From the NCBI GenBank assembly GCA_041654095.1, contig JBAZED010000001.1:117632-181631 (forward strand): a stretch of 64,000 nucleotides of DNA, written 5' to 3'. Below are positions 1-64,000 of this stretch, one piece after another (within the stretch, counting starts at the first letter, position 1; the number at the start of each line of letters is the position of its first letter). Origin of the DNA: Bacilli bacterium. Its GTDB lineage: Bacteria > Bacillota_I > Bacilli_A > RFN20 > CAG-826. The notes beneath the pieces are model-generated. The model searched no databases. It worked only from the letters and a program-made list of their open reading frames with translations, and was not told the DNA's origin. The position numbers and the translations under genes were made by a program.

Positions 1-220
1 ACGCATCGCATTAGCAAGTGTTGTGGAATTAGGAGTCGATGCTCAAGGCCGCATTCAGCTTCCGAGCAAATTGCTAAGCGATTACAAGATTTCGCATAGT
101 GTCATCATCGTCGGCGTCATTAATCACTTTGAAATCTGGGATGCTTCAGCTTGGAATGAATATCTCAAACAGAACGAAAAAGATTACGAAGCCAAAGCCG
201 AAAAACTTCCAGTCCAATAG
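1..220 (+). CDS. mraZ: MraZ, C-terminal part (5' end cut by window edge)
   Basis: Frame-2 ORF open from window start to TAG 218-220; ...LSDYKISHSVIIVGVINHFEIWDASAW resembles the second MraZ repeat; rsmH follows 3 nt later as in dcw clusters. Confidence 0.8.
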   Translation, partial: RIALASVVELGVDAQGRIQLPSKLLSDYKISHSVIIVGVINHFEIWDASAWNEYLKQNEKDYEAKAEKLPVQ

Positions 221-223
221 GCT

Positions 224-1165
224 ATGGAAGAACACATTCCCGTCTTAATAGACGAAGCCATCAACGCGCTGAACATCAAGCCGGATGGCACATATGTCGA
301 CCTCACCTTAGGAAGAGCGGGGCACGCCAGTCAAATTCTCGCTCGCCTCAGCCGCAAGGGCAAACTCGTCGGATTCGATCAAGACCGCCAAGCGATCGAA
401 AACTCGAAAATCGCCCTCTCCAAAATTGGTAGCAACTTCGAGACAGTTCACGAAAACTTTCGGAACTTCAAAGAAGTTCTATATACGCTCAACATTCAGA
501 AAGTTGATGGGATCTTGATGGATCTCGGCGTCTCCTCTCCGCAATTCGATGACTCAGAGCGCGGCTTCTCGTATCGCAGTAATGCCCGCCTCGACATGCG
601 AATGGATGAGCGCAGTTCATTAACGGCCTATGAGATTGTAAATTCTTATAGTCTCTCGGAATTGACGCGCATCTTTGGAGAATACGGCGAAGATAAGTAC
701 GCATATCAAATCGCCCGGAAAATCGTCGAAACGCGTTTGAACGTCCCCATTGAAACGACTCAGCAACTCGTCGACATCATCAAGTCGGCTAAGCCGATGA
801 AGGAACTGGCAAAAAAAGGACATCCCGCCAAGCAGATATTTCAAGCGTTGCGTATCGAAGTAAATGATGAATTGGGAGCCCTTGAGATCACGGTGAAGGA
901 CGCACTTAAACTCCTCAATACCGGCGGTCGGCTAGTTATTATCTCCTTCCAGTCACTTGAAGATCGCTGCGTCAAAGAAGCCTTTCGCAAAGCGACGACC
1001 GTCGAAGGGACGAGGCGAAATGTCTTCTCGCTTCCAAGAGAAGATGACTTGCCAAAATTCCGCCTCATCCATCGCAAAGTCGTAACCCCATCCCCAAGAG
1101 AGCTCGCCCGCAATCCGCGGTCGCACAGCGCCAAACTGAGAGCCATTGAAAGAGTCAAGGAGTAG
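224..1165 (+). CDS. rsmH: 16S rRNA m4C1402 methyltransferase RsmH (MraW)
   Basis: 313 aa; N-terminus MEEHIPVLIDEAINAL...DLTLGRAGHA is typical RsmH; sits between mraZ and the fts genes. Confidence 0.92.
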   Translation: MEEHIPVLIDEAINALNIKPDGTYVDLTLGRAGHASQILARLSRKGKLVGFDQDRQAIENSKIALSKIGSNFETVHENFRNFKEVLYTLNIQKVDGILMDLGVSSPQFDDSERGFSYRSNARLDMRMDERSSLTAYEIVNSYSLSELTRIFGEYGEDKYAYQIARKIVETRLNVPIETTQQLVDIIKSAKPMKELAKKGHPAKQIFQALRIEVNDELGALEITVKDALKLLNTGGRLVIISFQSLEDRCVKEAFRKATTVEGTRRNVFSLPREDDLPKFRLIHRKVVTPSPRELARNPRSHSAKLRAIERVKE

Positions 1166-1167
1166 AG

Positions 1168-1350
1168 ATGAAAGATAAACTTGTGAAATTCAATCGCAAA
1201 GCCCCTTATTACCGCATTAAGCGCGTTTTAATCGCCTTTTCGCTCTTGGCTCTCGTCACCGTCGCCATCTCCATTCCTCTCAGCCTCAAAATCGCTGCGA
1301 GTCAAGCTGAAGCCAATCAAGCCGAAGTCAGCGAAGTCGTCGACAAATAA
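1168..1350 (+). CDS. FtsL-like small bitopic division protein (60 aa)
   Basis: GGAG RBS overlapping rsmH stop; single TM helix (LIAFSLLALVTVAISIPL) then a short polar tail; the position between rsmH and ftsA is typical of ftsL. Confidence 0.5.
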   Translation: MKDKLVKFNRKAPYYRIKRVLIAFSLLALVTVAISIPLSLKIAASQAEANQAEVSEVVDK

Positions 1351-1386
1351 AAACGGTCATCATGGACGGACCTCCCTCCATCCGAG

Positions 1387-1414
1387 CTGCATCAACCGAT
1401 GCGGCTTTTTTATT
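1387..1414 (+). terminator. rho-independent terminator
   Basis: gctgcatc-aacc-gatgcggc stem (8 bp with one G.U) followed by TTTTTTATT. Confidence 0.6.
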
Positions 1415-1454
1415 ACACTAGTATTTTTCTAGGACTAATTTGTGCAAATTGCCT

Positions 1455-1483
1455 TTGCTACATTCAACCTTTATATATATAAT
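1455..1483 (+). promoter_or_regulatory. sigma-A-like promoter for ftsA-ftsZ
   Basis: TTGCTA - 17 nt - TATAAT, just upstream of the ATG at 1508. Confidence 0.45.
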
Positions 1484-1507
1484 ATAATTCAGAATAAATG
1501 CTCTAAC

Positions 1508-2725
1508 ATGGAAAAGCCAATTGCCGCTTTAGAAATATCATCAGCCGAGATTAAGTTAGTCGTCGGCTATGAACTCGATGGGCAGCCCGTTGTGCTTTAC
1601 GCTATGCGTAAGCCCATCGACGCTTTTGTCGAACGCGGTCAAATTGTCAATCTGATCGGCTTGATCGAAGCCCTTAAAGACATCAAGGAAATCAAGGATT
1701 CGACGGCCAAATTGAAACTGACGATTTCCGAAGCTATCTTGTTATTGCCACCTCTCGGACTAGAAGTGTATCAAAGTGACAAAACGACAAATGTCGTCTC
1801 TCCGACCGGAACCGTCGAGGCCATCGATATTTCCAACGTCGTGTCGCTGGTGCGCAAGGAAGTCGTTCCACACGGCGGTCAAATCGTCGATATCATCCCC
1901 GATGCTTTTGAACTCGACAATGGTCGCCAGTTCGCCAATCAACCGATCGGCGAGAAATCCAATTCGCTCTCCATCTCCGCGAAGATTCACGCCTTGCCCT
2001 TTACAGTTGTCGAAAACTTTAGACGGGCTTTTAAAGAAGCTGACATCACGATTAAACGCGTGCTCGTCGGTCCTCATGCGGCGAGCTATCTCTATGCCCA
2101 AGATCCCGGCCTGCCCACTTCATATCTATTCCTTGATATGGGAGCCGAAGTGACGACCATCAGTTTGATCGGCAATGGCGCGCTCTTCGCCTCGATCTAT
2201 TTCGAAAAAGGCGGAAAAGACTTGACCAGCGCGATCGTTCGCGATTTCAATATTCCCTTCGACGAGGCCGAAAAACTGAAGCGCCGCTACGGCATCGACC
2301 ATCGCCTTATGTCCTTTTATCCGACCATCGCCACCAGCGTCGATATGGAAGGGCAAGAACATCAGTATATGATCAGCGATTTGAACCAGATCATTGAAAC
2401 TTTTATCGCCGATTATCTCGTCTCGCTCAAACAGGCGATCAATTCGTTGATGACCGGTTATGATCGCAAGTATTTGCGCATTCCGCTTTTATTAAGCGGC
2501 GGATTGGCGCGCCTCAACGGTTTACCGGAAATGTTGATCGAAGCCTTCCCGGACAATAAAATCCATTTTGCGATTCCGAAAGCTATCGGCGCCCGCCATC
2601 AGACGTACGCCAATGCGCTTGGGGCCATCTTGGCCAATAATCGCTACCATAGTTATCTTGAGGAAGACCGCCCCGTCGTCACGACGTTGACGCGCGGTGG
2701 CAAAGAACCTAAGGAACGGAAATAG
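1508..2725 (+). CDS. ftsA: Cell division protein FtsA
   Basis: Actin-fold ATPase; MEKPIAALEISSAEIKLVVGYE... N-terminus; lies upstream of ftsZ. I prefer the ATG at 1508 over the GTG at 1442 because the promoter lies between them. Confidence 0.88.
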   Translation: MEKPIAALEISSAEIKLVVGYELDGQPVVLYAMRKPIDAFVERGQIVNLIGLIEALKDIKEIKDSTAKLKLTISEAILLLPPLGLEVYQSDKTTNVVSPTGTVEAIDISNVVSLVRKEVVPHGGQIVDIIPDAFELDNGRQFANQPIGEKSNSLSISAKIHALPFTVVENFRRAFKEADITIKRVLVGPHAASYLYAQDPGLPTSYLFLDMGAEVTTISLIGNGALFASIYFEKGGKDLTSAIVRDFNIPFDEAEKLKRRYGIDHRLMSFYPTIATSVDMEGQEHQYMISDLNQIIETFIADYLVSLKQAINSLMTGYDRKYLRIPLLLSGGLARLNGLPEMLIEAFPDNKIHFAIPKAIGARHQTYANALGAILANNRYHSYLEEDRPVVTTLTRGGKEPKERK

Positions 2726-2736
2726 GGGGATATCTT

Positions 2737-3879
2737 ATGCAAGGATCTGATCTAGACAATTTCGAACCGATCGCCCGCATCGTCGTCATCGGCGTCGGCG
2801 GAGCCGGAAATAATGCTGTCAATCGCATGATTGATGAGGATTTAGGAGCCGTCGAATTTTACGTCGCCAATACCGATCGTCAAACGCTGGCGACATCAAA
2901 GTCGCGCAATCGCATCGTCCTCGGACCGTCCGTCACGGGCGGATTAGGCGCTGGCGGAGAGCCGAGCGTCGGTCGCGAAGCGGCCACAGCTTCCATCGAA
3001 GATATCCGCAAAGTCGTCAAAGGGGCCAACATGGTCTTCATCGCCGCCGGCATGGGCGGAGGAACGGGCACAGGAGCGGCTCCGATCGTCGCGCAAGTGG
3101 CACGCGAAGAAGGCGCCTTGACCGTCGCCATCGTCACGCGTCCCTTCACATTCGAAGGCAAGAGGCGCATCGCCAATTCCGTCGAAGGATTAAATGAACT
3201 CAAAGATGCGGTTGACGCCATCATCATCGTGTCCAATGATAAATTGCTGATGGTCAGCGGTACCCAGCCGATTTCCGAAGCTTTTGCCGAGTCGGACCGC
3301 GTCTTGGCGCAGTCGGTCAAGACCGTCACCGATTTGATTTTAATGCCGGCCGTCATCAACCTCGATTTCGCCGATGTCCGCAATACCTTGAAGGATTCCG
3401 GCATATCGCTGATCGGCTTTGGCTTAGGTCAAGGACCTAACAGAGCCCAAGAAGCCGCTCAAAATGCCATTAACTCGCCCCTTTTGGAAGCGAGCATCAA
3501 CGGCGCGAGACGGGCGATTTGCTCCGTCACTTGCGGGCCGAGCGTGAGCTTGTACGAAGCCCAAGAAGCCGTCGATTTGGTCATCGAAGCTGCGGGCAAT
3601 AACATCGACGTCAAATTCGGCGTCGCCATCAACAATCAATTGAGCGATCAGATTCTCGTCAGCGTCATCGCCAGCGATTTCACCGAGGAATTCGATTTCA
3701 CCAGCGTCCCCAACTATTCTCAGCAGCTGCGCTTTCAACGGCCGGATGCTGAAAAGAATAACGACGATGGCGAACCCAAACAAGCCAAAGAAGAAAGGGA
3801 AGAAGAAGTCGAGTCCAACGATCTCTCGAGCGAAGATTCGATCTTGCCGAGCTTCTTAAAAAACAAGCACATTGACTAA
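2737..3879 (+). CDS. ftsZ: Cell division GTPase FtsZ
   Basis: GGGTGTG tubulin signature (VIGVGGAGNNAVNRM, AAGMGGGTGTGAAP); acidic C-terminal tail; RBS GGGGGA. Confidence 0.95.
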   Translation: MQGSDLDNFEPIARIVVIGVGGAGNNAVNRMIDEDLGAVEFYVANTDRQTLATSKSRNRIVLGPSVTGGLGAGGEPSVGREAATASIEDIRKVVKGANMVFIAAGMGGGTGTGAAPIVAQVAREEGALTVAIVTRPFTFEGKRRIANSVEGLNELKDAVDAIIIVSNDKLLMVSGTQPISEAFAESDRVLAQSVKTVTDLILMPAVINLDFADVRNTLKDSGISLIGFGLGQGPNRAQEAAQNAINSPLLEASINGARRAICSVTCGPSVSLYEAQEAVDLVIEAAGNNIDVKFGVAINNQLSDQILVSVIASDFTEEFDFTSVPNYSQQLRFQRPDAEKNNDDGEPKQAKEEREEEVESNDLSSEDSILPSFLKNKHID

Positions 3880-5608
3880 AATTACCAATAGATTAAGTCT
3901 TCGAAAAGCTCTTATTTTTACGTTGGGTTTTTTCGTCCTATTAACATCTTGCGACGGTGGCAATTCGAGCGACACATCGTCATCTTCATCGGGTAATTCG
4001 GCATCGTCTTCCGGTCCGGATATCGAATATCAAGATTACTATAGCGATTATTATGATTCTATTGAATCATGGACAGATGGTGATAATCTTCGCGAACAGC
4101 TGCGAACTCTAGTTAACTACAATGTTAATCTAGTTGACTTTAATGCTAGTTCTAACATTTGGGCCGTCAACCAGCTCGCCGACGAAACCATCGATAATTA
4201 CGATCGCATCGATATCGTCTATGGAAATTATCAGCCTTTAAAAACGTTCACGGCGAGCGGTTCAAACGGCGGCTGGCAGCGCGAACATGCTTTTGCGCAA
4301 TCGCTTGGTGATTTCGATGTAGCGAGCGCCAGCAGAAATGCAAATGAAAGCTTGATCATGAGAAGCGATTTTCATAATCTGTTCGCCTCCGATGGCACTT
4401 TGAATGGTTCCCGAAACAATCTGAATCTCGGCGATGTCACTTCCGAGATGGGAGCGATCAGCAACCCCAAAGATTCGTTTGGAAACGAAACGGAATGCTA
4501 TCGAACCGATTTCGTTTTTGAGCCGCCGGATAAGGATAAACCGATGTTATCTCGCGCCATATTCTATATCGCGACCCGCTTTGCCGATCTCGATGTCGTC
4601 GAAGGAATATCCGCCGTCAGAAGCAAAACCCATGGTATGTTGAGCGACTTGTTGGAATGGTCGGAAAGCCCTGTCACCAGGCGCGAATACAAGCATAATA
4701 TCGGGGTTTATCATTTTCAGAACAATCGGAATCCGTATATCGACTATCCCGAACTCGTCGACTATGTTTTCGGAGATAAAAAAGATGAAGCTGGCGTTTT
4801 AAAAACATTAAGACCATCATATTATGATGTGGTTCTCGCCGGCGGCGAAGAAAACGCTGGCGACACGCATAATTTGACGATAAGAAATGTCAAATCCAAT
4901 TATATGGTAGGCGACCCGTTTTCAAAAGCTGACGATTTAAAAGTCTTTACGGTAGCCAACGATTTAACATTAAGCGATAATTTAGGAATAACCGCTTTTG
5001 AAACGACATATGCTGATTTTTACCATTTTGTTGATGGCGATCTCGGTAAGAAAACGGTATCCGTATCACATCAATCTTTCAATGTCTCTTATGAGATCGA
5101 AATCATCTCAAGCGCATCATCTTTAGCACTCTACAAGTATATATTGACCGCCGACGATGCATTCAAGGACAAAACAGCGCAGAGCACGCCTTATTCGATC
5201 ACTTTAGGCGGTTTGGCTTTTGACTTTTACATGAAGAGCGGATATGCATCGCAATTTCAAGCATCTGCCGGAACCGGTCGGCAGTTCGGAACAAAAGATT
5301 ATCCGATCGACAATATGTATCTCGAGACCAGCTCGCCGTTTAATGTCGATGATAAAACGCGAGTCAATGCCGTTTATATCGTCGCTTCGACGAACAAAAA
5401 CCCAGGGGCATCCCCAGCTATTAATGTGAGCATCGGCGAGTATTCTTTCCCGCAAAGAGCGCTGATCATCGGTCCGAGCGGAACGAATACGCTCTATAGC
5501 TTTGAAGTTCCAGAAGAAGGATCATACGAAGGAAAGGTGCGAATCGCCTTTAGCGGCTTCACCGATGGAGCGTTATATATCAAACAGTTTGCAATCAATG
5601 CCGTTTAG
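3872..5608 (+). CDS. Surface lipoprotein with Endonuclease-I (EndA/Vvn) family nuclease domain
   Basis: Lipobox LLTSC plus Ser-rich linker; motifs WQREHAFAQS and DFHNLFASDGTLNGSRNN match Endonuclease_1 catalytic motifs; its start overlaps the ftsZ stop by 8 nt. Confidence 0.72.
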   Translation: MTKITNRLSLRKALIFTLGFFVLLTSCDGGNSSDTSSSSSGNSASSSGPDIEYQDYYSDYYDSIESWTDGDNLREQLRTLVNYNVNLVDFNASSNIWAVNQLADETIDNYDRIDIVYGNYQPLKTFTASGSNGGWQREHAFAQSLGDFDVASASRNANESLIMRSDFHNLFASDGTLNGSRNNLNLGDVTSEMGAISNPKDSFGNETECYRTDFVFEPPDKDKPMLSRAIFYIATRFADLDVVEGISAVRSKTHGMLSDLLEWSESPVTRREYKHNIGVYHFQNNRNPYIDYPELVDYVFGDKKDEAGVLKTLRPSYYDVVLAGGEENAGDTHNLTIRNVKSNYMVGDPFSKADDLKVFTVANDLTLSDNLGITAFETTYADFYHFVDGDLGKKTVSVSHQSFNVSYEIEIISSASSLALYKYILTADDAFKDKTAQSTPYSITLGGLAFDFYMKSGYASQFQASAGTGRQFGTKDYPIDNMYLETSSPFNVDDKTRVNAVYIVASTNKNPGASPAINVSIGEYSFPQRALIIGPSGTNTLYSFEVPEEGSYEGKVRIAFSGFTDGALYIKQFAINAV

Positions 5609-5624
5609 TGCGTATTATAATATA

Positions 5625-5836
5625 ATAAAGCGTTGACGAAGACACGCCTTTGACGATTTAGCGAGATAACGAGGGTGCGAGGTTATCAAAAGTCGGAGGT
5701 ATCACTTCTGAGCGAGACCTGAAAAGAGTAGGGAATCCGTCCATCCGGCGTTAAGGAAATGAAGGGTCGTGCAGAAGTGCATGAAACTAAGGTGGTACCG
5801 CGCATTTGCGTCCTTAGAGAGGACGCTTTTATTTTG
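5625..5836 (+). promoter_or_regulatory. T-box riboswitch leader of ileS
   Basis: T-box sequence AAACUAAGGUGGUACCGCG at 5784-5803 overlapping the terminator stem gcgtcct/aggacgc (5808-5826) plus UUUUAUUUU; candidate promoter TTGCAA..TATTAT/TATAAT at 5589-5626. Confidence 0.8.
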
Positions 5837-5851
5837 CGAAGAGGAGCGATT

Positions 5852-8583
<2,732 letters not shown>

Positions 8584-8584
<1 letters not shown>

Positions 8585-9231
8585 TGAAATGGAAACCGAT
8601 AGCGTATTTTAAAGGCAAGAGCTTAAAAGAGATAGCTAAGGATTTCTTTTTCTCGTTCTTGTGGCTGCTTGTCGTTATTTTTGTCATTGATCTCGTCACG
8701 AAATGGGTTGTCGTCGCCAATTTGCACGAATATCAAGACGTCGTCGTCATCGACAGCTTCTTCTATCTGCGCCTCTCTTTTAACCAGGGAGCGGCCTTTG
8801 GCCTCGGCGATACCGGCGATGTCGAGTGGCGTATTTTGTTCATCGCCGTCTCGCTCGTCATCGGGACGGGCATGCTCATCTACTACATCAAAAAATATGC
8901 GTCGTTGAATATCATCATGAAAATCGCTCTGATCATGATGATCGCCGGCGCGTATGGCAATCTAATCGATCGCGCCTTCTATTGGCCTTCGACGGTCGGC
9001 TTCAGCGGCGTCATCGACTTCCTGTCGTTTGAATTCTGGGGCCGTCGCTTTGCGACGTTTAACGTCGCGGATATGTCGCTCGTCGTCGGCGTCATCGTCA
9101 TGCTCGCCGCCATTGTCGTCGACGACCTAAGACACGCCAAGAAGAAGAGCAAAGAAGACCTCTCGAGACCAGCGCCGGAATACCTCGCGGAAAAAGAAAT
9201 GAAAAATGGAAGCAAAGACGATCAATCATAA
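8584..9231 (+). CDS. lspA: Lipoprotein signal peptidase II
   Basis: ATG overlaps the ileS TGA; motifs NQGAAFG and FNVADMS; four TM segments; conserved ileS-lspA linkage. Confidence 0.9.
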
Positions 9232-10117
9232 GGTCACGACCCAAGTCGGTATGCGGCTCGACAAAGCCCTTGTCGATCTTTTCAAAGATCTCTCGCGGAA
9301 CCACATTCAAAAGCTGATTGAAGACGGTTGCGTTTTCGTCAACGACAAAGCGGTGAAGACGAGCTATCGCCTCCAAACCGGCGACGTCATCAACATCGTC
9401 AAAAGAGAAGATGCCCCTTCTGATCTGACACCCGAATACATCCCCCTCGATATCGTCTTTGAAGATGACGACATTATCGTCATCAATAAACCGCGCGGTT
9501 TGGTCGTCCATCCCGGAGCGGGCAACAAAAATTTAACTTTGGCGAACGCCTTGATGTTTTACACCAAGCACTTGAGCACGATCAACGGCGAATTTCGCCC
9601 AGGCATCGTCCATCGCATCGATAAAGACACCTCCGGATTGTTGGTCGTCGCCAAAAACGATAATGCCCATAACGCCTTGTCCGCCCAGCTCAAAAGCCAC
9701 GCGATGAGCCGCAAGTATTACGCCCTCGTCCACGGTGTCATCTTCGAGGATGAAGGCAAGATCATCGCCCCTTTAGGCCGCGACCATCACCATCGCTTAA
9801 AGATGGCCGTCGATCTGCGCGATGGTAAAGAAGCCATCACTCATTTCCGCGTTCTCGAGCGCTTTTCGAAAGCCACGCTCGTCGAGTGCCGTTTGGAAAC
9901 CGGTCGAACCCATCAAATCCGCGTCCATTTCGAGTATATTCACCATCCGGTGGTCGGCGATCCTCTCTACGGTAAGAAGAGCGATGACATTTTCCGCGGC
10001 GGGCAGCTTTTGCACGCTAAAGAACTGGCGCTCATCCATCCGCGGAGCGGCGAAGCAAAGTCCTTTACCTGCCCGCTGCCTCGCTATTTTGAAGAAGCGT
10101 TATCGAGTCTGAGATAA
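9206..10117 (+). CDS. rluD: 23S rRNA pseudouridine synthase RluD/YlyB family
   Basis: S4 domain followed by the RluA catalytic motif HRIDKDTSGLLVVAK; conserved lspA-rluD linkage. Confidence 0.9.
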   Translation: MEAKTINHKVTTQVGMRLDKALVDLFKDLSRNHIQKLIEDGCVFVNDKAVKTSYRLQTGDVINIVKREDAPSDLTPEYIPLDIVFEDDDIIVINKPRGLVVHPGAGNKNLTLANALMFYTKHLSTINGEFRPGIVHRIDKDTSGLLVVAKNDNAHNALSAQLKSHAMSRKYYALVHGVIFEDEGKIIAPLGRDHHHRLKMAVDLRDGKEAITHFRVLERFSKATLVECRLETGRTHQIRVHFEYIHHPVVGDPLYGKKSDDIFRGGQLLHAKELALIHPRSGEAKSFTCPLPRYFEEALSSLR

Positions 10118-10134
10118 TTGGAGTTTATATTTAA

Positions 10135-10166
10135 TATAAAAAATGGGCCGAAACCCATTTTTTTGT
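10135..10166. terminator. bidirectional rho-independent terminator (rluD / minus-strand lipoprotein gene)
   Basis: AAAAAATGGGccgaaaCCCATTTTTTT: an A-run and a T-run flank a 5-6 bp GC stem. Confidence 0.7.
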
Positions 10167-10179
10167 TATTGATTGGTGA

Positions 10180-12249
10180 CTAGCCGTTGAATTCGACAAG
10201 GCCGAAGACCATGCCCATAAAGCCAGTGCCTGATCCGATGTTGTAGTATACATTCATATAATCGCCGGTAAAATAATTAGCAGGAGCCCCGGGTTCATAT
10301 TTTGTTGCAATAGGAACCCCGCCTACACTAATGAGCCCTTGAGGATTAGGATTCAATAGTGCTGCTGGGCCATCTGACGATTGAAAGCGGGCGTATTCGG
10401 GGCCAAAGCCACTTGCTGAGGTCATAAATGCACCCTTGAAATCAAGAGCCACATTTTCATCGATTTGAATTTTTCCGTTAACCTTAGCAGATGTCGGTTC
10501 CGCGACACCTCCGTCTTTGATGAGACCGATCATGTTGAAATGGGCGATGGGATCAGGCTTTCCGGTGACGGTGATCATCTTCACAATTGATTTTGACCCA
10601 TAATATGGCAACAACTGTGTTCCAAGGGCAACCAACTGCGCGGCAGCACCTGTGGCGCTGACGAGCCTAAACCAGTTCTCGTCACCGGTGACATATGATT
10701 CTAATAATGAATTTTGGACAAGCGTTTGAGGTTGGTATCCGCCCTCTCCTGTCACTTCATCTGCATAGACGTGATCAGAGATGAGAACCGGACCACCTGC
10801 GCCGATAAATTCACAATCCTTAATGAGCAAGTTGGTAGTACCAAAGTTGTAAAGCATGCTGCTGAACGAGTCGTAACCGCGCGTTTTTTCGATCGTGGCA
10901 TTCGGACCGGAGAATTCAGTCAGGAAAATGGTGAAGCACTGTGTGGCGATGACATTATAAACAAGGGAGTCGACACTCAACGTCTTCGAAAAGATGGCAC
11001 CTCCTGATTTCACAGCTTCTTCGGTGCGGTTGGCATTGCCGACGACCGAGAGATTTTTCAGCTCGTAATCGCCTAAATCGTCACCGGTTTGGGCATTGCC
11101 AGCCTTGATGACTGTAGCGTGCGAAATGACTTTTCCCTCTTCTGTAGGACTCTCGACAGAATCCTTAGCTTCGCGAACGACAACAGGTAGCGATGAATAA
11201 TCAAGGTTGAAGTAATTGCCATTGATTACAAAATCTTCGCTAGGAAGAATATCTCGGTAATATACGCCGACGTCATCGCGTAGCGAACCGATGATGCGCG
11301 GGTAGTCGGCACCGTCAGTTGGGGCATCGCTGTCGCCTTCCATGTAGAAGAAACCATCCGGCAATTTGTCGCGTTCGATTTTGATGTCATTGTGGAAGAA
11401 GAGGCCGTCGATGTCGACTTGAGTAATGCCTTTGGCTGTGCGATAGCTATTCCATATATTGACATTGATGTTATCGAAATGGGACAAGTCATCTTGCTTG
11501 TAGACGTTATATCCATTCGCAATCGTAAATATAAAAGAAGTCTCAAATTTGGGTGCCGTTGCGTATTCATCGCCGGCCGGCCGGACGCTCAAACTGTAAG
11601 TCTTGCCGATCGCTGCTTCGGCGAAGTCGTAACTCGATGCGAATTCGTCGATGGCGACGGCAGCGTCGAGTTCAGCACCGGTCAAAGTGACCCATTCGTC
11701 CCCGCGTTTTTCCTTGACGACAGAACTGCTGTGATAAGCGGTGACATTCATCTCCTCACCTTCGGAGTCATAAGCGTAGATAGTCGGGAAGAAGATGAAG
11801 GGATTATCGTCGCCGACGAAGTAGCCTTGTTTGAGATCCTTAAACTCATTGCGCTTGTTCTCGGCACTTTTAGTGGCGATATTGGCTGTGTAGTTGGTGA
11901 CGAACTCAGGCGCGCCGATATTGGTGATCTCATCATATTGGACTATGGTGTAAGTCCAGACGATGCTCTCCGTCTCATAGGCGACGGTGATATCAAATTC
12001 GCCCAATTCGGAAGTATTGAGGGTAGTCGGCGTAAAAGTCAAATTCGCACCATTAATCGTTATCGTCTTATTCTCAAAAGTCGCGGTGACGCTGACTTCA
12101 TTGAGGTCGACGACGGTGTATTGAACGTATTCTTCTTGAAGTCCAGAGGCGACTTCGATGTCGAGCAAGTCGCCATATTCCTCGACGACCGGATCACATC
12201 CGGCGAGAGACATCATAACGAGCGGTAGAAATAGTAAACTCTTTTTCAT
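10180..12249 (-). CDS. Large surface lipoprotein (689 aa); possible Ig-like N-domain plus beta-helix-like body
   Basis: Lipobox LAGC|D; Asn/Thr/Gly-rich with repetitive beta-strand-like segments; last gene of the minus-strand ABC cluster; fold assignment is inference. Confidence 0.65.
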   Translation of the reverse strand: MKKSLLFLPLVMMSLAGCDPVVEEYGDLLDIEVASGLQEEYVQYTVVDLNEVSVTATFENKTITINGANLTFTPTTLNTSELGEFDITVAYETESIVWTYTIVQYDEITNIGAPEFVTNYTANIATKSAENKRNEFKDLKQGYFVGDDNPFIFFPTIYAYDSEGEEMNVTAYHSSSVVKEKRGDEWVTLTGAELDAAVAIDEFASSYDFAEAAIGKTYSLSVRPAGDEYATAPKFETSFIFTIANGYNVYKQDDLSHFDNINVNIWNSYRTAKGITQVDIDGLFFHNDIKIERDKLPDGFFYMEGDSDAPTDGADYPRIIGSLRDDVGVYYRDILPSEDFVINGNYFNLDYSSLPVVVREAKDSVESPTEEGKVISHATVIKAGNAQTGDDLGDYELKNLSVVGNANRTEEAVKSGGAIFSKTLSVDSLVYNVIATQCFTIFLTEFSGPNATIEKTRGYDSFSSMLYNFGTTNLLIKDCEFIGAGGPVLISDHVYADEVTGEGGYQPQTLVQNSLLESYVTGDENWFRLVSATGAAAQLVALGTQLLPYYGSKSIVKMITVTGKPDPIAHFNMIGLIKDGGVAEPTSAKVNGKIQIDENVALDFKGAFMTSASGFGPEYARFQSSDGPAALLNPNPQGLISVGGVPIATKYEPGAPANYFTGDYMNVYYNIGSGTGFMGMVFGLVEFNG

Positions 12250-12340
12250 GGTTTTTATCCTTTCGCGATAATTTTCCCCGTGAATATTTCAGTGCTTTGA
12301 AACGCACCGGAAATCATTGTATCACTTTGCAAAACAAAGA

Positions 12341-12802
12341 TTAAGCATCTGGCGTTTTGGCCAGAAGGCGGACGCGCGCCGAGGCGTTCGAATTGTCATT
12401 GGCCCGAATCGTGAAAGTCTCCGTGCCTTCGTCGAGAAAAGTCGCCCGCCCGGTCTCTGCGTCAACACGAGCGATGAGGCTATTCGGATCAGTATAAAAA
12501 ATGACGCTTTGATTCGTGGTATTAAAAGGGAGAATCTCATAGATGATATCAACTGTCAGATCGACGACGTAAGCCAAAGTCAGCGTCGATCCTTCTTTTT
12601 CGGGATTTTTAATCTTATAGACATTAATGTCTTCGTCATAGTAGGTATCGTATAAATCATCGCCGATGCGAATGCCGGTGCACACGATTTCATGCGCGTA
12701 AATCGTGACATTATAAACTTCCGCACGCTTAAAGATGAGGCCGATGAGGATGATGGCGATCAAGGATAGCGAACTAATGATGAGAATGACTGATTTTTTC
12801 AT
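12341..12802 (-). CDS. N-terminally anchored small surface protein with Ig-like (Big_2-like) domain, 153 aa
   Basis: N-terminal TM/signal anchor (ILIISSLSLIAIILIGLIF) followed by a ~120-aa beta-rich domain; 2-nt gap to the upstream permease gene. Confidence 0.5.
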   Translation of the reverse strand: MKKSVILIISSLSLIAIILIGLIFKRAEVYNVTIYAHEIVCTGIRIGDDLYDTYYDEDINVYKIKNPEKEGSTLTLAYVVDLTVDIIYEILPFNTTNQSVIFYTDPNSLIARVDAETGRATFLDEGTETFTIRANDNSNASARVRLLAKTPDA

Positions 12803-12804
12803 TG

Positions 12805-14481
12805 TTAGTTTATCCGATCATAATAATACGCTTTTATTTTTTCGACGAAAAAGTAGATGGCCGCCCCGAAGAAGACCACGCCGATCAAGAGCAATTTCAA
12901 GAAGGCGAGGCTGAAACTCGTCTCAGGTATAAACTGTTCTTCGTTAAGAAAAGCAAAAGTGATAAAAGCGAATAAAAAAGCGGTCGCAAAGGCAAAGATC
13001 GTCGCTTTCGTCTCGTTGGGATTGTTAATTTGCTCGCCGACGGTCGCGTATTGCTCGTTCTGCGGATTCATCAAATCCATGAGGGCGCAGAAGAGGAGAT
13101 GGCCGACTTGAATGAAGGCCAAAGCAAAGCACAACAGAATAATATTGATGTGAATATAATGGACGTGCATGTTGAAAATTAAGAGCGAAACAGATAAGGA
13201 AGCAACCGATAAAACGATGTTTGGCAATAATTTGGCGATGAGCGGGAAGATGATTTTAACGGGTTTCGTCCGCTTCATGTAAGCGGTGCGCCCTTCCCTA
13301 GAATAGAGCGTGGCGATATAGCTATTTGAAGCCATGAGGGGCAACATGATAATCAAGACATTGAAGGCTTGGACCATGAATTCACCAACGAGGTACAAAT
13401 CCATGGAAGCAAAAATCCGGTTGATGAGCAAGACGACCAAAGGGATAGCGATGTAGGTGGCGATAAAATTGTAGGTGAATTCGCCGGAGCGGAAGAGCAG
13501 CTTTAACTCCTTGAGAGTAAAAGAGATGAAAGGCGGTAAGCGGCGGTTCATAAGCGCCTTGACTTTAAATTTCTTCTCATATTCGAAACTGGCAGCCGTC
13601 ATCTTGATGAAGATGAGGCGCGATAAGAAGTAGATGGACATAAAGAGGGTCGCCAAAATGCCGATGAGGCTGAAGAAGATGAGCCAGACATCGAGGTTGG
13701 CGTATGAGTAGCGCATCGCCGCATCATATTTTCCGACGACCATGACGACGACGTAATAGATGGGGGAGAAGACCTCTTGAAAAAACATCGTCACGTCCGA
13801 GAGCATTATTTTGAGCGGAACCCAGTAAAGGAGGACATTTATTTCGTTAGGTATCAATAAAATCAAGCGGGCGAGCAGGTAGACGCAACCCGCCAAAACA
13901 GCGATGAAAACGGCGATTTTGACGATGCGGTGGCGGTTTAAAAAGCGGAAAATAAAGAGCCCGGGAACGGATAGGACGACGCCGATGACGACCGGGATCA
14001 TCGAGACGAAGAAAAAGGCGATGAAGACCCAGATGTAGAAAAACCAGTTGACCGGAGACATCACGCCATAAGCGATGAAGATGGGCAGAGTAAAAGTCAC
14101 GTTCTTGTAAATTTCGTAGATGTAAAAGACGATGATTTTCGATAAGAAGATGCGGTTGGCGGAGATGGGATAAGTCACCAGGACTTGATTGTCTTCGGCC
14201 ATGTAGAGCGACTTGATGAGCTCCAGCGTGCAAGTGACGATTGAAATACCGAGTATGATCGTCATCAGCATCGTCATGACCGAGGTGGGAATGAAAGGAG
14301 AATTGTGGAAGATCTTCAAAAATGAAGAGAGGAATAAGATGCCAAACGCGATGGCAAAGACGAGCAGAAACCGCAAGATGAAAAAGACGATTTTGCGAAT
14401 TAGCTGCGGCCGATCTCTGATAAACCCTAAGTCGAGTTTATCCTTGAGCTGCATTATGACAAGCGTTTTGATATCTTTCAT
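12805..14481 (-). CDS. Polytopic membrane protein, probable ABC-2-type exporter permease (558 aa)
   Basis: At least 10 hydrophobic helices; lies immediately downstream (4 nt) of an ABC ATPase gene; no recognisable enzymatic motif. Confidence 0.65.
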   Translation of the reverse strand: MKDIKTLVIMQLKDKLDLGFIRDRPQLIRKIVFFILRFLLVFAIAFGILFLSSFLKIFHNSPFIPTSVMTMLMTIILGISIVTCTLELIKSLYMAEDNQVLVTYPISANRIFLSKIIVFYIYEIYKNVTFTLPIFIAYGVMSPVNWFFYIWVFIAFFFVSMIPVVIGVVLSVPGLFIFRFLNRHRIVKIAVFIAVLAGCVYLLARLILLIPNEINVLLYWVPLKIMLSDVTMFFQEVFSPIYYVVVMVVGKYDAAMRYSYANLDVWLIFFSLIGILATLFMSIYFLSRLIFIKMTAASFEYEKKFKVKALMNRRLPPFISFTLKELKLLFRSGEFTYNFIATYIAIPLVVLLINRIFASMDLYLVGEFMVQAFNVLIIMLPLMASNSYIATLYSREGRTAYMKRTKPVKIIFPLIAKLLPNIVLSVASLSVSLLIFNMHVHYIHINIILLCFALAFIQVGHLLFCALMDLMNPQNEQYATVGEQINNPNETKATIFAFATAFLFAFITFAFLNEEQFIPETSFSLAFLKLLLIGVVFFGAAIYFFVEKIKAYYYDRIN

Positions 14482-14485
14482 CGCT

Positions 14486-16705
14486 TTAGCCTTGCTTTGA
14501 TTCCTCGTTTACACTCGGAGTTGGTTCATCGTCGATAACGGCCGTCATCAAATAGTATTCCTCGAGCGTTCCTTGCTTGTGAACATCGTCAATCGTCATC
14601 GGTTCGTGGAGATGGCCTTTTTTAATGACGGCGATGCGCTGGCAGAGATTTTCGACGACATCGATGATGTGGCTCGAGAACATGACGATGTTGCCTTTGG
14701 CGGCGTGTTGCCGCATGCACTCTTTGACTTGGTAGATGCTGTCGGGGTCAAGGCCGGTCAGAGGTTCGTCGAGCAACCAGAGTTTGGGCTCGTGGATTAA
14801 CGCGGCGATGATTGTGACTTTCTGCTTCATGCCGTGCGAAAAAGTCTTGATTTGGCTGTCGAAAGAGTCTTCGAGATGGAAGAGGCTGACATAGTAGGGA
14901 ATCCGCTCTTGCCGCTCGTCATAAGTGACGCCGTAAATGTCGGCGATGTAATTGACGTACTCGCGAGCCGTCAACTTTTCGTACAAGGCATAGTGGTCGG
15001 GGACATAACCGATGAGGCGCTTGGCCATAACGGGTTGTTTTTCGACGTCATAACCGCAGATCGAGATCGAACCTTCGGTGATCGTCTGAATGCCGACGAT
15101 CGATTTGATGGTCGTCGACTTGCCGGCGCCGTTGGGTCCGAGGAAGCCGAAGATCTCTCCGCCGAAGACATTCAACGAAATATCCTTGACGGCGAAATCC
15201 TTGTTTTTTCCGTAGCGTTTGGAGAAGTTTTTCAGCTCCAACTTCACTCCTGTATTCAGTTCCATGGGTTCTTCGAGCCCCCTTCCGTTTAACGATGCTA
15301 ATAAAGCTATTTGATCGAGGCGCATTTTCTTTTGGCGAACGCGGAGGTCACCGAGCGAATCAGCTATGCTGAAACCGACGCTGTAGACGAACCACATCGC
15401 AAAGGAAACGCCGACGTAGACGAGTAAGAAGAGCGCTTGGTAGACCGGGTGAAAAGTAAATGATAAATCGCCGATCATAAAGCTGGAGGAGATGTTGAAG
15501 ATACTCTCGGCCCAGACCCCTAATTTGTCGACGATGAAGTCGCTGTTGATAAAGAAGAAGTCGACGGTCGCGTAATTGCTGAACCAGACATTGAGAATCA
15601 TAACCAATATAAAATAAGCCGAAAAGGCGATGAGCGAATAGTACATCTGCTTCATCTTCGGACGTGGGAATAAGCGTAAAGCGACAAGGAGCAAGGGCAT
15701 GAAAAAGGCCAGGGCGTGGTTGTACCAGAATTGGATGATGACCCAACTCGTCAAGTTCGTGGTTTCCGCATAGTTGGGCATCAGCATCGCCATCAGCGCA
15801 CCGAAAACGTTGATGAAATAAGTGAAGTAAAACAGCTTATCCAGTTTAAATATCAAGCAGATCGGAATGATGTACATGGCGGTATTGCAGAGGTGGATGG
15901 GCCATGTCCACGGCTCCAGGAAATTCCCATAGTAGAAAACGCGCGAAAAGGTGATCATCGTCGCGACGCTCAGATAGACCATGGCAAAGCGGATGATTTC
16001 ATCGTCCTTTTTCTTCAGCGCGAAATAGATGATGAAAGGGATGGTGATCGTCGCGTAGATGAAGAGGCGGTGGACGAAGGAGATATCGATTACTTCATAG
16101 CGGGCGTTCGCGCTTCCGAACATAATCTGCGGGCCGTAGATGGGAAGGCTGGCGAGAAAGATGGGGATGATTGCCAAGAGCAAATTGATGATCTCTGCCT
16201 TAGGCAGTTTGAAGGAGGCGTCCTCGCGCCAGACGATGAACAAACCATAGGCGATCAATCCGCTTTCGAGGGCGAACATAATCGTCGGAAGCGATAAGCC
16301 GAGAGTTCCGGCCGCGTTTCCGATTAGTTGCAGATAGACGCTGTAATATGAAAATCCAAGATAGAAAAGAAATCCGGGCGTGAAGACGAACTTGATGAGG
16401 TTAGCGAGCGTCTTGACTTTGAAAAAAGGATAGAGCATGAGCAAGACGGCTAAAGCAAGTTCAATCCAGATTCCGAAATATGCAAAGAAAGTGAGGGCCG
16501 GAGCAAAAGGGCCTCCAGCTAGGCTGATGATGCTGACAGCCTGATCGGAATACGAAAAATAGCGAACGGCGAAGACGGCAGCTAAAATGATCGCATAAAT
16601 TTTCGCGTATCTTTTCGTCTTGCGTGCGCGCGTTAACCAAAAAGTCAACAAAGCCCCGATGAGGGCTGCGCCAAGGGCGATGAGATGCGACAGGTAATGT
16701 GTCAA
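14486..16705 (-). CDS. ABC transporter ATP-binding protein fused to a large N-terminal polytopic membrane domain (739 aa)
   Basis: C-terminal ~250 aa carry Walker A GPNGAGKST, signature SHGMKQK, Walker B LWLLDEPLTGLD and an H-loop; N-terminal ~470 aa are membrane-embedded with a WPIHLCN motif reminiscent of the YwaF/TIGR02206 (TMEM164-like) family; TTG start with AGGA RBS. Confidence 0.85.
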   Translation of the reverse strand: MTHYLSHLIALGAALIGALLTFWLTRARKTKRYAKIYAIILAAVFAVRYFSYSDQAVSIISLAGGPFAPALTFFAYFGIWIELALAVLLMLYPFFKVKTLANLIKFVFTPGFLFYLGFSYYSVYLQLIGNAAGTLGLSLPTIMFALESGLIAYGLFIVWREDASFKLPKAEIINLLLAIIPIFLASLPIYGPQIMFGSANARYEVIDISFVHRLFIYATITIPFIIYFALKKKDDEIIRFAMVYLSVATMITFSRVFYYGNFLEPWTWPIHLCNTAMYIIPICLIFKLDKLFYFTYFINVFGALMAMLMPNYAETTNLTSWVIIQFWYNHALAFFMPLLLVALRLFPRPKMKQMYYSLIAFSAYFILVMILNVWFSNYATVDFFFINSDFIVDKLGVWAESIFNISSSFMIGDLSFTFHPVYQALFLLVYVGVSFAMWFVYSVGFSIADSLGDLRVRQKKMRLDQIALLASLNGRGLEEPMELNTGVKLELKNFSKRYGKNKDFAVKDISLNVFGGEIFGFLGPNGAGKSTTIKSIVGIQTITEGSISICGYDVEKQPVMAKRLIGYVPDHYALYEKLTAREYVNYIADIYGVTYDERQERIPYYVSLFHLEDSFDSQIKTFSHGMKQKVTIIAALIHEPKLWLLDEPLTGLDPDSIYQVKECMRQHAAKGNIVMFSSHIIDVVENLCQRIAVIKKGHLHEPMTIDDVHKQGTLEEYYLMTAVIDDEPTPSVNEESKQG

Positions 16706-16764
16706 TTTTTGTTCCTGATGAGATAAGTGACGGGCAAATAATGGGTCGGTCCGTATTCGGTAGC

Positions 16765-16793
16765 ATTATAGCACCGGAGGACCATTTTGTTAA
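16765..16793 (-). promoter_or_regulatory. sigma-A-like promoter of the ABC cluster
   Basis: On the minus strand TTAACA - 17 nt - TATAAT, about 55 nt upstream of the TTG start. Confidence 0.5.
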
Positions 16794-16796
16794 ATA

Positions 16797-16820
16797 TCAT
16801 AAAATGGATTTATAATCCAT
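16797..16820 (-). terminator. weak terminator hairpin after the MBL lipoprotein gene
   Basis: Palindrome ATGGATT-tat-AATCCAT spanning the stop codon, followed on the minus strand by a U-rich tract (UUUAUGAUAUUU). Confidence 0.35.
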
Positions 16821-18138
16821 GGCAGACCTGACCCCACGATGTGCTTTGAATATCGCTATATCGATCGGTCGTCGATCCGTAATTATTGGTTATGCTACCG
16901 CGATATGAAGTGCCTTCATAATTCGTCCGAAGCGGCGAGCCTTCCATATAGACTTTGCTGAGTCCGTCGGTCACGAAAGAAGTCGTCCCATTCACGAAAT
17001 TGAGATATATCTTCGGCACGGTGCGCTTGGCTCCTTTAGTTAAATATCGGTCGAGAGTTTGATAGTGCGGGTGACCGGCGCACACGCCGGTACTCCCCCC
17101 ATATGAAGTGTCGGCGAAAGGAGCGCCGGCCGAGATGGTTACGAGTTTCGGTTGCAGGACATTGAGCAAGACATTGTTGCTCGCCTTCGACGAGCCGTGA
17201 TGAGGAGCTTTCATCATCGTCACGGTATGGAAGACATCAGTGTTGGTCGCGTTGGTCTGAACCAGGCGCGTTTCACCAGAACCGCCCGTCCCCCCGTAAT
17301 AGCCGCTTGGATTGTCCTGCAAATCGCCCGAGAAGAAATAGGTGAAATTGCGGTATGAGAGAATTCCGGTCACACAAGTGACATTTAAATCATCGACTAC
17401 GGGTCCATCATTGTAATTGGTGGAATAATAGCCCGTATCGAGCCAATCGATGAAGACTTCGGAAGTGACATAAGTGCGTTTCATTCCGCCGTTTGTTCCA
17501 TTGACCATATCGTAAATGCGGTGATATTCGCTGTCTTGACCAACATAATAGTCGCGAATATTGGTGCGATAATTTTCTCCGCCATATTCGTAATAACCAT
17601 AATCGACGATCATGTCGATTGAAGAAACGGCCGCGCGCAGCGCCAAATACCCCCCATAGTGATCGCTATGAGGATGTGTCAAAATCAAGAGATCTAAGTG
17701 TCCATCATCGAGATAGGCATCATACGTGTTTTTTAATAGGTTGTAATAGGTCGATGAATCGCTAAAGGAAGAAGATGCGTAATTTCCAAAATCCATGACG
17801 ATGGTCGCATCGCCAACTTTGAACAGATATGCATCGCCAACCTCAATCGGTTGCTCGAAAACGACGATTTCCAAATAATCAAACGATGAGTTGGAGAGGG
17901 GGTGAGAGGCGCTTCCTAGGGGCGCTTGCGAATCATAGGTCGCGTTTTGCGCGTCGGTTTTGTCATCCGAACCAATTGCTACGCCGGTGTCAGCCATCGT
18001 CGCGATGCGCTCGGCGTATCCTTGATTCGTTTCGCTGCTCGATGAACCATCGGTGTTCGAACTGCTCGAATTATCGTGCGGGCCGCACGAAGACAAAACG
18101 AGCAGTAAAAGCAAGAGAAACAGCGGTATTCTTTTCAT
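16810..18138 (-). CDS. Surface lipoprotein with ComEC-type metallo-beta-lactamase (MBL) fold domain
   Basis: Lipobox LSSC|G with Ser-rich linker; motifs LILTHPHSDHYGG and APHHGS as in the ComEC/Rec2 C-terminal MBL nuclease domain; start overlaps the rnhC stop (ATGA). Confidence 0.78.
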   Translation of the reverse strand: MKRIPLFLLLLLLVLSSCGPHDNSSSSNTDGSSSSETNQGYAERIATMADTGVAIGSDDKTDAQNATYDSQAPLGSASHPLSNSSFDYLEIVVFEQPIEVGDAYLFKVGDATIVMDFGNYASSSFSDSSTYYNLLKNTYDAYLDDGHLDLLILTHPHSDHYGGYLALRAAVSSIDMIVDYGYYEYGGENYRTNIRDYYVGQDSEYHRIYDMVNGTNGGMKRTYVTSEVFIDWLDTGYYSTNYNDGPVVDDLNVTCVTGILSYRNFTYFFSGDLQDNPSGYYGGTGGSGETRLVQTNATNTDVFHTVTMMKAPHHGSSKASNNVLLNVLQPKLVTISAGAPFADTSYGGSTGVCAGHPHYQTLDRYLTKGAKRTVPKIYLNFVNGTTSFVTDGLSKVYMEGSPLRTNYEGTSYRGSITNNYGSTTDRYSDIQSTSWGQVCHGL

Positions 18139-19079
18139 TTGATATCATCCTTTAAGGCGATGCGAGTAAAATTCTTGAAATTACCCTTCGCGATTTTTAA
18201 AAGCTCTTCCCGTCCGTGTTTTTCGATAAATGACATGGCGAATTCGTCAACTTTATGCGAGGCTCCAAAAGGCAATGTGGTCTTGTATTTTTTACCGAGG
18301 AGCTCCATCTTCTTAAGAAATGAATAACGGGCGATGACGCTGGCGAGAGCGACGGATGGGAAGCGCGATTCGCCCTTCGTTTTAAAAGTGATGTCGCTGA
18401 CGATTTCGACATCGCGCGCAGCATAATTGAAATAACGGGATTCCGAGACGAACTTGTCGACATAGACATGTTTGACATCGGGGTGCCTCTTCAGCAAGTT
18501 GAGGAGGACGCGGTTGTGAAGACGGGCTTTAATTTCATTGAGATTGATGCCTTTATTAACTAATTCGTTATATTTCTCGTTGTTGAGACTGACTTGCGAG
18601 TAGGCGAATTTCTTGAGTAATTGCGAGGCGATGAATCGGATGTGTTCATCGGTCATCTTCTTCGAATCGGTAACACCGATTTTTTTAAGGTATGCGACAT
18701 CTTGTTTACGCACAAGAGCGGCGCAGACCGTGATCGGCCCGAGAAAATCGCCGGTCCCGACTTCGTCGCTGCCTATCTGGTCCTCGATGTCAAACCAACC
18801 CAGTGGTTCATCCTCTTTATCCTCGATATCGAACAGAGTGATGCCTGGGTCCCAACGCGAGGCTTCTTTGGTAAAATCGCCGCCGGCAAAGGTCACTTTT
18901 GCGTCCTTGCCTTTAGTATTTTGGTAGGCGGTAATCGTCGTTTTGCCGACTTTGGCGCGAAACAAAACATAATCGCCGTTATTTTCAATGAGATAGTGTT
19001 GATATGCTTGCTCTATTCTTGCGAGCAGTTGCGCGCTAACTTTAATCGTCACCATGTGATTAGTCATAATTTGCCTCAA
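18135..19079 (-). CDS. rnhC: Ribonuclease HIII
   Basis: 314 aa; N-terminal DUF3378-like region plus RNase HII/HIII catalytic core (DEVGTGDFLGP...). Confidence 0.88.
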   Translation of the reverse strand: MRQIMTNHMVTIKVSAQLLARIEQAYQHYLIENNGDYVLFRAKVGKTTITAYQNTKGKDAKVTFAGGDFTKEASRWDPGITLFDIEDKEDEPLGWFDIEDQIGSDEVGTGDFLGPITVCAALVRKQDVAYLKKIGVTDSKKMTDEHIRFIASQLLKKFAYSQVSLNNEKYNELVNKGINLNEIKARLHNRVLLNLLKRHPDVKHVYVDKFVSESRYFNYAARDVEIVSDITFKTKGESRFPSVALASVIARYSFLKKMELLGKKYKTTLPFGASHKVDEFAMSFIEKHGREELLKIAKGNFKNFTRIALKDDIK

Positions 19080-19139
19080 CTATTTTAGCACAAAAGCAAG
19101 GCTATCAAAAGCGACCATAATTTATGGTAAGATATTGTC

Positions 19140-21446
19140 ATGCCTGATATTTATGAAGTCCTCGAATTTATCGAAATCCGCCAAATGATTTCGACTTATG
19201 CCCAAAGCGACATCGGCCGTGAAAGCTCCCTTTCGCTTGAAATGCTCAACAAAGAGAATCTAGGTGGAGAGCTAGCCATTCTCGACGAGATGATGGTTCT
19301 GAATATTCGCTACGGACATCTGCCGATGATGAGTTCGAGCAATTTAACGAGAAAGGTTGAATACGCCCTCAAAGGCGGGACTTTGACCGCTGAAGATTTA
19401 GAAGCCGTCGCCCACGATGTCATCATCACGGCCAAGATAACGGAGTCCATTCGCAAGCGCGAAGAGAAATTTCCCCTGCTCAATAATAAAGTTCGCCTCT
19501 TTCAAACTTTGGAGCAGTTAGAGAAGAGCATACACCGCGTCGTCGGGCCGGACCTCGGCATCTTGAGCAGCGCCTCTTCGACACTTAATTCGATTCGCAA
19601 AAGCATCGCCGAGACCGAGCGCAAAATGAACCTTCGCTTTCAGTTGGCCATCGATTCGTTGCGCGATTACATGAACGAGCCGGTTGCGACGATTCGCAAC
19701 GGGCATTTCGTCCTGCCGATTAAAACAATTTTTAAAGGCAAAGTCAGCGGCGTCATCCACGACATTTCCGATACGGGGATGACGACCTTCATCGAACCCG
19801 ATTGGGCAGTGGAGTCAAACAACCAAATTTACATCTTAAAAATCGAGGAGCGCGAAGAGATTCAAAGGCTCTTAAAGGAGCTCAGTATTTTGGTGGCGCG
19901 GTTCAGCGCGGAAATACTGACGAATAACGCGTTGATCGGCTACCTGGATTTTCTTCAGTCGAAAGCTCTTTACGGGATGGCGACCGATGCCAAAATCGCG
20001 GAATTGAGCGAGCAGAGGACCATCGATATTAAGAAAGCGCGGCATCCTTTAATCGACCCAAAAGCCGTCGTCGCTAACGATTTTGTCTTCGACGAAAAAA
20101 CGCGTATCATCGTCATTAGCGGACCAAACGCCGGCGGCAAGACGGTCGCCATCAAAACGCTCGGTTTGATGATTATAATGAATCAATGCGGACTGGCTAT
20201 TCCAACCGCAAATCATGCAAAAGTATCATATTTTAGTCATATTTTTGCGGATATTGGCGATAGTCAGTCGCTGGCCAGCAATCTCTCGACCTTCTCCGGA
20301 CACATTAAAAACCTTGCCGAGATCGCCGATCAAGTCAGCGTTGAGGATCTCGTTTTGCTCGACGAAATTGGAACGGGAACCTCGCCTTTAGAAGGCGAAG
20401 CATTAGCGATTGCCTACCTCGATTATTTGCGCAGAGTCGGTTCCTTCGTCTTTTGCTCATCACACTATGACGGATTAAAAGACTATGCTTTGAATACCGA
20501 CTGCATCATCAATGCTTCCGTCCTCTTTGATGAGCAGAAAATGACTCCGACCTACGTCTTAAAACGCGGTGTTCCGGGTCGCAGTTACGGCCTCGAAATG
20601 GCCGATCGCTACAACCTTTCAAAGAGCATTATTAGCAGCGCAAATGATATCTTAAAAAAACAGGGTCACGACCAGAGTATCAGCGCTCTTGGAAACCTTC
20701 AAAAACTAATCTCTGAAAGCGAGGCTAAAACCCAACTTCTGGATGCCGAAATCAAGAAGGTTGCCAACCTCGAAAAGAGCCTGCTTGAACGCGAACAAAA
20801 ACTTGAAAATCAACGCCTCCACCTGCTCGAAGATGTCGAGGAATCAAAGCGCGAAACGATTGCCAAAACCGAGCTGGAAATCGAGGGCATTATGCAGGTG
20901 CTTAAAAACCCCAATCTGAAAATGCACGAGGTCATCGAGGCGAAGCGCAAACTCAAGGAATTAGACGATGATGAAGTCGAAATTTCGACAAGTGAAACTG
21001 GCGAAATCAGCGCCGGCGATTATGTCTCAATCATCGAAATGGGCATTTTAGGTCGCGTCGAACGCGTGAGCGGCGACAAGGTCTTCATCATCTCTTCCGA
21101 TGGACTGAAGTTCACCTCTTCTAAGAACCGAGTTCGCATTATCGACGCCCCGCGACATCAATCGGTGGAAAAACCTTTTACAGCTCCGAACATCACGAGC
21201 GATGTTAAATTAGAATTAAACGTCATCGGCCTCCATGTCGACGAAGCTTTAGAAGAGTTATCGCGATATCTCGACGGCGTCCGCCTAAAGCGCTTTTCAC
21301 AAGTGCGGATCATTCACGGCTTCGGCACGGGAGCGCTGAAAAGAGCAATTCACGAATATCTGAAAAAGTGCGATTTTATCGAAAGCTTTCGACCTGGTGA
21401 TCAGCACGAAGGGGCCGGGGGTGCCACGGTGGTGAAACTCAAATGA
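19140..21446 (+). CDS. mutS2: Endonuclease MutS2 (MutS domain plus C-terminal Smr)
   Basis: 768 aa; Walker A GPNAGGKT; C-terminal Smr (LNVIGLHVDEALE...HGFGTGALK). Confidence 0.92.
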   Translation: MPDIYEVLEFIEIRQMISTYAQSDIGRESSLSLEMLNKENLGGELAILDEMMVLNIRYGHLPMMSSSNLTRKVEYALKGGTLTAEDLEAVAHDVIITAKITESIRKREEKFPLLNNKVRLFQTLEQLEKSIHRVVGPDLGILSSASSTLNSIRKSIAETERKMNLRFQLAIDSLRDYMNEPVATIRNGHFVLPIKTIFKGKVSGVIHDISDTGMTTFIEPDWAVESNNQIYILKIEEREEIQRLLKELSILVARFSAEILTNNALIGYLDFLQSKALYGMATDAKIAELSEQRTIDIKKARHPLIDPKAVVANDFVFDEKTRIIVISGPNAGGKTVAIKTLGLMIIMNQCGLAIPTANHAKVSYFSHIFADIGDSQSLASNLSTFSGHIKNLAEIADQVSVEDLVLLDEIGTGTSPLEGEALAIAYLDYLRRVGSFVFCSSHYDGLKDYALNTDCIINASVLFDEQKMTPTYVLKRGVPGRSYGLEMADRYNLSKSIISSANDILKKQGHDQSISALGNLQKLISESEAKTQLLDAEIKKVANLEKSLLEREQKLENQRLHLLEDVEESKRETIAKTELEIEGIMQVLKNPNLKMHEVIEAKRKLKELDDDEVEISTSETGEISAGDYVSIIEMGILGRVERVSGDKVFIISSDGLKFTSSKNRVRIIDAPRHQSVEKPFTAPNITSDVKLELNVIGLHVDEALEELSRYLDGVRLKRFSQVRIIHGFGTGALKRAIHEYLKKCDFIESFRPGDQHEGAGGATVVKLK

Positions 21447-23197
21447 CCGAGGCCGTCAAACAAGCTCTCCTCCTCGTCCCGAATAAACCGGGTGTTTACT
21501 TGATGAAAGACAAAGATGAGGAAATCATCTATGTCGGCAAGGCTAAGAACCTCAATAAGCGCGTGACGCAATATTTCCTACGCCCTCAAGCCGGAAAAGT
21601 CGCGGCCATGGTTTTTAACGTCGACCACTTTGAGACGATTATCACCAAGAGCGAAAAAGAAGCCTTTATCCTCGAGATGAATTTAATCAAGGAGCACTAT
21701 CCGCGCTACAACATCATGTTGAAAGATAGCAAGCATTATCCTTATCTGGCCTTGAAGCGCAAAAAGAGCCCGGTTCTCAAAATTGCCCGCGACGATAGGG
21801 ACAAAAACTATTTTTACTTCGGGCCCTATCCGACATCGGCCCACGCCTACGAAATGATCAATTTGCTCAACAAAATTTTCCCCTTGCAAAAATGCGCGAC
21901 CCTACCCAGCGTCCCGTGTCTCTACTATCATCTCGGTCAGTGTCTTGCGCCTTGCATCAATAACATTGATGATGAGACTCACGCGCTAATATATGGGCAG
22001 ATCAAAAGTTTTCTGGGCGGCAATAACGAAGATGTCAAAAATCAAATTCGTCGCAAGATGGAAGAAGCCAGCGCCAATCAAGAATACGAAAAGGCCAATG
22101 ACTACAAGAAGACCTTGCTGGCTATCGACCACATCAATGAGCGGCAGAGCATGGAAGTCAAGGATCACATCGACCGCGATATCTTCGCTTATGTGACTCG
22201 CGATGGGTATCTGGCACTGGCCTTATTAACTTTTCGCCAAGGCGTCTTGCTCGGCAAAGAAGTATTTGTCGTCGAGCAGTTCGGCGAGGACCTCGATCTC
22301 GTCGCCGATTTGATTTTACAGTATTATCAGACGCATTCTCTGCCGAGCGAAATCGTTGCGAACATCTATGGTTTAAAGGCGAGAATCGAAAATATCTACG
22401 GCATCGAGGTCGTGTATAAAAGTCGCGGTGCGCTCTACGATGTGGTCGATATGGCCAGCGTCAACGCCCGCCAAGGCTTGGATGAGCACTTCATGTCGGC
22501 GCGCCTGACCGATGATAACCTCAAGATTTTAAGCGAATTAGGAACCGCAATTGGCATTAAGACGCCGACTTACATCGAACTATTTGACAACTCCCACCTC
22601 CAAGGCTCGTCGCCGGTCGGGGCGATGGTGGCTTTTATCAACGGCGAGCCCAGCAAGAAAATGTACCGCAAATTTCATATCGAAGGCGACGAAAAACGCG
22701 ATGATTTTGCGAGCATGCGCGAAGTGATCTACCGGCGTTATAAACGGCTTTTGGATGACGATTTGACTAAGCCTCATCTCATCTTGGTCGACGGCGGACT
22801 GCCACAGGTCAAGGCCGCTCGCGAAGCGCTTGACAAACTTCGCGCCGCGATACCCGTTTTCGGATTATATAAAAACGATCGCCACCAGACCGAGGGTTTG
22901 ATCGATGCCACGGGGAACAAATATGATTTGCAAAATGACAAACCGCTCTTTTTTCTGCTGATGAGAATGCAGGACGAAGTCCATCGCTTTGCGATCAGCT
23001 TTCACCACCAAGTGCGCCAAAAAGCCTTTAAGTCCAGCATCCTCGACGACATCGAAGGTTTGGGGAAGAAGCGCATCGAAATCTTGTTGCGCAATTACGA
23101 ATCGATTAATGAGCTGAAAAAAGCCACTCTCGAGGAACTTGAGCAACTGCTTCCTAAAAACGTCGCATTTAAGGTCAGAGAAAGGCTTGAGAAATAA
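21443..23197 (+). CDS. uvrC: Excinuclease ABC subunit C
   Basis: GIY-YIG N-terminus (GVYLMKDKDEEIIYVGKAKNL), UvrBC-interaction region, C-terminal HhH; overlaps mutS2 by 4 nt. Confidence 0.95.
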   Translation: MTEAVKQALLLVPNKPGVYLMKDKDEEIIYVGKAKNLNKRVTQYFLRPQAGKVAAMVFNVDHFETIITKSEKEAFILEMNLIKEHYPRYNIMLKDSKHYPYLALKRKKSPVLKIARDDRDKNYFYFGPYPTSAHAYEMINLLNKIFPLQKCATLPSVPCLYYHLGQCLAPCINNIDDETHALIYGQIKSFLGGNNEDVKNQIRRKMEEASANQEYEKANDYKKTLLAIDHINERQSMEVKDHIDRDIFAYVTRDGYLALALLTFRQGVLLGKEVFVVEQFGEDLDLVADLILQYYQTHSLPSEIVANIYGLKARIENIYGIEVVYKSRGALYDVVDMASVNARQGLDEHFMSARLTDDNLKILSELGTAIGIKTPTYIELFDNSHLQGSSPVGAMVAFINGEPSKKMYRKFHIEGDEKRDDFASMREVIYRRYKRLLDDDLTKPHLILVDGGLPQVKAAREALDKLRAAIPVFGLYKNDRHQTEGLIDATGNKYDLQNDKPLFFLLMRMQDEVHRFAISFHHQVRQKAFKSSILDDIEGLGKKRIEILLRNYESINELKKATLEELEQLLPKNVAFKVRERLEK

Positions 23198-23250
23198 GCT
23201 TTTTTGTGTTGAATAGTCAATGCTAAAATACTATATTAGTATAGCGATAT

Positions 23251-23327
23251 GTCCTCTTAGCTCAGCTGGATAGAGCAACGGCCTTCTAAGCCGTAGGTCA
23301 GGCGTTCGAATCGCCTAGAGGATGCCA
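23251..23327 (+). tRNA. tRNA-Arg (anticodon UCU)
   Basis: Cloverleaf folds by eye: acceptor GUCCUCU/AGAGGAU (G1.U72 wobble), D-arm GCUC-AGCUGGAUA-GAGC, anticodon stem ACGGC/GCCGU with loop CUUCUAA, T-arm AGGCG-UUCGAAU-CGCCU, discriminator G, encoded CCA. Confidence 0.88.
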
Positions 23328-23338
23328 TTAAAAAATAG

Positions 23339-23367
23339 GGATCACAATCGTGGTCCTTTTATTTTTT
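23339..23367 (+). terminator. rho-independent terminator after the tRNA
   Basis: ggatcac-aatc-gtggtcc stem followed by TTTTATTTTTT. Confidence 0.65.
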
Positions 23368-23426
23368 GTTCAAAAAAATGAAGCCTTCGGTTATGATTAG
23401 CAAGTGAAGCCAGCCTTTAGTAATAA

Positions 23427-25349
23427 ATGCCAAACAACAAGACGCTCACCAAATTATTATTCACCAGTTTAACGATTGTAGGAATCGTTTCCTTCAGCGT
23501 TCTCTTCAACCCATCGAGCGCGCAAGTCGATGGCGAAGGAAGCGGCGAAGTAAACTGCGAATACTATTTTGCGGAGAGCAATAATTACACATCGATACAC
23601 ACTATCGTCGGTAACCTGAATGATGGTATTACCGGGGTTTCATACAAGACTTGGGGCACGGTTACAAAGTACTACCTCGATTCAAACGGCTATCAGAATT
23701 TCTACATACAAAGCACCGATCAAAACGGCAATTTTGCCGGCATGATGATCTACCGGAGCAGCATCGAAGTGGCGGAGGGAAACGTCTTAACCGTCGAAGG
23801 AATCGCCTCGCTATACAATAATTTGCCGGAATTCGTCAACCCGGCGAGGATCGACGTCGATTATGAAGTCAACTCCTCATCGGTCGAAACCTATGTGACG
23901 GATGAATCGTTTTGGCAAAACGGAACGAACCCTTCCTCGTCGCAATTCATCGAGGGCGAAAGCCTCGGAATCTTGAAAATCGCTTTAAACGACGTTGTTT
24001 TAACGTATAATTCCTCTGGAAATGCGACTGTCGTTTTTGCGGGGATGACGAGCGTTCCGCTCTATTATGGCTATCTATCGCAGACAGCGGCGATCGACAG
24101 CTACCTTTATCCGCTAAGCGGATCGACCGTCGATGTCGTTGGCTATCTTCACTGCTATGCCGACGGATATACCTATATGATGCAGTGTTTGATCCGCGGT
24201 GCCGGTGATGTCATCTCCGAAAGCAGCGGCTCTTCCCTGACGCTCAATTCAACCAATTATTACGAGATTGGTACGTATTCGACAGGAAACTACGCTCGCA
24301 CTAATGTAGGCGGTTTTAATTTCGAGCATTATCGAGTCATAAAGCCAAGTTATGGCAATCCGGAATTCATGATTTTGCTACCTTATTTCAACGCTTACGG
24401 AGACGGAACCGCAGCGGGCGCTTTCTATAATGTGTCGGCGATAAACGACATCGAAAGCATCGCTCTTACTTATCGCACGGAGGCGGATTTCGGAATAAAG
24501 CCAACTTTGTCTTATGGCGAAGATATATCGTGCGGCATCTCGATAGAACTTGACCTATCTACCATTTCAGAGACGGCGACGTTGGAAGTGGCAAATGCGA
24601 ATTTTTTCAAAATCGAGACCACCGGAAGCAAATTGTATCTGGAAAGCATCGAAATCGACTATGCCAACGCCGGTCCGGCTGATGAATTCGCCTTCCTCAG
24701 CGCCGGTCAAAACCTCAATCGAATTAATCCGATTGTCAGCACCGGTTCCCTCTACGACGGAAAAAGTGTCCAAGTTCCTTCTTCAATCGCCAAAACGGGT
24801 AGCTATTACGCCGTCCAAAATACGGCGACTTACACCTATTATTCCTATGATTATATCGCTCTTAATCCGGTTTATGCCGACCAAGCCGCGTATACGGCGC
24901 CTGAAGATGTCGCCGCCTATTTCACGACTTTTGGCACTTGGCCGGCGAACTATGTTAACAAGGCGAATTACAATGCTGCGCACGATCTTTTCGGTGATGA
25001 TACGCGCTGCGTCTCGACTTATTCGTGGGATGGCGGATACGCGGTAGCCGTTCCTTATCAAGTGGGCGGCGGCGATCTCCCTCTTTATCATGAATGTGAC
25101 ATCGCTCTCGACTCCTCTTATTCGGGTACCAACCGAGGGGTGGGGCGCGTCATCTGTTGGGAGTATGGCTTTGATTCTTCAAAGGGAGCTGCGAACTACG
25201 ATTCCGCGCCGGTCTGCATCTACACCGATGATCACTATGCGACCTTCCAAGAATATCTGAATGCCGGCTCGTTCGGGACGCGGTTCAACGCCGAGATGGC
25301 GCGCACCGATCACGTCTGGGGAGCGGCGACGACGCTCCTGCCCTCATAA
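23427..25349 (+). CDS. Secreted/surface 640-aa protein with C-terminal barnase/RNase Sa-family (microbial guanyl-specific RNase) domain
   Basis: N-terminal signal peptide (LLFTSLTIVGIVSFSVLF..SSA|Q) with no lipobox; the C-terminal ~110 aa (nt ~24900-25260) align to barnase/RNase Sa: PANYVNK helix, YHECDI (general-base Glu), NRGVGRVIC (Arg pair), YTDDHYATF (catalytic His). Confidence 0.75.
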   Translation: MPNNKTLTKLLFTSLTIVGIVSFSVLFNPSSAQVDGEGSGEVNCEYYFAESNNYTSIHTIVGNLNDGITGVSYKTWGTVTKYYLDSNGYQNFYIQSTDQNGNFAGMMIYRSSIEVAEGNVLTVEGIASLYNNLPEFVNPARIDVDYEVNSSSVETYVTDESFWQNGTNPSSSQFIEGESLGILKIALNDVVLTYNSSGNATVVFAGMTSVPLYYGYLSQTAAIDSYLYPLSGSTVDVVGYLHCYADGYTYMMQCLIRGAGDVISESSGSSLTLNSTNYYEIGTYSTGNYARTNVGGFNFEHYRVIKPSYGNPEFMILLPYFNAYGDGTAAGAFYNVSAINDIESIALTYRTEADFGIKPTLSYGEDISCGISIELDLSTISETATLEVANANFFKIETTGSKLYLESIEIDYANAGPADEFAFLSAGQNLNRINPIVSTGSLYDGKSVQVPSSIAKTGSYYAVQNTATYTYYSYDYIALNPVYADQAAYTAPEDVAAYFTTFGTWPANYVNKANYNAAHDLFGDDTRCVSTYSWDGGYAVAVPYQVGGGDLPLYHECDIALDSSYSGTNRGVGRVICWEYGFDSSKGAANYDSAPVCIYTDDHYATFQEYLNAGSFGTRFNAEMARTDHVWGAATTLLPS

Positions 25350-25396
25350 ATAGCATTTCGTTATTTGCTAACCTATGGTTGTGGTAAACTTGGTTT

Positions 25397-26323
25397 ATGG
25401 ATTCTCTGAAGACCTTAATTGAAAAAAAGCAGTACGCTTTGGTTTTGGAGTTGACTAAGGACAGCCTCGATGTCGATTCGATCTCGTATCGCATCGCCGC
25501 CTATCTCGGCCTCGGTAAACTCGAAGACGCCCTGCTCTTAATCGAAGAGCATAAAAGCGATTTTAAAGATGGTATTTTCAATATCATGAAAGTCCATTTT
25601 GAAGTCTTGTTCACCCTTCAAAAATACGATCGAGCCTACCAAGAATTGAAGTATTACCAAAACCTCCCTTATATTTCTCAAGAGGTCGAAGAATATTTAA
25701 ATGGCGCGGATTTGATGATTCGCCACCACGAGCGGAAGCAGAGATTGGACAAAAAACTGAGCAAAGAAGAGATAAATCGCATTTTAAATAGTGAAAACGA
25801 CGATGTCGTCCTGCTCGCCGCCCTCAACGACATCCGCGAGTATAAGATGAGCGAATTCTACCAGGTCATCATCCATTTTTTGAAGAGGCAAGACGCCCAT
25901 TCCCACGTCCGGACTTACGCTTTATTTCTCCTGGTCTCCGATGGTTATGACAAAACGGTGTCTTTTGATAAAAATGACAAGAATTACAAGGTCGTACCCA
26001 AAGATTTGGAACCGCCCTTCATGAATTCGCAATACGATGCGATCTTGCGCCGCCTCGAAACCATCGCCAAAGATCCTTCGGTGAGCGAAGTAGCAAATTC
26101 GCTTCTCAATGAGCTGATCATTATTTTATATCCCGATAACATCTTTTCATCGCCGAGCGAACTGCTCATCGGCGCCCTTCTCGTCTTGGCTTATGAACAC
26201 CTGCAAATCGCGCCGGATATCGCCGATCTGGCCTCCAACTTGAATATATCGATTAACGATTTGATGGTCTTCGTGCAGAAGCTCCAAAAAAATTTGGAGA
26301 GCAATCCGCCGATTCAAGCTTAA
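25397..26323 (+). CDS. Helical TPR-like cytosolic protein (308 aa), possibly YsoA-like conserved neighbour of tig
   Basis: All-helical and repeat-like; no signal peptide; located immediately upstream of tig, as the TPR protein ysoA is in Bacillus. Confidence 0.55.
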   Translation: MDSLKTLIEKKQYALVLELTKDSLDVDSISYRIAAYLGLGKLEDALLLIEEHKSDFKDGIFNIMKVHFEVLFTLQKYDRAYQELKYYQNLPYISQEVEEYLNGADLMIRHHERKQRLDKKLSKEEINRILNSENDDVVLLAALNDIREYKMSEFYQVIIHFLKRQDAHSHVRTYALFLLVSDGYDKTVSFDKNDKNYKVVPKDLEPPFMNSQYDAILRRLETIAKDPSVSEVANSLLNELIIILYPDNIFSSPSELLIGALLVLAYEHLQIAPDIADLASNLNISINDLMVFVQKLQKNLESNPPIQA

Positions 26324-26369
26324 AGAGAGATAAACAAGCGCATTTAATCGGTTTTTTTCAGTGTTTCAT

Positions 26370-26398
26370 TTGAATAAAATACTATTGTATCCTATACT
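26370..26398 (+). promoter_or_regulatory. sigma-A-like promoter for tig
   Basis: TTGAAT - 17 nt - TATACT; AAGGAG RBS at 26420. Confidence 0.55.
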
Positions 26399-26439
26399 TT
26401 AACTCGATTGCATTTTTAAGAAGGAGAATTACATAGAAT

Positions 26440-27714
26440 ATGGAAAAGAAAATCACCAAACTCGAACAATCAAAAATCGAAGTCCTCGTGACCGTCGAAC
26501 AAGACAGATGGGCCAAAGCCCAGAAGGATGCTTTTAAAGCGCTAGCCGCCAATGTTGAAATCAAGGGTTTCCGCAAAGGCAAAGCCCCGGCCGAAATGGT
26601 CAAGGCCAAAGTCGACCAAGGCCAAGTCTTTGATCGGGCCATCAACTCGCTGCTCCAAGATACATACCGCCAAGTCATCGCCGAAGAAAACCTCCGGCCT
26701 TTCGCTCGCCCGGTCGTCGATGTCACGAAATTGAGCGACCTCGAACTAGAGTTAAAATTCACGCTCGTGCTCGCTCCTGAAGTCACTTTGGGTCAATATA
26801 AAGGACTTCACGCTGAGAAAAAAGAAGTGGTGGTCGATGATCACGAAGTCGAACACGCCATCGAGCACCTCGTCCACGATAACGCCTCGCTCGTCGTCAA
26901 AGCTGATGCTGCCGTTTTAGGAGATACAGTCGTCATGGATTTTGAAGGTTTTGTCGATGGCAAAGCATTTGAAGGTGGCAAAGCCGAAAACCACTCCCTA
27001 GAACTTGGTTCCGGCCAATTCATCCCGGGCTTTGAAGAGCAATTAGTCGGCGTTAAAGGTGGCGACGAAAAAGAGATCAACGTCAAATTCCCAACCGAGT
27101 ACGTTCCCGAATTAGCGGGTAAAGACGCGATTTTTAAAGTCAAGGTTCACGAAGTGAAGGAAAAGAAAATTCCCGAGCTCAACGAAGAGCTCATCAAAGA
27201 TTTGAACCTCCCTAACGTCAAGACGATCGACGATTTGAAGGCTCATGAGAAAGCTCGCCTCCACAATCAGAAGACGAGCGATGCCAAACGCGATTACTTC
27301 GAAGCCTTAGTCAAGCAGATTCGCGATGATTCCAAGATCGACTTAGCTAAAGAGATCATCGATGGCGAGATCGAAGCCATGGAAGAAAACCTGTCCAAGC
27401 AAGTTGAAAAGCAGGGCTTGACCCTCGACAAGTATCTCGAGATCACCGGCCAGAGCATGGACCAGGTTCACGATAAGATGCGCCACGACGCCGAGGATAA
27501 CATCCGCTCGGTCCTCGTCCTCGAAAAGATCGCCGAACTTGAAAAGATCACTGTCGAAGATGGTGAGATCGAATTCGAACTCGCCAAGATCGCCGATCAA
27601 TACAAGATGCCGCTCGACGAGGTGAAAAAAGTCTTGAAAGACAGCATGGACCGCTTCACCGCCGATGTCCGCTCGCGCCGCATCCAAGAATTTATTGTTA
27701 ACAATAACGATTAA
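26440..27714 (+). CDS. tig: Trigger factor
   Basis: 424 aa; N-terminal ribosome-binding motif GFRKGKAP; FKBP-type PPIase middle domain. Confidence 0.93.
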   Translation: MEKKITKLEQSKIEVLVTVEQDRWAKAQKDAFKALAANVEIKGFRKGKAPAEMVKAKVDQGQVFDRAINSLLQDTYRQVIAEENLRPFARPVVDVTKLSDLELELKFTLVLAPEVTLGQYKGLHAEKKEVVVDDHEVEHAIEHLVHDNASLVVKADAAVLGDTVVMDFEGFVDGKAFEGGKAENHSLELGSGQFIPGFEEQLVGVKGGDEKEINVKFPTEYVPELAGKDAIFKVKVHEVKEKKIPELNEELIKDLNLPNVKTIDDLKAHEKARLHNQKTSDAKRDYFEALVKQIRDDSKIDLAKEIIDGEIEAMEENLSKQVEKQGLTLDKYLEITGQSMDQVHDKMRHDAEDNIRSVLVLEKIAELEKITVEDGEIEFELAKIADQYKMPLDEVKKVLKDSMDRFTADVRSRRIQEFIVNNND

Positions 27715-27745
27715 CTATCGAATAATATAAATAGGAGGTCTCTTA

Positions 27746-30064
27746 ATGGCAGAAACCGTACCACTCACCTTGCCGCTTCTCGTGACGAGGAGCTTAGTCG
27801 TCTTTCCGACCACGAGCCAGCCGATTGAAGCCGCTCGCCCTTTTTCGATGAAAGCCATCGAGGAAAGCCGCGATAACGCCAGTTCGCTCCTTTTTATCGT
27901 CAGCCAGAAAGACCCGAATACCGACGACCCGATGCCCGACGAATTATTTTCAGTCGGCACTTTGTGCCGCATTATCTCGTTTGGCGATCAAAAACAATTT
28001 TATCGCATCCGCGTCTCGGCGACGAAACGCGTCGCGTTGAGCAATATTCGCATCGAGAACAACCACTATGTCGCCGACGGTGTCGTCTTGGAAGATGTCC
28101 AAGAAAATCCCAACGAAACGGCTGTCATCGTCCGCAATATTCTCGAGCAGATCGAGTTGCTCCCCAGCCTCTCCCGGAGCTTTCCCCGCCAAGTGATCAG
28201 CCAACTTTCCAAGGGTCTCACCCCCAGCGAATTGACCGACACGCTTGCGACGTATTTGAATATGCCGAACGAGCAGAAACAATCTTTGCTCGAGGAATTA
28301 GATATCAACAAGCGCCTGATGATCATCCTCGATGTCATCAACCAAGCCAAAGCCGTGATTGAGATCGATAAGAAGATTCAGAGCAGCATCCAGAAATCGA
28401 CCGAGAAGAATCAGCGCGAGTACATCCTCCGCGAGAAGATGAAAGCCATTAAGGAAGAGCTGGGCGAAATCGCTCCCGGTGAAGAATCGGAAGAAGACAT
28501 CATTAAAAACCTCGATAGCAATCCATTTCCTGAGTACGTTAAAATCAAAGTCAAAGCCGAGCTCAAGCGCTTTGAAATGATGCCGCAAGCATCGCTTGAA
28601 GCCTCGCTCATCAAGAGCTATATCGATTTGTTGATGGGCATACCTTGGTATCAGAAGACAGACGATAACGATAATCTCGAAGACGCCGAAAAGATCCTCA
28701 ACGAAGATCATTACGGCCTCGAAAAAGTCAAAAAGAGAATTATCGAGTATTTAGCCGTCAAAAAGATGACCGGCAATCTCAAAGCGCCGATCCTCTGCTT
28801 CTACGGCCCACCCGGCGTCGGCAAGACCTCGCTCGGCAAATCAATTGCCCGAGCTTTGGGGCGGAAATTTTTCAAAGCCTCGCTCGGCGGTATCTCGGAT
28901 GAAGCCGAAATTCGCGGCCATCGCCGCACCTATGTCGGCAGCATGCCGGGCCGCATCATCAGCGGCATGAAGAAATGCGGTGTCATCAACCCCGTCTTCT
29001 TGCTCGACGAAGTCGATAAGCTGTCCACCTCGTATAAAGGCGATCCGGCCAGCGCCCTCCTCGAAGTTCTCGATCCCGAGCAAAACTTCGCGTTCAACGA
29101 TAATTTCGTCGAAGAACCCTATGACCTCAGCAACGTCTTGTTCATCGCGACGGCCAACTATCTTGAAAATGTTCCAGCCCCTCTCCGCGACCGCCTCGAA
29201 TTAATTGAAGTAAACTCGTACACCGAGCTCGAGAAAATCCAGATTGCCAAGCACTTCTTGCTCAAAAAGCAGATGAAGGCCAACGGCATCGATGACAAGA
29301 ACATCAATTTTACCGACGATGCCTTCCAATATATCATTCAGTATTATACTCGCGAAGCGGGTGTGCGCGAGCTCGAGCGAAAAATCGCCTCGATCATCCG
29401 CAAGATCGTCGTCGATTGCGTCAAAAATCCGAACGCCAAAGAGCTGTCGGTCACGCCGGAGATCGTCCGCAAGCATCTCGGCGTCGAAATTTTTGAAAAC
29501 ACCAAGAAGGAAAAAGAGAATCAAATCGGCGTCGTCACCGGCCTCGCCTATACCGAATACGGCGGCGACATCCTGCCGATCGAAGTCAACTATTTTCCGG
29601 GCAAAGGCAACCTCGTCTTGACCGGAAAACTCGGCGACGTCATGAAAGAGAGCGCCAGCATCGCCCTCGACTACGTGCGCAGCAATGCGGTCAAATACGG
29701 CATCGATAGCGACATCTTTGCGAAAAACGATATCCATATTCACGTTCCCGAAGGAGCTGTTCCGAAAGACGGTCCGAGCGCCGGGGTGGCGATCACGACG
29801 GCCATCGTCTCGTGCTTGACGAGAAAGGCGATCGACGCCAACGTCGCTATGACCGGCGAAGTCACGCTCCGCGGCTATGCCCTGCCAATCGGCGGGTTGC
29901 GCGAGAAGTCGTTAGCGGCTCTGCGCAGCGGCATCAAGACCATCATCGTTCCGAAAGACAATCAGAAGGCGGTCGATGAACTCCCCAAAGAAGTCAAAGA
30001 GGCCCTCAATATCGTCTATATGAAAACGGTGGACGACGCCCTCGATGTCGCCTGTGTCAAATAA
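27746..30064 (+). CDS. lon: ATP-dependent Lon protease (LonA)
   Basis: 772 aa; LON N-domain; AAA+ Walker A GPPGVGKTS; C-terminal Ser-Lys protease dyad region (DGPSAGVAI...). Confidence 0.95.
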   Translation: MAETVPLTLPLLVTRSLVVFPTTSQPIEAARPFSMKAIEESRDNASSLLFIVSQKDPNTDDPMPDELFSVGTLCRIISFGDQKQFYRIRVSATKRVALSNIRIENNHYVADGVVLEDVQENPNETAVIVRNILEQIELLPSLSRSFPRQVISQLSKGLTPSELTDTLATYLNMPNEQKQSLLEELDINKRLMIILDVINQAKAVIEIDKKIQSSIQKSTEKNQREYILREKMKAIKEELGEIAPGEESEEDIIKNLDSNPFPEYVKIKVKAELKRFEMMPQASLEASLIKSYIDLLMGIPWYQKTDDNDNLEDAEKILNEDHYGLEKVKKRIIEYLAVKKMTGNLKAPILCFYGPPGVGKTSLGKSIARALGRKFFKASLGGISDEAEIRGHRRTYVGSMPGRIISGMKKCGVINPVFLLDEVDKLSTSYKGDPASALLEVLDPEQNFAFNDNFVEEPYDLSNVLFIATANYLENVPAPLRDRLELIEVNSYTELEKIQIAKHFLLKKQMKANGIDDKNINFTDDAFQYIIQYYTREAGVRELERKIASIIRKIVVDCVKNPNAKELSVTPEIVRKHLGVEIFENTKKEKENQIGVVTGLAYTEYGGDILPIEVNYFPGKGNLVLTGKLGDVMKESASIALDYVRSNAVKYGIDSDIFAKNDIHIHVPEGAVPKDGPSAGVAITTAIVSCLTRKAIDANVAMTGEVTLRGYALPIGGLREKSLAALRSGIKTIIVPKDNQKAVDELPKEVKEALNIVYMKTVDDALDVACVK

Positions 30065-30642
30065 TGATCGATTTTCGAAGAGCAACTTTCATCAAAAGCG
30101 CGCCGTCGGCCTCACAAAGGCCCGACGGCCTTTTCGATGTGATGTTCGCCGGCCGCAGCAATGTCGGCAAGTCGTCGCTGATCAACGCCTTGGTCGGGCG
30201 CAAGGATTTAGCGTACACTTCCTCTAAACCAGGTCATACGCGCCTGCTCAATTACTATAATATCGACGATAAGTTCTACTTGGTCGACGCGCCCGGATAC
30301 GGCTATGTCGCCAGAGGTCCCAAAGATGCTTTCGCGGAGATGATGGAAGGCTACTACGCGACGAGTAAACCGCGCCTCATCGTCTATTTATTTGACAGCC
30401 GGAGAGTGCCACAAGGCGAGGACATTTCGTTTATGAATTATCTGAAAGAGCGGAATATACCTGTTCTTTTGGTTTTAACCAAGACCGATAAATTAAACCA
30501 GAGCGAAAAAGGGGCCGTTGAAAAGAATATCGCGCCGCTGTTAGCTGGTGGAGATGCGCTCGAACACCTCTTAGTCAGCATTAAAAACAATCGATCTTTG
30601 GCTGATGTCAAAGCCGCAATTTCAAAAGTATTAAGCCTGTAA
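30064..30642 (+). CDS. engB: Ribosome biogenesis GTPase EngB/YsxC
   Basis: G1 motif AGRSNVGKSSLIN; overlaps the lon stop; tig-lon-ysxC order as in Bacillus. Confidence 0.9.
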   Translation: MIDFRRATFIKSAPSASQRPDGLFDVMFAGRSNVGKSSLINALVGRKDLAYTSSKPGHTRLLNYYNIDDKFYLVDAPGYGYVARGPKDAFAEMMEGYYATSKPRLIVYLFDSRRVPQGEDISFMNYLKERNIPVLLVLTKTDKLNQSEKGAVEKNIAPLLAGGDALEHLLVSIKNNRSLADVKAAISKVLSL

Positions 30643-30653
30643 TTTGTTTATTG

Positions 30654-31607
30654 TTATTGTCGAGGTGCCAAGGCACTTTTTTTATTGGCGAAGATGGCGG
30701 CGAAAGCCTGGGGCTGGGAGACGAGGCTGACGGCGATGATGACGAGGAGCGTCACTAAGGGCGTGACGTCTTGATTCGACCGCAATGTCGAGCCGAGGGT
30801 TTGAAAGACGTAGAAGCCGAAGCTGATCGCTCCCAAATAGTTGAAGAGAGGAAACGAAAATTCGATCTGGAAGAGAAGGTAAATTGCCAAGGCAAAAAGG
30901 GCGAGGAGAATTACTTCTTTAAATGGAAAGATCGGCCAAAACGAAACGACTAAGACGATCGCGAACGAAGCGTAAGCGAGGATGCTTTTGAGAATTGGCT
31001 TGTGGATTTTGGGAAGATGAGTCAGAGCGTAGCCGATGAAAACGCCGCCGATGCCGCGCAATGGATAGCCGAGGATCGACCACAAATTCGTGAAGTAGAT
31101 GTTATATCCACCTTGGGGATACGGCGTGTAGACGGGGGGAAGTGCGAAGAAATAGCTGTAACCGGCTATGGCGACCGCCAATAAGATGGCGAGCAGGATT
31201 TTCTTGTTCTTAAGATAAGTGACGAGCAAATACATGATGATCTGGGCGATGATCTCGACGGGGATAAACCACAAGTAGCCGACGAGCCAGCCGATGTGCT
31301 GCATCGTGATGGTGTTGTAAAGGGCGAACAGGAGGGATATCAAAAACGGCAGCCCGAGCCGTTGGAGCCGCCGGCCGAGAAAGTTCCAAAAAGGATGATT
31401 CGATTTCGAGGATTGACTCTTGGCATAAGAGGAAGCGAATAGGTAGCCGCCGAGCATAAGAAAAAAGTCGACCGCAACGCAGGTGACACCCATATCGAGA
31501 AGATTGGTCGCAAAGGGCATGAAACCATGAAAGATCAAGACGGAACACGCCATTACGAAACGCAGCAATTCGATGAGGCTATTGCGGCCAGATGCTTTTT
31601 TTTCCAT
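30654..31607 (-). CDS. Acyltransferase family 3 (OatA-like) integral membrane O-acyltransferase
   Basis: 317 aa; ~10 TM helices; N-terminal motif LIELLRFVMACSVLIFHG typical of Acyl_transf_3. Confidence 0.78.
   Translation of the reverse strand: MEKKASGRNSLIELLRFVMACSVLIFHGFMPFATNLLDMGVTCVAVDFFLMLGGYLFASSYAKSQSSKSNHPFWNFLGRRLQRLGLPFLISLLFALYNTITMQHIGWLVGYLWFIPVEIIAQIIMYLLVTYLKNKKILLAILLAVAIAGYSYFFALPPVYTPYPQGGYNIYFTNLWSILGYPLRGIGGVFIGYALTHLPKIHKPILKSILAYASFAIVLVVSFWPIFPFKEVILLALFALAIYLLFQIEFSFPLFNYLGAISFGFYVFQTLGSTLRSNQDVTPLVTLLVIIAVSLVSQPQAFAAIFANKKSALAPRQ
30664..30684 (+). terminator. terminator of engB (lies inside the 3' end of the convergent acyltransferase ORF)
   Basis: ggtgcc-aa-ggcac followed by TTTTTTTATT. 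Confidence 0.5.
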
Positions 31608-31809
31608 GTGCGCTCATTATAGCAAAAAGAATGATGGCGTCGATATTTAAAAATAGGCGTTAACTTAGAAAAAAGGTAATTTTTGTCTTCGTTCAACAGG
31701 CTCGCTACTAGTATTCGAATAATCTTATTTTGTTAATTCGATATGGCGTTTTCGTGCGATTGACAAAAGAAGATGACGCGTGAAAAGCCCAATCAATTCT
31801 CGTCTTTCC

Positions 31810-31838
31810 TTGTTATCAATTTGAAAAATCACTATAAT
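31810..31838 (+). promoter_or_regulatory. sigma-A promoter of the valS leader
   Basis: TTGTTA - 17 nt - TATAAT. Confidence 0.65.
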
Positions 31839-31844
31839 GTGATT

Positions 31845-32055
31845 ATTCCGTCGACGAGGAGTGCTTAGCCTCTTTATTCATAGAGATTCATCGCTTGGTG
31901 CAAAGATGAAAATAGCGAGATTAGGTTGTCGCCCCTGAGGAAGAATAGGAATATTCCGCCGCCCACGTTACGGGTCTTGAGATGCATATCAATAGATATG
32001 AATTAAGGTGGTACCGCGCATCCTGCGTCCTTATGTGGACGCTTTTATTTTTTTA
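31845..32055 (+). promoter_or_regulatory. T-box riboswitch leader of valS
   Basis: T-box AAUUAAGGUGGUACCGCG (32001-32018); terminator gcgtcc-uuaugu-ggacgc (32025-32042) plus U-run; AGGAGG RBS and ATG 32067 follow. Confidence 0.82.
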
Positions 32056-32066
32056 GGAGGAAGGAT

Positions 32067-34655
32067 ATGGCCCTTGAGAAACGCTATGACCCCCAAAAGG
32101 TCGAAGAAGGAAAGTACGAGCATTGGAAAAACCAAGGCTACTTTAAATCGGGCGATAAGAGCAAATTGCCCTTTTCGCTCGTGATTCCGCCCCCCAACGT
32201 CACCGGTCGCCTGCACTTGGGCCACGCCTGGAACAACACCATTCAAGATGTGATCGCCCGCTATAAAAAAGCGCGCGGTTACGATGTTTTATGGCTCCCC
32301 GGCACGGATCACGCCGGCATCGCCACCCAAGCCAAAGTCGAAGAGTTGCTCCGCTCTGAAGGTAAGGACAAATATCGGCTCGGCCGCGACAGATTCCTGA
32401 CTGAGATGTGGAAGTGGAAGGAACAATATGCCCTTTCAATTCACGAGCAGTGGGCGAAGCTCGGCCTGGCCCTCGATTACGAAAAAGAACGCTTTACGCT
32501 CGATGCGAATCTCGATTTAGCCGTCCGCACCGTTTTCAAAACGCTTTGCGATAAAGGGCTCATCTATCGCGGCGAACGCATCATCAATGTCGATCCTGAA
32601 CTGCGCACCGCCCTCTCGAATATCGAAGTCGTCCATAAGGACGTCAAAGGCGACTTCTTCTATTTCCGCTATCCGATAATCGATAGCGAGGAATCGCTAG
32701 TCATCGCGACGACGCGGCCCGAGACGATGTTCGGCGACGTCGCCGTCTTCGTCAACCCAAACGATCAGCGCTTCGCTCATCTCGTCGGTCGCTATGTCGT
32801 CAATCCGGCCGATGGCCGGCCCTTGCCCATCATGGCCGATTCCTATGTCGACAAAGATTTCGGCACTGGGGTCATGAAGTGCACACCGGCTCACGATCCA
32901 AACGATTTCCTCCTCTCCGAAAAATATCATCTGCCGAAGCCGATCTGCATGAACATCGATGCGACGATGAATGACAAGGCCGGTAAATACCGCGGTCTCG
33001 ATCGCTATGTTTGCCGCGCTAAATTGCTTGAGGAAATCAAGGGCAAAGGCCTCTATGCCAAAACCGAGAAAATCACCCATTCAGTCGGGCACAGCGAAAG
33101 GACCAACGCCGTCGTCGAACCATATCTCAGCAAACAGTGGTTCGTGAAGATGCGCCCCCTCGCCGAACGAGCCCTGCGCGACAGCACCGTCGAATTCATC
33201 CCCAAACGCTTTCAGAAAATATTCAAAAACTGGATGGAAAGCGCTGAGGATTGGTGCATTTCGCGGCAGTTGTGGTGGGGGCATCGCATCCCCGTCTACT
33301 ATCACGTGAAGACAGGCGAAGCCGTCGTTGCTATCGACCCGCCGAAAAACCTCGGCGAATACAAGCAGGACGAAGACGTTCTCGACACGTGGTTTTCCTC
33401 AGCTTTATGGCCGTTTGCAACCTTAGGCTGGCCGACTAAAACCGACGACCTTGCCCGCTATTACCCGAACTCGGTCATGGTCACGGCGTATGACATCATC
33501 TTCTTCTGGGTCAGCCGCATGATTTTCCAAGGTCTGGAGTTCACGGACCAATCGCCGTTTGAAAAATGCGTTATTCACGGTTTGATCCGCGATGCGAAAG
33601 GTCGGAAAATGTCCAAGTCTTTGGGCAACGGCATCGATCCAATCGATGTCATCGATCGTCACGGCGTCGATGCTCTACGCTATTTTTTGATGAGCAATAC
33701 CGCGCCCGGTCAAGACACGCGCTACATTGAGGAAAAAGTCGTTTCCGGAAGCAATTTCCTCAATAAAATTTGGAATTCGGCGCGCTATGTTCTATCGATT
33801 CTCGGCGACGATTTTGCACCTCGCCACATCGACGTCAAGGAACTCCATCCTCTTGAGTTGGACATCCTTCACAAGCTCGAAAAAACGATTTCAACTGTCA
33901 CGCGGAATATGGATAAGTATCAGTTTGCAATGGCTCTAAAAAATCTCTATGGTTTCGTCTACGACGATTTCTGCTCGCGCTTTTTAGAGATGTCAAAGGT
34001 GACGTTGGCCCTTAACGACGCAAAGCGCAGCGAAACGGCGAAGCAAGTTCTCTACGCCATATTGAAAGACATCATCATCATGATCGCTCCATACACGCCT
34101 TTTATCGCTGAGGAATTGTACTTGTCGCTCCCCGAGCACCAAGCGTCGGTCATGTTCGAAAAATACCCGGTGGCCCGGAAGATCAAAATCGCTAAAAACG
34201 ATCGCGATGCGGTCCACGAACTATATTCGGCCATTCAGGACATCCGCAATTACAAAGTGGAGAGAAATTTAGCTCCCAATCATCAAATTATGCTTAGAAT
34301 CCGCGCAAATGATGAGCCTTTTGCTAATTTTAGCAACTATTTATCGCGATTCGCTTTTGCCAAAAACATCGAGCTTTGCACCGAAATTCAGATTGATCAA
34401 GGCGAAATTTCCTTTTTCTATTCGCAATTCGATCTCACGATTGAAGAGGAGATCAACAAGGCGGAATTATTGGAAAAGCTGTCCAAGGAAAAAGCAAAAC
34501 TGGAGTACGAAATCAATCGTTCGGATGCCATGCTTTCCAACGAGCGGTTCCTCGCAAAAGCCCCAGGGGACAAAGTGCTGTTAGAGAAGGAAAAACATTC
34601 AAAGAACAAGGAATTATTGGCCTCTATCATCAAAAAAATAGCCGCTCTTAAATAA
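32067..34655 (+). CDS. valS: Valyl-tRNA synthetase
   Basis: 862 aa; HIGH-type (PPNVTGRLHLGHAW) and KMSKS motifs; C-terminal coiled coil. Confidence 0.95.
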   Translation: MALEKRYDPQKVEEGKYEHWKNQGYFKSGDKSKLPFSLVIPPPNVTGRLHLGHAWNNTIQDVIARYKKARGYDVLWLPGTDHAGIATQAKVEELLRSEGKDKYRLGRDRFLTEMWKWKEQYALSIHEQWAKLGLALDYEKERFTLDANLDLAVRTVFKTLCDKGLIYRGERIINVDPELRTALSNIEVVHKDVKGDFFYFRYPIIDSEESLVIATTRPETMFGDVAVFVNPNDQRFAHLVGRYVVNPADGRPLPIMADSYVDKDFGTGVMKCTPAHDPNDFLLSEKYHLPKPICMNIDATMNDKAGKYRGLDRYVCRAKLLEEIKGKGLYAKTEKITHSVGHSERTNAVVEPYLSKQWFVKMRPLAERALRDSTVEFIPKRFQKIFKNWMESAEDWCISRQLWWGHRIPVYYHVKTGEAVVAIDPPKNLGEYKQDEDVLDTWFSSALWPFATLGWPTKTDDLARYYPNSVMVTAYDIIFFWVSRMIFQGLEFTDQSPFEKCVIHGLIRDAKGRKMSKSLGNGIDPIDVIDRHGVDALRYFLMSNTAPGQDTRYIEEKVVSGSNFLNKIWNSARYVLSILGDDFAPRHIDVKELHPLELDILHKLEKTISTVTRNMDKYQFAMALKNLYGFVYDDFCSRFLEMSKVTLALNDAKRSETAKQVLYAILKDIIIMIAPYTPFIAEELYLSLPEHQASVMFEKYPVARKIKIAKNDRDAVHELYSAIQDIRNYKVERNLAPNHQIMLRIRANDEPFANFSNYLSRFAFAKNIELCTEIQIDQGEISFFYSQFDLTIEEEINKAELLEKLSKEKAKLEYEINRSDAMLSNERFLAKAPGDKVLLEKEKHSKNKELLASIIKKIAALK

Positions 34656-34689
34656 TTTTTTATAGCGATTTTCGCAACTTTTAGCCTTT

Positions 34690-34721
34690 GGCCTCCTATA
34701 TATCAGTAGGAGGTCTTTTTT
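34690..34721 (+). terminator. valS terminator hairpin that also sequesters the SD of the downstream small ORF
   Basis: ggCCUCCUA-uauaucag-UAGGAGGuc (9 bp) followed by UUUUUU, then ATG at 34722; the 3' arm is the AGGAGG SD. Confidence 0.6.
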
Positions 34722-34904
34722 ATGAATCTACAAATCATGACTCTTGAAGAGATGGAAAACCACATCACCGGTGAAGCGATCACCCTTTCGGCGGTTATGG
34801 CCATCGCCGCCATCGCCATCGTGGCCGTCATCGTCTATCGCCTCTTCATGTCCGAGAAAGGATCGACAACTCTTCCCGGCGGTTTCAAGTTCGAGTGGAA
34901 ATAA
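34722..34904 (+). CDS. Small membrane protein, 60 aa (hypothetical)
   Basis: Perfect AGGAGG SD 8 nt upstream; one TM helix (AITLSAVMAIAAIAIVAVIVY); ends 3 nt before the radC TTG start. Confidence 0.35.
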   Translation: MNLQIMTLEEMENHITGEAITLSAVMAIAAIAIVAVIVYRLFMSEKGSTTLPGGFKFEWK

Positions 34905-34907
34905 TCT

Positions 34908-35597
34908 TTGGTCCGCATCAAAGACTTGCCGGAGTGGGAAAGGCCGCGCGAAAAAGCGCTGATGAATGGTTTTGGAGCGCTCTCCAACGTCGAAGTATTA
35001 GCGATTGTGATCGGCAGTGGTGTCAAGGACTATAGCGCCCTTGACATCGCCTCTTCATTAATCGCCAAAACCAAAGGCCTTCACCAGCTCAAGGAAGCGT
35101 CGTTTGACAAGATTTGCGACGTCTCGGGAATAAGCACGATCATGGCGCTCCGCCTCGGAGCCACTTTTGAACTCCTCCGCCGCGTCGAACAATCGCGATC
35201 GATGGATGGTGAAAGGCGCTTATCCGCACCAGATATATTTAAAAAATATAAAGATGAGATTGGTGATAGTCCTCAGGAGCATTTCATCATCATCTTTTTG
35301 TCGCGGCGCGGGGCGATCATCGGCGAGAATAAGATGTATAAAGGCACCGGCGATACCTTTCCGATTTCGATTCGGGAAATACTATCGGAAGTCCTCGCCA
35401 ATCGCTGCCTTTCCTTCACCATCGTCCATAATCATCCCAGCGGGGACATAAAGCCGAGCGACAATGATTTAATCGCGACGAAAGTGCTCGGCGATGAAGC
35501 GTCACGCCTCAAAATTCTCTTGCGCGACCACGTCATCATCGGCCGCGACGAATACTATTCTTTTGCCGAAAATCACCTCATAGATGAGAGGCGGTGA
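34908..35597 (+). CDS. radC: RadC/UPF0758 JAMM-family protein
   Basis: N-terminal HhH region (IKDLPEWERPREKAL) and C-terminal JAMM motif (HNHPSGD); TTG start. Confidence 0.85.
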   Translation: MVRIKDLPEWERPREKALMNGFGALSNVEVLAIVIGSGVKDYSALDIASSLIAKTKGLHQLKEASFDKICDVSGISTIMALRLGATFELLRRVEQSRSMDGERRLSAPDIFKKYKDEIGDSPQEHFIIIFLSRRGAIIGENKMYKGTGDTFPISIREILSEVLANRCLSFTIVHNHPSGDIKPSDNDLIATKVLGDEASRLKILLRDHVIIGRDEYYSFAENHLIDERR

Positions 35598-35641
35598 AAA
35601 GGCCGTTTGCCACCCTTTTCTTTAACATTAGTTAAAAACAG

Positions 35642-35670
35642 TTGTTACTCATTTTGAATGTGTTTATAAT
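35642..35670 (+). promoter_or_regulatory. sigma-A promoter of the rplU-prp-rpmA operon
   Basis: TTGTTA - 17 nt - TATAAT. Confidence 0.65.
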
Positions 35671-35677
35671 AATGTCG

Positions 35678-35781
35678 TTGTCGCCTCACAAGCTACAACC
35701 GCCTAGACAAGGTTCCCAACAAATCGTAACGATTGACCTCGATAGCGAGTCATTAGTGCAAATCAAAAGAGGAGGTAACCA
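35678..35781 (+). promoter_or_regulatory. 5' leader of rplU (possible L21-leader autoregulatory RNA)
   Basis: ~105-nt untranslated leader between the promoter and the GAGGAGG RBS, as found in Firmicutes; structure not verified. Confidence 0.3.
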
Positions 35782-36090
35782 ATGTACGCAATTATCGAAA
35801 CTGGTGGTAAGCAAGTCAAAGTTGAAGTCGGCCAAAAGGTCTATGTCGAAAAACTAGATGCCGCAGTCGACACAGCCTACACATTTGATAAAGTCTTACT
35901 CGTCAGCGATCAGCAAGCCAAAGTCGGTAACCCTTACGTCAAAGACGCAAGCGTTGTCGCCAAAGTTGTCAAACAAGGTCTTAGCAAAAAACTCAGAGTC
36001 TTCAAATACCGCAACAAGCACAATGAGCGCAAGACAATCGGCCATCGTCAGCCCTATACTTGTTTAGTCATCGAAGCCATTAACGGGTAA
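35782..36090 (+). CDS. rplU: 50S ribosomal protein L21
   Basis: [25 protein letters not shown] is the canonical L21 N-terminus. Confidence 0.95.
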
Positions 36091-36092
36091 TT

Positions 36093-36407
36093 ATGATTAA
36101 AGTCACGTACGAAACGGTCAATAGCCAGATCACGAGCTTGGAAGTCAAAGGCCATGCGCAAAGCGCAGAAGCCGGCGAAGATCTTGTGTGCAGCGCTGTC
36201 TCGGCGGTGACCTTCGGAGGCTTAAACGCCCTTCGCAACTCTTCCAAAACCCTGATTATCAAAGTTGAGGAAGGATATGTCTCAATCGCAAAAAGCGGTG
36301 CTGTTCTCCGAGAAGATGGAATCGTTTTAAAAACGATGATCACCCAACTCGAGACCATCGCTCGCGACTATTCAAAGTATGTTAAAATTACAAGAAAGGA
36401 AATGTAA
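36093..36407 (+). CDS. prp: Ribosomal-processing cysteine protease Prp (YsxB)
   Basis: 104 aa; catalytic Cys in [10 protein letters not shown]; sits between rplU and rpmA. Confidence 0.85.
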
Positions 36408-36411
36408 AGCA

Positions 36412-36696
36412 ATGATTTATAAACTAAACCTGCAGTTCTTTGCTTCGAAAAAGGGCGTCGGTTCAACCAAAAACGGCCGCGATTCTCATTCCAAGCGGTT
36501 AGGCGCCAAAAAAGCCGATGGCGAATTCGCAACCGCCGGTTCGATTCTCTATCGTCAAAGAGGGACGAAAGTCTACCCTGGCAATAACGCGATGCGCGGC
36601 GGAGATGACACGGTGTTCGCCACCGTCGACGGCATCGTCAAATTCGAGCGGATCGGCAAAAATCGCAAACGCGTCAGCGTCTACGAAGTAAAGTAA
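36412..36696 (+). CDS. rpmA: 50S ribosomal protein L27 (with Prp-cleaved N-terminal propeptide)
   Basis: [10 protein letters not shown]|[15 protein letters not shown]: a Prp cleavage motif before the mature ASKKG N-terminus; start taken at ATG 36412 rather than the longer track ORF. Confidence 0.93.
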
Positions 36697-36700
36697 ACTG

Positions 36701-36728
36701 AAAGACCACAAAAATGTGGTCTTTTTTA
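36701..36728 (+). terminator. rho-independent terminator
   Basis: agaccac-aaaaat-gtggtct followed by TTTTTT. Confidence 0.75.
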
Positions 36729-36751
36729 ATCAATTTTGATTAAATATATGT

Positions 36752-37480
36752 ATGGAAATCAAGAAACTATCAATCATCGTTCCCTGCTATAACGAAGGTA
36801 AAAAAATCCGCGCCAATCTCGAAAAAAAGATTTTACCCTTTTTAAAAGAGCGCAAAATTTTCTTTGAAGTCATCCTCGTCAATGATGGTTCAAAAGATAA
36901 TACCAAGGAGCTTTTTACGCACCTCATCTTAGAAAAAGTTCGCCCCCTCGGATACGATCAGAATCGCGGCAAAGGCGGAGCGGTCAAATACGGAATCGAA
37001 CAAGCCGACGGCGATTACATTTTGTTCATGGACGCCGATTTATCGACGGATTTAAAAGCTCTCGATTTGATCTATGAAGATGCGGACAATGCTGATTTCT
37101 ACATCGGTTCCCGCCACTTAAAAGATAGCGTCTTGACCAAAAAACAAGGATTCGTGCGGCGCTTTATCGGCAAGACGTGCCGCGTCATCGTCAACCATTC
37201 GTTTAAATTCCGCTTCAAGGATACGCAGTGCGGCTTTAAGGCCATCAAAACCGAATATGCCAAACAGATGGCAAAAAGGCAGATCATCAATGGATTCGCC
37301 TTTGATGTCGAATACATTTATATGGCGCGCCTCAACAATTTGAAAATCAAAGAGATTCCCGTCATATGGGAAAATGATGAGGACAGCAAGGTGAGCGCCG
37401 TTAAGAGCAGCGTGCGCTTTTTCAAGGATTTGCACACCATCAGAAAAAACAAAAATAATTACTTTTTTAGCAAGGACTAA
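36752..37480 (+). CDS. GT2-family glycosyltransferase (polyprenyl-phosphate sugar synthase / DPM1-like)
   Basis: IIVPCYNE, VILVNDGSKDNT and DADLS(T)D motifs typical of GT-A family 2. Confidence 0.82.
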   Translation: MEIKKLSIIVPCYNEGKKIRANLEKKILPFLKERKIFFEVILVNDGSKDNTKELFTHLILEKVRPLGYDQNRGKGGAVKYGIEQADGDYILFMDADLSTDLKALDLIYEDADNADFYIGSRHLKDSVLTKKQGFVRRFIGKTCRVIVNHSFKFRFKDTQCGFKAIKTEYAKQMAKRQIINGFAFDVEYIYMARLNNLKIKEIPVIWENDEDSKVSAVKSSVRFFKDLHTIRKNKNNYFFSKD

Positions 37481-37488
37481 GAACACAT

Positions 37489-38766
37489 ATGTTCATCGAT
37501 CGCGTTCAATTAACAGTCAAGTCGGGAAAAGGTGGAGATGGCCTCATCGCTTTTTTGCATGAGAAGTACATGCCCAAAGGCGGTCCGAGCGGCGGCAACG
37601 GCGGTCGCGGCGCATCGATCATCCTCAAAGCCTCGAGCTCGATCAACACGCTCTTCGGCCTCTATCACAAGCGGATAATTCGCGGCGAAGACGGCGCAAA
37701 AGGCGGAATCAAAAACCAATATGGGCGCGGCGCCAAAGACGTGATTATCGAGGTTCCGGTCGGGACCATCGTCTATGAAGAAACGACTCACAATTTTCTT
37801 TTCGATCTCAATGCTGAAGGCGTCGAGTTTGTGATTGCAAAAGGCGGTCGGGGCGGACGGGGTAATGCCGCATTTAAGAGTTCGCGCAACCGCGTCCCAC
37901 GCATCGCTGAAAATGGTGTCCCCGGAGAAGAAAAAACGATTGTTCTCGAATTGAAACTCCTCGCCGACGTCGGTTTGGTCGGACTTCCGAACGTCGGCAA
38001 ATCAACGCTTTTAAGCGTTGTGACCAACACCAATCCCATCATTGCCGATTACCCATTTACGACTATCACACCGAATCTCGGCGTCGTCAGCGTCGACGGA
38101 ACGACTTCTTTTGTGATGGCTGATTTGCCCGGTTTAATTGAGGGGGCCCATCTCGGCAAAGGCTTGGGCCAAACTTTCTTGCGCCACATCGAACGCTGTC
38201 GCGTCATCATCCACATGATCGAGATGGCCGGCGTCCGCAATCCTTATGAGGATTATTTGGCAATTAACGCCGAATTGGAAAAGTATGGCTATAATCTGAC
38301 AAGACGACCAACAATCGTGTGCGCGACAAAGATGGATGAAGAAGGATCTGAAGAACGCCTCCGGACGTTAGAGCGCAAATTGAACACGAGAGTCTATGGT
38401 ATCAGCGCCTTAACTCATGAAGGCTTAAAGGAATTGATGTTGGCGTGCAGCGATTTGCTCAGCAAAACACCGCAATTTCCAATCGTTTCAAAAGAAGGAA
38501 ACGTCGAGGCGGTTCGCGTTTATGACGCGTATAAAGACAGCGCCGGTGAATTCGATGTCGTTTTTGAAAAAGACGGCGTGTTTCGAATTGTTGGCGAAAG
38601 AGTCGAAAGAACTTATCATTTAATTAACCTCTCAACCGACGAAGGCCTTATGAAATTGATGACTTACTTGCGAAAAATCGGCGTCGAAGAGCGCCTTCAA
38701 AAAAGCGGAGCGCGCGATGGCGATACCGTCATCCTCTGCGATTTCGAATTCGAATACATCGAGTAA
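37489..38766 (+). CDS. obg: GTPase Obg
   Basis: Gly-rich Obg fold (GGNGGRG), G-domain GLPNVGKST, C-terminal OCT/TGS-like domain. Confidence 0.95.
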   Translation: MFIDRVQLTVKSGKGGDGLIAFLHEKYMPKGGPSGGNGGRGASIILKASSSINTLFGLYHKRIIRGEDGAKGGIKNQYGRGAKDVIIEVPVGTIVYEETTHNFLFDLNAEGVEFVIAKGGRGGRGNAAFKSSRNRVPRIAENGVPGEEKTIVLELKLLADVGLVGLPNVGKSTLLSVVTNTNPIIADYPFTTITPNLGVVSVDGTTSFVMADLPGLIEGAHLGKGLGQTFLRHIERCRVIIHMIEMAGVRNPYEDYLAINAELEKYGYNLTRRPTIVCATKMDEEGSEERLRTLERKLNTRVYGISALTHEGLKELMLACSDLLSKTPQFPIVSKEGNVEAVRVYDAYKDSAGEFDVVFEKDGVFRIVGERVERTYHLINLSTDEGLMKLMTYLRKIGVEERLQKSGARDGDTVILCDFEFEYIE

Positions 38767-38781
38767 AGGAGACTTGCAACG

Positions 38782-39519
38782 ATGAAACTATGCGCATATT
38801 TGTCCGAAATCGAAACCTTTCTTCAACAGTATTTAAGAGACGCGCACGCGTCTAGTTACGTTCTCGGCGTCTCCGGCGGCATCGATTCTGCGCTCGCCGC
38901 CTCCCTCGCTCGAAGAGCAGTTGGCAAAGAACACTTATTGGCTTTATTGATGCCGATTGATTCCGATGCATCAGATTTAAAAGACGGATTGGAATTATGC
39001 CAAAAACTCGATATCGCCTACCGAGTCATCGATCTTAGCGACGTTTATCACAGCTTGATCAGCAAGTTTAAATTTGCGGATGACGCCAGCGGCAAAATGG
39101 CGTGTAACAACACCAAAGTCCGCCTCCGTATGGTCACCCTTTACGCCTTTGCGCAGAGCCGCGGTTCGCTGGTTCTCGGAACTGATAACGCCGACGAAAT
39201 CCATGTTGGCTATTTCACCAAATACGGCGATGGTGCGGCCGATTTAGCCCCCATCGCCGAATTGACGAAAGGCGAAGTCTATGAAGCTTCGCGACTCTTG
39301 GGAGTTCCGACGAGCATCATCGAGAGAGTTCCGACGGCCGGCCTCTTCGCCGGTCAGACCGATGAAGGCGAATTGGGGATTACGTACGAACAGCTCGATT
39401 GTTATTTACTCGGTCGCCCCGTCGACGGCAAAGTGGCCGAGCGCATCAGCTATTTGCATCGCATCAGCGAGCATAAGCGCAGCCCGATTCCCCGCCCCAA
39501 AAAATATCTTCGCGACTGA
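38782..39519 (+). CDS. nadE: NH3-dependent NAD+ synthetase
   Basis: 245 aa; PP-loop SGGIDSAL. Confidence 0.9.
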   Translation: MKLCAYLSEIETFLQQYLRDAHASSYVLGVSGGIDSALAASLARRAVGKEHLLALLMPIDSDASDLKDGLELCQKLDIAYRVIDLSDVYHSLISKFKFADDASGKMACNNTKVRLRMVTLYAFAQSRGSLVLGTDNADEIHVGYFTKYGDGAADLAPIAELTKGEVYEASRLLGVPTSIIERVPTAGLFAGQTDEGELGITYEQLDCYLLGRPVDGKVAERISYLHRISEHKRSPIPRPKKYLRD

Positions 39520-39623
39520 TTTCTTATAGGCGCATATAGAGTTATTAAAATATTGTTTGTTTTTTTGTTGTGCAAATCGGTATAATACTTATAAATATTT
39601 CTCCGCACAAGGGGGTTTAACCT

Positions 39624-40112
39624 ATGAAAAAAATAGTTGTCTTCCTACCGCTTTTATTATTAGCACTCGCAGCGTGCAATCCGGTGACGGACTCCGGTTC
39701 GGGTTCTGGTTCGACATCCGATTCGAGTCCGAGCCTTTCTTCTTCGTCTTCTGAGGAAGTCGAATACACAGAATCGGCATCGTGGCCGGCTTCGGTAATC
39801 AGCACCTTTATCGGCAGTGCATCGACGGCCGTGGCGCCTTCTTTTACATCGCCTAATCCTTTTTATTACGCCGTGTTGACCGATGAAGATGGCTCTTATC
39901 TAGATATCTTGACTGAAATCAATGCGACGCAATCGGGAGATTACTTTGATGTCGAAGTTACTTACAATAGCGCGTTGACATCGGCCGGCTTTACGATTGA
40001 CAGCACTGATTATGCCGATTACGGCTTCTTTGCCTATGACGCATCTGAGACTCTGTTCATTCAATATTTCTGGTGGGATGGTTTCTTCAGCTGGTATATC
40101 TGGTCGGCGTAA
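39624..40112 (+). CDS. Small surface lipoprotein (162 aa)
   Basis: Lipobox LAAC|N and SGSGSGSTSDSS linker; N-terminus paralogous to the lipoprotein at 47819. Confidence 0.7.
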   Translation: MKKIVVFLPLLLLALAACNPVTDSGSGSGSTSDSSPSLSSSSSEEVEYTESASWPASVISTFIGSASTAVAPSFTSPNPFYYAVLTDEDGSYLDILTEINATQSGDYFDVEVTYNSALTSAGFTIDSTDYADYGFFAYDASETLFIQYFWWDGFFSWYIWSA

Positions 40113-40130
40113 GGGAAATAAATGATTTTT

Positions 40131-40155
40131 TAGGGTCCTTTTGGACCCTTTTTAA
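40131..40155 (+). terminator. rho-independent terminator
   Basis: gggtcc-tttt-ggaccc followed by TTTTT. Confidence 0.7.
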
Positions 40156-40212
40156 TTATTGACCCTTTAATATTATAGGAAGGTAATGTAAAATTAATCT
40201 ATTAGGACAAGC

Positions 40213-40311
40213 ATGGAAGAAAACCGTGGCAATCTGACAATAGTCGCCGCTTTGTTAGGGGCGTTCGCGTCTCTAATTTTGATTGTCGCGTTCGTCTTGC
40301 TCTACAGGTAA
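40213..40311 (+). CDS. Possible 32-aa hydrophobic micro-protein upstream of ruvA
   Basis: MEENRGNLTIVAALLGAFASLILIVAFVLLYR; weak AGGA RBS; stop 3 nt before the ruvA ATG; below the ORF-track size cutoff. Confidence 0.25.
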   Translation: MEENRGNLTIVAALLGAFASLILIVAFVLLYR

Positions 40312-40314
40312 AAC

Positions 40315-40869
40315 ATGTATTATTCATTTAAAGGCACAATCACCTCAATCCGCAAAGATTTCATCGTCATCGAAGTCGGCGGCATCGGCTTTCAAGTTTT
40401 TGTGCCGCACATCCAAGGCTATCGCAAAGACGAAGAAATCCTCGTCTATGTCTATCAAGTCGTCCGCGAAGATGAGCAGTATTTGGTCGGTTTCGAGACT
40501 GAGTATGAAAAAGAAGCTTTTCTCTCCCTCATCTCCGTCAAAGGCATCGGGCCGCGGACGGCGCTTGGAGCGATGAGCGCCACCAGCGCCGAAGAGCTCT
40601 TTAGCGCCATCGCCGCCAACAATATCACCTTCCTTAAAAAATTGCCGGGAATCGGTGCCAAAGCCGCCAGCCAGATCATCCTCGATTTAAAAGGGCAACT
40701 CACCGGCTCGCCCTCGGGAAATCCGAATCAGTACGACGAGGTCCGCGACGCTTTAAAGGGACTCGGCTACAAGATTAAGGAAATCGAAAACGTCTTGGCG
40801 ACCATCAACGAAAAAGACGCAACTAACGAAGAAGTTCTTCGTTTAGCGCTTAAGAAACTTAAAAAATAA
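40315..40869 (+). CDS. ruvA: Holliday junction helicase subunit RuvA
   Basis: OB domain plus tandem HhH (GIGPRTA, GIGAKAA) plus C-terminal RuvB-binding domain. Confidence 0.92.
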   Translation: MYYSFKGTITSIRKDFIVIEVGGIGFQVFVPHIQGYRKDEEILVYVYQVVREDEQYLVGFETEYEKEAFLSLISVKGIGPRTALGAMSATSAEELFSAIAANNITFLKKLPGIGAKAASQIILDLKGQLTGSPSGNPNQYDEVRDALKGLGYKIKEIENVLATINEKDATNEEVLRLALKKLKK

Positions 40870-41876
40870 TGTCTGAAAGAATCCTCGACGCCAAAAAGAA
40901 TATCAAAGAAGAAGAAGTCGAAATTTCCCTTCGCCCGCAAGTTTTAAATGAATATGTCGGCCAAGAGGAGCTGAAGCGCAATCTCCGCGTTTTTATGGGG
41001 GCCGCCCAGCATCGTGATGAGACGCTCGACCACGTCCTTTTATACGGGCCGCCAGGCCTCGGCAAAACGACGCTCGCCTATGTCATCGCCAATGAGATGA
41101 AGGGCCACATTCGCGTCATCAACGGTCCCTCGATTGAGCGGACGGGCGATTTAGCGTCAATCCTCGCCGATTTGAAAGCCGGCGACATTCTCTTCATCGA
41201 CGAGATTCACCGCCTGCCGCGCATCGTCGAAGAAGTGCTCTATGGGGCGATGGAAGATTTTAAGTTATCGATTTTAATCACCCGTGACCAAGGCGCAAAT
41301 ACTCTGAATCTGACGCTTGAACCCTTTACCTTGATCGGCGCGACGACGCGGGCCGGCGATTTGAGTTCGCCGCTCCGAAGCCGCTTTGGCATCGTCGAAA
41401 AGATCAATTTTTACAGCGAAAAAGAAATCGAAGGCATCGTCCGCCGCACCTCGACCGTTTTAAAAACGGCCATCGACGACAAAGCCGTCGCATTAATCGC
41501 CAAGCGCAGCCGCGGTACACCGCGCATCGCCAACCGCCTCTTTCGCCGCGTCCGCGATTTCGCCAACTACGAAGGCAAGGACACCATTTCCGAGAGCGCG
41601 GCCCACAAAGCCCTCGAAGCTTTAAAAGTCGACAATCTCGGTCTCGATGACGTCGACATTCGCTACTTGACGGCCATCATCGACCGCTTTCACGGCGGAC
41701 CGGTCGGGCTCGAAGCGGTGGCTTCGGCCATCGGCGAAGAGATCATGAACCTCGAAGATGTCTACGAACCGTACCTCCTACAAATCGGCATGATAAACCG
41801 CACGCCTCGCGGTCGCGTGGCGACGGAAAAGGCCTATGAACACCTAAAAAAGAATCATCAAAAGTCTTTGTTTTAA
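40869..41876 (+). CDS. ruvB: Holliday junction helicase RuvB
   Basis: AAA+ Walker A GPPGLGKTT, DEIHRL, sensor; overlaps the ruvA stop by 1 nt. Confidence 0.95.
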   Translation: MSERILDAKKNIKEEEVEISLRPQVLNEYVGQEELKRNLRVFMGAAQHRDETLDHVLLYGPPGLGKTTLAYVIANEMKGHIRVINGPSIERTGDLASILADLKAGDILFIDEIHRLPRIVEEVLYGAMEDFKLSILITRDQGANTLNLTLEPFTLIGATTRAGDLSSPLRSRFGIVEKINFYSEKEIEGIVRRTSTVLKTAIDDKAVALIAKRSRGTPRIANRLFRRVRDFANYEGKDTISESAAHKALEALKVDNLGLDDVDIRYLTAIIDRFHGGPVGLEAVASAIGEEIMNLEDVYEPYLLQIGMINRTPRGRVATEKAYEHLKKNHQKSLF

Positions 41877-41920
41877 GGTCGATTTTTGCCTGATTTACAC
41901 CTGGTGAAGCCTCGTTAATT

Positions 41921-41945
41921 AACGCGTACTAACGCGTTTTTTTGT
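41921..41945 (+). terminator. rho-independent terminator
   Basis: aacgcgt-acta-acgcgtt followed by TTTTTT. Confidence 0.7.
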
Positions 41946-41968
41946 GAAAAAGCTCGCAAAATTCCTCG

Positions 41969-41997
41969 TTGCATTACTTTTACAAAAGTAGTATGTT
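41969..41997 (+). promoter_or_regulatory. candidate promoter of secDF with palindromic spacer
   Basis: TTGCAT - 17 nt - TATGTT; the spacer contains the palindrome TACTTTT-ac-AAAAGTA (41975-41990). Confidence 0.35.
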
Positions 41998-42080
41998 ATA
42001 TAAGCAAGCGTAAATTAAAGATTTAATTTAGATTTCTCGCTTCGGAAAAGTGACATCTCTCACATTATCGGAGGACCACC

Positions 42081-44705
42081 ATGCGTCGACTAATTGCTTA
42101 TATAACCCTCGCTATCTCTTCGCTGATCGCCATCGGCGTCGGCATAAATCCCATCTTATCAAAAGGCATTAGCAACCTCGATTACCGCGACGGTCGCCAA
42201 TTCGTCTATCAGCTGTTCGACCGCGATGACAAAGAAGCCGACATCGAGGCTGAAGAAGCCGCTTCGGACGTCGCTAAGACGATGGATGAGCGACTCAAAA
42301 TATGGGGCGTCTCAAACTATAGCGTCGAAGTCGAAGGCACGGATATCATCCGCGTCTCTTTGACCGCCAAAAATGATACTGAATACGACTACCTCGAAAA
42401 ATATCTCGGCTTCAGCGGCCAGAATTTCTCAATTTCGACCAAGGACGAGTCGGTCCGCTTGACGCACGACGAAGTCTTTGCTGATAGCAAAGCCTACATC
42501 GTCTATGAAGGATACGCTCCTTACGTCATCATCCCGCTCAGCGATCCGACGAGGTTTAAAGCTTTAGTCGATGCTGCCCAAGCCCTCTTAGATGAAGAGG
42601 CGGGTGGCGAAGACACCGGCGAGACCGTGCCTGATTATCGCCGGCTGCAAGCTCAAGGTGAAGATGATACATCCAAACAGCCCAATATCTTCTTGTGGGC
42701 CAATTGGGAAGAAGGCGAAGACTACGAAAAAGCCCAATCCGATGAAAAGGTGGCTTATAAGATCATCGCCCAATTTCTCTCGAGCAATATCTATTATGAA
42801 GATAGCAAAGTCGCTGAAAGCGAAATCAAGTATTTGAGCGGTTTTGCCGATTCGGAAGGCAATTACGATACATCGCGAATTCGCCAAGCCAACAACCTCG
42901 CTAACTACGTTAAAAATCTGTTCAATGCCGAGGCCTACGATTATGAAGTGACGAAGATCTTCACGACCCCGATCGATGCTGGCGTCGAGAGCGTATTAAC
43001 ATACGGAATGTCGGTTAGCTTATCATTTAGCAAAACGATGATCGCCACGATCGTCGTCGCCGTTGTCGTGGCCCTCGTCCTCGCTTTTTTCTTCCGCCTT
43101 GGTTCGATTTCCGTCATCACCTCTTCAGCGATTACTTTCTTTGCAACCCTCGCCATTTTCGTGGCCTTTCGAGCTGAATTCAACGTCGCCGCGCTGGTCG
43201 CCTTGCTTTTAGTCGCTGCCGCCAGTCTATTGGCGGGAATTCTCCACCTGACCAAATTTAAGGAAGAAGTATATCGCGGCCGCAATTTCAAAAAGGCTAA
43301 TTTGGAAGCCGCTAAAGCGATGACCGTCCCGGCCATCGATATCGCCGTCATCATGGTGGCGGTCGGCGTCTTGACTTATATCATCGGTGGAACCTTGGTC
43401 GCTTCTTTTGGCACGATGCTCGTCATCGGCGGTATCGTCAGCCTCGCCGTCAACCTCATCGTCCTGCGCCTTTTGATGTGGCTGGTGACGAACACGACCA
43501 ATCTCCAAGGCGTCAATAAAGCTTTTAATATCGAAGATAAAAACGTTCCTAATTTGTTGAAAGAAGAAAAGCAGACTTATTTCGGTCCTTATCAAGACCG
43601 CGATTTTACCAAGCGCGCCAAACCGGTCGCGATCGGTGCCGGCGCCTTCTCGCTCGTCGCCGTGATCATGATGATTGTTTTCGGGTCATTAAACAACACA
43701 ATCTACAACGTTAAAGCCGTCGCTGATGAATCATCGCGCGCTTACATCACGATCGTCGGCGAAAGTCCGGTCGTCGATGGCGTCTCCTATGTCGAAAACG
43801 AGATTTTGAAAAACGTCTACGTGGATGGCAAACCTCTTTCATATGGGTCAATCGATCACGAAACTCGCGAGGATCTGGATGCCGAAACCACGATTACGAC
43901 CTATTATAACTATTATGTAGTTAATTTGAACAAGACTTATACCGGAGAGGAAGATGCTTATTTCTTGGATGGCGACGTTCAAACCATCTCTGGCAGTTTG
44001 GAAGTCGTCCTCGACACTTTTGTCGACACGATTGAAAGCGGCGATGGTCAAGCGCGCATCAAAACATCGGAAAACATCGTTCTCCAACCGTCGACGACGC
44101 ACATCGCTCTCGGAGCATTGGCAGGAGTGGCAGTCGCCGTCTTCTACCTCGCCTTCCGCTACCGCGTCTCGCGGGCCTTAGCCGCCTTTGGAGTCAGCGC
44201 CTTATCTTCATTTGCGACCTTAGGTTTCTTTGTCGTCACCCGCTTGGCCACGACGCCGATCGTCGCTTTAGTTGTTCCGGCCATCGCTTTATTCACCTTA
44301 TTTGCCTCGCTGTACTTCTTGACTCGTGAACGTGACTTGCTAAGAGAAGATCGCTCGAAGGAAAAGACGGTGGAAATTCGCAAAGACATCATGATCAAAG
44401 CCACAGCTCTAGCAGCTGGACCGCTCTTCATATTTGGCATTATTATGTCTTACTTCGCCATCAATTACTTCGGTTTTGGACCCGCCTCATTCGCCGCCTT
44501 GTTCGGCGGTATGCTGCTCGGCGTCGCCTTGAGTGTCTTGCTGATTGCCACGCTCCTTGGCCCGACCGCTCTATTCTTAGAGACACTCATCAGCAAAATC
44601 GTGGCCCGCATTCGCCTACCGCGTCCGCGCCTCAGCAAAAAGAAAATCGTCAAGTCAACTTCCAGCGAACCCGAAGAGACGGTCTTCATCGGCATCAACG
44701 ACTGA
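42081..44705 (+). CDS. secDF: Fused protein-export membrane protein SecDF
   Basis: 874 aa; two 6-TM bundles each preceded by a large extracytoplasmic domain; GGAGGA RBS. Confidence 0.88.
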   Translation: MRRLIAYITLAISSLIAIGVGINPILSKGISNLDYRDGRQFVYQLFDRDDKEADIEAEEAASDVAKTMDERLKIWGVSNYSVEVEGTDIIRVSLTAKNDTEYDYLEKYLGFSGQNFSISTKDESVRLTHDEVFADSKAYIVYEGYAPYVIIPLSDPTRFKALVDAAQALLDEEAGGEDTGETVPDYRRLQAQGEDDTSKQPNIFLWANWEEGEDYEKAQSDEKVAYKIIAQFLSSNIYYEDSKVAESEIKYLSGFADSEGNYDTSRIRQANNLANYVKNLFNAEAYDYEVTKIFTTPIDAGVESVLTYGMSVSLSFSKTMIATIVVAVVVALVLAFFFRLGSISVITSSAITFFATLAIFVAFRAEFNVAALVALLLVAAASLLAGILHLTKFKEEVYRGRNFKKANLEAAKAMTVPAIDIAVIMVAVGVLTYIIGGTLVASFGTMLVIGGIVSLAVNLIVLRLLMWLVTNTTNLQGVNKAFNIEDKNVPNLLKEEKQTYFGPYQDRDFTKRAKPVAIGAGAFSLVAVIMMIVFGSLNNTIYNVKAVADESSRAYITIVGESPVVDGVSYVENEILKNVYVDGKPLSYGSIDHETREDLDAETTITTYYNYYVVNLNKTYTGEEDAYFLDGDVQTISGSLEVVLDTFVDTIESGDGQARIKTSENIVLQPSTTHIALGALAGVAVAVFYLAFRYRVSRALAAFGVSALSSFATLGFFVVTRLATTPIVALVVPAIALFTLFASLYFLTRERDLLREDRSKEKTVEIRKDIMIKATALAAGPLFIFGIIMSYFAINYFGFGPASFAALFGGMLLGVALSVLLIATLLGPTALFLETLISKIVARIRLPRPRLSKKKIVKSTSSEPEETVFIGIND

Positions 44706-44711
44706 TAAAAT

Positions 44712-44734
44712 GGCTACTATATAGTAGCCTTTTT
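44712..44734 (+). terminator. rho-independent terminator
   Basis: ggctact-atat-agtagcc followed by TTTTT. Confidence 0.7.
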
Positions 44735-44742
44735 AATAACCT

Positions 44743-46305
44743 ATGGATTTTTTTAGCGAACTTTTAAAATACTATCGCTTGTCGGAAGAGCAGTACTTGC
44801 ATATGACAAGACCTCTTGATTTTGATGATGTGCGTTTTGATTGCGATGTCAAAGGCCTGGATGTCATTTTAAAGCGCGTTCGAAAAGCGCTGGCCGAACA
44901 AGAAAAAATCATCGTCTACGGCGATTATGATTGCGATGGGATCATGTCGACATCAATCATCGTCAAGCTTTTCGACATGCTCGGTTATCCGGTCGGTTAT
45001 TATGTGCCGAGCCGCTATCTCGATGGCTATGGTCTAAATGTCAAACGAGTTGCGGATATCGCCGCGAAAGGATACTCCTTAATCATTACCGTCGACAATG
45101 GCATCAGCGCCTTTGAAGCGATCGATTTTGCTAAGCGAAAAGGAATCGATACCATCGTCGTCGACCATCACGAAGTGCAAGACCGCTTACCTGACGCCGT
45201 CGGCATTCTGCATCCCGTCGTCTCCGGGCTTGGGGAAGTGGCCGCCAGCGGTGGTTTTATGTCCTTTGTCTTGGCCACGGCGCTTCTTGATAAAGTCGAC
45301 CCCTATCTACTTTCGCTAGCGGGCATTTCAACCATATCTGATATGATGCCCCTCTTAGGCTATAACCGCGACATCGTGCGCTTGGCGATTGAGGCGATGA
45401 ATCACAATAACTATCCGGCTATTAATAGATTGGTTGGCGGCAAGGAGATCGACGAGAAGATCATCGCGATGGAAATCGCTCCGAAAGTCAACGCCGTAGG
45501 CCGCATGGATGAAACGACGAATATCAACCGGCTGGTTAAATACTTCGTCAGCTCAGAGAGCAAGGACGTTGAAGCATATGGCTCATTCATCGAAACGATC
45601 AATGAAACGCGGAAGACTCTGACGAAAGAAGCTGTGGAAGGACTCGATGTCAAAGGCGACGAACCAGGCATCGTCCTCAATATGAATATTAAAGAAGGGC
45701 TAATCGGTCTGATCGCCAATCGCCTCGTCAACGAATACCAAGTGCCGGCCGTCGTCTTCACCGAAGATAGCGGTGACGCAACTCTGTTAAAAGGGAGCAT
45801 GCGCTCGAAAGAAGGCTTTAACATCACCAAGGCTTTCGGAAGTCTTGAAAAATATCTCGTCATGCATGGGGGACATGCTTTCGCTGGGGGTCTCACGATT
45901 CGCAAACAGGATTTTGATAATTTCAAAAAGGACTTTCTCGAATTGGCGAATACGTATCGTTTTAGCGAAGAGGAAATTGAAGCTATCCCCATCTCCTTAA
46001 ATGACGTCAACATGCGCAATTTTGAGGCTTTAAGATTGTTCTCACCATTTGGTGAAGGCTTCAAAGAACCGGATTTTATCATCGCTAGTTTGAAGGTTGC
46101 CAATTTAACTTTTATCTCTGATGATAAACACCTTTCAACCGTCATCGGCATGAATAGCAAAATTCTCGGATTCAATTTGTCGCGCGGACTATTAAGCCAA
46201 AACCAATTCATTAAACTGTACGGCAATTTGCGGCTCAGCGAGTACCGCGGCCGCTATACTTTAGAGTTCCGCGCCTCTTCATATCACCCCGATAACTTGC
46301 TATGA
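44743..46305 (+). CDS. recJ: RecJ-like DHH/DHHA1 single-strand exonuclease, short form (520 aa, no OB-fold C-domain)
   Basis: DHH motifs YGDYDCDG, TVDNG and VVDHHE plus DHHA1 GGHAFAGG; secDF-recJ order conserved with Bacillus. Confidence 0.8.
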   Translation: MDFFSELLKYYRLSEEQYLHMTRPLDFDDVRFDCDVKGLDVILKRVRKALAEQEKIIVYGDYDCDGIMSTSIIVKLFDMLGYPVGYYVPSRYLDGYGLNVKRVADIAAKGYSLIITVDNGISAFEAIDFAKRKGIDTIVVDHHEVQDRLPDAVGILHPVVSGLGEVAASGGFMSFVLATALLDKVDPYLLSLAGISTISDMMPLLGYNRDIVRLAIEAMNHNNYPAINRLVGGKEIDEKIIAMEIAPKVNAVGRMDETTNINRLVKYFVSSESKDVEAYGSFIETINETRKTLTKEAVEGLDVKGDEPGIVLNMNIKEGLIGLIANRLVNEYQVPAVVFTEDSGDATLLKGSMRSKEGFNITKAFGSLEKYLVMHGGHAFAGGLTIRKQDFDNFKKDFLELANTYRFSEEEIEAIPISLNDVNMRNFEALRLFSPFGEGFKEPDFIIASLKVANLTFISDDKHLSTVIGMNSKILGFNLSRGLLSQNQFIKLYGNLRLSEYRGRYTLEFRASSYHPDNLL

Positions 46306-46312
46306 TAAATCT

Positions 46313-46900
46313 ATGAGAAGCAGAATCATCTTGGTCGTTCCACTCGCCGCCCTTTTAACGGCATGTCCAATCGTCAATCCCATCTATCCCCAAGATAAAC
46401 TGAATTTGGACCAGTATGGTGACCCGATTGCGCTGGACTGGACCAACGAAAACGAGAGCGAACCGGAAGACGGATTATTTATCGATGGCGAAGCGCTCCG
46501 GACTTATCTCAATAATCCCCGTGCCCTCATCAAGGAAGTATCTGTTATTGACAATGTATCGGAGAGCCGTGGCGCGCTGCAGATCGGCTCCCGCTCGCAG
46601 ATTAAAACGGGCGAATTGACCTTTGCGCTCAAGAGCATTTTTTATGCCGATGCAATTGCGATCTATGCTTATCCGTATTACACGAAGTCGCTCGATTATT
46701 TTACCGGCAAAGACGACATAGATGCCGACACCTTCTCGATTTCAATCAATGACCGCGACTACATCGCTTTGGATGCCGATGAAAATTTAGAACCATATGC
46801 CTTAACTTTCGCATTTGATAATCCCGTTTCTGAGATAACGATTAAAACCGATAAAGGTCGTGGGTTTTTATATGGCATGTCCATATATCAAAATAATTAG
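46313..46900 (+). CDS. Surface lipoprotein (195 aa), unknown function
   Basis: Lipobox LTAC|P; no recognisable catalytic motif. Confidence 0.6.
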   Translation: MRSRIILVVPLAALLTACPIVNPIYPQDKLNLDQYGDPIALDWTNENESEPEDGLFIDGEALRTYLNNPRALIKEVSVIDNVSESRGALQIGSRSQIKTGELTFALKSIFYADAIAIYAYPYYTKSLDYFTGKDDIDADTFSISINDRDYIALDADENLEPYALTFAFDNPVSEITIKTDKGRGFLYGMSIYQNN

Positions 46901-46922
46901 TTAAGGCATTTGATATCATAAG

Positions 46923-46948
46923 AAAAAGCGGCCCGTGAGCCGCTTTTA
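46923..46948. terminator. bidirectional terminator between convergent lipoprotein genes
   Basis: AAAAAGCGGC-ccgtga-GCCGCTTTT: a perfect 9-bp stem flanked by A- and T-runs. Confidence 0.75.
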
Positions 46949-46970
46949 TGATTGAATGAGACTGTGCAAA

Positions 46971-47819
46971 TTAAGCAACAGGAGTAATAACGGCATAGCC
47001 AGAAACGCGAATCGAAGGATTGGCAGCTGCGGCAAAAGGAAGAACTTTGTTGGCTCCAACTAAGAGAGCTGTAACAGTGAACAAAGCATCCGGATTAGCT
47101 GTGACGGCATCTTTAATTGTCGAAGGAATATCAAAGTGATAGAAGCCAAGACGATAGTAGCCACCTGTACCGGTGTTTTTGCCATCAACGCTGATCGCAT
47201 AGTTAAAGTACGTATAGGCCGTTCCAGTTGTCGAAGAGGCACCATAAGAAGAGTCAACTAATTTGACGTTTGTCCAAGTATAAACGCGGCCAAAGGAATT
47301 AGCAACAAGCGCATCTCCCCAAGCGCCAAAACCTGTATCCATGTCACAACCAGTTGCGCCGAGAAGCGATCCGAATTCCCAGCTTGGTTCAGCGACTAAA
47401 TTAAAGGCTGTTGGAACCACAGACATCGTTCTTGAGTAGTCACCGCCTGTAGCGATTGTGATTGCACCGGTGATGTCATAATACTGTCCAGCAGTAGCGG
47501 CCAAGGCATCAGTTTTCATCGGTTCCGCAGATCCATAGTAGTTAATCAAAGCGGTTCCCAGTTCGGTTGCAACAGATAAAATGCTTCCAGAAGCGAGGTT
47601 GTAGATGACATAAGCATCGTCTAAAGTTACGACTTCATCAGCAACTTTATCGGCGAGTAGGTTCACTGACGGAACATCGACTGGAGCCGGTGCTTCTGAA
47701 GTAGATGACGGCGATTCGCTCGCTGAGCTTGAGCCTGAGCCTGAGCTCGTGTTGACTGGTGGATTGCAGGCCGCGAGGACCAACATTAATAGTGGTAATA
47801 GAACAATACTTTTTTTCAT
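46971..47819 (-). CDS. Surface lipoprotein (282 aa), Gly/Thr/Ala-rich beta-rich domain
   Basis: Lipobox LAAC|N plus SGSGSSSASESPSS linker; GGAGG RBS; N-terminus paralogous to 39624. Confidence 0.7.
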   Translation of the reverse strand: MKKSIVLLPLLMLVLAACNPPVNTSSGSGSSSASESPSSTSEAPAPVDVPSVNLLADKVADEVVTLDDAYVIYNLASGSILSVATELGTALINYYGSAEPMKTDALAATAGQYYDITGAITIATGGDYSRTMSVVPTAFNLVAEPSWEFGSLLGATGCDMDTGFGAWGDALVANSFGRVYTWTNVKLVDSSYGASSTTGTAYTYFNYAISVDGKNTGTGGYYRLGFYHFDIPSTIKDAVTANPDALFTVTALLVGANKVLPFAAAANPSIRVSGYAVITPVA

Positions 47820-47967
47820 TGTTAGGTAAATTTCCTCCTTTTCTATTACATTGTAATTATAAACACATTTCGACTTGTAGTAAAGCCCATTATTTATAAT
47901 AATATGCTGCGCACGTATCTCAGCTTATCGATTCTCGAACATATTTACGACTATATCAAAACATGAT

Positions 47968-47996
47968 TTGTTAAGCGGTCTTATCTTTGTTAAGAT
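47968..47996 (+). promoter_or_regulatory. candidate promoter for relA
   Basis: TTGTTA - 17 nt - TAAGAT (an overlapping TATAAT at 47996-48001 is also possible). Confidence 0.4.
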
Positions 47997-48017
47997 ATAA
48001 TACTAAATAGGTATCAT

Positions 48018-50231
48018 ATGGACGTAAAAAACCTTCTTGTCAACGGCGGTTACCCGCTTCATTCCTACTCAGAATTGGAAGAAGCCTTTTTCCCATACAT
48101 CACCGATCCCAAATCCCGCGGGATGATCAAAGAAGCCTATGAGATGGCGGAAAAGTATCATCAGGGGCAGAAGCGCAAATCGGGCGAAGATTACATACAT
48201 CACCTTTTGGAAGTGAGTTATATTCTCGCCAAGCTCCAAGCTGGGCCAGCGACCATCGCCGCCGGCTTTTTGCACGATGTCGTCGAAGATACCGACGCGA
48301 CCATCGAAGAAGTTCAAGCCAGATTTGGCGAAGATGTCGGCAAGATCGTCGAATCGCTGACCAAGATTCAGCGCATGAAACTATCGCATCGCGACTACGA
48401 AGATTTCGAAGCCGAAGATCACCGCAAGATTTTTTTGGGGATGGCCAAGGATGTTCGCGTCATCATCATCAAACTCGCCGATCGTCTTCACAACATGCGC
48501 ACGCTTTCCTCCTTAGATAATAATCGACAATTAGCACTATCGCGCGAGACGTTGGAAGTCTTCGTCCCCATCGCCCATCGCCTCGGCATCAACACGATCA
48601 AGAGCGAGCTCGAGGATTTGTCACTTAAATACCTCGAACCCGATAAGTATGATTTGATTTCGAGCTTGCTCGATAAAAAGACGCGAAATCGCACGAAGTC
48701 GCTCGACTCTCTTAAAAAGAGAATTGCCGACATCCTCTTTGAAGCCAAGGTTCCATTTCAGATGGAATCGCGCGTCAAAACCATTTATTCCATCTATAAG
48801 AAAATATACGGAAAAGGATACAATTTCGATGACATTTTTGATGTTTTGGCGATTCGCGTCATCACCGAAACCGAATTGAATTGCTACGAGATATTAGGCA
48901 TCATCCACGCGACGTTTAAGCCGATTCCCGGCCGCTTCAAAGATTATATCGCCGTGCCGAAGCCAAATATGTACCAGTCGCTGCACACTTCGATTATATC
49001 CGGTGACGGAAACATCTTCGAAATCCAAATTCGCACGAAGCGGATGGACGAGATCGCCGAGACGGGTATCGCCGCCCACTGGCGCTACAAGGAAGGTTCG
49101 AACTACAATCCCAAAGAAGAGCAGCGTCAAATCGAGGAAAAGCTACATTGGTTCAGGGATTTCGTCAACATTTCCAACGAGCAGGAAGGCGACGCCAAGG
49201 AGTACATGGACACGCTTTCGAAAGATATTTTTGAAGCCAACGTCTATGTCTTCACGCCAAAAGGGAAAGTCATCGATCTCCCGGTGGGTTCGACACCCAT
49301 CGACTTCGCCTATCGCGTCCACACCAAAGTCGGCGATTCGGCGGTGGGAGCCATCGTCAACGGATCATTGGTATCTTTGGGCACGGTTTTAAAAACCGGC
49401 GATGTCGTGGAAATTCGCACGTCAAACACGTCAATCGGCCCCAATGAAGGGTGGCTGAAAATCGTTCGTACGGCGCAAGCGCGTTCGCACATCAAAAAAT
49501 TCCTCTTAAAAAAGAATGCCGAATTATTGAAAGACGAACGCATTGCCAAAGGCAAACAGTCGGCAATCGACGCGTTTAAAGACCGCGGCATCGACGAGCC
49601 GGAAATGCTGACTTATCTCAACGCTCAAAACGTCTTTAACAATTACCACGTGAAAGATCTCGATGAGCTGTTTGTCGCGATGTACAGCAAAAATCCGACG
49701 CCTTCCGCCGTCATTGAATTTCTGAATATCAAGCGCAAACCCACGCTCTTTAAACTAGATAAAGGACCAATTCAAAAAGATGATGATCACATTCCGGTTT
49801 TCGTCTCCGGAGCCGGCATGATCGCCATCACCCTCGGCAGCTGTTGCACGCCGATTCCAGGAGACGATATCGTCGGCTATATTACCAAAGGTAAAGGCGT
49901 GACTGTTCACCGTGTTTCATGCCCGAATATCGCCAACGAAAAAGCGCGGCTTGTCGATGTTTATTGGCGGGAAGCCGAGCATCTCGAAACCTATCCTGTC
50001 GACATCAAAATCGAGTCGGCCGATCGGCCGAATTTACTGATCGACATCATGTCGACTTTTTCGGCGAATAAAGTGTCGGTTTCGACGATTACCGCCAAGC
50101 TCCATCCCCAGACGATGAACACGACGGTTTCGGCGACCATTTTCGTCAGCGACGCCAAGCGGTTGACCGACATCTTTAATATTCTTCTGAATATTAATAG
50201 CGTTTATGAAATAACGCGTGTCATCCATTAA
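48018..50231 (+). CDS. relA: Bifunctional (p)ppGpp synthetase/hydrolase RelA/SpoT (Rel)
   Basis: 737 aa; HD domain (HDVVEDT), synthetase domain, TGS and ACT domains. Confidence 0.95.
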   Translation: MDVKNLLVNGGYPLHSYSELEEAFFPYITDPKSRGMIKEAYEMAEKYHQGQKRKSGEDYIHHLLEVSYILAKLQAGPATIAAGFLHDVVEDTDATIEEVQARFGEDVGKIVESLTKIQRMKLSHRDYEDFEAEDHRKIFLGMAKDVRVIIIKLADRLHNMRTLSSLDNNRQLALSRETLEVFVPIAHRLGINTIKSELEDLSLKYLEPDKYDLISSLLDKKTRNRTKSLDSLKKRIADILFEAKVPFQMESRVKTIYSIYKKIYGKGYNFDDIFDVLAIRVITETELNCYEILGIIHATFKPIPGRFKDYIAVPKPNMYQSLHTSIISGDGNIFEIQIRTKRMDEIAETGIAAHWRYKEGSNYNPKEEQRQIEEKLHWFRDFVNISNEQEGDAKEYMDTLSKDIFEANVYVFTPKGKVIDLPVGSTPIDFAYRVHTKVGDSAVGAIVNGSLVSLGTVLKTGDVVEIRTSNTSIGPNEGWLKIVRTAQARSHIKKFLLKKNAELLKDERIAKGKQSAIDAFKDRGIDEPEMLTYLNAQNVFNNYHVKDLDELFVAMYSKNPTPSAVIEFLNIKRKPTLFKLDKGPIQKDDDHIPVFVSGAGMIAITLGSCCTPIPGDDIVGYITKGKGVTVHRVSCPNIANEKARLVDVYWREAEHLETYPVDIKIESADRPNLLIDIMSTFSANKVSVSTITAKLHPQTMNTTVSATIFVSDAKRLTDIFNILLNINSVYEITRVIH

Positions 50232-50255
50232 AAAAAGCGAGATAGAAGTCATATT

Positions 50256-50277
50256 TTATCAAAAATATTTTTGATAA
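50256..50277. repeat. 22-bp perfect AT-rich palindrome
   Basis: TTATCAAAAAT|ATTTTTGATAA, 25 nt after the relA stop and 28 nt upstream of the hisS -35. Confidence 0.9.
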
Positions 50278-50304
50278 TTTCGCAATCGGCCCCCGCGGTG
50301 TCAA

Positions 50305-50334
50305 TTGACACTTATAGTTGTTTTAAACTATAAT
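50305..50334 (+). promoter_or_regulatory. sigma-A promoter of hisS-aspS
   Basis: TTGACA - 18 nt - TATAAT (consensus hexamers); short ~40-nt leader with no T-box. Confidence 0.7.
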
Positions 50335-50375
50335 ATACTATTGTGTCAAACATAGATTAGGAGGGCCTTTATTTT

Positions 50376-51677
50376 ATGGAAGTAAAACCTGTTAAGGGCA
50401 CGCATGACATCCTCGGCTCAGAGACGCTGCTCTATCAGAGAATCGAAGATTCACTCGCCAAAATTGCCCACACTTATGGTTATTTAGAATATCGGACGCC
50501 AATCATCGAGCACACCGAACTCTTTTCCCGTTCCGTCGGAGGTTCGAGCGACATCGTCCGCAAAGAGATGTACACCTTTTTCGATAAAGGCAATCGCTCC
50601 TTATCGCTGCGGCCCGAAGTGACGGCCAGCATCATCCGCACCATCGTCAATAACAAATTATATGCTTCAGCTGATTTGCCGATTAAAGCCAGTTATATCG
50701 GCCCGGCCTTTCGCTATGAAAGACCGCAAGCCGGCCGCTATCGGCAGTTCAGCCAGTTCGGCGTGGAAGCCGTCGGCCTCGATTCGCATCTTATTGATGC
50801 GGAAGTCATCTCACTCGGCTATCACGCATTAAAATCTTTGGAGTTCAAAGATATCACTCTTAAAATCAACACCCTCGGGGATGATGAATCGCGCAATAAT
50901 TATCGCGGAGCCCTCCGCGAATACTTTACTAATCACATACATAGTATGTGTTCTGACTGTCAAGAACGTTTGCAGACCAATCCTCTGCGCATCCTCGACT
51001 GCAAAGTCGAAGAAGATCGCCAGATCATCAAAGGCGCGCCGCGCATTCAGGATTTTCTCTCCAAAGCTTCTAAAGAGAGATTTGATAAAACGGTCAATCT
51101 TCTCGACGCATTAAACATTAAATTCGATATCGACGAGAGTCTCGTCCGCGGATTGGATTACTATTCCGAAGTCGTTTTCGAATATCACTATATCGCCCCG
51201 GATGGCAAAACAATCGGCGCCTTAGGCGGCGGCGGTCACTATTCGCATCTCGTCGAAGAGCTCGGTGGACCCAATTTATCTGGTGTCGGCCTGTCTTTCG
51301 GCATCGAGCGCCTCGCTCAGGTCATCGCGAGCGAAAGGCTCTTATCTGAAGCCTTCCCATTGCTAGCTTTTTACGTGATGCCGGTCGGCGAAATCGATCT
51401 TGAAAAGATCTATCACATCACCGAAAAAATCCATCGGCTCGGTTACCCGTGCGAGATGTCTTACGAAGTAAGGCCGCTAAAAACGCTCTTTAAAAGAGCG
51501 GAGCGGCGCGCAGCGTTGTTCGCCGTCATCGTCGGCAGCGAAGAACTTGAAAAGAATGTCATCACGTTAAAAAACATGCGGACCAAAGAGCAATCGGTCG
51601 TCGCCCTCGATGACTTTGAGCGCGTCGCCGAGCAAGTCGTTGAAGAAGAGATCATCGCCATCGGCGAAACGAGGTAA
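50376..51677 (+). CDS. hisS: Histidyl-tRNA synthetase
   Basis: Class II motifs; 433 aa; GGAGGG RBS. Confidence 0.95.
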   Translation: MEVKPVKGTHDILGSETLLYQRIEDSLAKIAHTYGYLEYRTPIIEHTELFSRSVGGSSDIVRKEMYTFFDKGNRSLSLRPEVTASIIRTIVNNKLYASADLPIKASYIGPAFRYERPQAGRYRQFSQFGVEAVGLDSHLIDAEVISLGYHALKSLEFKDITLKINTLGDDESRNNYRGALREYFTNHIHSMCSDCQERLQTNPLRILDCKVEEDRQIIKGAPRIQDFLSKASKERFDKTVNLLDALNIKFDIDESLVRGLDYYSEVVFEYHYIAPDGKTIGALGGGGHYSHLVEELGGPNLSGVGLSFGIERLAQVIASERLLSEAFPLLAFYVMPVGEIDLEKIYHITEKIHRLGYPCEMSYEVRPLKTLFKRAERRAALFAVIVGSEELEKNVITLKNMRTKEQSVVALDDFERVAEQVVEEEIIAIGETR

Positions 51678-51681
51678 GAAG

Positions 51682-53409
51682 ATGGAGAGAACATGTTATA
51701 ACGCCAGTCTGAGCATCAAAGATGTCGGACGTTCAGTCACCCTAATAGGGTGGGTGAGCAAGAAACGCAACTTAGGCAGTTTGCTCTTCATCGATCTTCG
51801 CGATCGGAGCGGCATCGTGCAAATCACCGTCAAAGATGATGTCAAGGTTCCCGATGTTCGCAATGAATACGTTCTTCAAGTCAAAGGAACTGTATCTAAA
51901 AAAGATATCCCTAACCCCAAATTGAAAACCGGTGCAATCGAAATCATCGCCCGCGAAATCATCGTCGTCAATGAAGCGGTGACAACACCTCTCATCATCG
52001 ACGACGAAACCGACGCCTTGGAAGATGTTCGCCTCAAATATCGCTACTTGGATTTGCGGCGCCCAATCATGCAAGAAAAACTGAAAGTGCGGTCGCAGAT
52101 CGTCAAGGCGGCGCACGAATATCTCGATAGTCGCGACTTCTTAGAAGTCGAAACACCGATTTTGACCTTGTCGACGCCCGAAGGAGCCCGCGATTACGTC
52201 GTTCCTTCTCGCATTCATCACGGTTCGTTTTACGCTTTGCCACAATCGCCCCAACTTTTTAAGCAATTGCTCATGATTGGCGGCCTTGAGCGCTATTATC
52301 AAATCGCGCGGTGTTTTCGCGATGAGGATCTGCGCGCTGATCGGCAACCCGATTTTACGCAAATCGATATCGAGACGAGCTTCCTCGATGAAGACCAAAT
52401 CCTGACGCTGATGGAAGACCTTCTAAAGAAGATTTTCAAAGACGTCATCAATTACGAGATTTCGCTGCCGCTTAGACGCCTCAGTTACGACGAAGCTTTA
52501 AACCGTTTCGGAAGCGATAAACCAGACACCCGTTTTGGTCTTGAGCTTCAAGATGTCACCAATCTAGTCCACAAGACGCCGTTTGCACTCTTCAATCAGA
52601 GCGCCTGCAGCAAAGCGATCGTCATCCCCGGCTATGCCGAAGGGACTTCGCGTAAGAACATTGATGAATTGCAGTTCGAAGCCAAAAAGTTTCGGCTGTC
52701 GAGTTTCATCGCATTAAAAGTCAAAGGCGAGCACCTCGAAGGGGGCGCGGCTAAATTCTTTGACGATAACAATGCTAAAGCATTGATTTCGTTCTTAAAA
52801 GCCGGAAATAATGACTTAATAATCATCGCTTCGTCAAATAATCACGACAATGTCTGCTTTGGCCTCGGCGCTTTAAGAACGAGATACGCGCGAGAGCTGC
52901 ATCTCGTCAAACCTGATACCTACGATTTATTATGGGTCGTCGATTTCCCGCTTTTCGAAAGAGATCAGGAGAGCGGCAAGCTGAGCCCACTTCACCATCC
53001 TTTTACGCGCCCGACTCCGCAAACCGCCCAATATCTCGAAAGCGATCCGGCTCGTGTTCACGCCTCAGCTTATGACATAGTCATAAATGGCTATGAAGCC
53101 GGCGGTGGTTCCCTCAGAATATACGATCAAAAAATGCAGAGGACGATTTTTGAAGTTCTCGGCCTTAGCGACGTTGATATCAAGAACAAATTTGGCTTCT
53201 TCCTCGATGCCTTTAAATATGGCACTCCTCCGCATGGTGGCATCGCCTTTGGCCTCGATCGTTTAACCATGATTTTAAGCGGGACCGACAACATTCGCGA
53301 CGTCATCGCTTTTCCGAAGAACTTGCGAGCTTCGTGCCCGATGACGGATGCCCCATCCAAGATTGATCAGGAACAGCTTGATGAGTTGGGAATTAAGATT
53401 GTTGAATAA
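51682..53409 (+). CDS. aspS: Aspartyl-tRNA synthetase
   Basis: N-terminal anticodon-binding OB fold, class II core (QSPQLFKQLLM, FRDEDLRADRQ); ATG 51682 with GAGG RBS preferred over the upstream overlapping start. Confidence 0.95.
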   Translation: MERTCYNASLSIKDVGRSVTLIGWVSKKRNLGSLLFIDLRDRSGIVQITVKDDVKVPDVRNEYVLQVKGTVSKKDIPNPKLKTGAIEIIAREIIVVNEAVTTPLIIDDETDALEDVRLKYRYLDLRRPIMQEKLKVRSQIVKAAHEYLDSRDFLEVETPILTLSTPEGARDYVVPSRIHHGSFYALPQSPQLFKQLLMIGGLERYYQIARCFRDEDLRADRQPDFTQIDIETSFLDEDQILTLMEDLLKKIFKDVINYEISLPLRRLSYDEALNRFGSDKPDTRFGLELQDVTNLVHKTPFALFNQSACSKAIVIPGYAEGTSRKNIDELQFEAKKFRLSSFIALKVKGEHLEGGAAKFFDDNNAKALISFLKAGNNDLIIIASSNNHDNVCFGLGALRTRYARELHLVKPDTYDLLWVVDFPLFERDQESGKLSPLHHPFTRPTPQTAQYLESDPARVHASAYDIVINGYEAGGGSLRIYDQKMQRTIFEVLGLSDVDIKNKFGFFLDAFKYGTPPHGGIAFGLDRLTMILSGTDNIRDVIAFPKNLRASCPMTDAPSKIDQEQLDELGIKIVE

Positions 53410-53466
53410 ATTTATTACATCGTAATAACGAAACTAAATATATACTAAAAAACAACCAAGGAGAAC

Positions 53467-55455
53467 ATGATGAAAGCCATTGAAAAGAATCAGATTGATC
53501 AATTAGCCGTCAGCGCTATTCGCGCCATGTGCATCGATGTTACTAACAAAGCCAAAAGCGGACATCCGGGCATGGCTTTAGGCAGCGCACCGATTATGTA
53601 TACACTGTATAAAAACCATTTAGTGGCGAATCCCCACGACCCAACGTGGATAAATCGCGATCGCTTTGTTCTCAGCGCCGGCCACGCCAGCGCCCTTTTA
53701 TACACCATGCTCCACATCAGTGGTTATGGTCTGAGCATCGACGATTTGAAAGCTTACCGGCAACTCGATTCTCTGACACCCGGGCACCCCGAATACCGCC
53801 ACACCAAAGGTGTAGAAGCGACGACGGGGCCGTTAGGTCAAGGCATCGCCCAAGCCGTGGGCATGGCTCTCGCCGAACAAGCTGTTCAAGCCCAATATGT
53901 CGATGGCCATCGGCTCGTCAACCATTACACATATTGCCTATGCGGAGATGGCTGCTTAAACGAAGGCATCAGCCAAGAAGCGATTTCTTTTGCGGGTCAT
54001 CAGCGGCTGAATAAATTAATTTTAATTTACGATGCCAACAAAGTGATGCTTGATGGCGATTTGAGCCTGTCGTTTTCCGAAAACGTCGAACTTCGCTTCC
54101 TCGCTTCGAACTGGAACGTAATCACAGTCAAAGACGGAAACGATCTCGGAGCGATCGACCGAGCCATCAGCAAAGCCAAAAAATCGACTGATTACCCGAC
54201 TCTGATTATCGTCAATACCATTATCGGATATGGTTCCTCGAAACAAGGAACTTCAAAAGTCCACGGCAATCCCCTCGGCGTCGAAGACGGGCAGAAAGCC
54301 AAGGAGTTTTATGGCTATAAATATCCTGATTTCACCATTCCGGAAGAGGTCTACCAATTATTCCGCGACACTTTTGAGAAGCGCGGAGTCGAAGAATACC
54401 AAAGATGGAAAGAAGCTCGCGATCAATACAAAGATAAAAACCCCGACGCTTACCGCGTCTTCGAACACGCCTTTAAAGGCGATGTTACCAATTATATCTA
54501 TAATAGCGTTCCGAAAGTCGAGGCCGGAAGTTCCGATTCGACGCGCAGCATCAGCGGCCACATCCTCAATGAACTGCACAACACGATTCCTTTTATCATC
54601 GGCGGATCGGCTGACGTCGCCAGCAGCGTCATGACCAAGATCAACAAAGGCTGCGATTTCACTCCGAGTTGCCGTTGCGGCAGAAATATTCACTTCGGCA
54701 TCCGCGAATTTGCCATGGCCGCCATTCAAAACGGCATGCTGCTTCACGGCGGGTTAAGGACATATGTCGGTTCCTTCTTGGTCTTCAGCGACTACATGAA
54801 AGCTGCTATTCGCCTCGCCGCTCTGTCGCGCCTTCCGGCTATTTACTTGTTCTCTCACGATTCAATCGCCTTGGGAGAAGATGGTCCGACCCATCAACCG
54901 ATTGAGCAATTAGCTATGCTAAGAAGCATCCCTAACCTAAGAGTTATTCGTCCATGTGACAACGCCGAAACGTACGGAGCGTGGCGCATCGCCCTTAAAT
55001 CCAAAGAGACGCCGACGGCTATCATCCTCTCGCGCCAAGGTTTACCGGAAATGGATGGCTCAAGCCTAGAAGACGTCGCCAAAGGAGGCTATGTCGTCTC
55101 CAGCGAAAAAGAAAAAGTTATGGCGACCATCATCGCCACGGGCAGCGAAGTCGCTTTAGCGCTCAAAGCGCAAAAGGCTCTTCTTGAAAAGAAGATCGAT
55201 GTTCGCGTCGTCTCGATGCCGTCCGTCGGTTTGTTTGAAGCGCAAGATGTCGAATATAAGAAGAGCACCCTGGCGGTCAGCAAGGATAAAATCGTCGCCG
55301 TGGAGATGCTGTCCAGCTTCGGCTGGTATCGCTATGCCGATACTGTGATGGGCATAGATGAATATGGGACGAGCGCTCCGATGGCCGATGCAATCAAGAA
55401 ATTTAACTTCACGAGCGAACGCCTCATCAGCCTCGTCGAAAAAGTCGCGAAATAG
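53467..55455 (+). CDS. tkt: Transketolase
   Basis: 662 aa; ThDP motif GDGCLNEG; AAGGAG RBS. Confidence 0.93.
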   Translation: MMKAIEKNQIDQLAVSAIRAMCIDVTNKAKSGHPGMALGSAPIMYTLYKNHLVANPHDPTWINRDRFVLSAGHASALLYTMLHISGYGLSIDDLKAYRQLDSLTPGHPEYRHTKGVEATTGPLGQGIAQAVGMALAEQAVQAQYVDGHRLVNHYTYCLCGDGCLNEGISQEAISFAGHQRLNKLILIYDANKVMLDGDLSLSFSENVELRFLASNWNVITVKDGNDLGAIDRAISKAKKSTDYPTLIIVNTIIGYGSSKQGTSKVHGNPLGVEDGQKAKEFYGYKYPDFTIPEEVYQLFRDTFEKRGVEEYQRWKEARDQYKDKNPDAYRVFEHAFKGDVTNYIYNSVPKVEAGSSDSTRSISGHILNELHNTIPFIIGGSADVASSVMTKINKGCDFTPSCRCGRNIHFGIREFAMAAIQNGMLLHGGLRTYVGSFLVFSDYMKAAIRLAALSRLPAIYLFSHDSIALGEDGPTHQPIEQLAMLRSIPNLRVIRPCDNAETYGAWRIALKSKETPTAIILSRQGLPEMDGSSLEDVAKGGYVVSSEKEKVMATIIATGSEVALALKAQKALLEKKIDVRVVSMPSVGLFEAQDVEYKKSTLAVSKDKIVAVEMLSSFGWYRYADTVMGIDEYGTSAPMADAIKKFNFTSERLISLVEKVAK

Positions 55456-55512
55456 TGATTGACTTGCTAAAAAGGCGCCGATTATTTAAGATAATCACGA
55501 CGGAGGAAACAT

Positions 55513-55848
55513 ATGGCTGATTACGTCTATATCGAAAACTATTCCAAATATGGGGTCATGGGTATTTCCCGCCGCGTTTTCGAAACGATCGCCCAGACGG
55601 CGACCAACCGCGTCAAAGGCGCGACGGTTTCGGCTAATAAATCTCGTCTTTTCACCTTGCATCGCCCGATCCAAGCCATCCTGAGGAGCAACGGCATGGT
55701 CGACATCCGCATCGATGTCGCCATCAAGAGCGGCGTCAACGTCAGCGAAGTGTGCCTCAAAATTCAAGAAGAAGTCGCCAACTCCCTGATGGCGATGACG
55801 GAAATGATACCATTTAATATAAATATTAAGGTCGCTTCCATTCAATAG
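55513..55848 (+). CDS. Asp23/Gls24-family alkaline-shock protein
   Basis: 111 aa; GGAGG RBS; typical Asp23-family size and charge pattern. Confidence 0.8.
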   Translation: MADYVYIENYSKYGVMGISRRVFETIAQTATNRVKGATVSANKSRLFTLHRPIQAILRSNGMVDIRIDVAIKSGVNVSEVCLKIQEEVANSLMAMTEMIPFNINIKVASIQ

Positions 55849-55873
55849 GCTCTCAGGAGTCTATTTTTAAAAT

Positions 55874-56404
55874 ATGAAAAAGAATGTGCCGGAGCTATCA
55901 TATACCGAAGCCCATAATCAAGCGGTGCGGCTCTATCGCAAATCCGCGATTTTTCTCCTGTGGGCCGGCATCATCTCGCTCATCGCCAACATCACCGGCG
56001 TCCTGAGCGTCGATTCGGGATATGGCATGTCTCTAGCTTTCAATGTTTTCATCAATAGCATTTTTCAAACCTCAGGATTGACCGATATTGCCAAAAGCCT
56101 ATTGATTATCGCCGTGGCGCTCGGGACCGGCGCCATCTTCGCCGCCCTCGGCTTTTTCGCCCAAAAAGGAAAAGTTCTCTATTTATTCATCGGCACAGCC
56201 CTCTATCTCGCCGATTTTGGGGCCGTATTTCTCGTCTACGGCGCGAATTGGGATGCGACCTACGCTTTTACCATCGCCACCCATTTGGTCATTCTAATCG
56301 CCCTCGGCGTGGCTATCTATGGATATATCCGTTTTCTCAATATCGAAAAGCGCTTTGAAAAAAGCTCATCGCTCTCCCTAGAAGAGATGGACGAAAGAAA
56401 ATAA
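55874..56404 (+). CDS. Membrane protein (176 aa, 4 TM), unknown function, Asp23 partner position
   Basis: Hydrophobic helices; located between asp23 and nusB. Confidence 0.55.
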   Translation: MKKNVPELSYTEAHNQAVRLYRKSAIFLLWAGIISLIANITGVLSVDSGYGMSLAFNVFINSIFQTSGLTDIAKSLLIIAVALGTGAIFAALGFFAQKGKVLYLFIGTALYLADFGAVFLVYGANWDATYAFTIATHLVILIALGVAIYGYIRFLNIEKRFEKSSSLSLEEMDERK

Positions 56405-56406
56405 TT

Positions 56407-56817
56407 ATGAGCACGAGCAACTCCCGCAATCAAAACCAAGTTCTCGCCATGTCCTGCCTTTACGACTATTTGACGCGCGTTGAAATGGAACAAGCAATTG
56501 ATGTCAAAGAACTTTTGGAGCGAGTGTGCGATGCTCCATTTGAAGAAATAGACACTTTTGTTTCCGAAGTCATCATCAAAGCTATCAAAAATCACGAAGC
56601 AATCGTCAGCTCTCTTCAAGAAAATTTGAAAAAATGGAAGTTTTCACGGTTGAATCGGATCGCTCAAGCCATTTTTCTCTTGTCGGTCGCTCATTATCGC
56701 TATGTCGGCGAAGTCGAGCGGGGCGTCGTCATCGACATCGCCATTCGCTTAGCCAAGCGCTTCCTCGATAGCGACGATTACAAATTCATCAATGGTGTTT
56801 TAGATCACACGCTATGA
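56407..56817 (+). CDS. nusB: Transcription antitermination factor NusB
   Basis: 136 aa all-helical; conserved position before xseA. Confidence 0.85.
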   Translation: MSTSNSRNQNQVLAMSCLYDYLTRVEMEQAIDVKELLERVCDAPFEEIDTFVSEVIIKAIKNHEAIVSSLQENLKKWKFSRLNRIAQAIFLLSVAHYRYVGEVERGVVIDIAIRLAKRFLDSDDYKFINGVLDHTL

Positions 56818-58028
56818 AAGCCGGAGAGTTTTACACAGTAACCAGCCTCAATCGCCACATCAAAGAAATTCTCGATGGCGATGTTTCGCTCAGCGTCGTG
56901 CGTTTAAAAGGCGAAGTGTCCAATCTTAAAAAGTATCCGAGCGGTCATTTGTATTTCACCCTCAAGGATGAGGCGAGCGTCATCTCGGCGGTCATGTTCG
57001 CCAACAACGCGGCCCACATTTCTTTTGATCTAAAAGACGGCGATGAAGTGTTGGCCTACGGTTCAGTCAGTGCCTACCCTCAGAGAGGCAGTTATCAAAT
57101 ATACATCAATGAAATTGAGCTCTTCGGTCAAGGCGCGCTTTTAGTCGAGCTCGAAAAGCTCAAGCAGAAACTGCAGGCCGAAGGGCTGTTCGATGAGAGC
57201 CGCAAACGGCCCATTGAAGCATATCCGACCGCCATCGGCATCATCTCCGCCCCCGGAAGCGCCGCCATCGAAGATATGATTAAAAATATCCATCGCCGCT
57301 ATCCAGTTGCCCAAATCTATTTCTTTCCCAGCCTCGTTCAAGGCAGCGCGGCACCGAAGGATTTGCAGCGCGCTTTTAATCTAACCGCTCAGTACGATTT
57401 ATCGACTTTGATCATCGGACGAGGTGGCGGTGCCAGCGAAGACCTCCATGCTTTTAACGATGAAAATCTCGTCCGCGCTCTAGCGACGAGCAAGACTCCG
57501 ATAATTTCGGCCATCGGCCATGAAATTGATTTCACCTTAGTCGATTTTGTCGCCGACCGCCGCGTCTCAACGCCGACGGGAGCCGCCGAACTGGCCACTC
57601 CTGATAAGCGCGAAATATACGAGAATCTCGATGCCTCACTTGAGAGGATGAATCTCGCTTTACAAAGTAAAGTCAGAGCCCTTCACGAGCGGCTTGACCT
57701 CCTTTCCAAACGTTCTTTTTTCATGGACCCCAAGACGATTTATGAGAATAAGGCCCGGGATGTCGCTGAAAAGCGCATTAGACTTGTCAACGCGATTAGG
57801 AATAACTATCTTATCGCCAATCGCGAAGTAAAAGCTTATCGGCAGAGGCTCGAAGCGCTGTCTCCGTATGGAGTTTTGCAAAGAGGCTATTCGATAATGA
57901 CCGACGAAGGTGGTAGAGTAATCGATAGTATCAACAAAGTTGATCAAGGGCAAAATGTCATCGTGACGGTCAACGATGGTATAATCAAATCGCAAGTTTC
58001 CGGCAAGGAGAGGAAGAACAATGGCTAA
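56814..58028 (+). CDS. xseA: Exodeoxyribonuclease VII large subunit
   Basis: N-terminal OB fold plus catalytic core plus C-terminal coiled coil; overlaps nusB by 4 nt. Confidence 0.92.
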   Translation: MKAGEFYTVTSLNRHIKEILDGDVSLSVVRLKGEVSNLKKYPSGHLYFTLKDEASVISAVMFANNAAHISFDLKDGDEVLAYGSVSAYPQRGSYQIYINEIELFGQGALLVELEKLKQKLQAEGLFDESRKRPIEAYPTAIGIISAPGSAAIEDMIKNIHRRYPVAQIYFFPSLVQGSAAPKDLQRAFNLTAQYDLSTLIIGRGGGASEDLHAFNDENLVRALATSKTPIISAIGHEIDFTLVDFVADRRVSTPTGAAELATPDKREIYENLDASLERMNLALQSKVRALHERLDLLSKRSFFMDPKTIYENKARDVAEKRIRLVNAIRNNYLIANREVKAYRQRLEALSPYGVLQRGYSIMTDEGGRVIDSINKVDQGQNVIVTVNDGIIKSQVSGKERKNNG

Positions 58029-58218
58029 AGAAAAAGATATCAATTTCGAAAAATTATTGGCGCGCTTAGAAGAAATCGTCTCGACGATCGAGAATAAAAC
58101 CTTGCCATTAGAGCAGAGCATCGCTCTTTACCAAGAAGGCAAAGCTATTATTAAAACGCTCGAAGAAACTCTTAAAGAAGCCGAGACAAAAATAGCCGAT
58201 ATCATTAAAGTTGAATAA
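58021..58218 (+). CDS. xseB: Exodeoxyribonuclease VII small subunit
   Basis: 65 aa helical; FEKLLARLEEIV...LEQSIALYQEG motif; overlaps xseA by 8 nt. Confidence 0.88.
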   Translation: MAKEKDINFEKLLARLEEIVSTIENKTLPLEQSIALYQEGKAIIKTLEETLKEAETKIADIIKVE

Positions 58219-58263
58219 ATATTCAATCTTATATTTTTAGTACTTATTTAGTAACTTAATAGC

Positions 58264-60153
58264 ATGGCAAAAAGACGCAGCAAAGAACTTCAAAATGTCG
58301 AGATAAAGGATATTCATGGTCCCGAATTTTTAAGAGACCTAAACTACCCCTCACTCGATCTTTTGGCGTCCAAGATCAGAACCGAGATCATCGAAAAGAC
58401 GAGCCAATACGGCGGTCACCTGTCGAGCAATTTAGGCGTTGTGGAAATAACGATCGCCCTTCATCGCATGTTTAATTTTAAACATGATAAGCTAATATTT
58501 GACGTCGGTCACCAATCATATACGCATAAGATACTGACCGGGCGCTCGCTCGAATACCTCCGCAACCGCAACGGCGTCTCGGGATTTCAAAGGATATGTG
58601 AGTCCTATTACGACTGCTTTGAAGCCGGGCACAGCTCGACGTCCTTGAGCGCTGCGCAAGGCTTTGCCTTAACTCGCGATGCCCGCGGCGAAAAATACGA
58701 TGTCGTCGCCGTCATCGGAGACGGATCGGTCGTCAATGGTCTCGCGTTTGAGGCTTTGAATAATATTTCGCACAATAAGAACAAGATTATTATCATTTTA
58801 AATGATAATGAAATGTCGATTTCCCGCCCGACTGGCGGCATGGGCAAATTCTTCTCCAAACTATCGACGGCCTCGGGATACAATCGCTTGAAGATGTCTT
58901 ATAAGCGCTTGATGTTTAAAACTAGATTGGGGCATAGCCTTTATAATTTCACCTCGCGAGTCAAAAACGCCATCAAGAGCAAATTGGTCCCGACGACGTA
59001 TTTCGATAATATGGGCTTTCAATATATCGGGTGCGTCGATGGGCACAACATTAAGGCTCTTGAAAAAGCCATTATGCGCGCCAAGAGAACGCCTAAATCA
59101 GTCGTCTTGCACGTTTCGACGATTAAGGGCAAGGGCTACAAGTACGCTGAAAACGATACCACCGGATATTGGCACGGCACGACGCCGTTTGATATCGCCA
59201 CCGGGGCGCCTAAAAATCTCCATCCTAAAGAATTGTCGTGGTCGCACCTCTTCAGCGACCTTTTGGCGGAACAAATGGCAACCAATAATGACTTAGTCAT
59301 TATATCGCCGGCCACCATCAAGGGTAGCGGACTCGAAAACCTCTTCGCTTCTTATCCGACTCGGACGTTTGATGTCGGGATTGCCGAAGGCCATGCCGTC
59401 ACTTTAGCTAGTGGTTTAGCCGTGGCCGGTACCCATCCTATCGTCTCGATCTATTCGACTTTCCTGCAGAGGGCGTTTGATCAGGTTATTCACGATATCG
59501 CCCGCATGAACTTGAATGTAACCTTTCTCGTCGACCGGTCCGGTTTGGTCGGGTCGGATGGTGAAACGCATCAAGGCCTCTATGATGAGCCTTTCTTGCT
59601 CAACACCCCGAACACGATTGTGACTATGCCTTCGAGCGATGAAGAAGCTAAATATCTCTTGAGTGAATCACTTAAAAACCACGGTCCATTCTTCATTCGC
59701 TATCCGCGCGATCTGCTCAAAAAGAATCACATCATCAGAGATGCCTCCCATGATTTCGGCAGGTGGATTCTCGAAAAAGAGGGTCGTGATAAGCGGGTCG
59801 CAATCATCGCCGTCGGGCAATTGCTCCGCTCTCTAAAAGAGATGATCATCGATGAAAATCTCGATGTTACTTTAGTAAATGCCTTGTATTTAAAACCGCA
59901 TGACGAAGGAATGCTCGCTCAATTAGCGAATTATCAGACGATCGTTATTTATGATGCATACGCAACTGAAAATGGTTTTGCCACTTATATAAAAGCTAAG
60001 CTCTGCGATCTAAATTATCGCGGCCGAATCGTCTCTTTTTCCGTTCCGGATACGTTTGTGTCCCAGGCCAAAATAATTGAGCAGCTCGAAGAATTCGGAT
60101 TGTTGCCAAAACAAGTTTTTCTCGAAATTATAAAACTCTTAGCTGATAAATGA
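58264..60153 (+). CDS. dxs: 1-deoxy-D-xylulose-5-phosphate synthase
   Basis: GGHLSSNLGVVEITIALH, DVGHQSYTHKILTGR and GDGSVVNGLAFEALNN..ILNDNEMSIS match DXS rather than transketolase. Confidence 0.88.
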   Translation: MAKRRSKELQNVEIKDIHGPEFLRDLNYPSLDLLASKIRTEIIEKTSQYGGHLSSNLGVVEITIALHRMFNFKHDKLIFDVGHQSYTHKILTGRSLEYLRNRNGVSGFQRICESYYDCFEAGHSSTSLSAAQGFALTRDARGEKYDVVAVIGDGSVVNGLAFEALNNISHNKNKIIIILNDNEMSISRPTGGMGKFFSKLSTASGYNRLKMSYKRLMFKTRLGHSLYNFTSRVKNAIKSKLVPTTYFDNMGFQYIGCVDGHNIKALEKAIMRAKRTPKSVVLHVSTIKGKGYKYAENDTTGYWHGTTPFDIATGAPKNLHPKELSWSHLFSDLLAEQMATNNDLVIISPATIKGSGLENLFASYPTRTFDVGIAEGHAVTLASGLAVAGTHPIVSIYSTFLQRAFDQVIHDIARMNLNVTFLVDRSGLVGSDGETHQGLYDEPFLLNTPNTIVTMPSSDEEAKYLLSESLKNHGPFFIRYPRDLLKKNHIIRDASHDFGRWILEKEGRDKRVAIIAVGQLLRSLKEMIIDENLDVTLVNALYLKPHDEGMLAQLANYQTIVIYDAYATENGFATYIKAKLCDLNYRGRIVSFSVPDTFVSQAKIIEQLEEFGLLPKQVFLEIIKLLADK

Positions 60154-60171
60154 ATATTGGTTTACATAATA

Positions 60172-60200
60172 TTGTTTTTATTCCTTTTTTTCTTTACAAT
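60172..60200 (+). promoter_or_regulatory. candidate promoter for dinB (near-leaderless)
   Basis: TTGTTT - 17 nt - TACAAT, ending 7 nt before the ATG at 60208. Confidence 0.4.
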
Positions 60201-60207
60201 GTAATCG

Positions 60208-61410
60208 ATGAGCAAAATAATTGTCCACATCGATTTAAACGCTTTCTTTGCCACCGCCGAAGAAATTCGCAATCCCGACTTAATCGATAAGCCGGTCATC
60301 ATCGGCGGCGACGGCCGCAAAGGCATCGTTTCGACAGCCTCGTATCCGGCGCGCAAATTTGGAATTCGTTCGGGGATGCCGACTTTTCAAGCCAAGCGGT
60401 TGTGTCCGAATGTCATCATCCTGCCTGTCGATTTTCACTATTATGGCCTATTATCGCGAGAGTTTTTCGCTTTCATACGCAGATACAGCAAAAAAGTCGA
60501 GAAAGCTTCGGTTGACGAGTGCTATGTCGACATGACCGAAACTTTGCAGGGCATCGCTGATGTCCGCGCCTTTTTCACCGATCTTCAGCAAAAACTCCTT
60601 AAAAAGACTGGCCTCAAGTGTTCAATAGGGGTGGGGCCGACAAGATTTTTGGCCAAAATGGCCTCGGATATGAAAAAGCCGATGGGTCTGACGATTTTAA
60701 GAAGGCGCGATATTTCGCATCTTCTCTATCCACTTTCCATCCGCGACTTTTATGGCATAGGCCGCAAGACGTGGCCCAAACTCGAAGCCGCGGGTATTAA
60801 GACAATTGGCGATTTGGCCCGCGTAATCAACACTGATGATTCCGATTTGCACTTGATCCTCGGCAAATTTTTCTTCGTCATCAAGGATTGGGTCAACGGA
60901 TATGGAAACGATGAGGTCGATTTAGAGCCTTGGGATCCAAAATCGATTGGCAACAGCTCGACTTTTATGCACGATACGAATGATTTTATGGAAATAAAGG
61001 AAATGATTGCATCGCTAGCCAAGGAAGTGAGCGAGCGGGCCCAAACCGAGCGCAAAAAAGGATCGACCGTCCAGCTGGTCATCAAAGATACGGAGTTTAA
61101 GAGCATCAATCGTTCGACAACTTTCGAAAATCCGACAAATGAGTATGAAGTTATCTTTGATAAAGCTTTGTCTTTGCTCGAGCGCCACTATAAAGGGCAG
61201 CCGATTCGCCTGGTGGGCGTCACGCTTCAAAATCTCATCGATCCCCGCGACCTCGTCATCCAGATGTCGCTCTTCGACTACCGCAAACACGAAGAGGAAA
61301 GCGAGACGAAATTGCTCATCAATGAATTAAACCGCAAATTAAAAAAGCCGATGCTCATTCGCGCTAGCGAAGTTGAAGCTGAGAAAAGAGGAGAGCAAGA
61401 TGAAGATTGA
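60208..61410 (+). CDS. dinB: DNA polymerase IV (Y-family)
   Basis: IVHIDLNAFFATAE catalytic N-terminus, palm/fingers, little-finger domain. Confidence 0.92.
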   Translation: MSKIIVHIDLNAFFATAEEIRNPDLIDKPVIIGGDGRKGIVSTASYPARKFGIRSGMPTFQAKRLCPNVIILPVDFHYYGLLSREFFAFIRRYSKKVEKASVDECYVDMTETLQGIADVRAFFTDLQQKLLKKTGLKCSIGVGPTRFLAKMASDMKKPMGLTILRRRDISHLLYPLSIRDFYGIGRKTWPKLEAAGIKTIGDLARVINTDDSDLHLILGKFFFVIKDWVNGYGNDEVDLEPWDPKSIGNSSTFMHDTNDFMEIKEMIASLAKEVSERAQTERKKGSTVQLVIKDTEFKSINRSTTFENPTNEYEVIFDKALSLLERHYKGQPIRLVGVTLQNLIDPRDLVIQMSLFDYRKHEEESETKLLINELNRKLKKPMLIRASEVEAEKRGEQDED

Positions 61411-62281
61411 CGATGCGATCGATTTATTCTTTCAATTCTTGACGGTCGAAAAAGGCGTTCAGAAACAGACGATTGAAGCATACGCGAATGATCTCAAGCA
61501 GTTTTTCCGCGTCTTTCCGAAGAAAGAATCGACCGATGACTTGCTCATCAGCGATTTGACCGACTTCATCAAAATCCAAAGCAAGTTGAATCGGGCGAAT
61601 GCGACCATATTAAGGCGCCTCTCCTCGACCAAAAACTTTTACCGCTTCTTGGAGAAAGAGAAAATACTCGGCGATTCAGTTCCGAAAATCGCTTCCCCGC
61701 GAGCGATTAAAAAACTGCCAGTTTCATTGAGTGTCGAAGAAGTTGAAGCCTTGCTCGAGGCCCCCAATCTCGAAAAGCCCGAAGGAATGCGCGACAAGGC
61801 GATGCTGGAATTGATGTACGCCTCCGGTCTCCGCGTCAGCGAACTCATCGGTTTGGAAAGAGCGCAAATCAATTTTATGCACGGCATTGTTACCATATAT
61901 GGTAAAGGTAATAAAGAGCGCCGCGTACCGGTCGGCGATTACGCCCTTGAATATCTCGTCAAATATTTTGACGAATCTCGCAATAAAAACGTCGGGAAGA
62001 ATTCAAAATACGCTTTTCTGAACCGCTATGGGAAACCCTTATCGCGCCAGTATTTTTATCGGCAAGTCAAAAAATACGCCGTCTACGCCGGTATCAAAGA
62101 AGAGATCTCGCCTCATACTTTGAGGCATAGTTTCGCGACTCATCTCCTGGATAACGGCGCGGAGCTGAGAGCCGTTCAGGAGATGCTCGGTCATCAGAAT
62201 ATCGCCACGACGCAGATCTACACTCACGTTTCGAGCAAGCGCATCCTCAATGCTTATGATTTGTATGCCAAACGCAAATAA
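61400..62281 (+). CDS. Tyrosine site-specific recombinase, XerC/XerD-like
   Basis: N-terminal SAM-like domain; catalytic R...HTLRHSFATHLL...Y (LGHQNIATTQIYTHV); GAGGAGAG RBS; overlaps dinB by 11 nt. Confidence 0.85.
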   Translation: MKIDDAIDLFFQFLTVEKGVQKQTIEAYANDLKQFFRVFPKKESTDDLLISDLTDFIKIQSKLNRANATILRRLSSTKNFYRFLEKEKILGDSVPKIASPRAIKKLPVSLSVEEVEALLEAPNLEKPEGMRDKAMLELMYASGLRVSELIGLERAQINFMHGIVTIYGKGNKERRVPVGDYALEYLVKYFDESRNKNVGKNSKYAFLNRYGKPLSRQYFYRQVKKYAVYAGIKEEISPHTLRHSFATHLLDNGAELRAVQEMLGHQNIATTQIYTHVSSKRILNAYDLYAKRK

Positions 62282-62314
62282 TATACAATCTTTATTGTTA
62301 ATAAAGGAGCAACT

Positions 62315-63508
62315 ATGAACAAATATAAAAGATTCTTCATCATCGTCATCGATTCCGTTGGAATCGGCGAGATGCCGGACGCTGATAAATTCGGCGACAA
62401 GGGTGCGAATACCCTCGTCCATACCGCTCGCGCGGTCGGGGGCTTGAATGTTCCGGTCATGGACTCTTTAGGACTTGGAAATCTAGCCCCAATCTTAGGC
62501 ACTAGCCTCGTCGAACACCCACATTCCTATGCGCTTCGCCTCCGCGAGACGAGTGCCGGCAAAGACACGATGACCGGCCACTGGGAGATGATGGGCATCA
62601 ATACCACGAAACCTTTTCAAACGTTCACGGACACCGCTTTTTCACAATCTTTGATCGATGAGCTGGAAGAAAAAACGGGCCACGAGATCATCGGCAACAA
62701 AGCTGCGAGCGGCACGGAAATTCTCGTCGAACTCGGCGAGCAACAAATGCGCGAAAATTCGCTCATCGTCTACACATCAGCGGATAGCGTTTTGCAAATC
62801 GCCGCGCATGAAGAGACGACGGGTGTAGCCGAATTATATCGATGCTGTGACATAGCGCGTGAAATTTGTATGAAACCTGAGTATTTTGTCGGCCGCATTA
62901 TCGCCCGTCCTTTCGTCGGAACGAATAAAAGCAATTTTAAGCGGACCGCAAATCGCCACGATCTAGCTGTTTCGCCGACCGGGATCACGGCCCTTGATAT
63001 TCTCAAAGACAACGGCTTCATGGTTAGCGCAATTGGCAAAATCAACGATATTTTCAATACGGTGGGTGTAGTTAAGACTCAAAAGACCGTTTCGAATCTC
63101 GATGGGATGAAGAAAACAATTGCCGAAGCCAAAAATCACGACTTCGATGGAATATGTTATGTTAACCTAGTTGAGTTCGATAGCGAGTACGGCCATCGCC
63201 GCAATTCGCGCGGATACGCTAAAGCTCTTGAAGAATTCGACGAACAACTCGGCGAGCTCATCAAAGTTATAAAAGATGATGACATCGTCATGGTGACGGC
63301 TGACCACGGCAACGATCCGACGCATCGCGGAACCGACCACACGCGCGAGAAAGTGCCGCTCCTGATATATTCTAAATCGATGAAGAAGGGGAGATATCTC
63401 GATGAGCGCGACACATTCGCCGTCATCGGAGCGACCATCCTGAAGAATTTCGGTCTTAAAAAAACGCCCAACCAAATCGGCGAGCCAATTATGGAGATCT
63501 TTGAATAA
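62315..63508 (+). CDS. deoB: Phosphopentomutase
   Basis: 397 aa; alkaline-phosphatase-like metal ligands (DSVGIGE, TADHGND); AAAGGAG RBS. Confidence 0.92.
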   Translation: MNKYKRFFIIVIDSVGIGEMPDADKFGDKGANTLVHTARAVGGLNVPVMDSLGLGNLAPILGTSLVEHPHSYALRLRETSAGKDTMTGHWEMMGINTTKPFQTFTDTAFSQSLIDELEEKTGHEIIGNKAASGTEILVELGEQQMRENSLIVYTSADSVLQIAAHEETTGVAELYRCCDIAREICMKPEYFVGRIIARPFVGTNKSNFKRTANRHDLAVSPTGITALDILKDNGFMVSAIGKINDIFNTVGVVKTQKTVSNLDGMKKTIAEAKNHDFDGICYVNLVEFDSEYGHRRNSRGYAKALEEFDEQLGELIKVIKDDDIVMVTADHGNDPTHRGTDHTREKVPLLIYSKSMKKGRYLDERDTFAVIGATILKNFGLKKTPNQIGEPIMEIFE

Positions 63509-64000
63509 TGAAAATACCAAACATCATCTTGCCCCTTTTTGCCATTGCCCTCAGCGCTTGTGGCGGTCCCGAAGAGATCACTGTTCGGACGATTTCACCA
63601 GCGGGGGCTCCGACCCTGGCCTTTTATGATCAAGGCAAAAGCCCAAACTTTGAAACAAATACAACGCCGAGCAATGTCTTGGCCGAATTTCAGACGAATT
63701 ATTATAATGCCATCGTCTTCGATTCTATCAATGCTCTTAAGAGCATAAAAGACAATAATCTCGATTTTAAGCTCGCTAAACTAATCACGGGTGGCAATTT
63801 TTACTTAGCGAGTATCGATAAAGAAGACGATGCGATGCCGACGGCGGATGATGTCGTCGTCTCCTTTGGCGAAAATTTGATTCCCGATCTCGTCTATCTG
63901 AAGTTATGCGAATTTTGGGAAATCGTGAATGTGCCATTTTACGTTCCGAGCGTTTCGGAAGCCCTAGGCGTTTTGAAAACCGGGCTCTATTCGGGACAGC
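63508..64000 (+). CDS. Lipoprotein, N-terminal 164 aa only (3' end beyond window); possibly a substrate-binding lipoprotein
   Basis: ATG overlaps the deoB stop; lipobox LSAC|G; the open frame runs to the window end without a stop, so it is absent from the ORF track. Confidence 0.55.
   Translation, partial: MKIPNIILPLFAIALSACGGPEEITVRTISPAGAPTLAFYDQGKSPNFETNTTPSNVLAEFQTNYYNAIVFDSINALKSIKDNNLDFKLAKLITGGNFYLASIDKEDDAMPTADDVVVSFGENLIPDLVYLKLCEFWEIVNVPFYVPSVSEALGVLKTGLYSGQ

Follow-up and report, generated by a model that had tools for sequence, protein, structure and literature searches.

Gene organization around the nuclease

The window, by which we mean the whole 64,000-nt stretch of DNA analysed, carries on its forward strand the division genes ftsA (1508..2725) and ftsZ (2737..3879), followed by a complete coding sequence (3872..5608; 578 aa plus stop codon, TTG start) for a putative lipoprotein nuclease of the Endonuclease I family. 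The probable start of ftsA is ATG 1508, the mechanically defined ORF running from GTG 1442, and the gene is 82-84% identical (tblastn) to the FtsA genes of loci L001 and L002, both with PF14450. FtsZ, a protein of 380 aa whose C-terminal end reads ...DSILPSFLKNKHID*, is 90-91% identical to its counterparts in the same two loci, both of which contain PF00091 and PF12327. Upstream of ftsA, on the same strand, lies a promoter-like site (1455..1483; TTGCTA-17-TATAAT, 10/12, a consensus match only), preceded by a terminator-like hairpin (1384-1407); this site is the probable start of a transcript spanning ftsA, ftsZ and the nuclease gene.

In agreement with the original prediction, the nuclease gene starts 8 nt before the end of ftsZ: its TTG start overlaps the ftsZ stop codon (...CAC A TTG ACT AA A...), with positions 3872..3879 of the + strand common to both genes. 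L001, L002 and L009 share both the TTG and the 8-nt length of the overlap. A scan of the junction revealed neither a terminator nor a promoter-like site, RNA folding of the junction gave no special structure (z = -0.01), and no Shine-Dalgarno sequence was found in the window upstream of TTG 3872. This arrangement suggests translational coupling to ftsZ. Given the TTG start, the 8-nt overlap and the lack of a Shine-Dalgarno sequence, the nuclease would be translated by reinitiation, ribosomes that end on ftsZ probably restarting at the nuclease TTG; the TTG start without Shine-Dalgarno also makes very low expression possible. Co-transcription with ftsA-ftsZ, considered almost certain in the original prediction, is plausible in view of the overlap and of a junction free of terminator and promoter-like signals. 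In the window's clade, the overlap, the uninterrupted junction and the conserved arrangement make the nuclease gene a plausible member of the ftsAZ operon, probably transcribed from the ftsA promoter jointly with ftsA and ftsZ, and this mode of transcription and translation would lead to low, growth-linked, constitutive expression.

The first terminator 3' of the nuclease gene is a hairpin (5808-5826) belonging to the T-box leader of ileS (5624..5826, +), and it sets the 3' boundary of the unit. The leader matches RF00230 with 82.7 bits (E 1.6e-18), below the Rfam gathering score of 93, and is visible only in an E-value search. Another promoter-like site (5589..5618, +; TTGCAA-18-TATTAT, again a consensus match only) lies at the nuclease stop codon and would serve the ileS leader.

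Lipoprotein signal and start codon

Positions 3872..3952 (+) encode a predicted type II (lipoprotein) signal peptide, with charged residues in its n-region (K3, R7, R11 and K12), a hydrophobic core and the lipobox LTSC. The PROSITE PS51257-type rule, which combines the pattern [LIVMFWSTAG]2-[LIVMFYSTAGCQ]-[AGS]-C with a Cys at position 15-35, six uncharged residues before this Cys and K/R near the N-terminus, describes the window protein (LLTSC, Cys27) as well as 21 of 23 homologues; the lipid-attachment Cys27 (nt 3950-3952) is invariant in all 23. It is followed by a Ser/Asp-rich low-complexity linker (3953..4036, +; residues 28-55), disordered in the model (pLDDT < 50), and the window codes for other lipoproteins with the same style of Ser-rich linker. 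The lipobox and Ser-rich linker of the original prediction are thus confirmed, and the nuclease can be regarded as a putative surface-anchored lipoprotein, for which we infer lipidation.

The signal peptide would direct export of the nuclease, and Lgt and LspA would attach the lipid to Cys27 and cut on the N-terminal side of this residue, leaving the mature enzyme on the outer face of the membrane at the end of a flexible Ser-rich tether. The signal peptidase II gene, lspA (8584..9231, +), is located two genes downstream, inside a conserved ileS-lspA-rluD block, and is assigned by its 67-72% identity (tblastn) to the genes of L001, L002 and L009 that carry PF01252 (Peptidase_A8); a general scan of part of the 64-kb window, not aimed at lgt, did not show that gene.

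In public data the gene already bears the label "endonuclease I". The public (JGI) call for the same protein (P0001, 561 aa) starts 17 codons later, at TTG 3923. We rejected this start, from which the Cys falls at position 10, the charged n-region is lost and the lipoprotein rule fails; homologues align from 3872, favouring the longer form. The public call cuts off the signal peptide, which would mask the lipoprotein nature of the enzyme.

Nuclease domain and substrate range

[quoted passage not shown] No Pfam match to an SNase or DNase I-like domain was obtained, PF04231 being the sole hit at E values up to 1. A profile also matches Vvn (1ouo/1oup; E 6.6e-7), a match that needed the profile, as a phmmer search of the PDB with the single sequence stayed marginal (E 0.04), and hhalign relates the nuclease to E. 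coli EndA with a probability of 96.7% (E 3.8e-10). Both EndA/Vvn-type motifs quoted in the original prediction are there: residues 135-144 read WQREHAFAQS and residues 166-183 read DFHNLFASDGTLNGSRNN. The former contains the family Glu-His pair holding the general-base His (Glu138-His139, codons at 4283..4288, +), which we take to be Glu79-His80 in Vvn numbering. The latter contains the Mg2+-binding Asn of the (E/T)xNGxRxN motif (Asn178, codon at 4403..4405, +), which aligns with the Asn of Vvn 'EVNGDRSN', presumably Asn127 of that enzyme.

Residues E138, H139, D166, N178 and R181 are invariant in an alignment of 23 family members and again in a 12-sequence MAFFT alignment in which E. coli EndA ('VEWEH') stands beside members from Bacteroidota, Gammaproteobacteria and Bacilli. 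The pairwise hhalign comparison with EndA placed the Glu-His stretch ambiguously, on 'QFGH'; this was rejected in view of the invariant E-H of the 12-sequence alignment. The two checks set by the original prediction, an Endonuclease_1 profile match and conserved catalytic His and Asn residues, are thus passed, and by its sequence profile the gene is a genuine Endonuclease I-family member. In this His-Me finger (beta-beta-alpha-metal), His139 would act as general base while Asn178 and Glu138 hold Mg2+, and the nucleic acid backbone would be cut without sequence specificity.

Structural models are of less help for this domain. The catalytic core (residues ~129-190) is modelled at low confidence (pLDDT 45-58), for which reason searching the PDB by Foldseek with the full-length model gave CBM-like and multi-domain glycosidase matches alone, and no nuclease fold; family membership therefore rests on sequence profiles. 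The domain is also strongly acidic, like the whole protein: its pI of 4.5 and net charge of -17 are, on the predicted sequence, odd for an enzyme acting on nucleic acids.

The product had been described as a surface DNase. A putative lipoprotein nuclease is what the sequence supports, and "DNase" is too narrow a term for a family that includes the RNase Bsn (PMC5714182). It is even possible, if rather unlikely, that we are dealing mainly with a surface RNase which, like Bsn, feeds on extracellular RNA. The Endonuclease_1 group does contain this Mg2+-activated extracellular RNase of B. subtilis (PMC5714182, Table, group 9), and the window domain resembles members from Bacilli more closely, with 32-34% identity to the domains of Cytobacillus L035 and Bacilli L023 and 22% to EndA of E. 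coli. It shares with Gram-positive members the absence of the Vvn/EndA disulfide set: the whole protein has two Cys, the lipid-attachment site C27 and C209, the latter alone in the mature part, and the disulfide-stabilised fold of the Vvn/EndA subgroup is not found. Both RNA and DNA are degraded by the wall-less Hujiaoplasma (PMC10470597). Against a mainly RNase role, sugar specificity is not predictable from sequence alone in this family, many of whose members cut DNA as well as RNA. The disulfide feature itself marks a proteobacterial subgroup and not the PF04231 family as a whole.

C-terminal modules

The original prediction left about 350 C-terminal residues unassigned. The stretch after the Pfam domain is in fact shorter, 284 residues (295-578), and AF2 models give it two predicted folds. 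The first is an Ig-like beta-sandwich domain (4859..5107, +; residues ~330-412), in whose region weak Big_3 matches are seen in 4 of 18 homologues; a Big_3 search on the window protein itself gave no match. The second is a CBM-like domain (5129..5605, +; residues ~420-578) with a conserved GxxFG (G469, F472, G473), modelled as the beta-jelly-roll typical of CBMs. We found in it neither a described CBM or Pfam family nor conserved ligand-binding residues; the structures most similar to it bind anionic or plant glycans. Searched against 1.84 billion proteins, a profile of the combined module retrieves no more than 357 representative clusters; in most, the module lies at the C-terminal end of a protein of 550-1100 aa. 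Endonuclease_1 is present in 6 of the 10 divergent matches tested. A C10 peptidase and Big_2/BACON surface proteins carry the CBM-like domain too, which is hence not specific for nucleic acids. As judged from these searches, the full Ig-like plus CBM-like module has no Pfam family and is all but confined to Endonuclease_1 nucleases. The idea of a basic DNA-binding domain was rejected at a pI of 5.1, and the acidity of the protein as a whole does not favour DNA binding by this module either.

Such modules could belong to a protein that remodels DNA in a matrix or biofilm, or to a surface protein that mainly serves adhesion or glycan binding, its nuclease domain being of secondary importance. 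The glycan-binding structural matches of the CBM-like fold and the occurrence of the same module on non-nuclease surface proteins point this way, yet we hold this reading to be unlikely: the catalytic residues are strictly conserved and nuclease activity thus appears to be under selection, the C-terminal domain has no sequence membership in any CBM family, and the full module is found almost only with Endonuclease_1. For a degradative surface nuclease, the two modules would provide spacing and, probably, binding to a polymer or surface.

Synteny and the link to division genes

The gene order ftsA-ftsZ-nuclease-ileS-lspA-rluD is shared by no fewer than 14 metagenomic loci, whose nucleases show ~28-69% identity, and the whole pheT...mutS2 block is syntenic. 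The junction itself takes several forms: an 8-nt overlap with TTG in four loci, an 11-nt overlap in one, ATGA in one, TAATG in four and a 4-nt gap in one. In three deeper lineages (L003, L015 and L093), a terminator-like hairpin stands between ftsZ and the nuclease gene; since the two genes are separated there, coupling to ftsZ would be dispensable for nuclease function. From these comparisons, the position of the nuclease is conserved, and its coupling to ftsZ is lineage-specific. What was reported as an unusual coupling to division genes is indeed a curious gene position, but one that proves to be a conserved trait of the clade, with hairpin-separated genes in three lineages. For these two reasons, the nuclease seems to be tied to division by history or regulation, not by mechanism.

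We see very little room for a true role in division or daughter-cell separation. Such a nuclease would have been kept coupled to FtsZ to clear extracellular DNA or nucleoprotein that joins and tethers wall-less daughter cells; in another version, covered by the same very low estimate, it would stand in for cell-separation hydrolases, its Ig-like and CBM-like module targeting the cell's own surface polymers. In at least 14 loci the nuclease has stayed behind ftsZ while diverging to ~28-35% identity, and most loci have a start/stop overlap, as a division role would have it. An exported lipoprotein would, however, be out of reach of the chromosome and the Z-ring, and the hairpin insulates the nuclease from ftsZ in three lineages. 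Synteny of the entire pheT...mutS2 block allows the position to be inherited with no link in function; the order ftsAZ...ileS-lspA-rluD is ancestral in Firmicutes, as in the B. subtilis gene order. Paralogues of the same architecture are moreover found elsewhere.

The dcw cluster is reduced and mreBCD/minCD are missing, which suggests a wall-less lineage of Bacilli as the host; the loci belong to an uncultured, probably wall-less group of this class. A literature search for ftsZ-linked nucleases returned nothing relevant. Extracellular nucleases are on record for Izemoplasma and Hujiaoplasma, but the papers in question mention neither this family nor the architecture and gene position seen here.

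Proposed function

A surface nuclease that digests extracellular nucleic acids for nutrient scavenging, and that is expressed with the ftsAZ operon, is the function we consider quite likely. The enzyme would reduce extracellular DNA and/or RNA to oligonucleotides, from which other phosphoesterases and transporters would provide the cell with nucleosides and phosphate. Support for a nucleotide-scavenging lifestyle, as far as 64 kb can show one, is only indirect. It comes from the context of a paralogue, P0051, which adjoins an SNase nuclease, a Metallophos phosphoesterase and an ABC substrate-binding protein, and from the behaviour of wall-less relatives, free-living lineages that degrade extracellular DNA and RNA (PMC8289736, PMC8397711, PMC10470597). 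In Flavobacterium, Endonuclease_1 enzymes serve phosphate scavenging (PMC8115612).

A membrane-anchored, non-specific nuclease, as predicted here, might alternatively cut or nick DNA for uptake through ComEC during natural transformation; nucleic acids induce com genes in a wall-less relative (PMC10470597). We judge this very unlikely: com genes adjoin the nuclease in none of about 14 loci, known Endonuclease I enzymes reduce transformation rather than promote it (PMC5714182), the paralogues are grouped with degradative enzymes, and the long tether and binding modules fit bulk polymer degradation. The functional parallels for DNA entry, S. pneumoniae EndA and B. subtilis NucA, belong to other families.

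Comparison with known nucleases

The scavenging nuclease proposed here shares a homologous catalytic domain with the Endonuclease I family (EndA, Vvn and the Dns enzymes of Vibrio and Aeromonas; His-Me finger group 9), including the Glu-His pair, the Asn of NGxRxN, a helical back domain and a C-terminal NRNP; action outside the cytoplasm and lack of sequence specificity, predicted for the window protein, would also be common to both. These relatives are single-domain, disulfide-stabilised, soluble periplasmic or secreted proteins of ~210-235 aa, whereas the window nuclease has 578 aa, a predicted lipid anchor, a Ser-rich tether, Ig-like and CBM-like modules, a single mature Cys and a strongly acidic composition. 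B. subtilis Bsn (YurI), from the same Pfam family, is of the Gram-positive type, exported by a member of the Bacilli and devoid of Vvn-type disulfides. It is a small secreted single-domain enzyme that is not known to have a lipobox or C-terminal modules, or to be encoded in the dcw region.

EndA1 and EndA2 of Flavobacterium johnsoniae (Fjoh_4721/4723) are likewise multi-domain surface or extracellular Endonuclease_1 proteins with beta-sandwich accessories. They combine fn3, LTD and PF04231 and are extracellular nucleases induced by low phosphate (PMC8115612); they differ by their fn3 and lamin-tail domains, export route, outer-membrane location and Pho regulation, and have no link to ftsZ.

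In working mode, a possible likeness is to the membrane nucleases of Mollicutes. MnuA, Mhp379, MAG_5040 and MG_186 are surface lipoprotein nucleases of wall-less cells that supply nucleotide precursors, and belong to the SNase/thermonuclease or the DNase I-like Exo_endo_phos families; the window nuclease is not a member of this group, matching neither family in Pfam. If our reading is right, an Endonuclease I-family enzyme joins the surface lipoprotein nucleases of wall-less or reduced Bacilli, for which mycoplasma enzymes of the SNase-type and DNase I-type families have, to our knowledge, been the main examples. The nuclease represents a known family in a variant architecture, with a sound annotation and a mildly curious gene position; it is no new kind of system and leaves current concepts unchanged. 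It also brings the definition of an Ig-like plus CBM-like C-terminal module that lacks a Pfam family and hardly occurs outside these nucleases. Finally, it offers a natural example of a secreted degradative enzyme bound to the ftsAZ operon by a start/stop overlap, which could be used for studying termination-reinitiation coupling.

The nuclease gene and its start

In the mechanical ORF list, the nuclease gene (3872..5608, + strand; 578 aa) opens with TTG inside the 3' end of ftsZ (2737..3879, + strand), as originally predicted. The 8 nt at 3872-3879 are common to both genes: ftsZ ends ...AAG CAC ATT GAC TAA and the nuclease begins TTG ACT AAA ATT.... The junction in the window carries no promoter-like or terminator-like site, no Shine-Dalgarno was found upstream of the nuclease TTG, and the RNA at this point is A-rich and unstructured (z = -0.01). 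A terminator-like hairpin (1384-1407) and a promoter-like site (1455-1483, 10/12) lie upstream of ftsA, and another promoter-like site (5589-5618) lies 3' of the nuclease stop. On the simplest reading, ftsA, ftsZ and the nuclease would share one transcript, and the nuclease would be translated by ribosomes that have just completed ftsZ.

In public JGI annotation the identical protein (P0001, 561 aa) is called from TTG 3923, 17 codons 3' of 3872. This start would place the lipobox Cys at position 10, remove the n-region and hide the lipoprotein signal. Read from 3872, the N-terminus is MTKITNRLSLRKALIFTLGFFVLLTSC, which fits the PROSITE PS51257-type rule (Cys27; K3, R7, R11 and K12; six uncharged residues before LLTSC), as do 21 of the 23 homologues; the lipobox Cys is invariant in the 23-sequence family alignment. 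Homologues with 57-69% identity also align from 3872, and three metagenomic loci (L001, L002 and L009) share both the TTG and the 8-nt overlap in which it lies, with an AAGGAG Shine-Dalgarno 8 nt upstream in L002. The 3923 start, lacking an n-region and at odds with these homologues, was rejected; judged from sequence, 3872 is the better start. The predicted lipobox and Ser-rich linker are thus both present, the latter as a Ser/Asp-rich stretch (residues 28-55) that is disordered in the structure model. The lspA gene lies two genes 3' of the nuclease. Among homologous proteins, the gene calls for P0002, P0010 and P0014 are apparently shortened likewise, and those for P0011, P0015 and P0017 apparently over-extended into ftsZ.

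Catalytic domain

Endonuclease_1 (PF04231) is the sole Pfam family found in the nuclease, and its match (E 1.4e-25, 90.9 bits, cut-off 25) covers residues 72-294 of the protein and positions 4-235 of the 235-position profile, confirming the proposed family. Against solved structures, the single sequence gave a marginal match to Vvn, the Vibrio vulnificus nuclease (E 0.04); a 23-homologue profile placed residues 150-295 on Vvn 84-206 (E 6.6e-7) and matched E. coli EndA in hhalign (probability 96.7%, E 3.8e-10). Residues Q136, R137, E138, H139, D166, H168, N169, N178, S180, R181 and N185 are invariant in the 23-sequence alignment. E138, H139, D166, N178 and R181 are still invariant in a 12-sequence alignment that adds E. 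coli EndA and domains from Cytobacillus, Flavobacterium, Segatella, Labilibaculum, Arenicella and a Cloacimonadales MAG. The catalytic His and Asn of the original prediction are therefore conserved (H139 and N178, the latter aligned with the Asn of Vvn 'EVNGDRSN'), and both motifs it quoted occur, at residues 135-144 and 166-183.

The NCBIfam enterobacterial deoxyribonuclease I equivalog matched weakly, far under its cut-off, so that the protein belongs to the PF04231 family but EndA orthology is rejected. This family comprises the periplasmic or secreted DNases EndoI, Dns and Vvn as well as the Mg2+-activated RNase Bsn (PMC5714182); for this reason the earlier term 'surface DNase' is justified as to nuclease but premature as to DNase. 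The protein as a whole is strongly acidic, with pI 4.5 and a net charge of -17 in the nuclease domain and pI 4.5 in the Ig-like domain, and the same holds for all 22 homologues checked. This is surprising in a nucleic-acid enzyme and may reflect dependence on divalent cations or salt.

C-terminal module

The C-terminal region measures 284 residues rather than the ~350 first estimated. It had been described as unassigned, which holds for Pfam, where these residues match no family, but it is modelled as two beta-sandwiches. AlphaFold2 (18-sequence alignment; mean pLDDT 88 over residues 305-578) predicts a small one at ~330-412, Ig-like, and a larger one at ~420-578, a CBM-like jelly-roll; weak Big_3 matches to the region occur in 4 of 18 homologues. 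A profile of this module, which is not basic (pI 5.1), retrieved only 357 clusters from 1.84 billion representative proteins, 59 of them below 1e-30, nearly all matched at the very C-terminal end of 550-1100-aa proteins. When ten divergent or long matches were scanned with Pfam, six contained Endonuclease_1, often with Big_2; the remaining four, a C10 peptidase, a BACON/DUF5689 protein and two Big_2 surface proteins, were matched mainly in the jelly-roll part. On these results, the complete Ig+jelly-roll module is close to nuclease-specific and the jelly-roll alone a general module of surface proteins. Public data already label the protein 'endonuclease I' or 'endonuclease'; lipid anchor, tether, Ig-like and CBM-like domains together form an uncharacterised architecture in a known enzyme family.

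Conservation of the position behind ftsZ

The window reads mraZ (partial), rsmH, a 60-aa membrane protein gene, ftsA, ftsZ, nuclease, [T-box] ileS, lspA and rluD. The order ftsZ-nuclease-ileS-lspA-rluD recurs in L001, L002, L003, L004/L005, L008, L009, L010, L011, L015, L017, L018, L091 and L093, and in part in L014. Between these loci, identity is 62-91% for FtsZ but just ~28-69% for the nuclease, a greater divergence that is as expected of a surface protein. Elsewhere, the same-architecture protein P0051 adjoins an SNase nuclease, a Big_2 protein, a Metallophos phosphoesterase and an ABC binding protein, and P0082 has an unrelated gene context. Taken together, these comparisons indicate that the position behind ftsZ is an inherited clade trait.

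The junction itself varies: an 8-nt overlap with TTG (window, L001, L002, L009), an 11-nt overlap (L010), ATGA with a 4-nt overlap (L004), TAATG with a 1-nt overlap (L011, L017, L018, L091), a 4-nt gap (L008), or a 54-88-nt gap with a hairpin and T-run (L003, L015, L093). The arrangement had been called unusual; the position is indeed kept, but clade-wide, and it is not obligatory. Tight coupling to ftsZ would thus hold in the window's sub-clade without being universal.

The block is rich in start/stop overlaps (ileS/lspA, 1 nt at window 8584; lspA/rluD; ftsZ/nuclease, 8 nt), L001 and L002 being alike. Where present, the nuclease Shine-Dalgarno (AAGGAG in L002, GAGGGG in L010) falls within the coding sequence for the conserved peptide at the FtsZ C-terminus (...SFLK/R...). 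The P0051 locus, L006 488-9644 from another Bacilli MAG, encodes in order an ABC substrate-binding protein, an SNase-domain protein (484 aa), a 376-aa unknown, a Big_2 protein (833 aa), P0051 with its Endonuclease_1 domain and a Metallophos phosphoesterase (517 aa), and looks like a nucleic-acid scavenging island.

The ileS leader

Upstream of ileS lies a T-box leader (RF00230; 5624-5818; 82.7 bits, E 1.6e-18) with its terminator at 5808-5826. Its score is below the Rfam gathering score of 93, so that a default scan misses it. Translation of ileS probably begins at ATG 5852 (MELKKT...); the mechanical ORF start at 5759 is disfavoured, as it falls inside the leader.

Organism and other surface proteins

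The closest genomes are MAGs whose labels read Erysipelotrichia, Bacilli or Erysipelotrichaceae, some of these labels being plainly wrong. The window's dcw cluster (1-3879) is reduced to mraZ-rsmH-(60-aa membrane protein)-ftsA-ftsZ and lacks mur, pbp and ftsW genes. The radC gene (34908-35597) directly precedes the rplU (L21) leader (35687-35763), with no mreBCD/minCD between them; in B. subtilis, these genes occupy that interval. The reduced dcw cluster and the radC-L21 adjacency suggest a wall-less or much reduced, Mollicutes-like Bacilli lineage. Among free-living relatives without a wall, Izemoplasma, Xianfuyuplasma and Hujiaoplasma are known to degrade extracellular DNA and RNA (PMC8289736, PMC8397711, PMC10470597).

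Five other window ORFs have canonical lipoboxes, four with Ser-rich linkers like that of the nuclease. A 442-aa lipoprotein (16810-18138, - strand; MKRIPLFLLLLLLVLSSC then a Ser-rich linker), adjoining an ABC transporter block, has a metallo-beta-lactamase-fold domain (PF00753, E 8.8e-7); it may be a further phosphodiesterase or nuclease of the cell surface. A 689-aa lipoprotein with an LAGC lipobox (10180-12249, - strand) matches no Pfam family; a similar-sized gene (684 aa), also without Pfam match, is found in the corresponding position behind rluD in L001 (12353-13767) and L002 (8913-10344). The segment 10180-18138 (689-aa lipoprotein gene, ABC transporter, metallo-beta-lactamase lipoprotein) separates rluD from rnhC/mutS2 in the window; the two are adjacent in L003, L091 and L093. 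Pfam likewise matches neither three further small lipoproteins (39624-40112, 46313-46900 and 46971-47819 (-); Ser-rich linkers in two) nor the 640-aa ORF at 23427-25349, whose N-terminus is hydrophobic and resembles a signal peptide. In a 739-aa ORF (14486-16705, - strand), a TMEM164-family membrane region (PF14808, E 6.7e-18) is followed by an ABC ATPase domain at the C-terminus, an unusual fusion.

Follow-up and report, generated by a model that had tools for sequence, protein, structure and literature searches.

A four-gene operon of uncultured Firmicutes joins an exporter-type ABC transporter to a fused membrane acyl-transferase-like domain

ABC machines with the type V (ABC-2/ABCA/ABCG/NosY) transmembrane fold include the NosDFY(L) complex for nitrous oxide reductase maturation (PDB 7o0y), which is the one solved type V system with a beta-helix partner, bacterial ABC-2 exporters with a double-length permease such as Rv1217c-Rv1218c, the exporters of lipid-linked polymers Wzm-Wzt, TarGH and KpsMT, and the eukaryotic ABCA/ABCG lipid transporters. 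Other ABC machines, such as LptB2FGC, carry a single-pass accessory subunit. Membrane acyl-transferases and hydrolases of the ATGY superfamily (TMEM164/YwaF/LhaT) have 6-7 TM helices, a variable nucleophile (Cys, Ser or Thr) on core TM2 and an invariant His on core TM4. In human TMEM164 these residues are C123 and H181 (bioRxiv 10.1101/2022.07.06.498872). TMEM164 and AIG1 act on lipids, whereas LhaT acts on lipoprotein N-termini and acylates its substrate on the outer face using a lipid carrier, for which the route across the membrane (a dedicated flippase or none) is unresolved (PMC12345273). Bacterial YwaF itself has no assigned function in the literature we could search.

Here we describe a locus in which elements of these systems come together. 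It lies in a 64,000-nucleotide stretch (the window) of a Bacilli bacterium genome (GCA_041654095.1, contig JBAZED010000001.1, positions 117,632 to 181,631). The original prediction proposed a self-contained ABC-exporter cluster ending in two surface proteins, and this observation is confirmed by our analysis.

Organization and conservation of the locus

All four genes are on the minus strand: g1 at 14486-16705 (739 aa, TTG start, identical to the NCBI-called protein P0090), g2 at 12805-14481 (558 aa), g3 at 12341-12802 (153 aa) and g4 at 10180-12249 (689 aa). The gaps are 4 nt between g1 and g2, 2 nt between g2 and g3, and 91 nt between g3 and g4. A sigma-70-type promoter, TTAACA-17-TATAAT with a TG-extended -10, is found at 16793..16765 on the minus strand, about 60 nt upstream of the g1 start. 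It matches 11 of 12 consensus positions, is the best site in the region and is the only site in the window within one mismatch of TTGACA-N17-TATAAT, against 0.23 such sites expected per window; 21 of 100 shuffled sequences gave at least one. The strong bidirectional intrinsic terminator AAAAAATGGGCCGAAACCCATTTTTT at 10138-10163, which has a 10-11 bp stem flanked by an A-run and a T-run, lies between g4 and the convergent rluD gene (9206-10117, plus strand). On the minus-strand RNA it folds at -11.9 kcal/mol (z = -3.6) and is followed by a U-run. No minus-strand terminator-like site lies inside the cluster. On the other side, the cluster is flanked by a gene for an MBL-fold lipoprotein (16810-18138, minus strand) that overlaps rnhC (18135-19079, minus strand).

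The cassette occurs in at least 384 species-level genomes from gut, rumen and digester habitats, and all of the 80 genomes that we inspected are MAGs. Many carriers are reduced-genome Bacilli once binned as Mollicutes. A lack of synteny among relatives had been named in advance as an outcome that would overturn the proposal, but the opposite was found. Of 58 evaluable loci, 56 have all four genes adjacent, 54 of them in the order g1-g2-g3-g4, while in 2 more g4 is placed directly upstream of g1. These loci lie in unrelated genomic contexts, and no other gene family recurs in more than 8 of 86 loci. The architecture persists down to 26-29% identity of the membrane domain. Two Christensenella-type loci (designated L051 and L058) lack g4 nearby, and the most divergent cassette (L090) has a different large lipoprotein, hence the beta-helix is not strictly required. 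One copy per locus is the rule, and only locus L089 carries a tandem g4 duplicate. Between Bacilli and Clostridia, sequence identity falls from inside to outside, from about 50% in g1 and about 40% in g2 to about 25-33% in g3 and g4, which fits a surface-exposed g3 and g4.

Sequence and fold of the four proteins

A more careful look at g1 shows what the original prediction missed, namely that the "membrane domain" of the ATPase is an ATGY-type, acyl-transferase-like enzyme domain. The Pfam TMEM164 profile (PF14808) matches residues 215-398 with 65.4 bits against a cut-off of 25 (E = 6.7e-18), and ABC_tran matches residues 506-649 with 94.4 bits. All 120 listed homologues carry the same two domains, and NCBI names some of them "YwaF family protein". 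The membrane part, residues 1-445 (15371..16705, minus strand), has 13 TM helices with the N-terminus outside and the C-terminus inside, and its ATGY core maps to about 15512-16063. This topology rests on charge bias only. Averaged over 20 homologues, the K+R counts of the inside loops are 3.4, 1.1, 3.35, 2.5, 1.45, 2.95 and 7.05, whereas those of the six short outside loops are 0.35, 0.5, 0.35, 0.95, 0.1 and 0.3. The long 46-residue outside loop 376-420 has 2.8 K+R but 5.45 D+E. The whole 13-TM unit also exists elsewhere as a stand-alone protein of about 460-500 aa without any ABC partner.

The candidate catalytic nucleophile is Cys273 (motif P-x-H-L-C, codon at 15887..15889, minus strand), and the candidate catalytic histidine is His330 (motif N-H, codon at 15716..15718, minus strand). 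Both codons were confirmed by translation. The two residues are invariant in 20 fusion proteins of 37-79% identity and are 57 residues apart on alternate helices, against 58 residues between C123 and H181 of human TMEM164, although we did not superpose the domain explicitly on TMEM164. The Cys aligns with the Cys of a stand-alone YwaF homologue, in which the neighbouring His271 is not kept. The positive-inside rule places both residues at the extracytoplasmic ends of TM9 and TM11, and the predicted outer-face chemistry resembles that of LhaT. Acyl-transfer or ester-hydrolase activity on a lipid substrate was not assayed.

The nucleotide-binding domain (NBD) of g1, residues about 486-722 (14540..15250, minus strand), is of the ABC-2/ABCA type. 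Its Walker A (GxNGAGKST), signature (SHGxKQK), Walker B (LDEP with Glu647) and H-loop (His679) motifs are intact and invariant in 20 homologues. The best solved relatives are the NBDs of ABCA3, ABCA4 and ABCA1, at E down to 8.5e-60, and NosF and LptB are also matched. That the transporter might belong to a well-characterised family had likewise been named beforehand as a refuting result. However, the ATPase scores far below the curated NCBIfam cut-off of each subfamily: DrrA 198 against 312, GldA 193 against 403, NodI 153 against 521, lantibiotic/bacitracin protection 149 against 310, PmtA 122 against 350 and LptB 131 against 240. The usual neighbours of resistance exporters, such as two-component systems, are absent in the eight fusion-cassette contexts with Pfam annotation, and no biosynthetic genes were seen nearby. 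A comparison with the PADLOC models of anti-phage defence systems gave only generic NBD similarity for g1 and no hits for g2-g4.

The permease g2 has about 12 TM helices rather than the about 10 originally proposed. By sequence it hits only the uncharacterised Pfam families ABC_tran_2 and 12TM_1, but it has the type V fold, with ABCA4 as the best structural match, NosDFY as the second best, and PmtD and Rv1217c among the others. Its length is similar to that of Rv1217c (529 aa). Although about 12 helices and 558 aa are compatible with a tandem transmembrane domain that serves two g1 copies, no internal repeat was detected by hhalign, and the stoichiometry and contacts of such a complex were not examined by multimer prediction or otherwise. 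The permease fold is type V and exporter-like, and none of the four proteins matches a solute-binding-protein family in Pfam. Hence, the locus is not an SBP-dependent importer.

The small protein g3 is a single-pass membrane protein with an extracytoplasmic Big_2-like Ig domain. The N-terminal TM helix (MKKSVIL..IYI.SI..VGF.G) is its best conserved part, and a PDNAT-type motif lies in the Ig domain. The Big_2 profile (PF02368) gave a split answer and does not settle the assignment, as the window protein scores 17.8 bits against a cut-off of 22.8, whereas 7 of 24 family members match at E <= 0.01, the best at 6e-6. Phage Ig-domain PHROGs also match at E 2e-4.

The lipoprotein g4 begins with MKKSLLFLPLVMMSLAGC, in which the lipobox LAGC occupies residues 15-18 (12196-12207). 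A lipobox is found in 60 of 64 homologues, 3 of the other 4 have a near-lipobox, and C18 is conserved in 96% of the alignment. The gene lspA is encoded in the window (Peptidase_A8 in locus L001). The lipobox is followed by two Ig-like domains (about 11500-12177) and by a right-handed beta-helix of the pectin-lyase fold with a C-terminal part (about 10183-11412). D138, D147, D148, D201, D245, D288, D325, H377, K422, D460 and E524, together with many Tyr and Trp residues, are kept in at least 80% of 50 homologues, and the same invariant residues are kept across classes. Whether any of these residues are the catalytic residues of a defined glycoside hydrolase, lyase or epimerase family is left undecided, as identity to every solved enzyme is only 4-15% and the model coordinates were not inspected. 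Several g4 invariants (the GN motifs) are likely structural asparagine-ladder residues rather than catalytic ones.

Comparison with described systems and possible function

In comparison with NosDFY, the beta-helix protein is here itself the lipoprotein and carries Ig-like domains, the permease is double-length, there is an extra single-pass Ig subunit, and the ATPase carries a fused 13-TM Cys-His enzyme. NosD is not among the 60 best matches of g4, and no nosZ or copper genes are present, so the locus does not fulfil the definition of a NosDFY-type machine by a NosD-related beta-helix, a NosL copper chaperone and a link to nosZ. In comparison with TMEM164, YwaF and LhaT, the domain has 13 TM helices, is fused to an ABC ATPase, is co-inherited with a permease, an Ig protein and a lipoprotein, and its substrate has not been identified. 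The locus shares the NBD subfamily and the type V fold with the double-length ABC-2 exporters, the lipid-linked polymer exporters and the ABCA/ABCG transporters, but none of these systems has a fused acyl-transferase domain or these partner proteins. The resemblance to LptB2FGC is an analogy only, as there is no sequence relationship and g3 has a Big_2-like Ig domain, not a beta-jellyroll. We found no literature on the four-gene unit.

The original reading of the cluster as a candidate uncharacterised export or surface system is supported. The emphasis shifts, however, from plain export to export coupled with acyl transfer at the outer leaflet, and the choice between surface export or assembly and capture is still a matter of inference. 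What the analysis shows is a self-contained, vertically conserved four-component envelope module built on a type V ABC transporter, with g2 as the transmembrane part, g1 as the ATPase with its fused ATGY domain and invariant Cys-His pair, g3 as the single-pass Ig protein, and g4 as the beta-helix lipoprotein rich in conserved Asp, Glu, His, Tyr and Trp residues. Everything beyond this is inferred and has low confidence. In this view, two g1 copies dock on one g2, which would provide both transmembrane halves, and the Cys-His site faces the outer leaflet. The conserved g3 helix would pack against the transporter, as accessory single-pass subunits do in other ABC machines, and its Ig domain would link to g4. 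ATP hydrolysis would extract or flip a lipid-anchored molecule, which could be a lipid-linked glycan or glycolipid, or a lipid acyl donor. The fused enzyme would form a thioester intermediate and move or remove an acyl chain at the surface, and the beta-helix lipoprotein would bind or trim the glycan part. Unfortunately, no glycosyltransferase or lipid-synthesis genes are linked to the cassette, and, as the 13-TM enzyme also occurs alone, the coupling of catalysis to transport is an assumption.

Two alternatives are less likely, and we rank them equally. The module may be a mechanotransducer of the NosDFY or FtsEX type, in which nothing crosses the membrane and ATP-driven movements of g2 are passed through g3 to switch g4 on and off, where g4 could be a glycan-cleaving or glycan-modifying enzyme acting on the cell's own envelope or matrix. 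Alternatively, it may remodel acyl chains on membrane lipids or on lipoprotein N-termini, possibly that of g4 itself, without any glycan substrate, with the ABC part supplying or removing the lipid donor, acceptor or product. This would serve, for example, the use of exogenous lipids or lipoprotein N-acylation in lineages that lack Lnt. In agreement with this second alternative, ATGY members act on lipids or lipoprotein N-termini, the NBD is closest to the ABCA phospholipid transporters, ABCA4 is the best structural match to g2, the last gene is almost always a lipoprotein gene even where it is not a g4 homologue, and many carriers have reduced genomes. However, it does not explain why a beta-helix with conserved acidic and aromatic residues is kept, a general lipoprotein-modifying enzyme would not be expected to need a dedicated lipoprotein and Ig partner, and the stand-alone 13-TM homologues work without ABC partners.

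A glycan-foraging unit, in which g4 is a surface depolymerase for dietary or host glycans, the ATGY domain an esterase and the transporter takes up or handles the products, is unlikely. The g4 fold does match pectin, alginate and glucan depolymerases, and the habitats of the carriers would suit such a role. However, type V transporters with this NBD family are exporters, flippases or transducers, no solute-binding protein is matched, and no linked sugar-catabolic genes are seen, and the single-copy rule and the invariant residues kept across classes are unlike polysaccharide utilisation loci, which are patchy and variable. An ordinary ABC-2 resistance or peptide exporter of the bacitracin, lantibiotic or daunorubicin type that happens to sit next to two surface proteins is very unlikely in spite of the best NBD hits (DrrA, GldA, NodI and lantibiotic-protection ATPases) and of PmtD and Rv1217c among the g2 fold matches, as those NBD hits are far below their cut-offs, no two-component system, biosynthetic or immunity genes are nearby, and the fused enzyme, g3 and g4 are co-inherited with the transporter in 56 of 58 loci.

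In summary, under our preferred but tentative reading, the module would export and tailor a lipid-anchored surface glycoconjugate. Conserved in hundreds of uncultured gut and digester Firmicutes, this operon is a good candidate for an undescribed cell-surface remodelling machine.

The four-gene cluster and its genomic surroundings

The cluster consists of four open reading frames that lie head to tail on the minus strand: g1 (14486-16705, 739 aa), g2 (12805-14481, 558 aa), g3 (12341-12802, 153 aa) and g4 (10180-12249, 689 aa). The intergenic gaps are 4, 2 and 91 nt, and g2 and g4 are preceded by AAGG/AAGGA-type ribosome-binding sites. About 60 nt upstream of g1 lies a TTAACA-17-TATAAT promoter with a TG extension (16765-16793), which is the only site in the 64 kb window within one mismatch of the sigma-70 consensus at 17-nt spacing, against 0.23 expected. 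Downstream of g4, between it and the convergent rluD gene, lies the hairpin AAAAAATGGGCCGAAACCCATTTTTT with a folding energy of -11.9 kcal/mol (z = -3.6), and no terminator-like site on the minus strand interrupts the cluster. Hence, the original prediction of a self-contained, tightly packed four-gene cluster with its own promoter and a closing terminator is confirmed. The window is identical to a contig of an uncultured "Bacilli bacterium" MAG. An Rfam search of the whole window found no RNA element in or next to the cassette, the only matches being a tRNA gene (23251-23324) and a ribosomal protein L21 leader (35687-35763).

We also considered whether the gene upstream of the promoter is part of the unit. 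It encodes a 442-aa lipoprotein with a metallo-beta-lactamase (MBL) fold and weak similarity to the ComEC C-terminal domain (16810-18138, minus strand), and its start overlaps the stop of rnhC (RNase HIII; 18135-19079, minus strand) by 4 nt, so that the two genes look translationally coupled. This pair recurs in 7-8 closely related loci, but it is absent next to the cassette in other lineages, and we therefore rejected the MBL-fold lipoprotein as a component of the unit.

Domain composition of the four proteins

The g1 protein has two parts. Residues about 486-722 form an ABC ATPase in which all catalytic motifs are invariant, namely Walker A, the signature SHGxKQK, Walker B with Glu647 and the H-loop His679. 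It belongs to the ABC-2/ABCA branch, and its best solved relatives are the NBDs of ABCA3, ABCA4, ABCA7 and ABCA1, followed by bacterial ABC-2 ATPases including Rv1218c, NosF and LptB. Its best NCBIfam hits (DrrA, GldA, NodI and lantibiotic protection) are all far below their cut-offs.

Residues 1-445, which the original prediction described simply as a membrane domain, are not a generic one. Pfam places residues 215-398 in the TMEM164 family at 65 bits against a cut-off of 25, and NCBI labels some homologues "YwaF family protein". TMEM164, YwaF, AIG1, GPC1 and YpjA/LhaT form the ATGY superfamily of membrane acyl-transferases and hydrolases, which carry a Cys/Ser/Thr nucleophile on core helix 2 and an invariant His on core helix 4, these being C123 and H181 in human TMEM164 (bioRxiv 10.1101/2022.07.06.498872). 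In an alignment of 20 fusion proteins of 37-79% identity, P269-x-H271-L272-C273 and N329-H330 are invariant, and C273 and H330 are 57 residues apart. In locus L003, from a Bacilli MAG, a separate 277-aa YwaF/TMEM164 gene (4692-5525, minus strand) lies divergently just upstream of the cassette, so that the same genome keeps a classical YwaF next to the fused one. This stand-alone homologue aligns PFQLCST to PIHLCNT, showing that the Cys is the shared residue, whereas His271 is not. A 13-helix model with the N-terminus outside and the NBD inside fits the positive-inside rule in every loop, averaged over the 20 homologues, and places C273 and H330 at the extracytoplasmic ends of helices 9 and 11. 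This placement is inferred from charge bias. An hhalign comparison of residues 1-205 with residues 206-460 found no internal duplication, and a sequence search against the PDB yielded no usable relative of the g1 membrane domain, nor of g2 or g4.

For the permease g2, hhalign of its two halves likewise found no detectable repeat, and the idea of a tandem TMD therefore rests on its length and fold only. The g3 protein has an N-terminal transmembrane helix followed by an Ig-like domain with a Big_2-type PDNAT motif. The helix (MKKSVIL..IYI.SI..VGF.G...YN) is the most conserved part of the protein, which suggests that it packs against the membrane subunits. The Big_2 match is below threshold for the g3 of the window, but 7 of 24 relatives do match, which leaves its assignment to this family undecided, and phage Ig-domain families match as well. 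Beyond these Ig domains and a generic NBD, the PADLOC and PHROGs comparisons showed no membership in a defence system or a phage protein family.

The g4 protein is a lipoprotein with LAGC at residues 15-18, and a lipobox is present in 60 of 64 relatives. Its AF2 model is confident (pLDDT 92.4, pTM 0.87). The N-terminal ~250 residues resemble tandem Ig-like domains of S-layer protein Sap and of LigA, and relatives swap or add N-terminal Ig-like and Flg_new repeats. Residues D138, D147, D148, D201, D245, D288, D325, H377, K422, D460 and E524, together with many Tyr and Trp residues, are conserved in at least 80% of 50 relatives. We infer from this composition, which is typical of carbohydrate-binding or carbohydrate-active sites, a possible role of this kind, although these residues were not mapped onto the beta-helix, and several invariant GN motifs are probably structural. 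Many other predicted lipoproteins of the window (16810-18138, 39624-40112, 46971-47819, 63508-64000 and others) have Ser/Gly/Asp-rich low-complexity linkers right after the lipobox Cys, which suggests a lipoprotein-dominated surface.

Co-inheritance of the cassette

A lack of synteny of the four genes in any relative had been singled out beforehand as an observation that would speak against a functional unit. In order to examine this, we compared six relatives of g4 at 59% to 24% identity, from Bacilli, Erysipelotrichales and Clostridia MAGs. All six show the same four genes in the same order, one in the genomic context of the window and five in unrelated contexts. A scan of one genome per GTDB species with the g1 membrane domain found at least 384 species with a relative. 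The 80 best hits are all MAGs or metagenome bins of uncultured Bacilli, Erysipelotrichales, Christensenellales and other Clostridia, including bins once named Staphylococcus sp. CAG:324, Coprobacillus sp. CAG:698 and "Mollicutes"; the remaining 300 or more hits were not inspected for cultured carriers.

We then built HMMs from seven cassettes and searched the ORFs of all 86 loci. Every locus has the fusion, and 54 of the 58 loci with enough downstream sequence have g2, g3 and g4 in order. In two of the four exceptions, g4 lies immediately upstream of g1. The other two (L051 and L058, both Christensenella UBA5893-like) carry g1-g2-g3 but no g4 anywhere in the 21 kb locus, and greA and gpmI-like genes follow instead (after about 14250). 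All-against-all clustering of the neighbours found no other gene family in more than 8 of the 86 loci, and those that recur reflect close relatives of the window's lineage. A small membrane protein of about 142 aa is encoded immediately upstream of g1 on the same strand in 7 loci (L044 969-1397, L004 5065-5499 and 5 further loci) and may be a lineage-specific fifth component. In locus L079, a second ABC-2 ATPase without the YwaF domain (E 2e-92 to the g1 HMM) is followed by a weakly g2-like permease (19813-21338), which is a possible unfused paralogue.

Two very distant fusions (26% and 29% identity in the membrane domain) again show the order fusion, ABC_tran_2, a protein of 145-171 aa and a large lipoprotein. 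In one of them (L089), two tandem g4-type beta-helix lipoproteins (12638-15214 and 15547-17712) follow one cassette, so the lipoprotein partner can be duplicated. In the other, the most divergent cassette (L090), the fourth gene (8364-11618) encodes a 1084-aa lipoprotein with Flg_new repeats that the g4 HMM does not recognise, and the g3 HMM does not hit its small protein either. The partner may have been replaced, or it may simply be too divergent to detect.

Against 1.84 billion cluster representatives, the 13-TM domain finds only 215 clusters at E <= 0.001, which are a mix of fusions of about 720-830 aa and stand-alone proteins of about 460-500 aa. One stand-alone homologue of the whole 13-TM domain (L087 8001-9392, 463 aa, 29% identity) has no ABC, Ig or beta-helix neighbours and lies between chromate-transporter, aldolase and alpha-amylase genes. 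The 13-TM enzyme is thus an autonomous module that one lineage of cassettes has fused to the ATPase. Conservation falls from the cytoplasmic and membrane parts to the surface parts, being about 50% for g1, about 40% for g2, and 25-33% for g3 and g4 between Bacilli and Clostridia. Taken together, the four genes form one unit.

Possible mechanism and relation to known systems

The analysis establishes a competent ABC-2 ATPase, a type V permease, a fused ATGY domain with its catalytic pair intact, a bitopic Ig protein and a beta-helix lipoprotein, as well as their co-inheritance. The stoichiometry of two g1 on one g2, the outer-leaflet position of the active site and the contacts of g3 and g4 with the transporter are, in contrast, inferred, as is the function itself. 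By architecture the closest system is NosDFY(L), by enzyme domain it is TMEM164/YwaF/LhaT, and by transporter it is the ABC-2/ABCA/ABCG class with a double-length permease, like Rv1217c. Membership of a well-characterised transporter family was the other outcome specified in advance as contrary to an uncharacterised system, but the cassette does not qualify for any characterised ABC-2 subfamily. It does not qualify for NosDFY either, as there is no NosD-specific similarity and there are no nos genes. It does fulfil the criteria for the type V fold, the ATGY family, lipoproteins and the beta-helix fold. The reading of the cluster as a candidate uncharacterised export/surface system is therefore supported. 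In the literature searched on TMEM164 with ABC transporters, YwaF, PF16949, TIGR02206/PF09529/DUF1405 and ATGY, only the TMEM164 paper, the LhaT paper and unrelated hits were found, with nothing on this fusion or cassette, and bacterial YwaF appears only in the TMEM164 paper, as an orphan family. What is new relative to the known type V ABC machines is the unprecedented fused acyl-transferase-like enzyme and the dedicated Ig and beta-helix partners.

Type V transporters extract or flip lipids and lipid-anchored polymers (ABCA, ABCG, Wzm-Wzt, TarGH, KpsMT), and in NosDFY they transmit ATP-driven movements to a beta-helix partner. ATGY enzymes move acyl groups on lipids. LhaT acetylates lipoprotein N-termini on the outer face using a lipid carrier, and whether that carrier needs a flippase is an open point (PMC12345273). 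Our preferred, though tentative, model is that the ABC part delivers a lipid-anchored substrate, or a lipid acyl donor, to the outer leaflet, that the fused enzyme then forms a Cys273 thioester and transfers or removes an acyl chain, and that g3 and g4 hold or process the glycan part of the same molecule. This would amount to export plus tailoring of a lipid-anchored surface glycoconjugate. The absence of linked glycosyltransferase genes, the two loci without g4 and the stand-alone enzyme homologues speak against this model. The division cluster of the window (224-3879, plus strand) reads rsmH, ftsA, ftsZ with no mur, ftsW or pbp genes between them, as in Mollicutes, and the related locus L001 shows the same arrangement. 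The organism may be wall-less or have a reduced wall, which would bear on what the cassette acts on. A 578-aa lipoprotein-like protein (3872-5608, plus strand; Endonuclease_1 family in the L001 orthologue) starts inside the last codons of ftsZ, and a surface nuclease directly coupled to the division genes is an odd arrangement.

Two alternatives are less likely and about equally so. A NosDFY/FtsEX-like mechanotransducer that controls g4 leaves the enzyme domain unexplained, whereas a lipid or lipoprotein acyl-remodelling machine without a glycan substrate leaves the conserved beta-helix unexplained. A glycan-foraging unit is more doubtful still, as the transporter is of the wrong class, there is no binding protein and the conservation is housekeeping-like. 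An ordinary resistance exporter is very improbable, given that there is no subfamily membership and there are no typical neighbours.

A bolder possibility, which we consider unlikely but which is not excluded, is that the cassette is the first example of an ABC-coupled extracytoplasmic acyl-transfer machine. In this view, a type V ABC transporter flips a lipid acyl donor or a lipid-anchored acceptor and hands it directly to a covalently fused outer-leaflet Cys-His ATGY enzyme, which, with its Ig adaptor and beta-helix lipoprotein, then acylates or de-acylates a surface glycoconjugate or lipoproteins. This would be a conserved envelope-building pathway in uncultured, often reduced-genome gut Firmicutes.

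Bacterial YwaF/TMEM164-type proteins have no assigned function in the literature searched. Here, one of them is hard-wired to an ATPase, a permease and two surface proteins, which gives a concrete, testable context, and under the bolder reading it would be the first functional context for these proteins in bacteria. How cells deliver energy and activated acyl groups to reactions outside the membrane is an open question, which was raised explicitly for LhaT (PMC12345273), and an enzyme-ABC fusion would be a new answer to it. The cassette would also add a second case, after NosDFY, of a type V ABC transporter working with a beta-helix partner. Furthermore, with relatives of the g1 membrane domain in at least 384 species-level genomes, of Christensenellales, other Clostridia, Erysipelotrichales and uncultured Bacilli from gut, rumen and digesters, the unit is widespread and may therefore shape the surface, and the immune visibility, of abundant but unstudied commensals.

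Follow-up and report, generated by a model that had tools for sequence, protein, structure and literature searches.

The lipoprotein gene that overlaps the end of rnhC in the 64-kb window (the whole stretch of DNA that was analysed) encodes a protein whose globular part is most likely a catalytically intact, two-metal metallo-beta-lactamase (MBL) phosphodiesterase of the ComEC nuclease-domain clade, with activity predicted from its conserved residues. On balance, the protein is probably an extracellular, membrane-anchored nuclease that serves in nucleic acid foraging and is co-transcribed with the RNase HIII gene for historical reasons. The link to rnhC looks inherited rather than mechanistic.

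The rnhC–Lipoprotein Gene Pair

Both genes were found as ORFs on the minus strand (Table 1). The first-pass annotation had called the upstream gene RNase HIII, and this is borne out by a score of 194 bits against TIGR00716 (curated cutoff 161) and by Pfam matches to RNase_HII (3.7e-42) and, at the N-terminus, DUF3378 (1e-11). The reported overlap of the two genes is also real, and it is conserved in divergent relatives. At the junction the minus strand reads ...GAT ATC AAA TGA AAA GA..., with the rnhC TGA at 18137-18135 and the lipoprotein ATG at 18138-18136. Four-base ATGA overlaps are among the commonest types of operon junction in bacteria, so the overlap alone is unremarkable. Judging from the sequences compared, it is the conservation of the rnhC–MBL junction that exceeds chance. 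Across all rnhC-linked loci it spans −20 to +13 nt, being −4 (ATGA) in the window and in L001/L002, L006, L007, L014, L022 and L024, −1 (TAATG) in L025, +5 to +12 nt in L005, L008/L019-L021, L010 and L018, and, in L009, −20 or +13 nt according to the ATG chosen. Most related loci carry AGGA or GAGG at the position that corresponds to the AAGGA sequence of the window, a site which, beside the overlapping stop and start codons, would also permit independent initiation of the lipoprotein.

Table 1. Features of the rnhC–lipoprotein gene pair and of a second predicted nuclease gene (window coordinates).
Feature	Position	Strand	Basis or remark
Strong promoter-like site (TTAACA-17-TATAAT, TG present) separating the lipoprotein stop from the ABC genes downstream	16765..16793	−	Consensus match
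Weak AU-rich hairpin AUGGAUU-AUA-AAUCCAU across the lipoprotein stop codon, then U-rich tract	16804..16820	−	
Lipoprotein gene, 442 aa, with MBL domain of the ComEC-CTD/Pce clade	16810..18138	−	
C-terminal extension specific to the family (aa 396-442); ends in Cys439	16813..16953	−	
MBL catalytic domain, about aa 86-395	16954..17883	−	ComEC CTD alignment, conservation in 166 members, model
Ser-rich low-complexity linker, about aa 19-39	18022..18084	−	
Predicted signal peptide ending in lipobox L-S-S-C, whose Cys18 would start the mature protein and carry the lipid	18085..18138	−	
ATGA stop/start overlap of rnhC and lipoprotein gene	18135..18138	−	Read directly
rnhC (RNase HIII)	18135..19079	−	ORF from TTG 19079; more likely start at ATG 19067, which follows GAGG
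AAGGA Shine-Dalgarno-like sequence within the 3' end of rnhC	18148..18152	−	9 nt 5' of the lipoprotein ATG
Endonuclease I (PF04231) lipoprotein gene, second predicted surface nuclease	3872..5608	+	Pfam 1.4e-25

The promoter scan found no promoter-like site in the 3' part of rnhC. The best site of the region scanned, with 11/12 consensus matches, lies 3' of the lipoprotein gene. This strong consensus match points to a two-gene unit of rnhC and the lipoprotein gene, for which co-transcription is predicted. The hairpin at the end of the unit is a possible, weak terminator candidate; the fold of its whole region was no better than that of shuffled sequences (z -0.9), and the terminator scan made no call there.

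The neighbours of the lipoprotein gene in the window are housekeeping genes. Between 12 and 24 kb there is no riboswitch or other Rfam element except one tRNA, and the GC content is flat over the same interval (0.44-0.51); horizontal acquisition was considered and rejected. A 640-aa protein encoded at 23427-25349 has a weak barnase-like match that was unconfirmed by a PDB sequence search.

Architecture of the Lipoprotein

The description of the downstream product as a lipoprotein with a lipobox and a Ser-rich linker also stood up. Its N-terminus, MKRIPLFLLLLLLVLSSC, contains a lipobox (LSSC) with Cys18, a residue with almost no variation across alignments A1, A3 and A4. The Pfam model LPAM_1 scored 18.3 bits, slightly below its cutoff of 20, and lspA, the gene for signal peptidase II, is present at 8488-9231 of the window. 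With a lipobox cysteine and lspA in the same genome, the features expected of a bacterial lipoprotein are in place, and the protein would be exported and receive a lipid at Cys18, while its linker, presumably flexible, would tether it to the cytoplasmic membrane on the outer side. The linker differs in length among homologues and had low confidence in the first structure model. Near the other end of the protein, Cys353 and Cys439 are either both present (19/166 family members) or both missing (144/166), and just 3/166 have only one of them. This co-variation fits an extracytoplasmic disulfide, and the two residues may form one.

An exhaustive search of the protein collection, in which the window lipoprotein is P0001, gave 569 cluster representatives at E <= 1e-10 and 11,354 at E <= 1e-3. 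About half of the best 166 family members have a lipobox-like N-terminus, and those members that carry a source name are all labelled as uncultured Bacilli.

Identity of the MBL Domain

Membership of the MBL superfamily is supported by a Lactamase_B match (Pfam PF00753) of 29.5 bits, against a gathering cutoff of 22.7. The motif pair on which the first-pass annotation had based a ComEC-type domain is present as described, with THPHSDHYGG at aa 154-163 (nt 17650-17679) and APHHGS at aa 311-316 (nt 17191-17208), and it belongs to a complete MBL active site formed by D116, H155-x-H157-x-D159-H160, N252, D272, H313-H314-G-S316 and H356. Between 153 and 163 of 166 relatives retain D116, H155, D159, H160, N252, D272 and H313/H314. 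At position 157, His occurs in 132/166 and Asp in 30/166, the same two alternatives as in true ComECs. When aligned with ComEC C-terminal domains (CTDs), all motifs appear in order (GD...D, HxH/DxDH, DxN, GD, HHGS, GHP); HHGS (aa 313-316) and GHPH (aa 355-358) fall on their ComEC counterparts, and Asn252, the motif III residue, aligns with the ComEC DxN. Family-specific insertions interrupt the domain at about aa 119-131, 180-245, 275-290 and 340-352. His206 was also considered as the motif III ligand, being invariant in the close family, and was rejected: it sits in one of these insertions and varies between Tyr, His and Cys across the wider family, and it is Asn252 that aligns.

Profile and structure searches point in the same direction. 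The family profile matched ComEC chains best (9vc6, 2.6e-8; 9ic4, 1.8e-6; 30bt, 1.7e-5), with other MBLs at 1e-3 or worse. A first model, built from 14 close homologues, had a pLDDT of 57 and was not used; the second, from a deeper alignment that included stand-alone ComEC-like proteins, had a pLDDT of 93.9 and, together with the conserved residues, predicts the alpha-beta/beta-alpha fold with its metal-binding motifs. A Foldseek search with this model returned 9ic4 (8.7e-16), then Pce, and then CPSF73 and RNase J. The closest relatives in both sequence and structure are thus ComEC CTDs, which places the domain in the ComEC-CTD/Pce clade. The kinship that would have spoken against the first-pass annotation, a better match to class B beta-lactamases or glyoxalase II than to nuclease-type MBLs, was not found in these searches. 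By experiment, the ComEC CTD is a Mn-dependent DNase that requires residues of motif II, motif IV and HHGS (PMC8579336; PMC12455585).

The position of Pce in the structure search counts against the nuclease reading, since Pce is almost as close to the lipoprotein model as ComEC is. Pce (CbpE; 2bib, 1wra) is the phosphorylcholine esterase that S. pneumoniae uses on teichoic acid and not a nuclease. By analogy, the lipoprotein could be a surface phosphodiesterase with a substrate other than nucleic acid, one that strips teichoic acids, lipids or host molecules of phosphorylcholine or a different head group, or breaks down extracellular (cyclic) nucleotides. We regard this as unlikely. The family profile puts ComEC some six orders of magnitude ahead of Pce (E 2.6e-8 vs 0.014, Pce being a weak match), and motif III carries Asn, the ComEC state, in 153/166 members, whereas Pce has His at this position (PMC8579336). 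The HxHxDH form of motif II is also found in genuine ComECs (P0041, P0051 and P0049). Pce attaches to the cell by choline-binding repeats, which the lipoprotein lacks; with neither these nor the motif III His, it does not qualify as a Pce-type esterase. Finally, the neighbours of the gene in clade B (see below) are nucleases and not cell-wall genes.

Gene Neighbourhoods and the Link to rnhC

Relatives with UvrC just 50-54% identical also carry the rnhC–MBL pair, its two genes overlapping or almost touching, and the pairing persists at MBL identities of 30-40%. It forms part of a larger conserved block (uvrC-mutS2 <> rnhC-MBL ... rluD-lspA-ileS). As a negative control, 80 distant ComEC-like loci, including at least 18 full-length ComEC genes, were collected in a metagenome scan with generic motif II and HHGS patterns (12-sequence alignment); rnhC or Endonuclease I lay within 5 kb in 0/80 of them. 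The absence of rnhC near these generic loci indicates that the linkage is specific to the family of the window lipoprotein.

Since the pairing outlasts the usual persistence of unrelated neighbours, a functional reason for co-expression is possible. Taken furthest, the persistence of the pair and its family-specific linkage could be read as a partnership, in which RNase HIII and the lipoprotein would jointly regulate the turnover of RNA/DNA hybrids or nucleic acids inside and outside the cell, or in which translational coupling would fix a stoichiometry relevant to function. Such a partnership is extremely unlikely. RNase HIII is predicted to be cytoplasmic because it lacks a signal peptide, so that the two products would occupy different compartments with no mechanistic coupling between them. 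The convergent rluD-lspA-ileS genes, a flanking order that is clearly non-operonic, are likewise conserved, and this indicates that the lineage simply rearranges little. In B. subtilis, too, rnhC adjoins mutS2, which would make the neighbourhood ancestral and the lipoprotein gene a probable insertion.

The pairing is also not universal within the family. None of the 10-13 kb loci examined from a nested sister clade (clade B) has rnhC next to the MBL gene, nor does it adjoin that gene in the loci examined for P0056 and P0066. Instead, 5/5 clade B loci have one or two Endonuclease_1 genes on the same strand, 17 nt to about 2.2 kb upstream, and the products of these genes are predicted to be secreted. 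Other relatives adjoin a gene for an LTD-domain protein or lie near a nucleobase permease gene. In a rough neighbour-joining tree, which carries no support values, the rnhC-linked P0053, P0054 and P0055 bracket the Endonuclease-linked clade; the neighbourhood data come from metagenome-assembled genomes. The first-pass annotation had singled out the operon of two nucleases as non-standard, but there is no sign of joint action by RNase HIII and the lipoprotein, given that the pair stands within a larger conserved block and that the clade B gene keeps company with Endonuclease I genes.

The arrangement would then be an operon of old standing, passed on vertically, through which the lipoprotein is expressed at a housekeeping level. 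As a long-lived operon joining a cytoplasmic to an exported enzyme it makes a neat illustration, and by itself is no pointer to new biology.

Proposed Role

The most likely activity of the lipoprotein is to cut extracellular DNA and/or RNA at the cell surface, with both substrate and metal being predictions. It would act alongside the Endonuclease I lipoprotein, whose gene lies 11 kb away and whose N-terminus (...FFVLLTSCDGGNSSDTSSSSSG) has the same design of lipobox and Ser-rich linker, and the two would supply the cell with nucleotides and phosphate.

The nearest characterised relatives are parts of a DNA-uptake protein, and a role in transformation instead of feeding has to be weighed. The lipoprotein could be a detached ComEC nuclease module that degrades one strand in trans for a ComEC channel without an MBL domain. 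Its closeness to ComEC CTDs and its matching topology favour such a module, and in most of the clade where Tenericutes branch with Erysipelotrichaceae the prevailing ComECs have the Competence domain alone (PMC6299819). In the same source, complete loss of ComEC is reported for Erysipelotrichaceae and Acholeplasmataceae, where some carriers of the gene are classified. Competence genes are absent from the 64-kb window and from the immediate surroundings of all family members examined, docking to a channel is not what a flexible tether suggests, and the association with Endonuclease I fits bulk degradation better, which together make a transformation role distinctly improbable. A more elaborate version, in which the ComEC of this lineage lost its MBL domain, the tethered lipoprotein replaces it in trans, and the long-conserved rnhC overlap couples the making of the module to an operon for DNA replication and repair, is very unlikely indeed; were it true, an RNase H gene would for the first time be known to be functionally linked to DNA import. 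Foraging by a surface nuclease is retained here as the preferred reading.

Comparison with Known Systems

The C-terminal nuclease domain of ComEC/Rec2 (9ic4, 9vc6, 30bt; PMC8579336; PMC12455585) is the best match in both sequence and structure. Both proteins would sit at the outer face of the cytoplasmic membrane, and two-metal phosphodiesterase chemistry is presumed to be common to them. The first-pass annotation had treated the outward orientation of the domain as a departure, which it is not, because the ComEC domain is itself extracytoplasmic, on the outer face of the same membrane (PMC8579336). Differences are nevertheless considerable. The lipoprotein is anchored by lipid and ComEC by transmembrane helices; Pfam finds neither the Competence channel domain (PF03772) nor the DUF4131 OB fold in the lipoprotein; and its scores against TIGR00361 (22 bits, cutoff 190) and PRK11539 (17, cutoff 969) leave it outside the ComEC/Rec2 DNA-uptake proteins. 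Identity to 9ic4 is just 19%, and the four insertions together with the N- and C-terminal extensions add about 140 residues. In motif II, His157 replaces the Asp of the studied Moorella and Bacillus ComEC domains, so the preferred metal may differ. The ComEC nuclease domain is more active with its OB-fold DNA-binding domain attached (PMC12455585), and no recognisable DNA-binding domain is present in the lipoprotein.

Nor is it unusual, as had been supposed, for such a domain to stand alone. Stand-alone ComEC-like MBLs are common in databases, and secreted or lipoprotein forms (e.g., P0039 from Clostridium sp.) likewise consist of a signal peptide or lipobox and one ComEC-type MBL domain, and also carry HPHxDH, HHGS and YGHP. 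They are 22-29% identical to the window lipoprotein and lack the family insertions and the Cys353/Cys439 pair. Several are named 'ComEC/Rec2 family competence protein' by their sources (P0039 by NCBI and UniRef), a name that is misleading, as the window lipoprotein lacks the domains and scores of uptake proteins, and that is no evidence of competence. The literature searched contained no characterised protein of this type. If its ectodomain is a nuclease, the lipoprotein would be a relative of the ComEC nuclease domain that is soluble, stands alone and is modelled with high confidence, which could aid the study of that chemistry.

Anti-phage MBL nucleases (Avs1a, LmuA-type, HamM, 6A-MBL) come from the same broad branch of MBL nucleases, one for which a comparison with ComEC has been made (PMC12799240). 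Matches to them are weak and lie on the N-terminal half of the MBL domain (Avs1a 31 bits, LmuA 30.7 bits), with the PADLOC matches spanning only aa 97-175. An anti-phage effector was rejected on these scores (Avs1a 31 vs a cutoff of 420, 6A-MBL 19 vs 220) and on location, the known effectors being cytoplasmic. No protease, NTPase or other defence partner was found near the lipoprotein gene.

In tethered architecture and proposed role, the closest parallels are the surface nucleases that support growth on extracellular DNA, such as the YokF/YncB lipoproteins of B. subtilis, Hvo_1477 of H. volcanii and ExeM of Shewanella (PMC3929857). Hvo_1477 was considered as a possible ComEC-like MBL lipoprotein and set aside, the paper describing a lipoprotein with a thermonuclease domain and not a ComEC homologue. 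Multiple extracellular nucleases are also known from Izemoplasmatales and related Bacilli (PMC8289736), and the window organism likewise encodes several predicted secreted nucleases. The folds of all these enzymes (staphylococcal nuclease, EEP, Endonuclease I) are unrelated to that of the MBLs, and MBL-fold enzymes are unmentioned in two surveys of DNA-degrading bacteria (PMC8289736; PMC10470597). If the ectodomain is a nuclease, it would add an MBL-fold enzyme to the surface nucleases that bacteria use for foraging on DNA and RNA.

The rnhC-MBL gene pair

The product of the gene upstream of the MBL lipoprotein gene is an RNase HIII, as the first-pass annotation had proposed, with a TIGR00716 score of 194 bits (cutoff 161) and Pfam matches to RNase_HII (3.7e-42) and, at the N-terminus, DUF3378. 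The ORF tool placed its start at TTG 19079, but the ATG at 19067, preceded by a well-spaced GAGG, is the likelier start. Read directly, the junction on the minus strand is GAT ATC AAA TGA AAA GA, so the rnhC stop and the MBL-gene ATG have the four bases ATGA in common, bearing out the overlap described earlier, and an AAGGA ribosome-binding sequence lies within rnhC, 9 nt 5' of that ATG. A promoter scan gave nothing towards the 3' end of rnhC; its top-ranked site, TTAACA-17-TATAAT with TG, falls in the interval separating the MBL stop from the ABC genes. A weak, AU-rich hairpin with a U tract behind it spans the MBL stop codon. From these consensus matches we infer that rnhC and the MBL gene form a two-gene transcription unit, with the ABC genes transcribed apart. 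The region shows no shift in GC content and so no sign of recent acquisition.

Features of the window and of homologous loci in other genomes (L numbers)
Sequence	Feature	Coordinates	Strand	Basis or position
Window	rnhC (RNase HIII) ORF	18135-19079	-	TIGR00716, Pfam matches
Window	ATGA overlap	18135-18138	-	rnhC stop/MBL-gene start
Window	MBL lipoprotein gene, 442 residues	16810-18138	-	ORF downstream of rnhC
Window	Cys353 codon	17080-17082	-	MBL lipoprotein gene
Window	Cys439 codon	16822-16824	-	MBL lipoprotein gene
Window	Promoter-like site	16793-16765		Consensus match
Window	TMEM164-like (aa 215-398)/ABC ATPase (aa 506-649) fusion	14486-16705	-	
Window	ABC_tran_2-type membrane protein	12805-14481	-	After the fusion gene
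Window	689-aa ORF	10180-12249	-	No Pfam match; PEGA only, sub-threshold
Window	lspA (signal peptidase II)	8488-9231		
Window	Endonuclease I protein, 578 aa	3872-5608	+	PF04231 at aa 72-294; just downstream of ftsZ
Window	tRNA gene	23251-23324	+	Rfam RF00005, 66 bits
Window	640-aa protein	23427-25349	+	N-terminal signal or anchor sequence
Window	308-aa ORF	25397-26323	+	No Pfam match
Window	874-aa ORF	42081-44705	+	No Pfam match
Window	195-aa ORF	46313-46900	+	No Pfam match
Window	282-aa ORF	46971-47819	-	No Pfam match
L003	Tandem duplicated Endonuclease I genes	3887-5983		Clade B; immediately upstream of MBL gene
L013	Tandem duplicated Endonuclease I genes	2974-5617		Clade B; immediately upstream of MBL gene
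L015	MBL match	6001-7399		Clade B; 1.48-Mb contig
L106	840-aa protein, LTD + aBig_2 domains	6561-9083		After MBL gene
L108	Xanthine/uracil-family permease	728-2263		MBL gene two genes downstream

The lipoprotein and its MBL domain

The protein begins MKRIPLFLLLLLLVLSSC, with a lipobox (Cys18) and then a Ser-rich stretch, and the motif pair THPHSDHYGG (aa 154-163) and APHHGS (aa 311-316) was located, all in keeping with the first-pass annotation; lspA is also encoded in the window. Its match to Pfam Lactamase_B (29.5 bits) exceeds the threshold of 22.7. When a profile of 14 family members was searched against all PDB sequences, the top three matches were ComEC entries (9vc6, 2.6e-8; 9ic4, 1.8e-6; 30bt, 1.7e-5), and other MBL types all gave 1e-3 or worse (Pce, 0.014; beta-lactamase II, 0.016; glyoxalase II, 0.25). 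A first predicted structure was dropped (pLDDT 57). With a model from a deeper alignment (pLDDT 93.9, pTM 0.93), the best Foldseek match was the ComEC beta-lactamase-like domain (9ic4, 8.7e-16), with Pce (1e-12 to 1e-10) second and two RNA nucleases, CPSF73 and RNase J, after it. As ComEC ranks first in both searches, subfamilies without nuclease function, glyoxalase II and true beta-lactamase for example, do not fit better.

The ComEC domain itself gives the same ranking, its nearest structure being Pce and its nearest nuclease RNase J (PMC12455585), and a ComEC-type nuclease and a Pce-type esterase are inseparable by fold alone. Sequence detail favours ComEC. In alignment, all motifs match genuine ComEC C-terminal domains: GD...D116, H155-x-H157-x-D159-H160, D-x-N252, G-D272, H313-H314-G-S316 and G-H356-P. 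Two residues distinguish ComEC from Pce in the account of Silale et al. (PMC8579336): in ComEC, motif II carries Asp at its second position, and motif III carries Asn where Pce has His. The motif III residue here is Asn252, kept in 153 of 166 relatives, while position 157 is His in 132/166 and Asp in 30/166, both forms also being seen in the aligned ComECs. His206 was rejected as motif III ligand, lying within a family-specific insertion and not being conserved in the wider family. A Pce-like esterase with a non-nucleic-acid substrate, which the shared fold would allow and the motif detail disfavours, therefore seems unlikely, and the ComEC-type assignment made at first pass is upheld by profile, Foldseek and motif alignment. 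Mutagenesis of the Moorella ComEC domain found motif II, motif IV and HHGS to be needed (PMC12455585); since these catalytic residues are all present, the enzyme is very probably active. The ComEC domains studied use Mn and have Asp at position 157, whereas His occupies it here, so the metal is not confidently predictable.

Compared with ComEC domains there are four insertions (about aa 119-131, 180-245, 275-290 and 340-352), an extra structured N-terminal element (~50 residues) and a C-terminal extension (~47 residues). Cys353 and Cys439 tend to occur together (both in 19, neither in 144 and a single one in 3 of 166 members), which suggests a disulfide linking the C-terminal extension to the loop preceding the GHP motif and is consistent with an extracytoplasmic location.

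Gene neighbourhood

At least twelve loci of clade A, the close relatives (MBL protein 60-69% and UvrC 82-90% identical to those of the window), share the order uvrC-mutS2 <> rnhC-MBL-ABC-ABC. The two genes meet in an ATGA in the window, L001/2, L006, L007 and L014 and stand 5-12 nt apart in L005, L008/L019-L021, L010 and L018; in L009 the spacing between rnhC and the MBL gene is -20 or +13 nt, by choice of start codon. The ABC genes, an unusual fusion and its ABC_tran_2 partner, occur in all clade A loci (78-83% and 69-75% identity) and are not found in the distant loci L022 and L025. In the window, a single tRNA gene separates uvrC from the 640-aa protein.

The pair is also present in three distant genomes, with ATGA junctions in L022 (P0053) and L024 (P0054) and TAATG in L025 (P0055). 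UvrC there is only 50-54% identical to that of the window (RnhC about 40%, MBL protein 30-40%), so the pairing is old. It is also specific to this family, rnhC being absent within 5 kb of all 80 generic ComEC-like MBL loci from metagenomes. This persistence and specificity would suit a genuine functional partnership with RNase HIII. However, the whole block is conserved: convergent rluD-lspA-ileS, which cannot belong to the same operon, come after the MBL gene in L022 and L025, and in the window they are found a few kb beyond it, so slow rearrangement accounts for much of the conservation and the linkage may lack functional meaning. Moreover, in the five loci examined of the sister clade B (L003, L004, L012, L013 and L015; 41-44% identity), no rnhC adjoins the MBL gene, and one or two same-strand Endonuclease I (PF04231) genes precede it in every case, with a gap of 17 nt in L003. 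We thus regard a functional partnership with RNase HIII as very improbable; the operon is long-conserved and its linkage probably historical. A rough NJ tree places clade B within the rnhC-linked lineages, so a place beside rnhC would seem ancestral and one beside Endonuclease I derived.

The two Endonuclease I copies of L003 share 62% identity end to end and 77% within the catalytic domain. The L015 MBL match falls in two tblastn segments overlapping at about nt 6554-6558, suggesting a frameshift, by sequencing error or in a pseudogene.

Proposed function

The window's own Endonuclease I is a lipoprotein (…FFVLLTSC) with the same lipobox and Ser-rich linker design as the MBL protein, and no Pfam family matches the last 280 residues of this Endonuclease I. 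Residues 548-609 of the 640-aa protein resemble the barnase-type 'Ribonuclease' family below cutoff (E 7e-4; 20.5 bits, cutoff 24), and a PDB sequence search with its C-terminal 200 aa gave no match; this protein is a possible third secreted nuclease. L106 and L108 hold more distant family members. LTD domains, as in the L106 neighbour, are common in extracellular nucleases.

The MBL lipoprotein would be a lipid-anchored two-metal phosphodiesterase at the cell surface, degrading extracellular nucleic acids and, jointly with Endonuclease I, releasing nucleotides and phosphate, a role to which we give slightly better than even chances. It is consistent with related uncultured Bacilli and Izemoplasmatales having several extracellular nucleases and growing on DNA (PMC8289736); MBL-fold enzymes are mentioned neither there nor in PMC10470597.

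Comparison with ComEC and stand-alone relatives

Pfam and TIGRFAM searches found neither the Competence channel domain nor an OB fold, and the TIGR00361 score of 22 bits is below the cutoff (190); by these profiles the protein is not ComEC. An exhaustive search returned 11,354 cluster representatives at E <= 1e-3, of which 569 reached <= 1e-10 and 45 reached <= 1e-30. About half of the best 166 members have a lipobox-like N-terminus, and every source-named one among them is labelled uncultured Bacilli. In the literature searched, no characterised member was found of the family or of stand-alone ComEC-like MBL proteins. The sources of some stand-alone distant matches name them 'ComEC/Rec2 family competence protein'. 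That the lipoprotein is a detached ComEC nuclease module in the service of transformation we consider distinctly improbable.

While the overlap and the domain assignment stood, the novelty first seen in a domain that faces outward and stands alone did not: the C-terminal domain of ComEC likewise lies on the outer face of the cytoplasmic membrane (PMC8579336), and many distant matches of 300-480 aa carry this domain only. The rnhC-MBL arrangement would hold little surprise for a specialist. The MBL lipoprotein is a lineage-specific version of a known domain type, and the Clostridium lipoprotein P0039 is likewise a stand-alone ComEC-like MBL protein.

Follow-up and report, generated by a model that had tools for sequence, protein, structure and literature searches.

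A predicted exported barnase-type ribonuclease joined to OB-fold and CBM-like domains, lacking a linked inhibitor gene, in an uncultured Bacilli lineage

Barnase-type RNases are textbook enzymes: small single-domain secreted proteins restrained by barstar. The window (the whole 64,000-nt stretch of Bacilli DNA analysed here) encoded a 640-aa protein with a domain of this kind at its C-terminus; it was 100% identical to NCBI MAG protein WC344_00550, labelled 'hypothetical protein', and its gene lay between tRNA-Arg and the gene for a 308-aa helical protein. The locus raised the question of whether this gene encoded one half of a toxin–immunity pair, with the 308-aa protein as the other half, or an exported enzyme operating with no linked inhibitor. 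The preferred reading, given a probability of about 0.6, was an exported RNase scavenging RNA, in which a signal or anchor segment is followed by an OB-fold domain, an OB-like domain, a jelly roll of CBM-like type, a linker with a hairpin, and the barnase-type domain (Table 1).

Table 1. Coordinates of the RNase gene, its predicted domains and the neighbouring features in the window
Feature	Position	Strand	Basis or remark
tRNA-Arg (anticodon TCT)	23251..23327	+	ARAGORN; conserved landmark following uvrC
Terminator-like hairpin and T-run	23337..23368	+	Consensus scan and sequence; pattern match only
Promoter-like site TTCAAA-17-TATGAT	23369..23397	+	Consensus scan, 9/12 matches; putative, pattern only
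RNase gene, whole	23427..25349	+	640 aa; end coordinate counts stop codon; ORF list
Export segment, residues 1-32	23427..23522	+	Lys-containing n-region, then about 20-25 uncharged/hydrophobic residues
OB-fold beta-barrel, nucleic-acid-binding type, residues about 66-150	23622..23876	+	
Second small alpha/beta domain, residues about 155-266	23889..24224	+	b1-b2-b3-helix-b4-b5, OB-like topology
Jelly-roll beta-sandwich, CBM-like, residues about 267-415	24225..24671	+	
Linker and beta-hairpin, residues about 416-472	24672..24842	+	AF2; runs into catalytic domain
Divergent barnase/RNase Sa-type catalytic domain, residues 473-640	24843..25346	+	Candidate residues K512, E556, R570, R574, H603
308-aa helical protein gene	25397..26323	+	Downstream of RNase; backbone neighbour of tig

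Catalytic domain and its family

The catalytic domain displayed a barnase-type alpha+beta fold, in which N-terminal helices pack against an antiparallel sheet; compared to barnase, it was extended by extra helices at the N-terminus and by a conserved tail of about 30 aa at the C-terminus, with R619 and W631 invariant in this tail, and about 13 aa were inserted ahead of the His strand. Alignment by hhalign with barnase, binase, and RNase Sa gave a probability of 93.8% (E 1.7e-7), and its register matched E556, R570, R574, and H603 with E73, R83, R87, and H102 of barnase, respectively. These four residues were invariant in 27 homologues, down to 35% identity, and the barnase/RNase Sa-type domain with a Glu/Arg/Arg/His set claimed by the original prediction was thereby borne out.

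Identity to barnase was 19-24%, and the profile check suggested with that prediction gave a divided outcome: the PF00545 gathering score (cut-off 24) was reached neither by the full protein (20.5 bits) nor by the C-domain (22.3 bits), with the match spanning only profile positions 47-96 of 98, but PF00545 matched 21/21 family C-domains (best E 5.3e-6), in line with the hhalign result. In PDB sequence searches, neither the full protein, nor its full-length profile, nor the C-domain by itself gave a significant barnase match; the C-domain profile gave E values of 0.08-0.6 to about 26 barnase/binase chains. An isoprene-synthase match in the PDB (E 0.004) was set aside as spurious.

The protein was acidic (pI about 4.2; 4.25 for the catalytic domain), and AF2 confidence was low at and beyond the His strand, with pLDDT about 35-58 when the domain was modelled in isolation and 39-77 within the full-length protein. 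Taken with the sub-threshold Pfam score and the large insertions and extensions that barnase does not have, the acidity (barnase and binase are basic) and the low model confidence around the catalytic His would suit a dead or repurposed barnase fold that only binds RNA or a ligand within a surface adhesin. However, RNase Sa is acidic as well (pI about 3.5) and yet active within this superfamily, and invariance of the four catalytic residues in register with barnase would be unexpected for a pseudo-enzyme; a dead fold is very improbable. The active enzyme would most likely cut single-stranded RNA through the acid-base chemistry, independent of metal ions, that is typical of the N1/T1/barnase superfamily, via 2',3'-cyclic phosphate intermediates, with E556 serving as the general base, H603 as the general acid, and R570, R574, and K512 stabilising the transition state. 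Residues 533-537, the putative base-recognition loop, were SWDGG here versus the family consensus SRTDG, and this loop was variable in the family.

The RNase family is sizeable and so far without database annotation: clustering at 50% identity gave at least 343 clusters that conserve the whole 171-aa catalytic unit, at least 27 full-length homologues of the 640-aa protein were found, and the catalytic-domain family covered 67 species-level genomes of uncultured Bacilli, with many members coming from gut, rumen, and faecal MAGs (lineage statements follow database record titles). Tandem paralogues of the RNase were present in some genomes (loci L052, L055, L056, and L061); in the window's own clade, the gene was single-copy and conserved.

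Export segment and accessory domains

A hydropathy and motif survey of the N-termini of the 27 homologues revealed a K/R n-region plus a hydrophobic stretch of 18-25 aa in complete family members and no lipobox, and AF2 modelled residues 4-27 of the window protein as a helix. The anticipated N-terminal export signal thus held up across the family, and residues 1-32 would either act as a Sec signal peptide or stay uncleaved as an N-terminal membrane anchor.

Behind the OB-fold barrel, residues about 155-266 were modelled by AF2 with pLDDT about 88-94, and the secondary-structure topology of this model suggested an OB-like fold. The jelly roll was the beginning of a widely conserved C-terminal module. 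In the following region, AF2 confidence was low for linker residues 419-427, the hairpin at residues 446-471 was conserved, and R432, P435, G445, and P451 were kept among the homologues. Pfam scans of the protein and all 27 homologues gave only PF00545, weak PF01336 matches, and, in two members, Big_3; some family members thus carried surface domains of Big_3 or Ig-like type. Accessory domains common to the RNase and either the Endonuclease I lipoprotein or an 874-aa ORF of the window were also considered, and BLASTP found no similarity. The OB-fold domain(s) would probably hold the RNA substrate, and the jelly roll would probably bind a polymer or a cell-surface ligand; the CBM-like domain might just as well point to attachment to the surface of another cell.

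Gene context and the toxin–immunity question

The tRNA-Arg (TCT) gene also followed uvrC in L001, L003, L007, and L008. On pattern matching only, the hairpin and T-run behind it may end the tRNA-Arg transcription unit, and the promoter-like site was located about 30 bp 5' of the RNase ATG. The original prediction regarded the 3' flank of this tRNA as an insertion hotspot, which was true of the flank and not of the RNase: the segment immediately 3' of tRNA-Arg contained differing cargo among relatives, but within its clade the RNase was always a fixed gene abutting the 308-aa gene. It had native GC content and diverged in parallel with the backbone genes (L001, L003, L077, and L078); no att-like repeat or duplicated tRNA 3' end was found at the locus, and no integrase was found among the annotated neighbours. 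On the missing duplication of the tRNA 3' end, the missing att-like repeat, and the native GC, a tRNA-integrated genomic island was rejected; the fixed position beside the 308-aa gene, the GC content, and the lack of att repeat and integrase therefore made the RNase gene a clade-level resident rather than mobile cargo.

Two roles had been offered for the 308-aa protein, namely a conserved neighbour of tig or a non-canonical immunity factor. Its homologues fell into 63 clusters. A homologue was located together with the RNase in L001, L003, L077, and L078, and directly upstream of tig-lon-engB with no RNase gene in L007, L008, and L009; where RNase homologues occurred in other contexts (L005 and L006), unrelated proteins followed and the 308-aa gene was absent. 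The 308-aa gene is a conserved tig neighbour outside the RNase system, as the first of the two roles had it, and the immunity role was rejected on comparative gene context. The protein gave weak TPR/PPR-like signals only, at residues about 22-115: the SRP72 TPR at E about 0.005 and designed PPR proteins at E about 1e-6 (summed repeats), with Pfam SRP_TPR_like and ANAPC3 each appearing as weak signals in 4/29 members of its family. PADLOC gave no match for it.

The original prediction likened the architecture of the RNase to that of polymorphic or contact-dependent toxins. Under such a reading, the protein would be an antibacterial polymorphic-type toxin, diffusible or contact-dependent, with the 308-aa TPR-like protein as its non-canonical immunity factor. 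Precedents are available: Tox-Barnase occurs at the C-termini of polymorphic toxins (PMC3482391), and Sec-exported BetaH-BECR RNase toxins are found in Gram-positives, some of them with TPR-like immunity proteins (PMC9424270, PMC12582261). At the locus itself, the consensus scan found no terminator-like site after the RNase stop codon and before the start of the 308-aa gene, so the two genes may be co-transcribed. In addition, the L005 homologue was flanked by an S8 peptidase (a 1126-aa S8 plus Big_2 multidomain protein) on one side and an unannotated 328-aa gene on the other.

The comparative data contradict this reading. Besides the independence of the 308-aa family from the RNase, residues 40-440 searched alone gave 31 matches, of which 29 had the same RNase C-domain and two were truncated fragments; the N-terminal region is never joined to an alternative C-terminus among these matches, and the comparison of related loci thus revealed none of the C-terminal domain swapping looked for. 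No LXG/WXG, RHS, FilH, HINT, PT-TG, or similar pre-toxin/secretion domain was found by Pfam in the protein and the 27 homologues, and the N-terminal domains resembled OB and CBM folds instead. Clustering of neighbours at BLASTP sensitivity gave no family recurring in more than seven of 71 loci, and those seven loci were the close syntenic clade. The S8 peptidase of L005 was the single one near an RNase gene among the 71 loci, and the window contained no S8-like ORF; the other 'S8-like' matches were RNase-family ORFs, picked up probably via shared Ig-like (Big_2-type) domains. Membership in S8-PTS/ABP was rejected on these counts, and membership in anti-phage defence was rejected with no PADLOC matches. 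The toxin reading with 308-aa immunity is largely refuted and very unlikely.

The statement that no barstar lay nearby was confirmed within the searches made: the best phmmer match in the window had E 1.7 (with an approximate, insensitive barstar query), the Pfam scan of the window's small genes found no barstar, and barstar was not recurrent in 45 flanking small ORFs (judged from the 25 most frequent of 65 Pfam families, where a lone match could hide). The accompanying suggestion that an exported enzyme needs no adjacent inhibitor fits the barnase and binase genes, which likewise have no inhibitor gene adjacent (PMC5021464). Self-protection may be achieved by export before or during folding, or by an inhibitor encoded elsewhere in the genome, rather than by the adjacent gene.

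Biological role and comparison with known systems

In the window, mraZ-rsmH-ftsA-ftsZ formed a compact cluster lacking genes for cell-wall synthesis, and a lipoprotein Endonuclease I was encoded at 3872-5608, with lspA close by; the organism probably belongs to a reduced, wall-less, Mollicutes-like Bacilli lineage. DNA and RNA support the growth of wall-less Izemoplasmatales, which use several extracellular nucleases for this (PMC10470597), and phosphate starvation induces binase and balifase (PMC5021464). From this context, the most likely role of the RNase would be to break down RNA from the environment and so supply nucleotide and phosphate salvage, with the enzyme either released or kept at the cell surface by its N-terminal hydrophobic segment.

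Two further roles were weighed against scavenging. The RNase might be an immunity-less effector or cytotoxin aimed at host cells or competing microbes, its CBM-like domain targeting foreign surfaces. The gut, rumen, and faecal origin of many family members would suit such a function, as would the CBM-like and, in some members, Big_3/Ig-like domains typical of external-surface binders, and the tandem paralogues, which suggest diversification; secreted N1/T1 RNases are reported to be cytotoxic to eukaryotic cells, and analogy could be drawn with the cytotoxicity reported for binase and fungal ribotoxins. Nevertheless, the protein showed no domain for translocation or entry, the N-terminal domain matches included no receptor-binding or translocation domain, the window organism and its closest relatives were labelled as uncultured Bacilli/Bacillota MAGs with no host given, and the gene was single-copy and conserved in the window's clade; an effector role is unlikely. 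More speculatively, and with rather little weight attached, the protein could be the founding example of an unannotated family (the 343 or more clusters above) of immunity-less, surface-displayed barnase-type RNases of reduced or wall-less Bacilli, in which the catalytic-domain extensions plus the OB/CBM-like domains would confer a new specificity or a built-in self-protection or activation replacing barstar; such enzymes might target particular RNAs, extracellular or foreign, when microbes interact with each other or with a host, rather than scavenge in bulk.

The analysis delineated an uncharacterised branch with an enlarged catalytic domain, fusion to OB-fold and CBM-like domains, and no linked inhibitor gene, a branch missed by current Pfam thresholds and carried at NCBI as 'hypothetical'. 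If scavenging is true, the means by which Mollicutes-like bacteria forage for nucleic acids would gain an RNA-specific arm, and many metagenome-assembled genomes would gain better annotation. The branch also offers a clean natural test of how cells tolerate a barnase-type enzyme without adjacent barstar. It adds no new mechanistic category, and its value is incremental.

Comparison was made with six sets of known systems. Tox-Barnase/Imm-Barstar (PMC3482391) shared with the window RNase a barnase-clade BECR-fold RNase placed C-terminally in a large exported protein, but the latter had neither variable cassettes nor trafficking or pre-toxin domains, and neither barstar nor a recurrent immunity gene lay next to it. 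S8-PTS/ABP (S8 protease plus BetaH-toxin plus immunity; PMC9424270, PMC12582261) resembled it in Sec signal, beta-rich N-terminus, C-terminal BECR-fold RNase, and Gram-positive lineages, but the window locus had no S8 or immunity gene and its C-terminus was not polymorphic; BetaH is about 120 aa with a seven-stranded sheet around a C-terminal helix, and the folds predicted for the N-terminus of the window RNase were OB-like and CBM-like. Among extracellular nucleases with N-terminal OB-like domains, the EEP-domain protein 9sf8/9sf9 had an OB-like barrel ahead of a secreted nuclease domain, but its match covered about 55 aa at a non-significant E of 0.16, and its catalytic domain was of endonuclease/exonuclease/phosphatase type rather than barnase-type. 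With the surface and extracellular nucleases of Mollicutes/Izemoplasmatales (such as MnuA and those of Hujiaoplasma; PMC11729948, PMC10470597), the window RNase shared its proposed role, salvage from external nucleic acids in reduced wall-less relatives of Bacilli; their catalytic folds are unrelated and they are usually lipoproteins, while the window RNase was barnase-type with no lipobox, so the resemblance is functional only and implies no homology.

The classical enzymes made up the other two sets: (i) barnase, binase, and balifase, the Bacillus extracellular guanyl-preferring RNases of PF00545, are single-domain, about 110 aa, and basic, while the window RNase is acidic and 640 aa in length with OB-fold and CBM-like domains added; and (ii) among RNase Sa, Sa2, and Sa3 of Streptomyces, RNase Sa is a one-domain protein of 96 aa with no accessory domains, and it is missing the first barnase helix that the window RNase retained (PANYVNK region). 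The window RNase is a new architecture on a known kind of enzyme.

The barnase-type ribonuclease and its family

The 640-codon RNase ORF, starting 99 bp past tRNA-Arg(TCT), encoded a product identical to NCBI WC344_00550 (uncultured 'Bacilli bacterium' MAG), which is recorded as 'hypothetical protein' and lacks a precomputed Pfam domain. The original prediction of a C-terminal barnase/RNase Sa-type domain was confirmed: its four catalytic motifs were found (see table for all coordinates), and three sensitive tests agreed with one another: (i) PF00545 (Ribonuclease) matched 21/21 family C-domains (best E 5.3e-6); (ii) profile-profile alignment (hhalign) of the C-domain with barnase, binase, and RNase Sa (reference sequences partly corroborated by barnase segments from PDB profile matches) reached a probability of 93.8% (E 1.7e-7, 90 columns); and (iii) barnase was the sole confident Foldseek match of the predicted structure (E 0.012, prob 0.99; runner-up E 0.7). 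The structure-prediction alignments were shallow (21-27 sequences), and model confidence was lowest at and beyond the His strand of the C-domain. The hhalign pairs (RNase/barnase) were E556/E73, R570/R83, R574/R87, H603/H102, and K512/K27; E556, R570, R574, and H603 were invariant across 27 homologues having an overall identity of just 35-60%. The window protein taken singly stayed below the 24-bit gathering score of PF00545 (20.5 bits for the whole RNase and 22.3 bits for the C-domain), matching just the C-terminal half of the model. Searches of PDB sequences (phmmer, hmmsearch) produced no significant match, whether the query was the full RNase, a full-length profile, or the C-domain alone; with a profile of the C-domain, about 26 barnase and binase chains aligned along two collinear stretches, at E 0.08-0.6 only. 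SWDGG of the window RNase (family consensus: SRTDG) aligned with the barnase guanine-recognition loop SNRE; it is a lineage-specific change, and base preference could be altered.

The preceding ~500 residues, originally described as Tyr/Gly/Asn-rich, were resolved into folded domains in the full-length AF2 model (pLDDT 80.6). The RNase N terminus had two Lys followed by ~25 uncharged, mainly hydrophobic residues, with residues 4-27 modeled by AF2 as a single long helix, and complete family members shared this design (2-6 K/R plus 18-25 hydrophobic residues, with no lipobox); this is predicted to be a Sec signal peptide or else a membrane anchor that stays uncleaved.

A search of 1.84 billion representatives with the 171-residue C-terminal profile retrieved 343 clusters (at 50% identity), of which 187 had E ≤ 1e-30; almost every cluster spanned the whole profile, and thus the barnase core, extra N-terminal helices, and ~30-residue C-terminal tail behaved as a single conserved unit. 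Proteins bearing this domain were 135 to 1890 aa long, most commonly 400-480 aa (sandwich, linker, and RNase domain). Among GTDB species representatives, 67 genomes had an RNase relative; the carriers were uncultured MAGs of Bacilli, Bacillota, Erysipelotrichaceae, Coprobacillus, Acholeplasmatales, or Scatosoma type, many being gut, rumen, or faecal. Contigs L050, L051, L054, L069, and L073 came from MAGs labeled Gammaproteobacteria, Treponema, Alistipes finegoldii, or Lachnospiraceae; they were probably mis-binned, since the distribution was otherwise strictly Bacilli. Tandem family pairs had unlike N-terminal architectures (e.g., 591 + 820 aa), which suggests local duplication and diversification. 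The RNase domain was internal in a minority, including the 1890-aa P0240, with several hundred further residues of unassigned nature past it.

Features of the window, the RNase, and homologue loci in other genomes (L numbers)
Sequence	Position	Feature
Window	23-3879 (+)	mraZ (partial), rsmH, 60-aa membrane ORF, ftsA, ftsZ
Window	3872-5608 (+)	Endonuclease I protein, 578 aa
Window	8488-9231	lspA
Window	10180-12249 (-)	689-aa ORF
Window	12805-16705	Two ABC-type genes
Window	23251-23327	tRNA-Arg(TCT)
Window	tRNA-Arg to RNase interval	No gene
Window	23427-25349 (+)	RNase
Window	25023-25037	SWDGG (residues 533-537)
Window	25397-26323 (+)	308-aa gene
Window	42081-44705 (+)	874-aa ORF
RNase (AF2)	~72-146	Beta-barrel
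RNase (AF2)	~160-265	Second b1-b2-b3-helix-b4-b5 unit
RNase (AF2)	~269-412	Beta-sandwich
RNase (AF2)	between beta-sandwich and hairpin	Low-confidence linker
RNase (AF2)	446-471	Conserved hairpin
RNase	473-640	C-domain
RNase	506-512, 554-559, 569-577, 599-607	Catalytic motifs
L001	6866-9826	3' of uvrC-tRNA-Arg: MazG-like, Schlafen-like helicase, methyltransferase genes
L003, also L077	8329-9945 (L003)	3' of uvrC-tRNA-Arg: HTH, glucosamine-6-phosphate isomerase (NagB) genes
L078	1-3860	3' of uvrC-tRNA-Arg: type I restriction HsdR, YgjP-like, small ORFs
L007	6824-7911	3' of uvrC-tRNA-Arg: UDG, HTH genes; no RNase
L005	1251-7822	S8 peptidase (minus strand), RNase homologue, 328-aa gene
L052	2127-6471	Tandem pair
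L055	1160-3882	Tandem pair
L056	5083-9557	Tandem pair
L061	2-3019	Tandem pair
L063	5821-9825	Internal RNase domain, 1334 aa
L033	5737-7830	Internal RNase domain, 697 aa

The 308-aa gene and the tRNA-Arg flank

The gene order RNase, 308-310-aa gene, tig, lon, and engB was retained in L001, L003, L077, and L078 (RNase 56-60% identical), while L005 and L006 (RNase homologues of 44-51% identity) had unrelated neighborhoods, in which the genes after the RNase homologue had no similarity to the 308-aa protein. The 308-aa family (63 clusters) was wider than the full-length RNase family; its distant members (35-36% identity) lay immediately upstream of tig-lon-engB with the RNase gene absent, and L008 displayed the window backbone minus RNase: mutS2-uvrC-tRNA-Arg-[306 aa]-tig-lon-engB. 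The 308-aa gene thus partners tig in the backbone, not RNase, as originally judged more likely, and the alternative that it encodes a non-canonical immunity factor was not supported. Its 'TPR-like' nature was weakly indicated. The homologue P0033 bears the source name 'FlaD/FlaE family flagellar protein', and PF04659 weakly matched 14/29 family members (best E 4e-5; window protein under the cut-off); this label is probably spurious, since the tig-upstream position was conserved in non-flagellate-looking genomes. DUF3196 faintly matched two members.

The stretch from uvrC-tRNA-Arg to RNase varied in content among the window, L001, L003, L077, and L078. In this lineage the segment 3' of uvrC-tRNA-Arg is a real variable hotspot, with partly defense-like genes, upstream of a fixed RNase or 308-aa gene. 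The proposed hotspot was partly supported, RNase itself not being mobile cargo: its GC content equaled that of its flanks, neither an att-like repeat nor a duplicated tRNA 3' end was found, and none of the annotated neighboring genes encoded an integrase. RNase is a stably inherited resident at the distal edge of this spot: the ancestor of the window's clade acquired it once, or the others lost it.

Toxin-like role versus proposed extracellular RNA digestion

The polymorphic or contact-dependent toxin architecture invoked in the original prediction was not borne out. A search with RNase residues 40-440 alone yielded 31 proteins, 29 having the same C-domain and two being truncated fragments, and thus the C terminus was not a swappable cassette. 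When ORFs within 3 kb of RNase at 71 loci were clustered (BLASTP sensitivity), no family occurred in more than seven loci, and these seven formed a close syntenic clade. No trafficking or pre-toxin domain was detected, and PADLOC gave no match. In line with the original observation, no barstar was found within the 64-kb window by an insensitive phmmer query and a Pfam scan of small genes, and barstar was not among the recurrent families of 45 flanking small ORFs (the 25 most frequent of 65 Pfam families). Two memberships were rejected: (i) Tox-Barnase/Imm-Barstar polymorphic toxins, whose swappable C terminus, pre-toxin domains, and linked immunity gene were absent, and (ii) S8-PTS/ABP systems. 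The latter encode a Sec signal-BetaH-BECR RNase protein alongside an S8 protease and its immunity partner gene (PMC9424270, PMC12582261); they were considered because of an S8 neighbor in L005 (1/71 loci) and rejected for lack of such a peptidase gene in the window. This lone reminiscent locus carried a multidomain 1126-aa S8 peptidase with Big_2 and an unannotated 328-aa protein with no similarity to the 308-aa protein.

Extracellular RNA digestion for nucleotide and phosphate salvage is the favored role (probability about 0.6), based on the compact division cluster, a second nuclease, and literature precedents. The division cluster was devoid of peptidoglycan genes (no mur, pbp, ftsW, or mraY between its members), and its mraZ-rsmH-small ORF-ftsA-ftsZ order is the compact Mollicutes-type arrangement; this points to an organism that lacks a wall or is strongly reduced and uses the standard genetic code. 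Directly past ftsZ lay a protein whose Endonuclease I domain (PF04231, E 1.4e-25) was accompanied by a lipoprotein signal (…FFVLLTS|C…, LTSC lipobox) and whose C-terminal ~280 residues had no Pfam match, with lspA nearby; it is the second predicted surface nuclease of the window. Counting RNase, two or more nucleases appear to be displayed by the cell. The barnase and binase genes have no adjacent inhibitor, the balifase-YrdF operon being called unique, and phosphate starvation induces binase and balifase (PMC5021464); DNA and RNA support growth of the wall-less Izemoplasmatales, which use several extracellular nucleases (PMC10470597). The RNase would be exported and either released or membrane-tethered; its putative OB-fold domain(s) may hold RNA, the barnase-type domain would cut it by acid-base catalysis through Glu and His, the transition state being stabilized by Arg and Lys, and the putative jelly-roll domain may bind a polymer or surface ligand. 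Self-protection would come from export or an unlinked inhibitor. Pfam yielded nothing at E ≤ 1e-5 for the large 874-aa and 689-aa ORFs elsewhere in the window; the 689-aa ORF adjoins a 153-aa ORF (weak Big_2) and the two ABC-type genes.

Comparison with barnase and RNase Sa

No description of this RNase architecture was found in the literature searched. Among barnase relatives the family represents a large branch that is unannotated, carries predicted fusions to OB and CBM domains, and has no barstar linked to it, which is mildly surprising to a specialist and useful for annotation, not paradigm-changing. The window RNase fell short of the curated Pfam threshold, and its size, charge, domain architecture, and conserved extensions set it apart from barnase and RNase Sa, but it had the predicted fold and aligned catalytic residues of the superfamily and would work in the same way.
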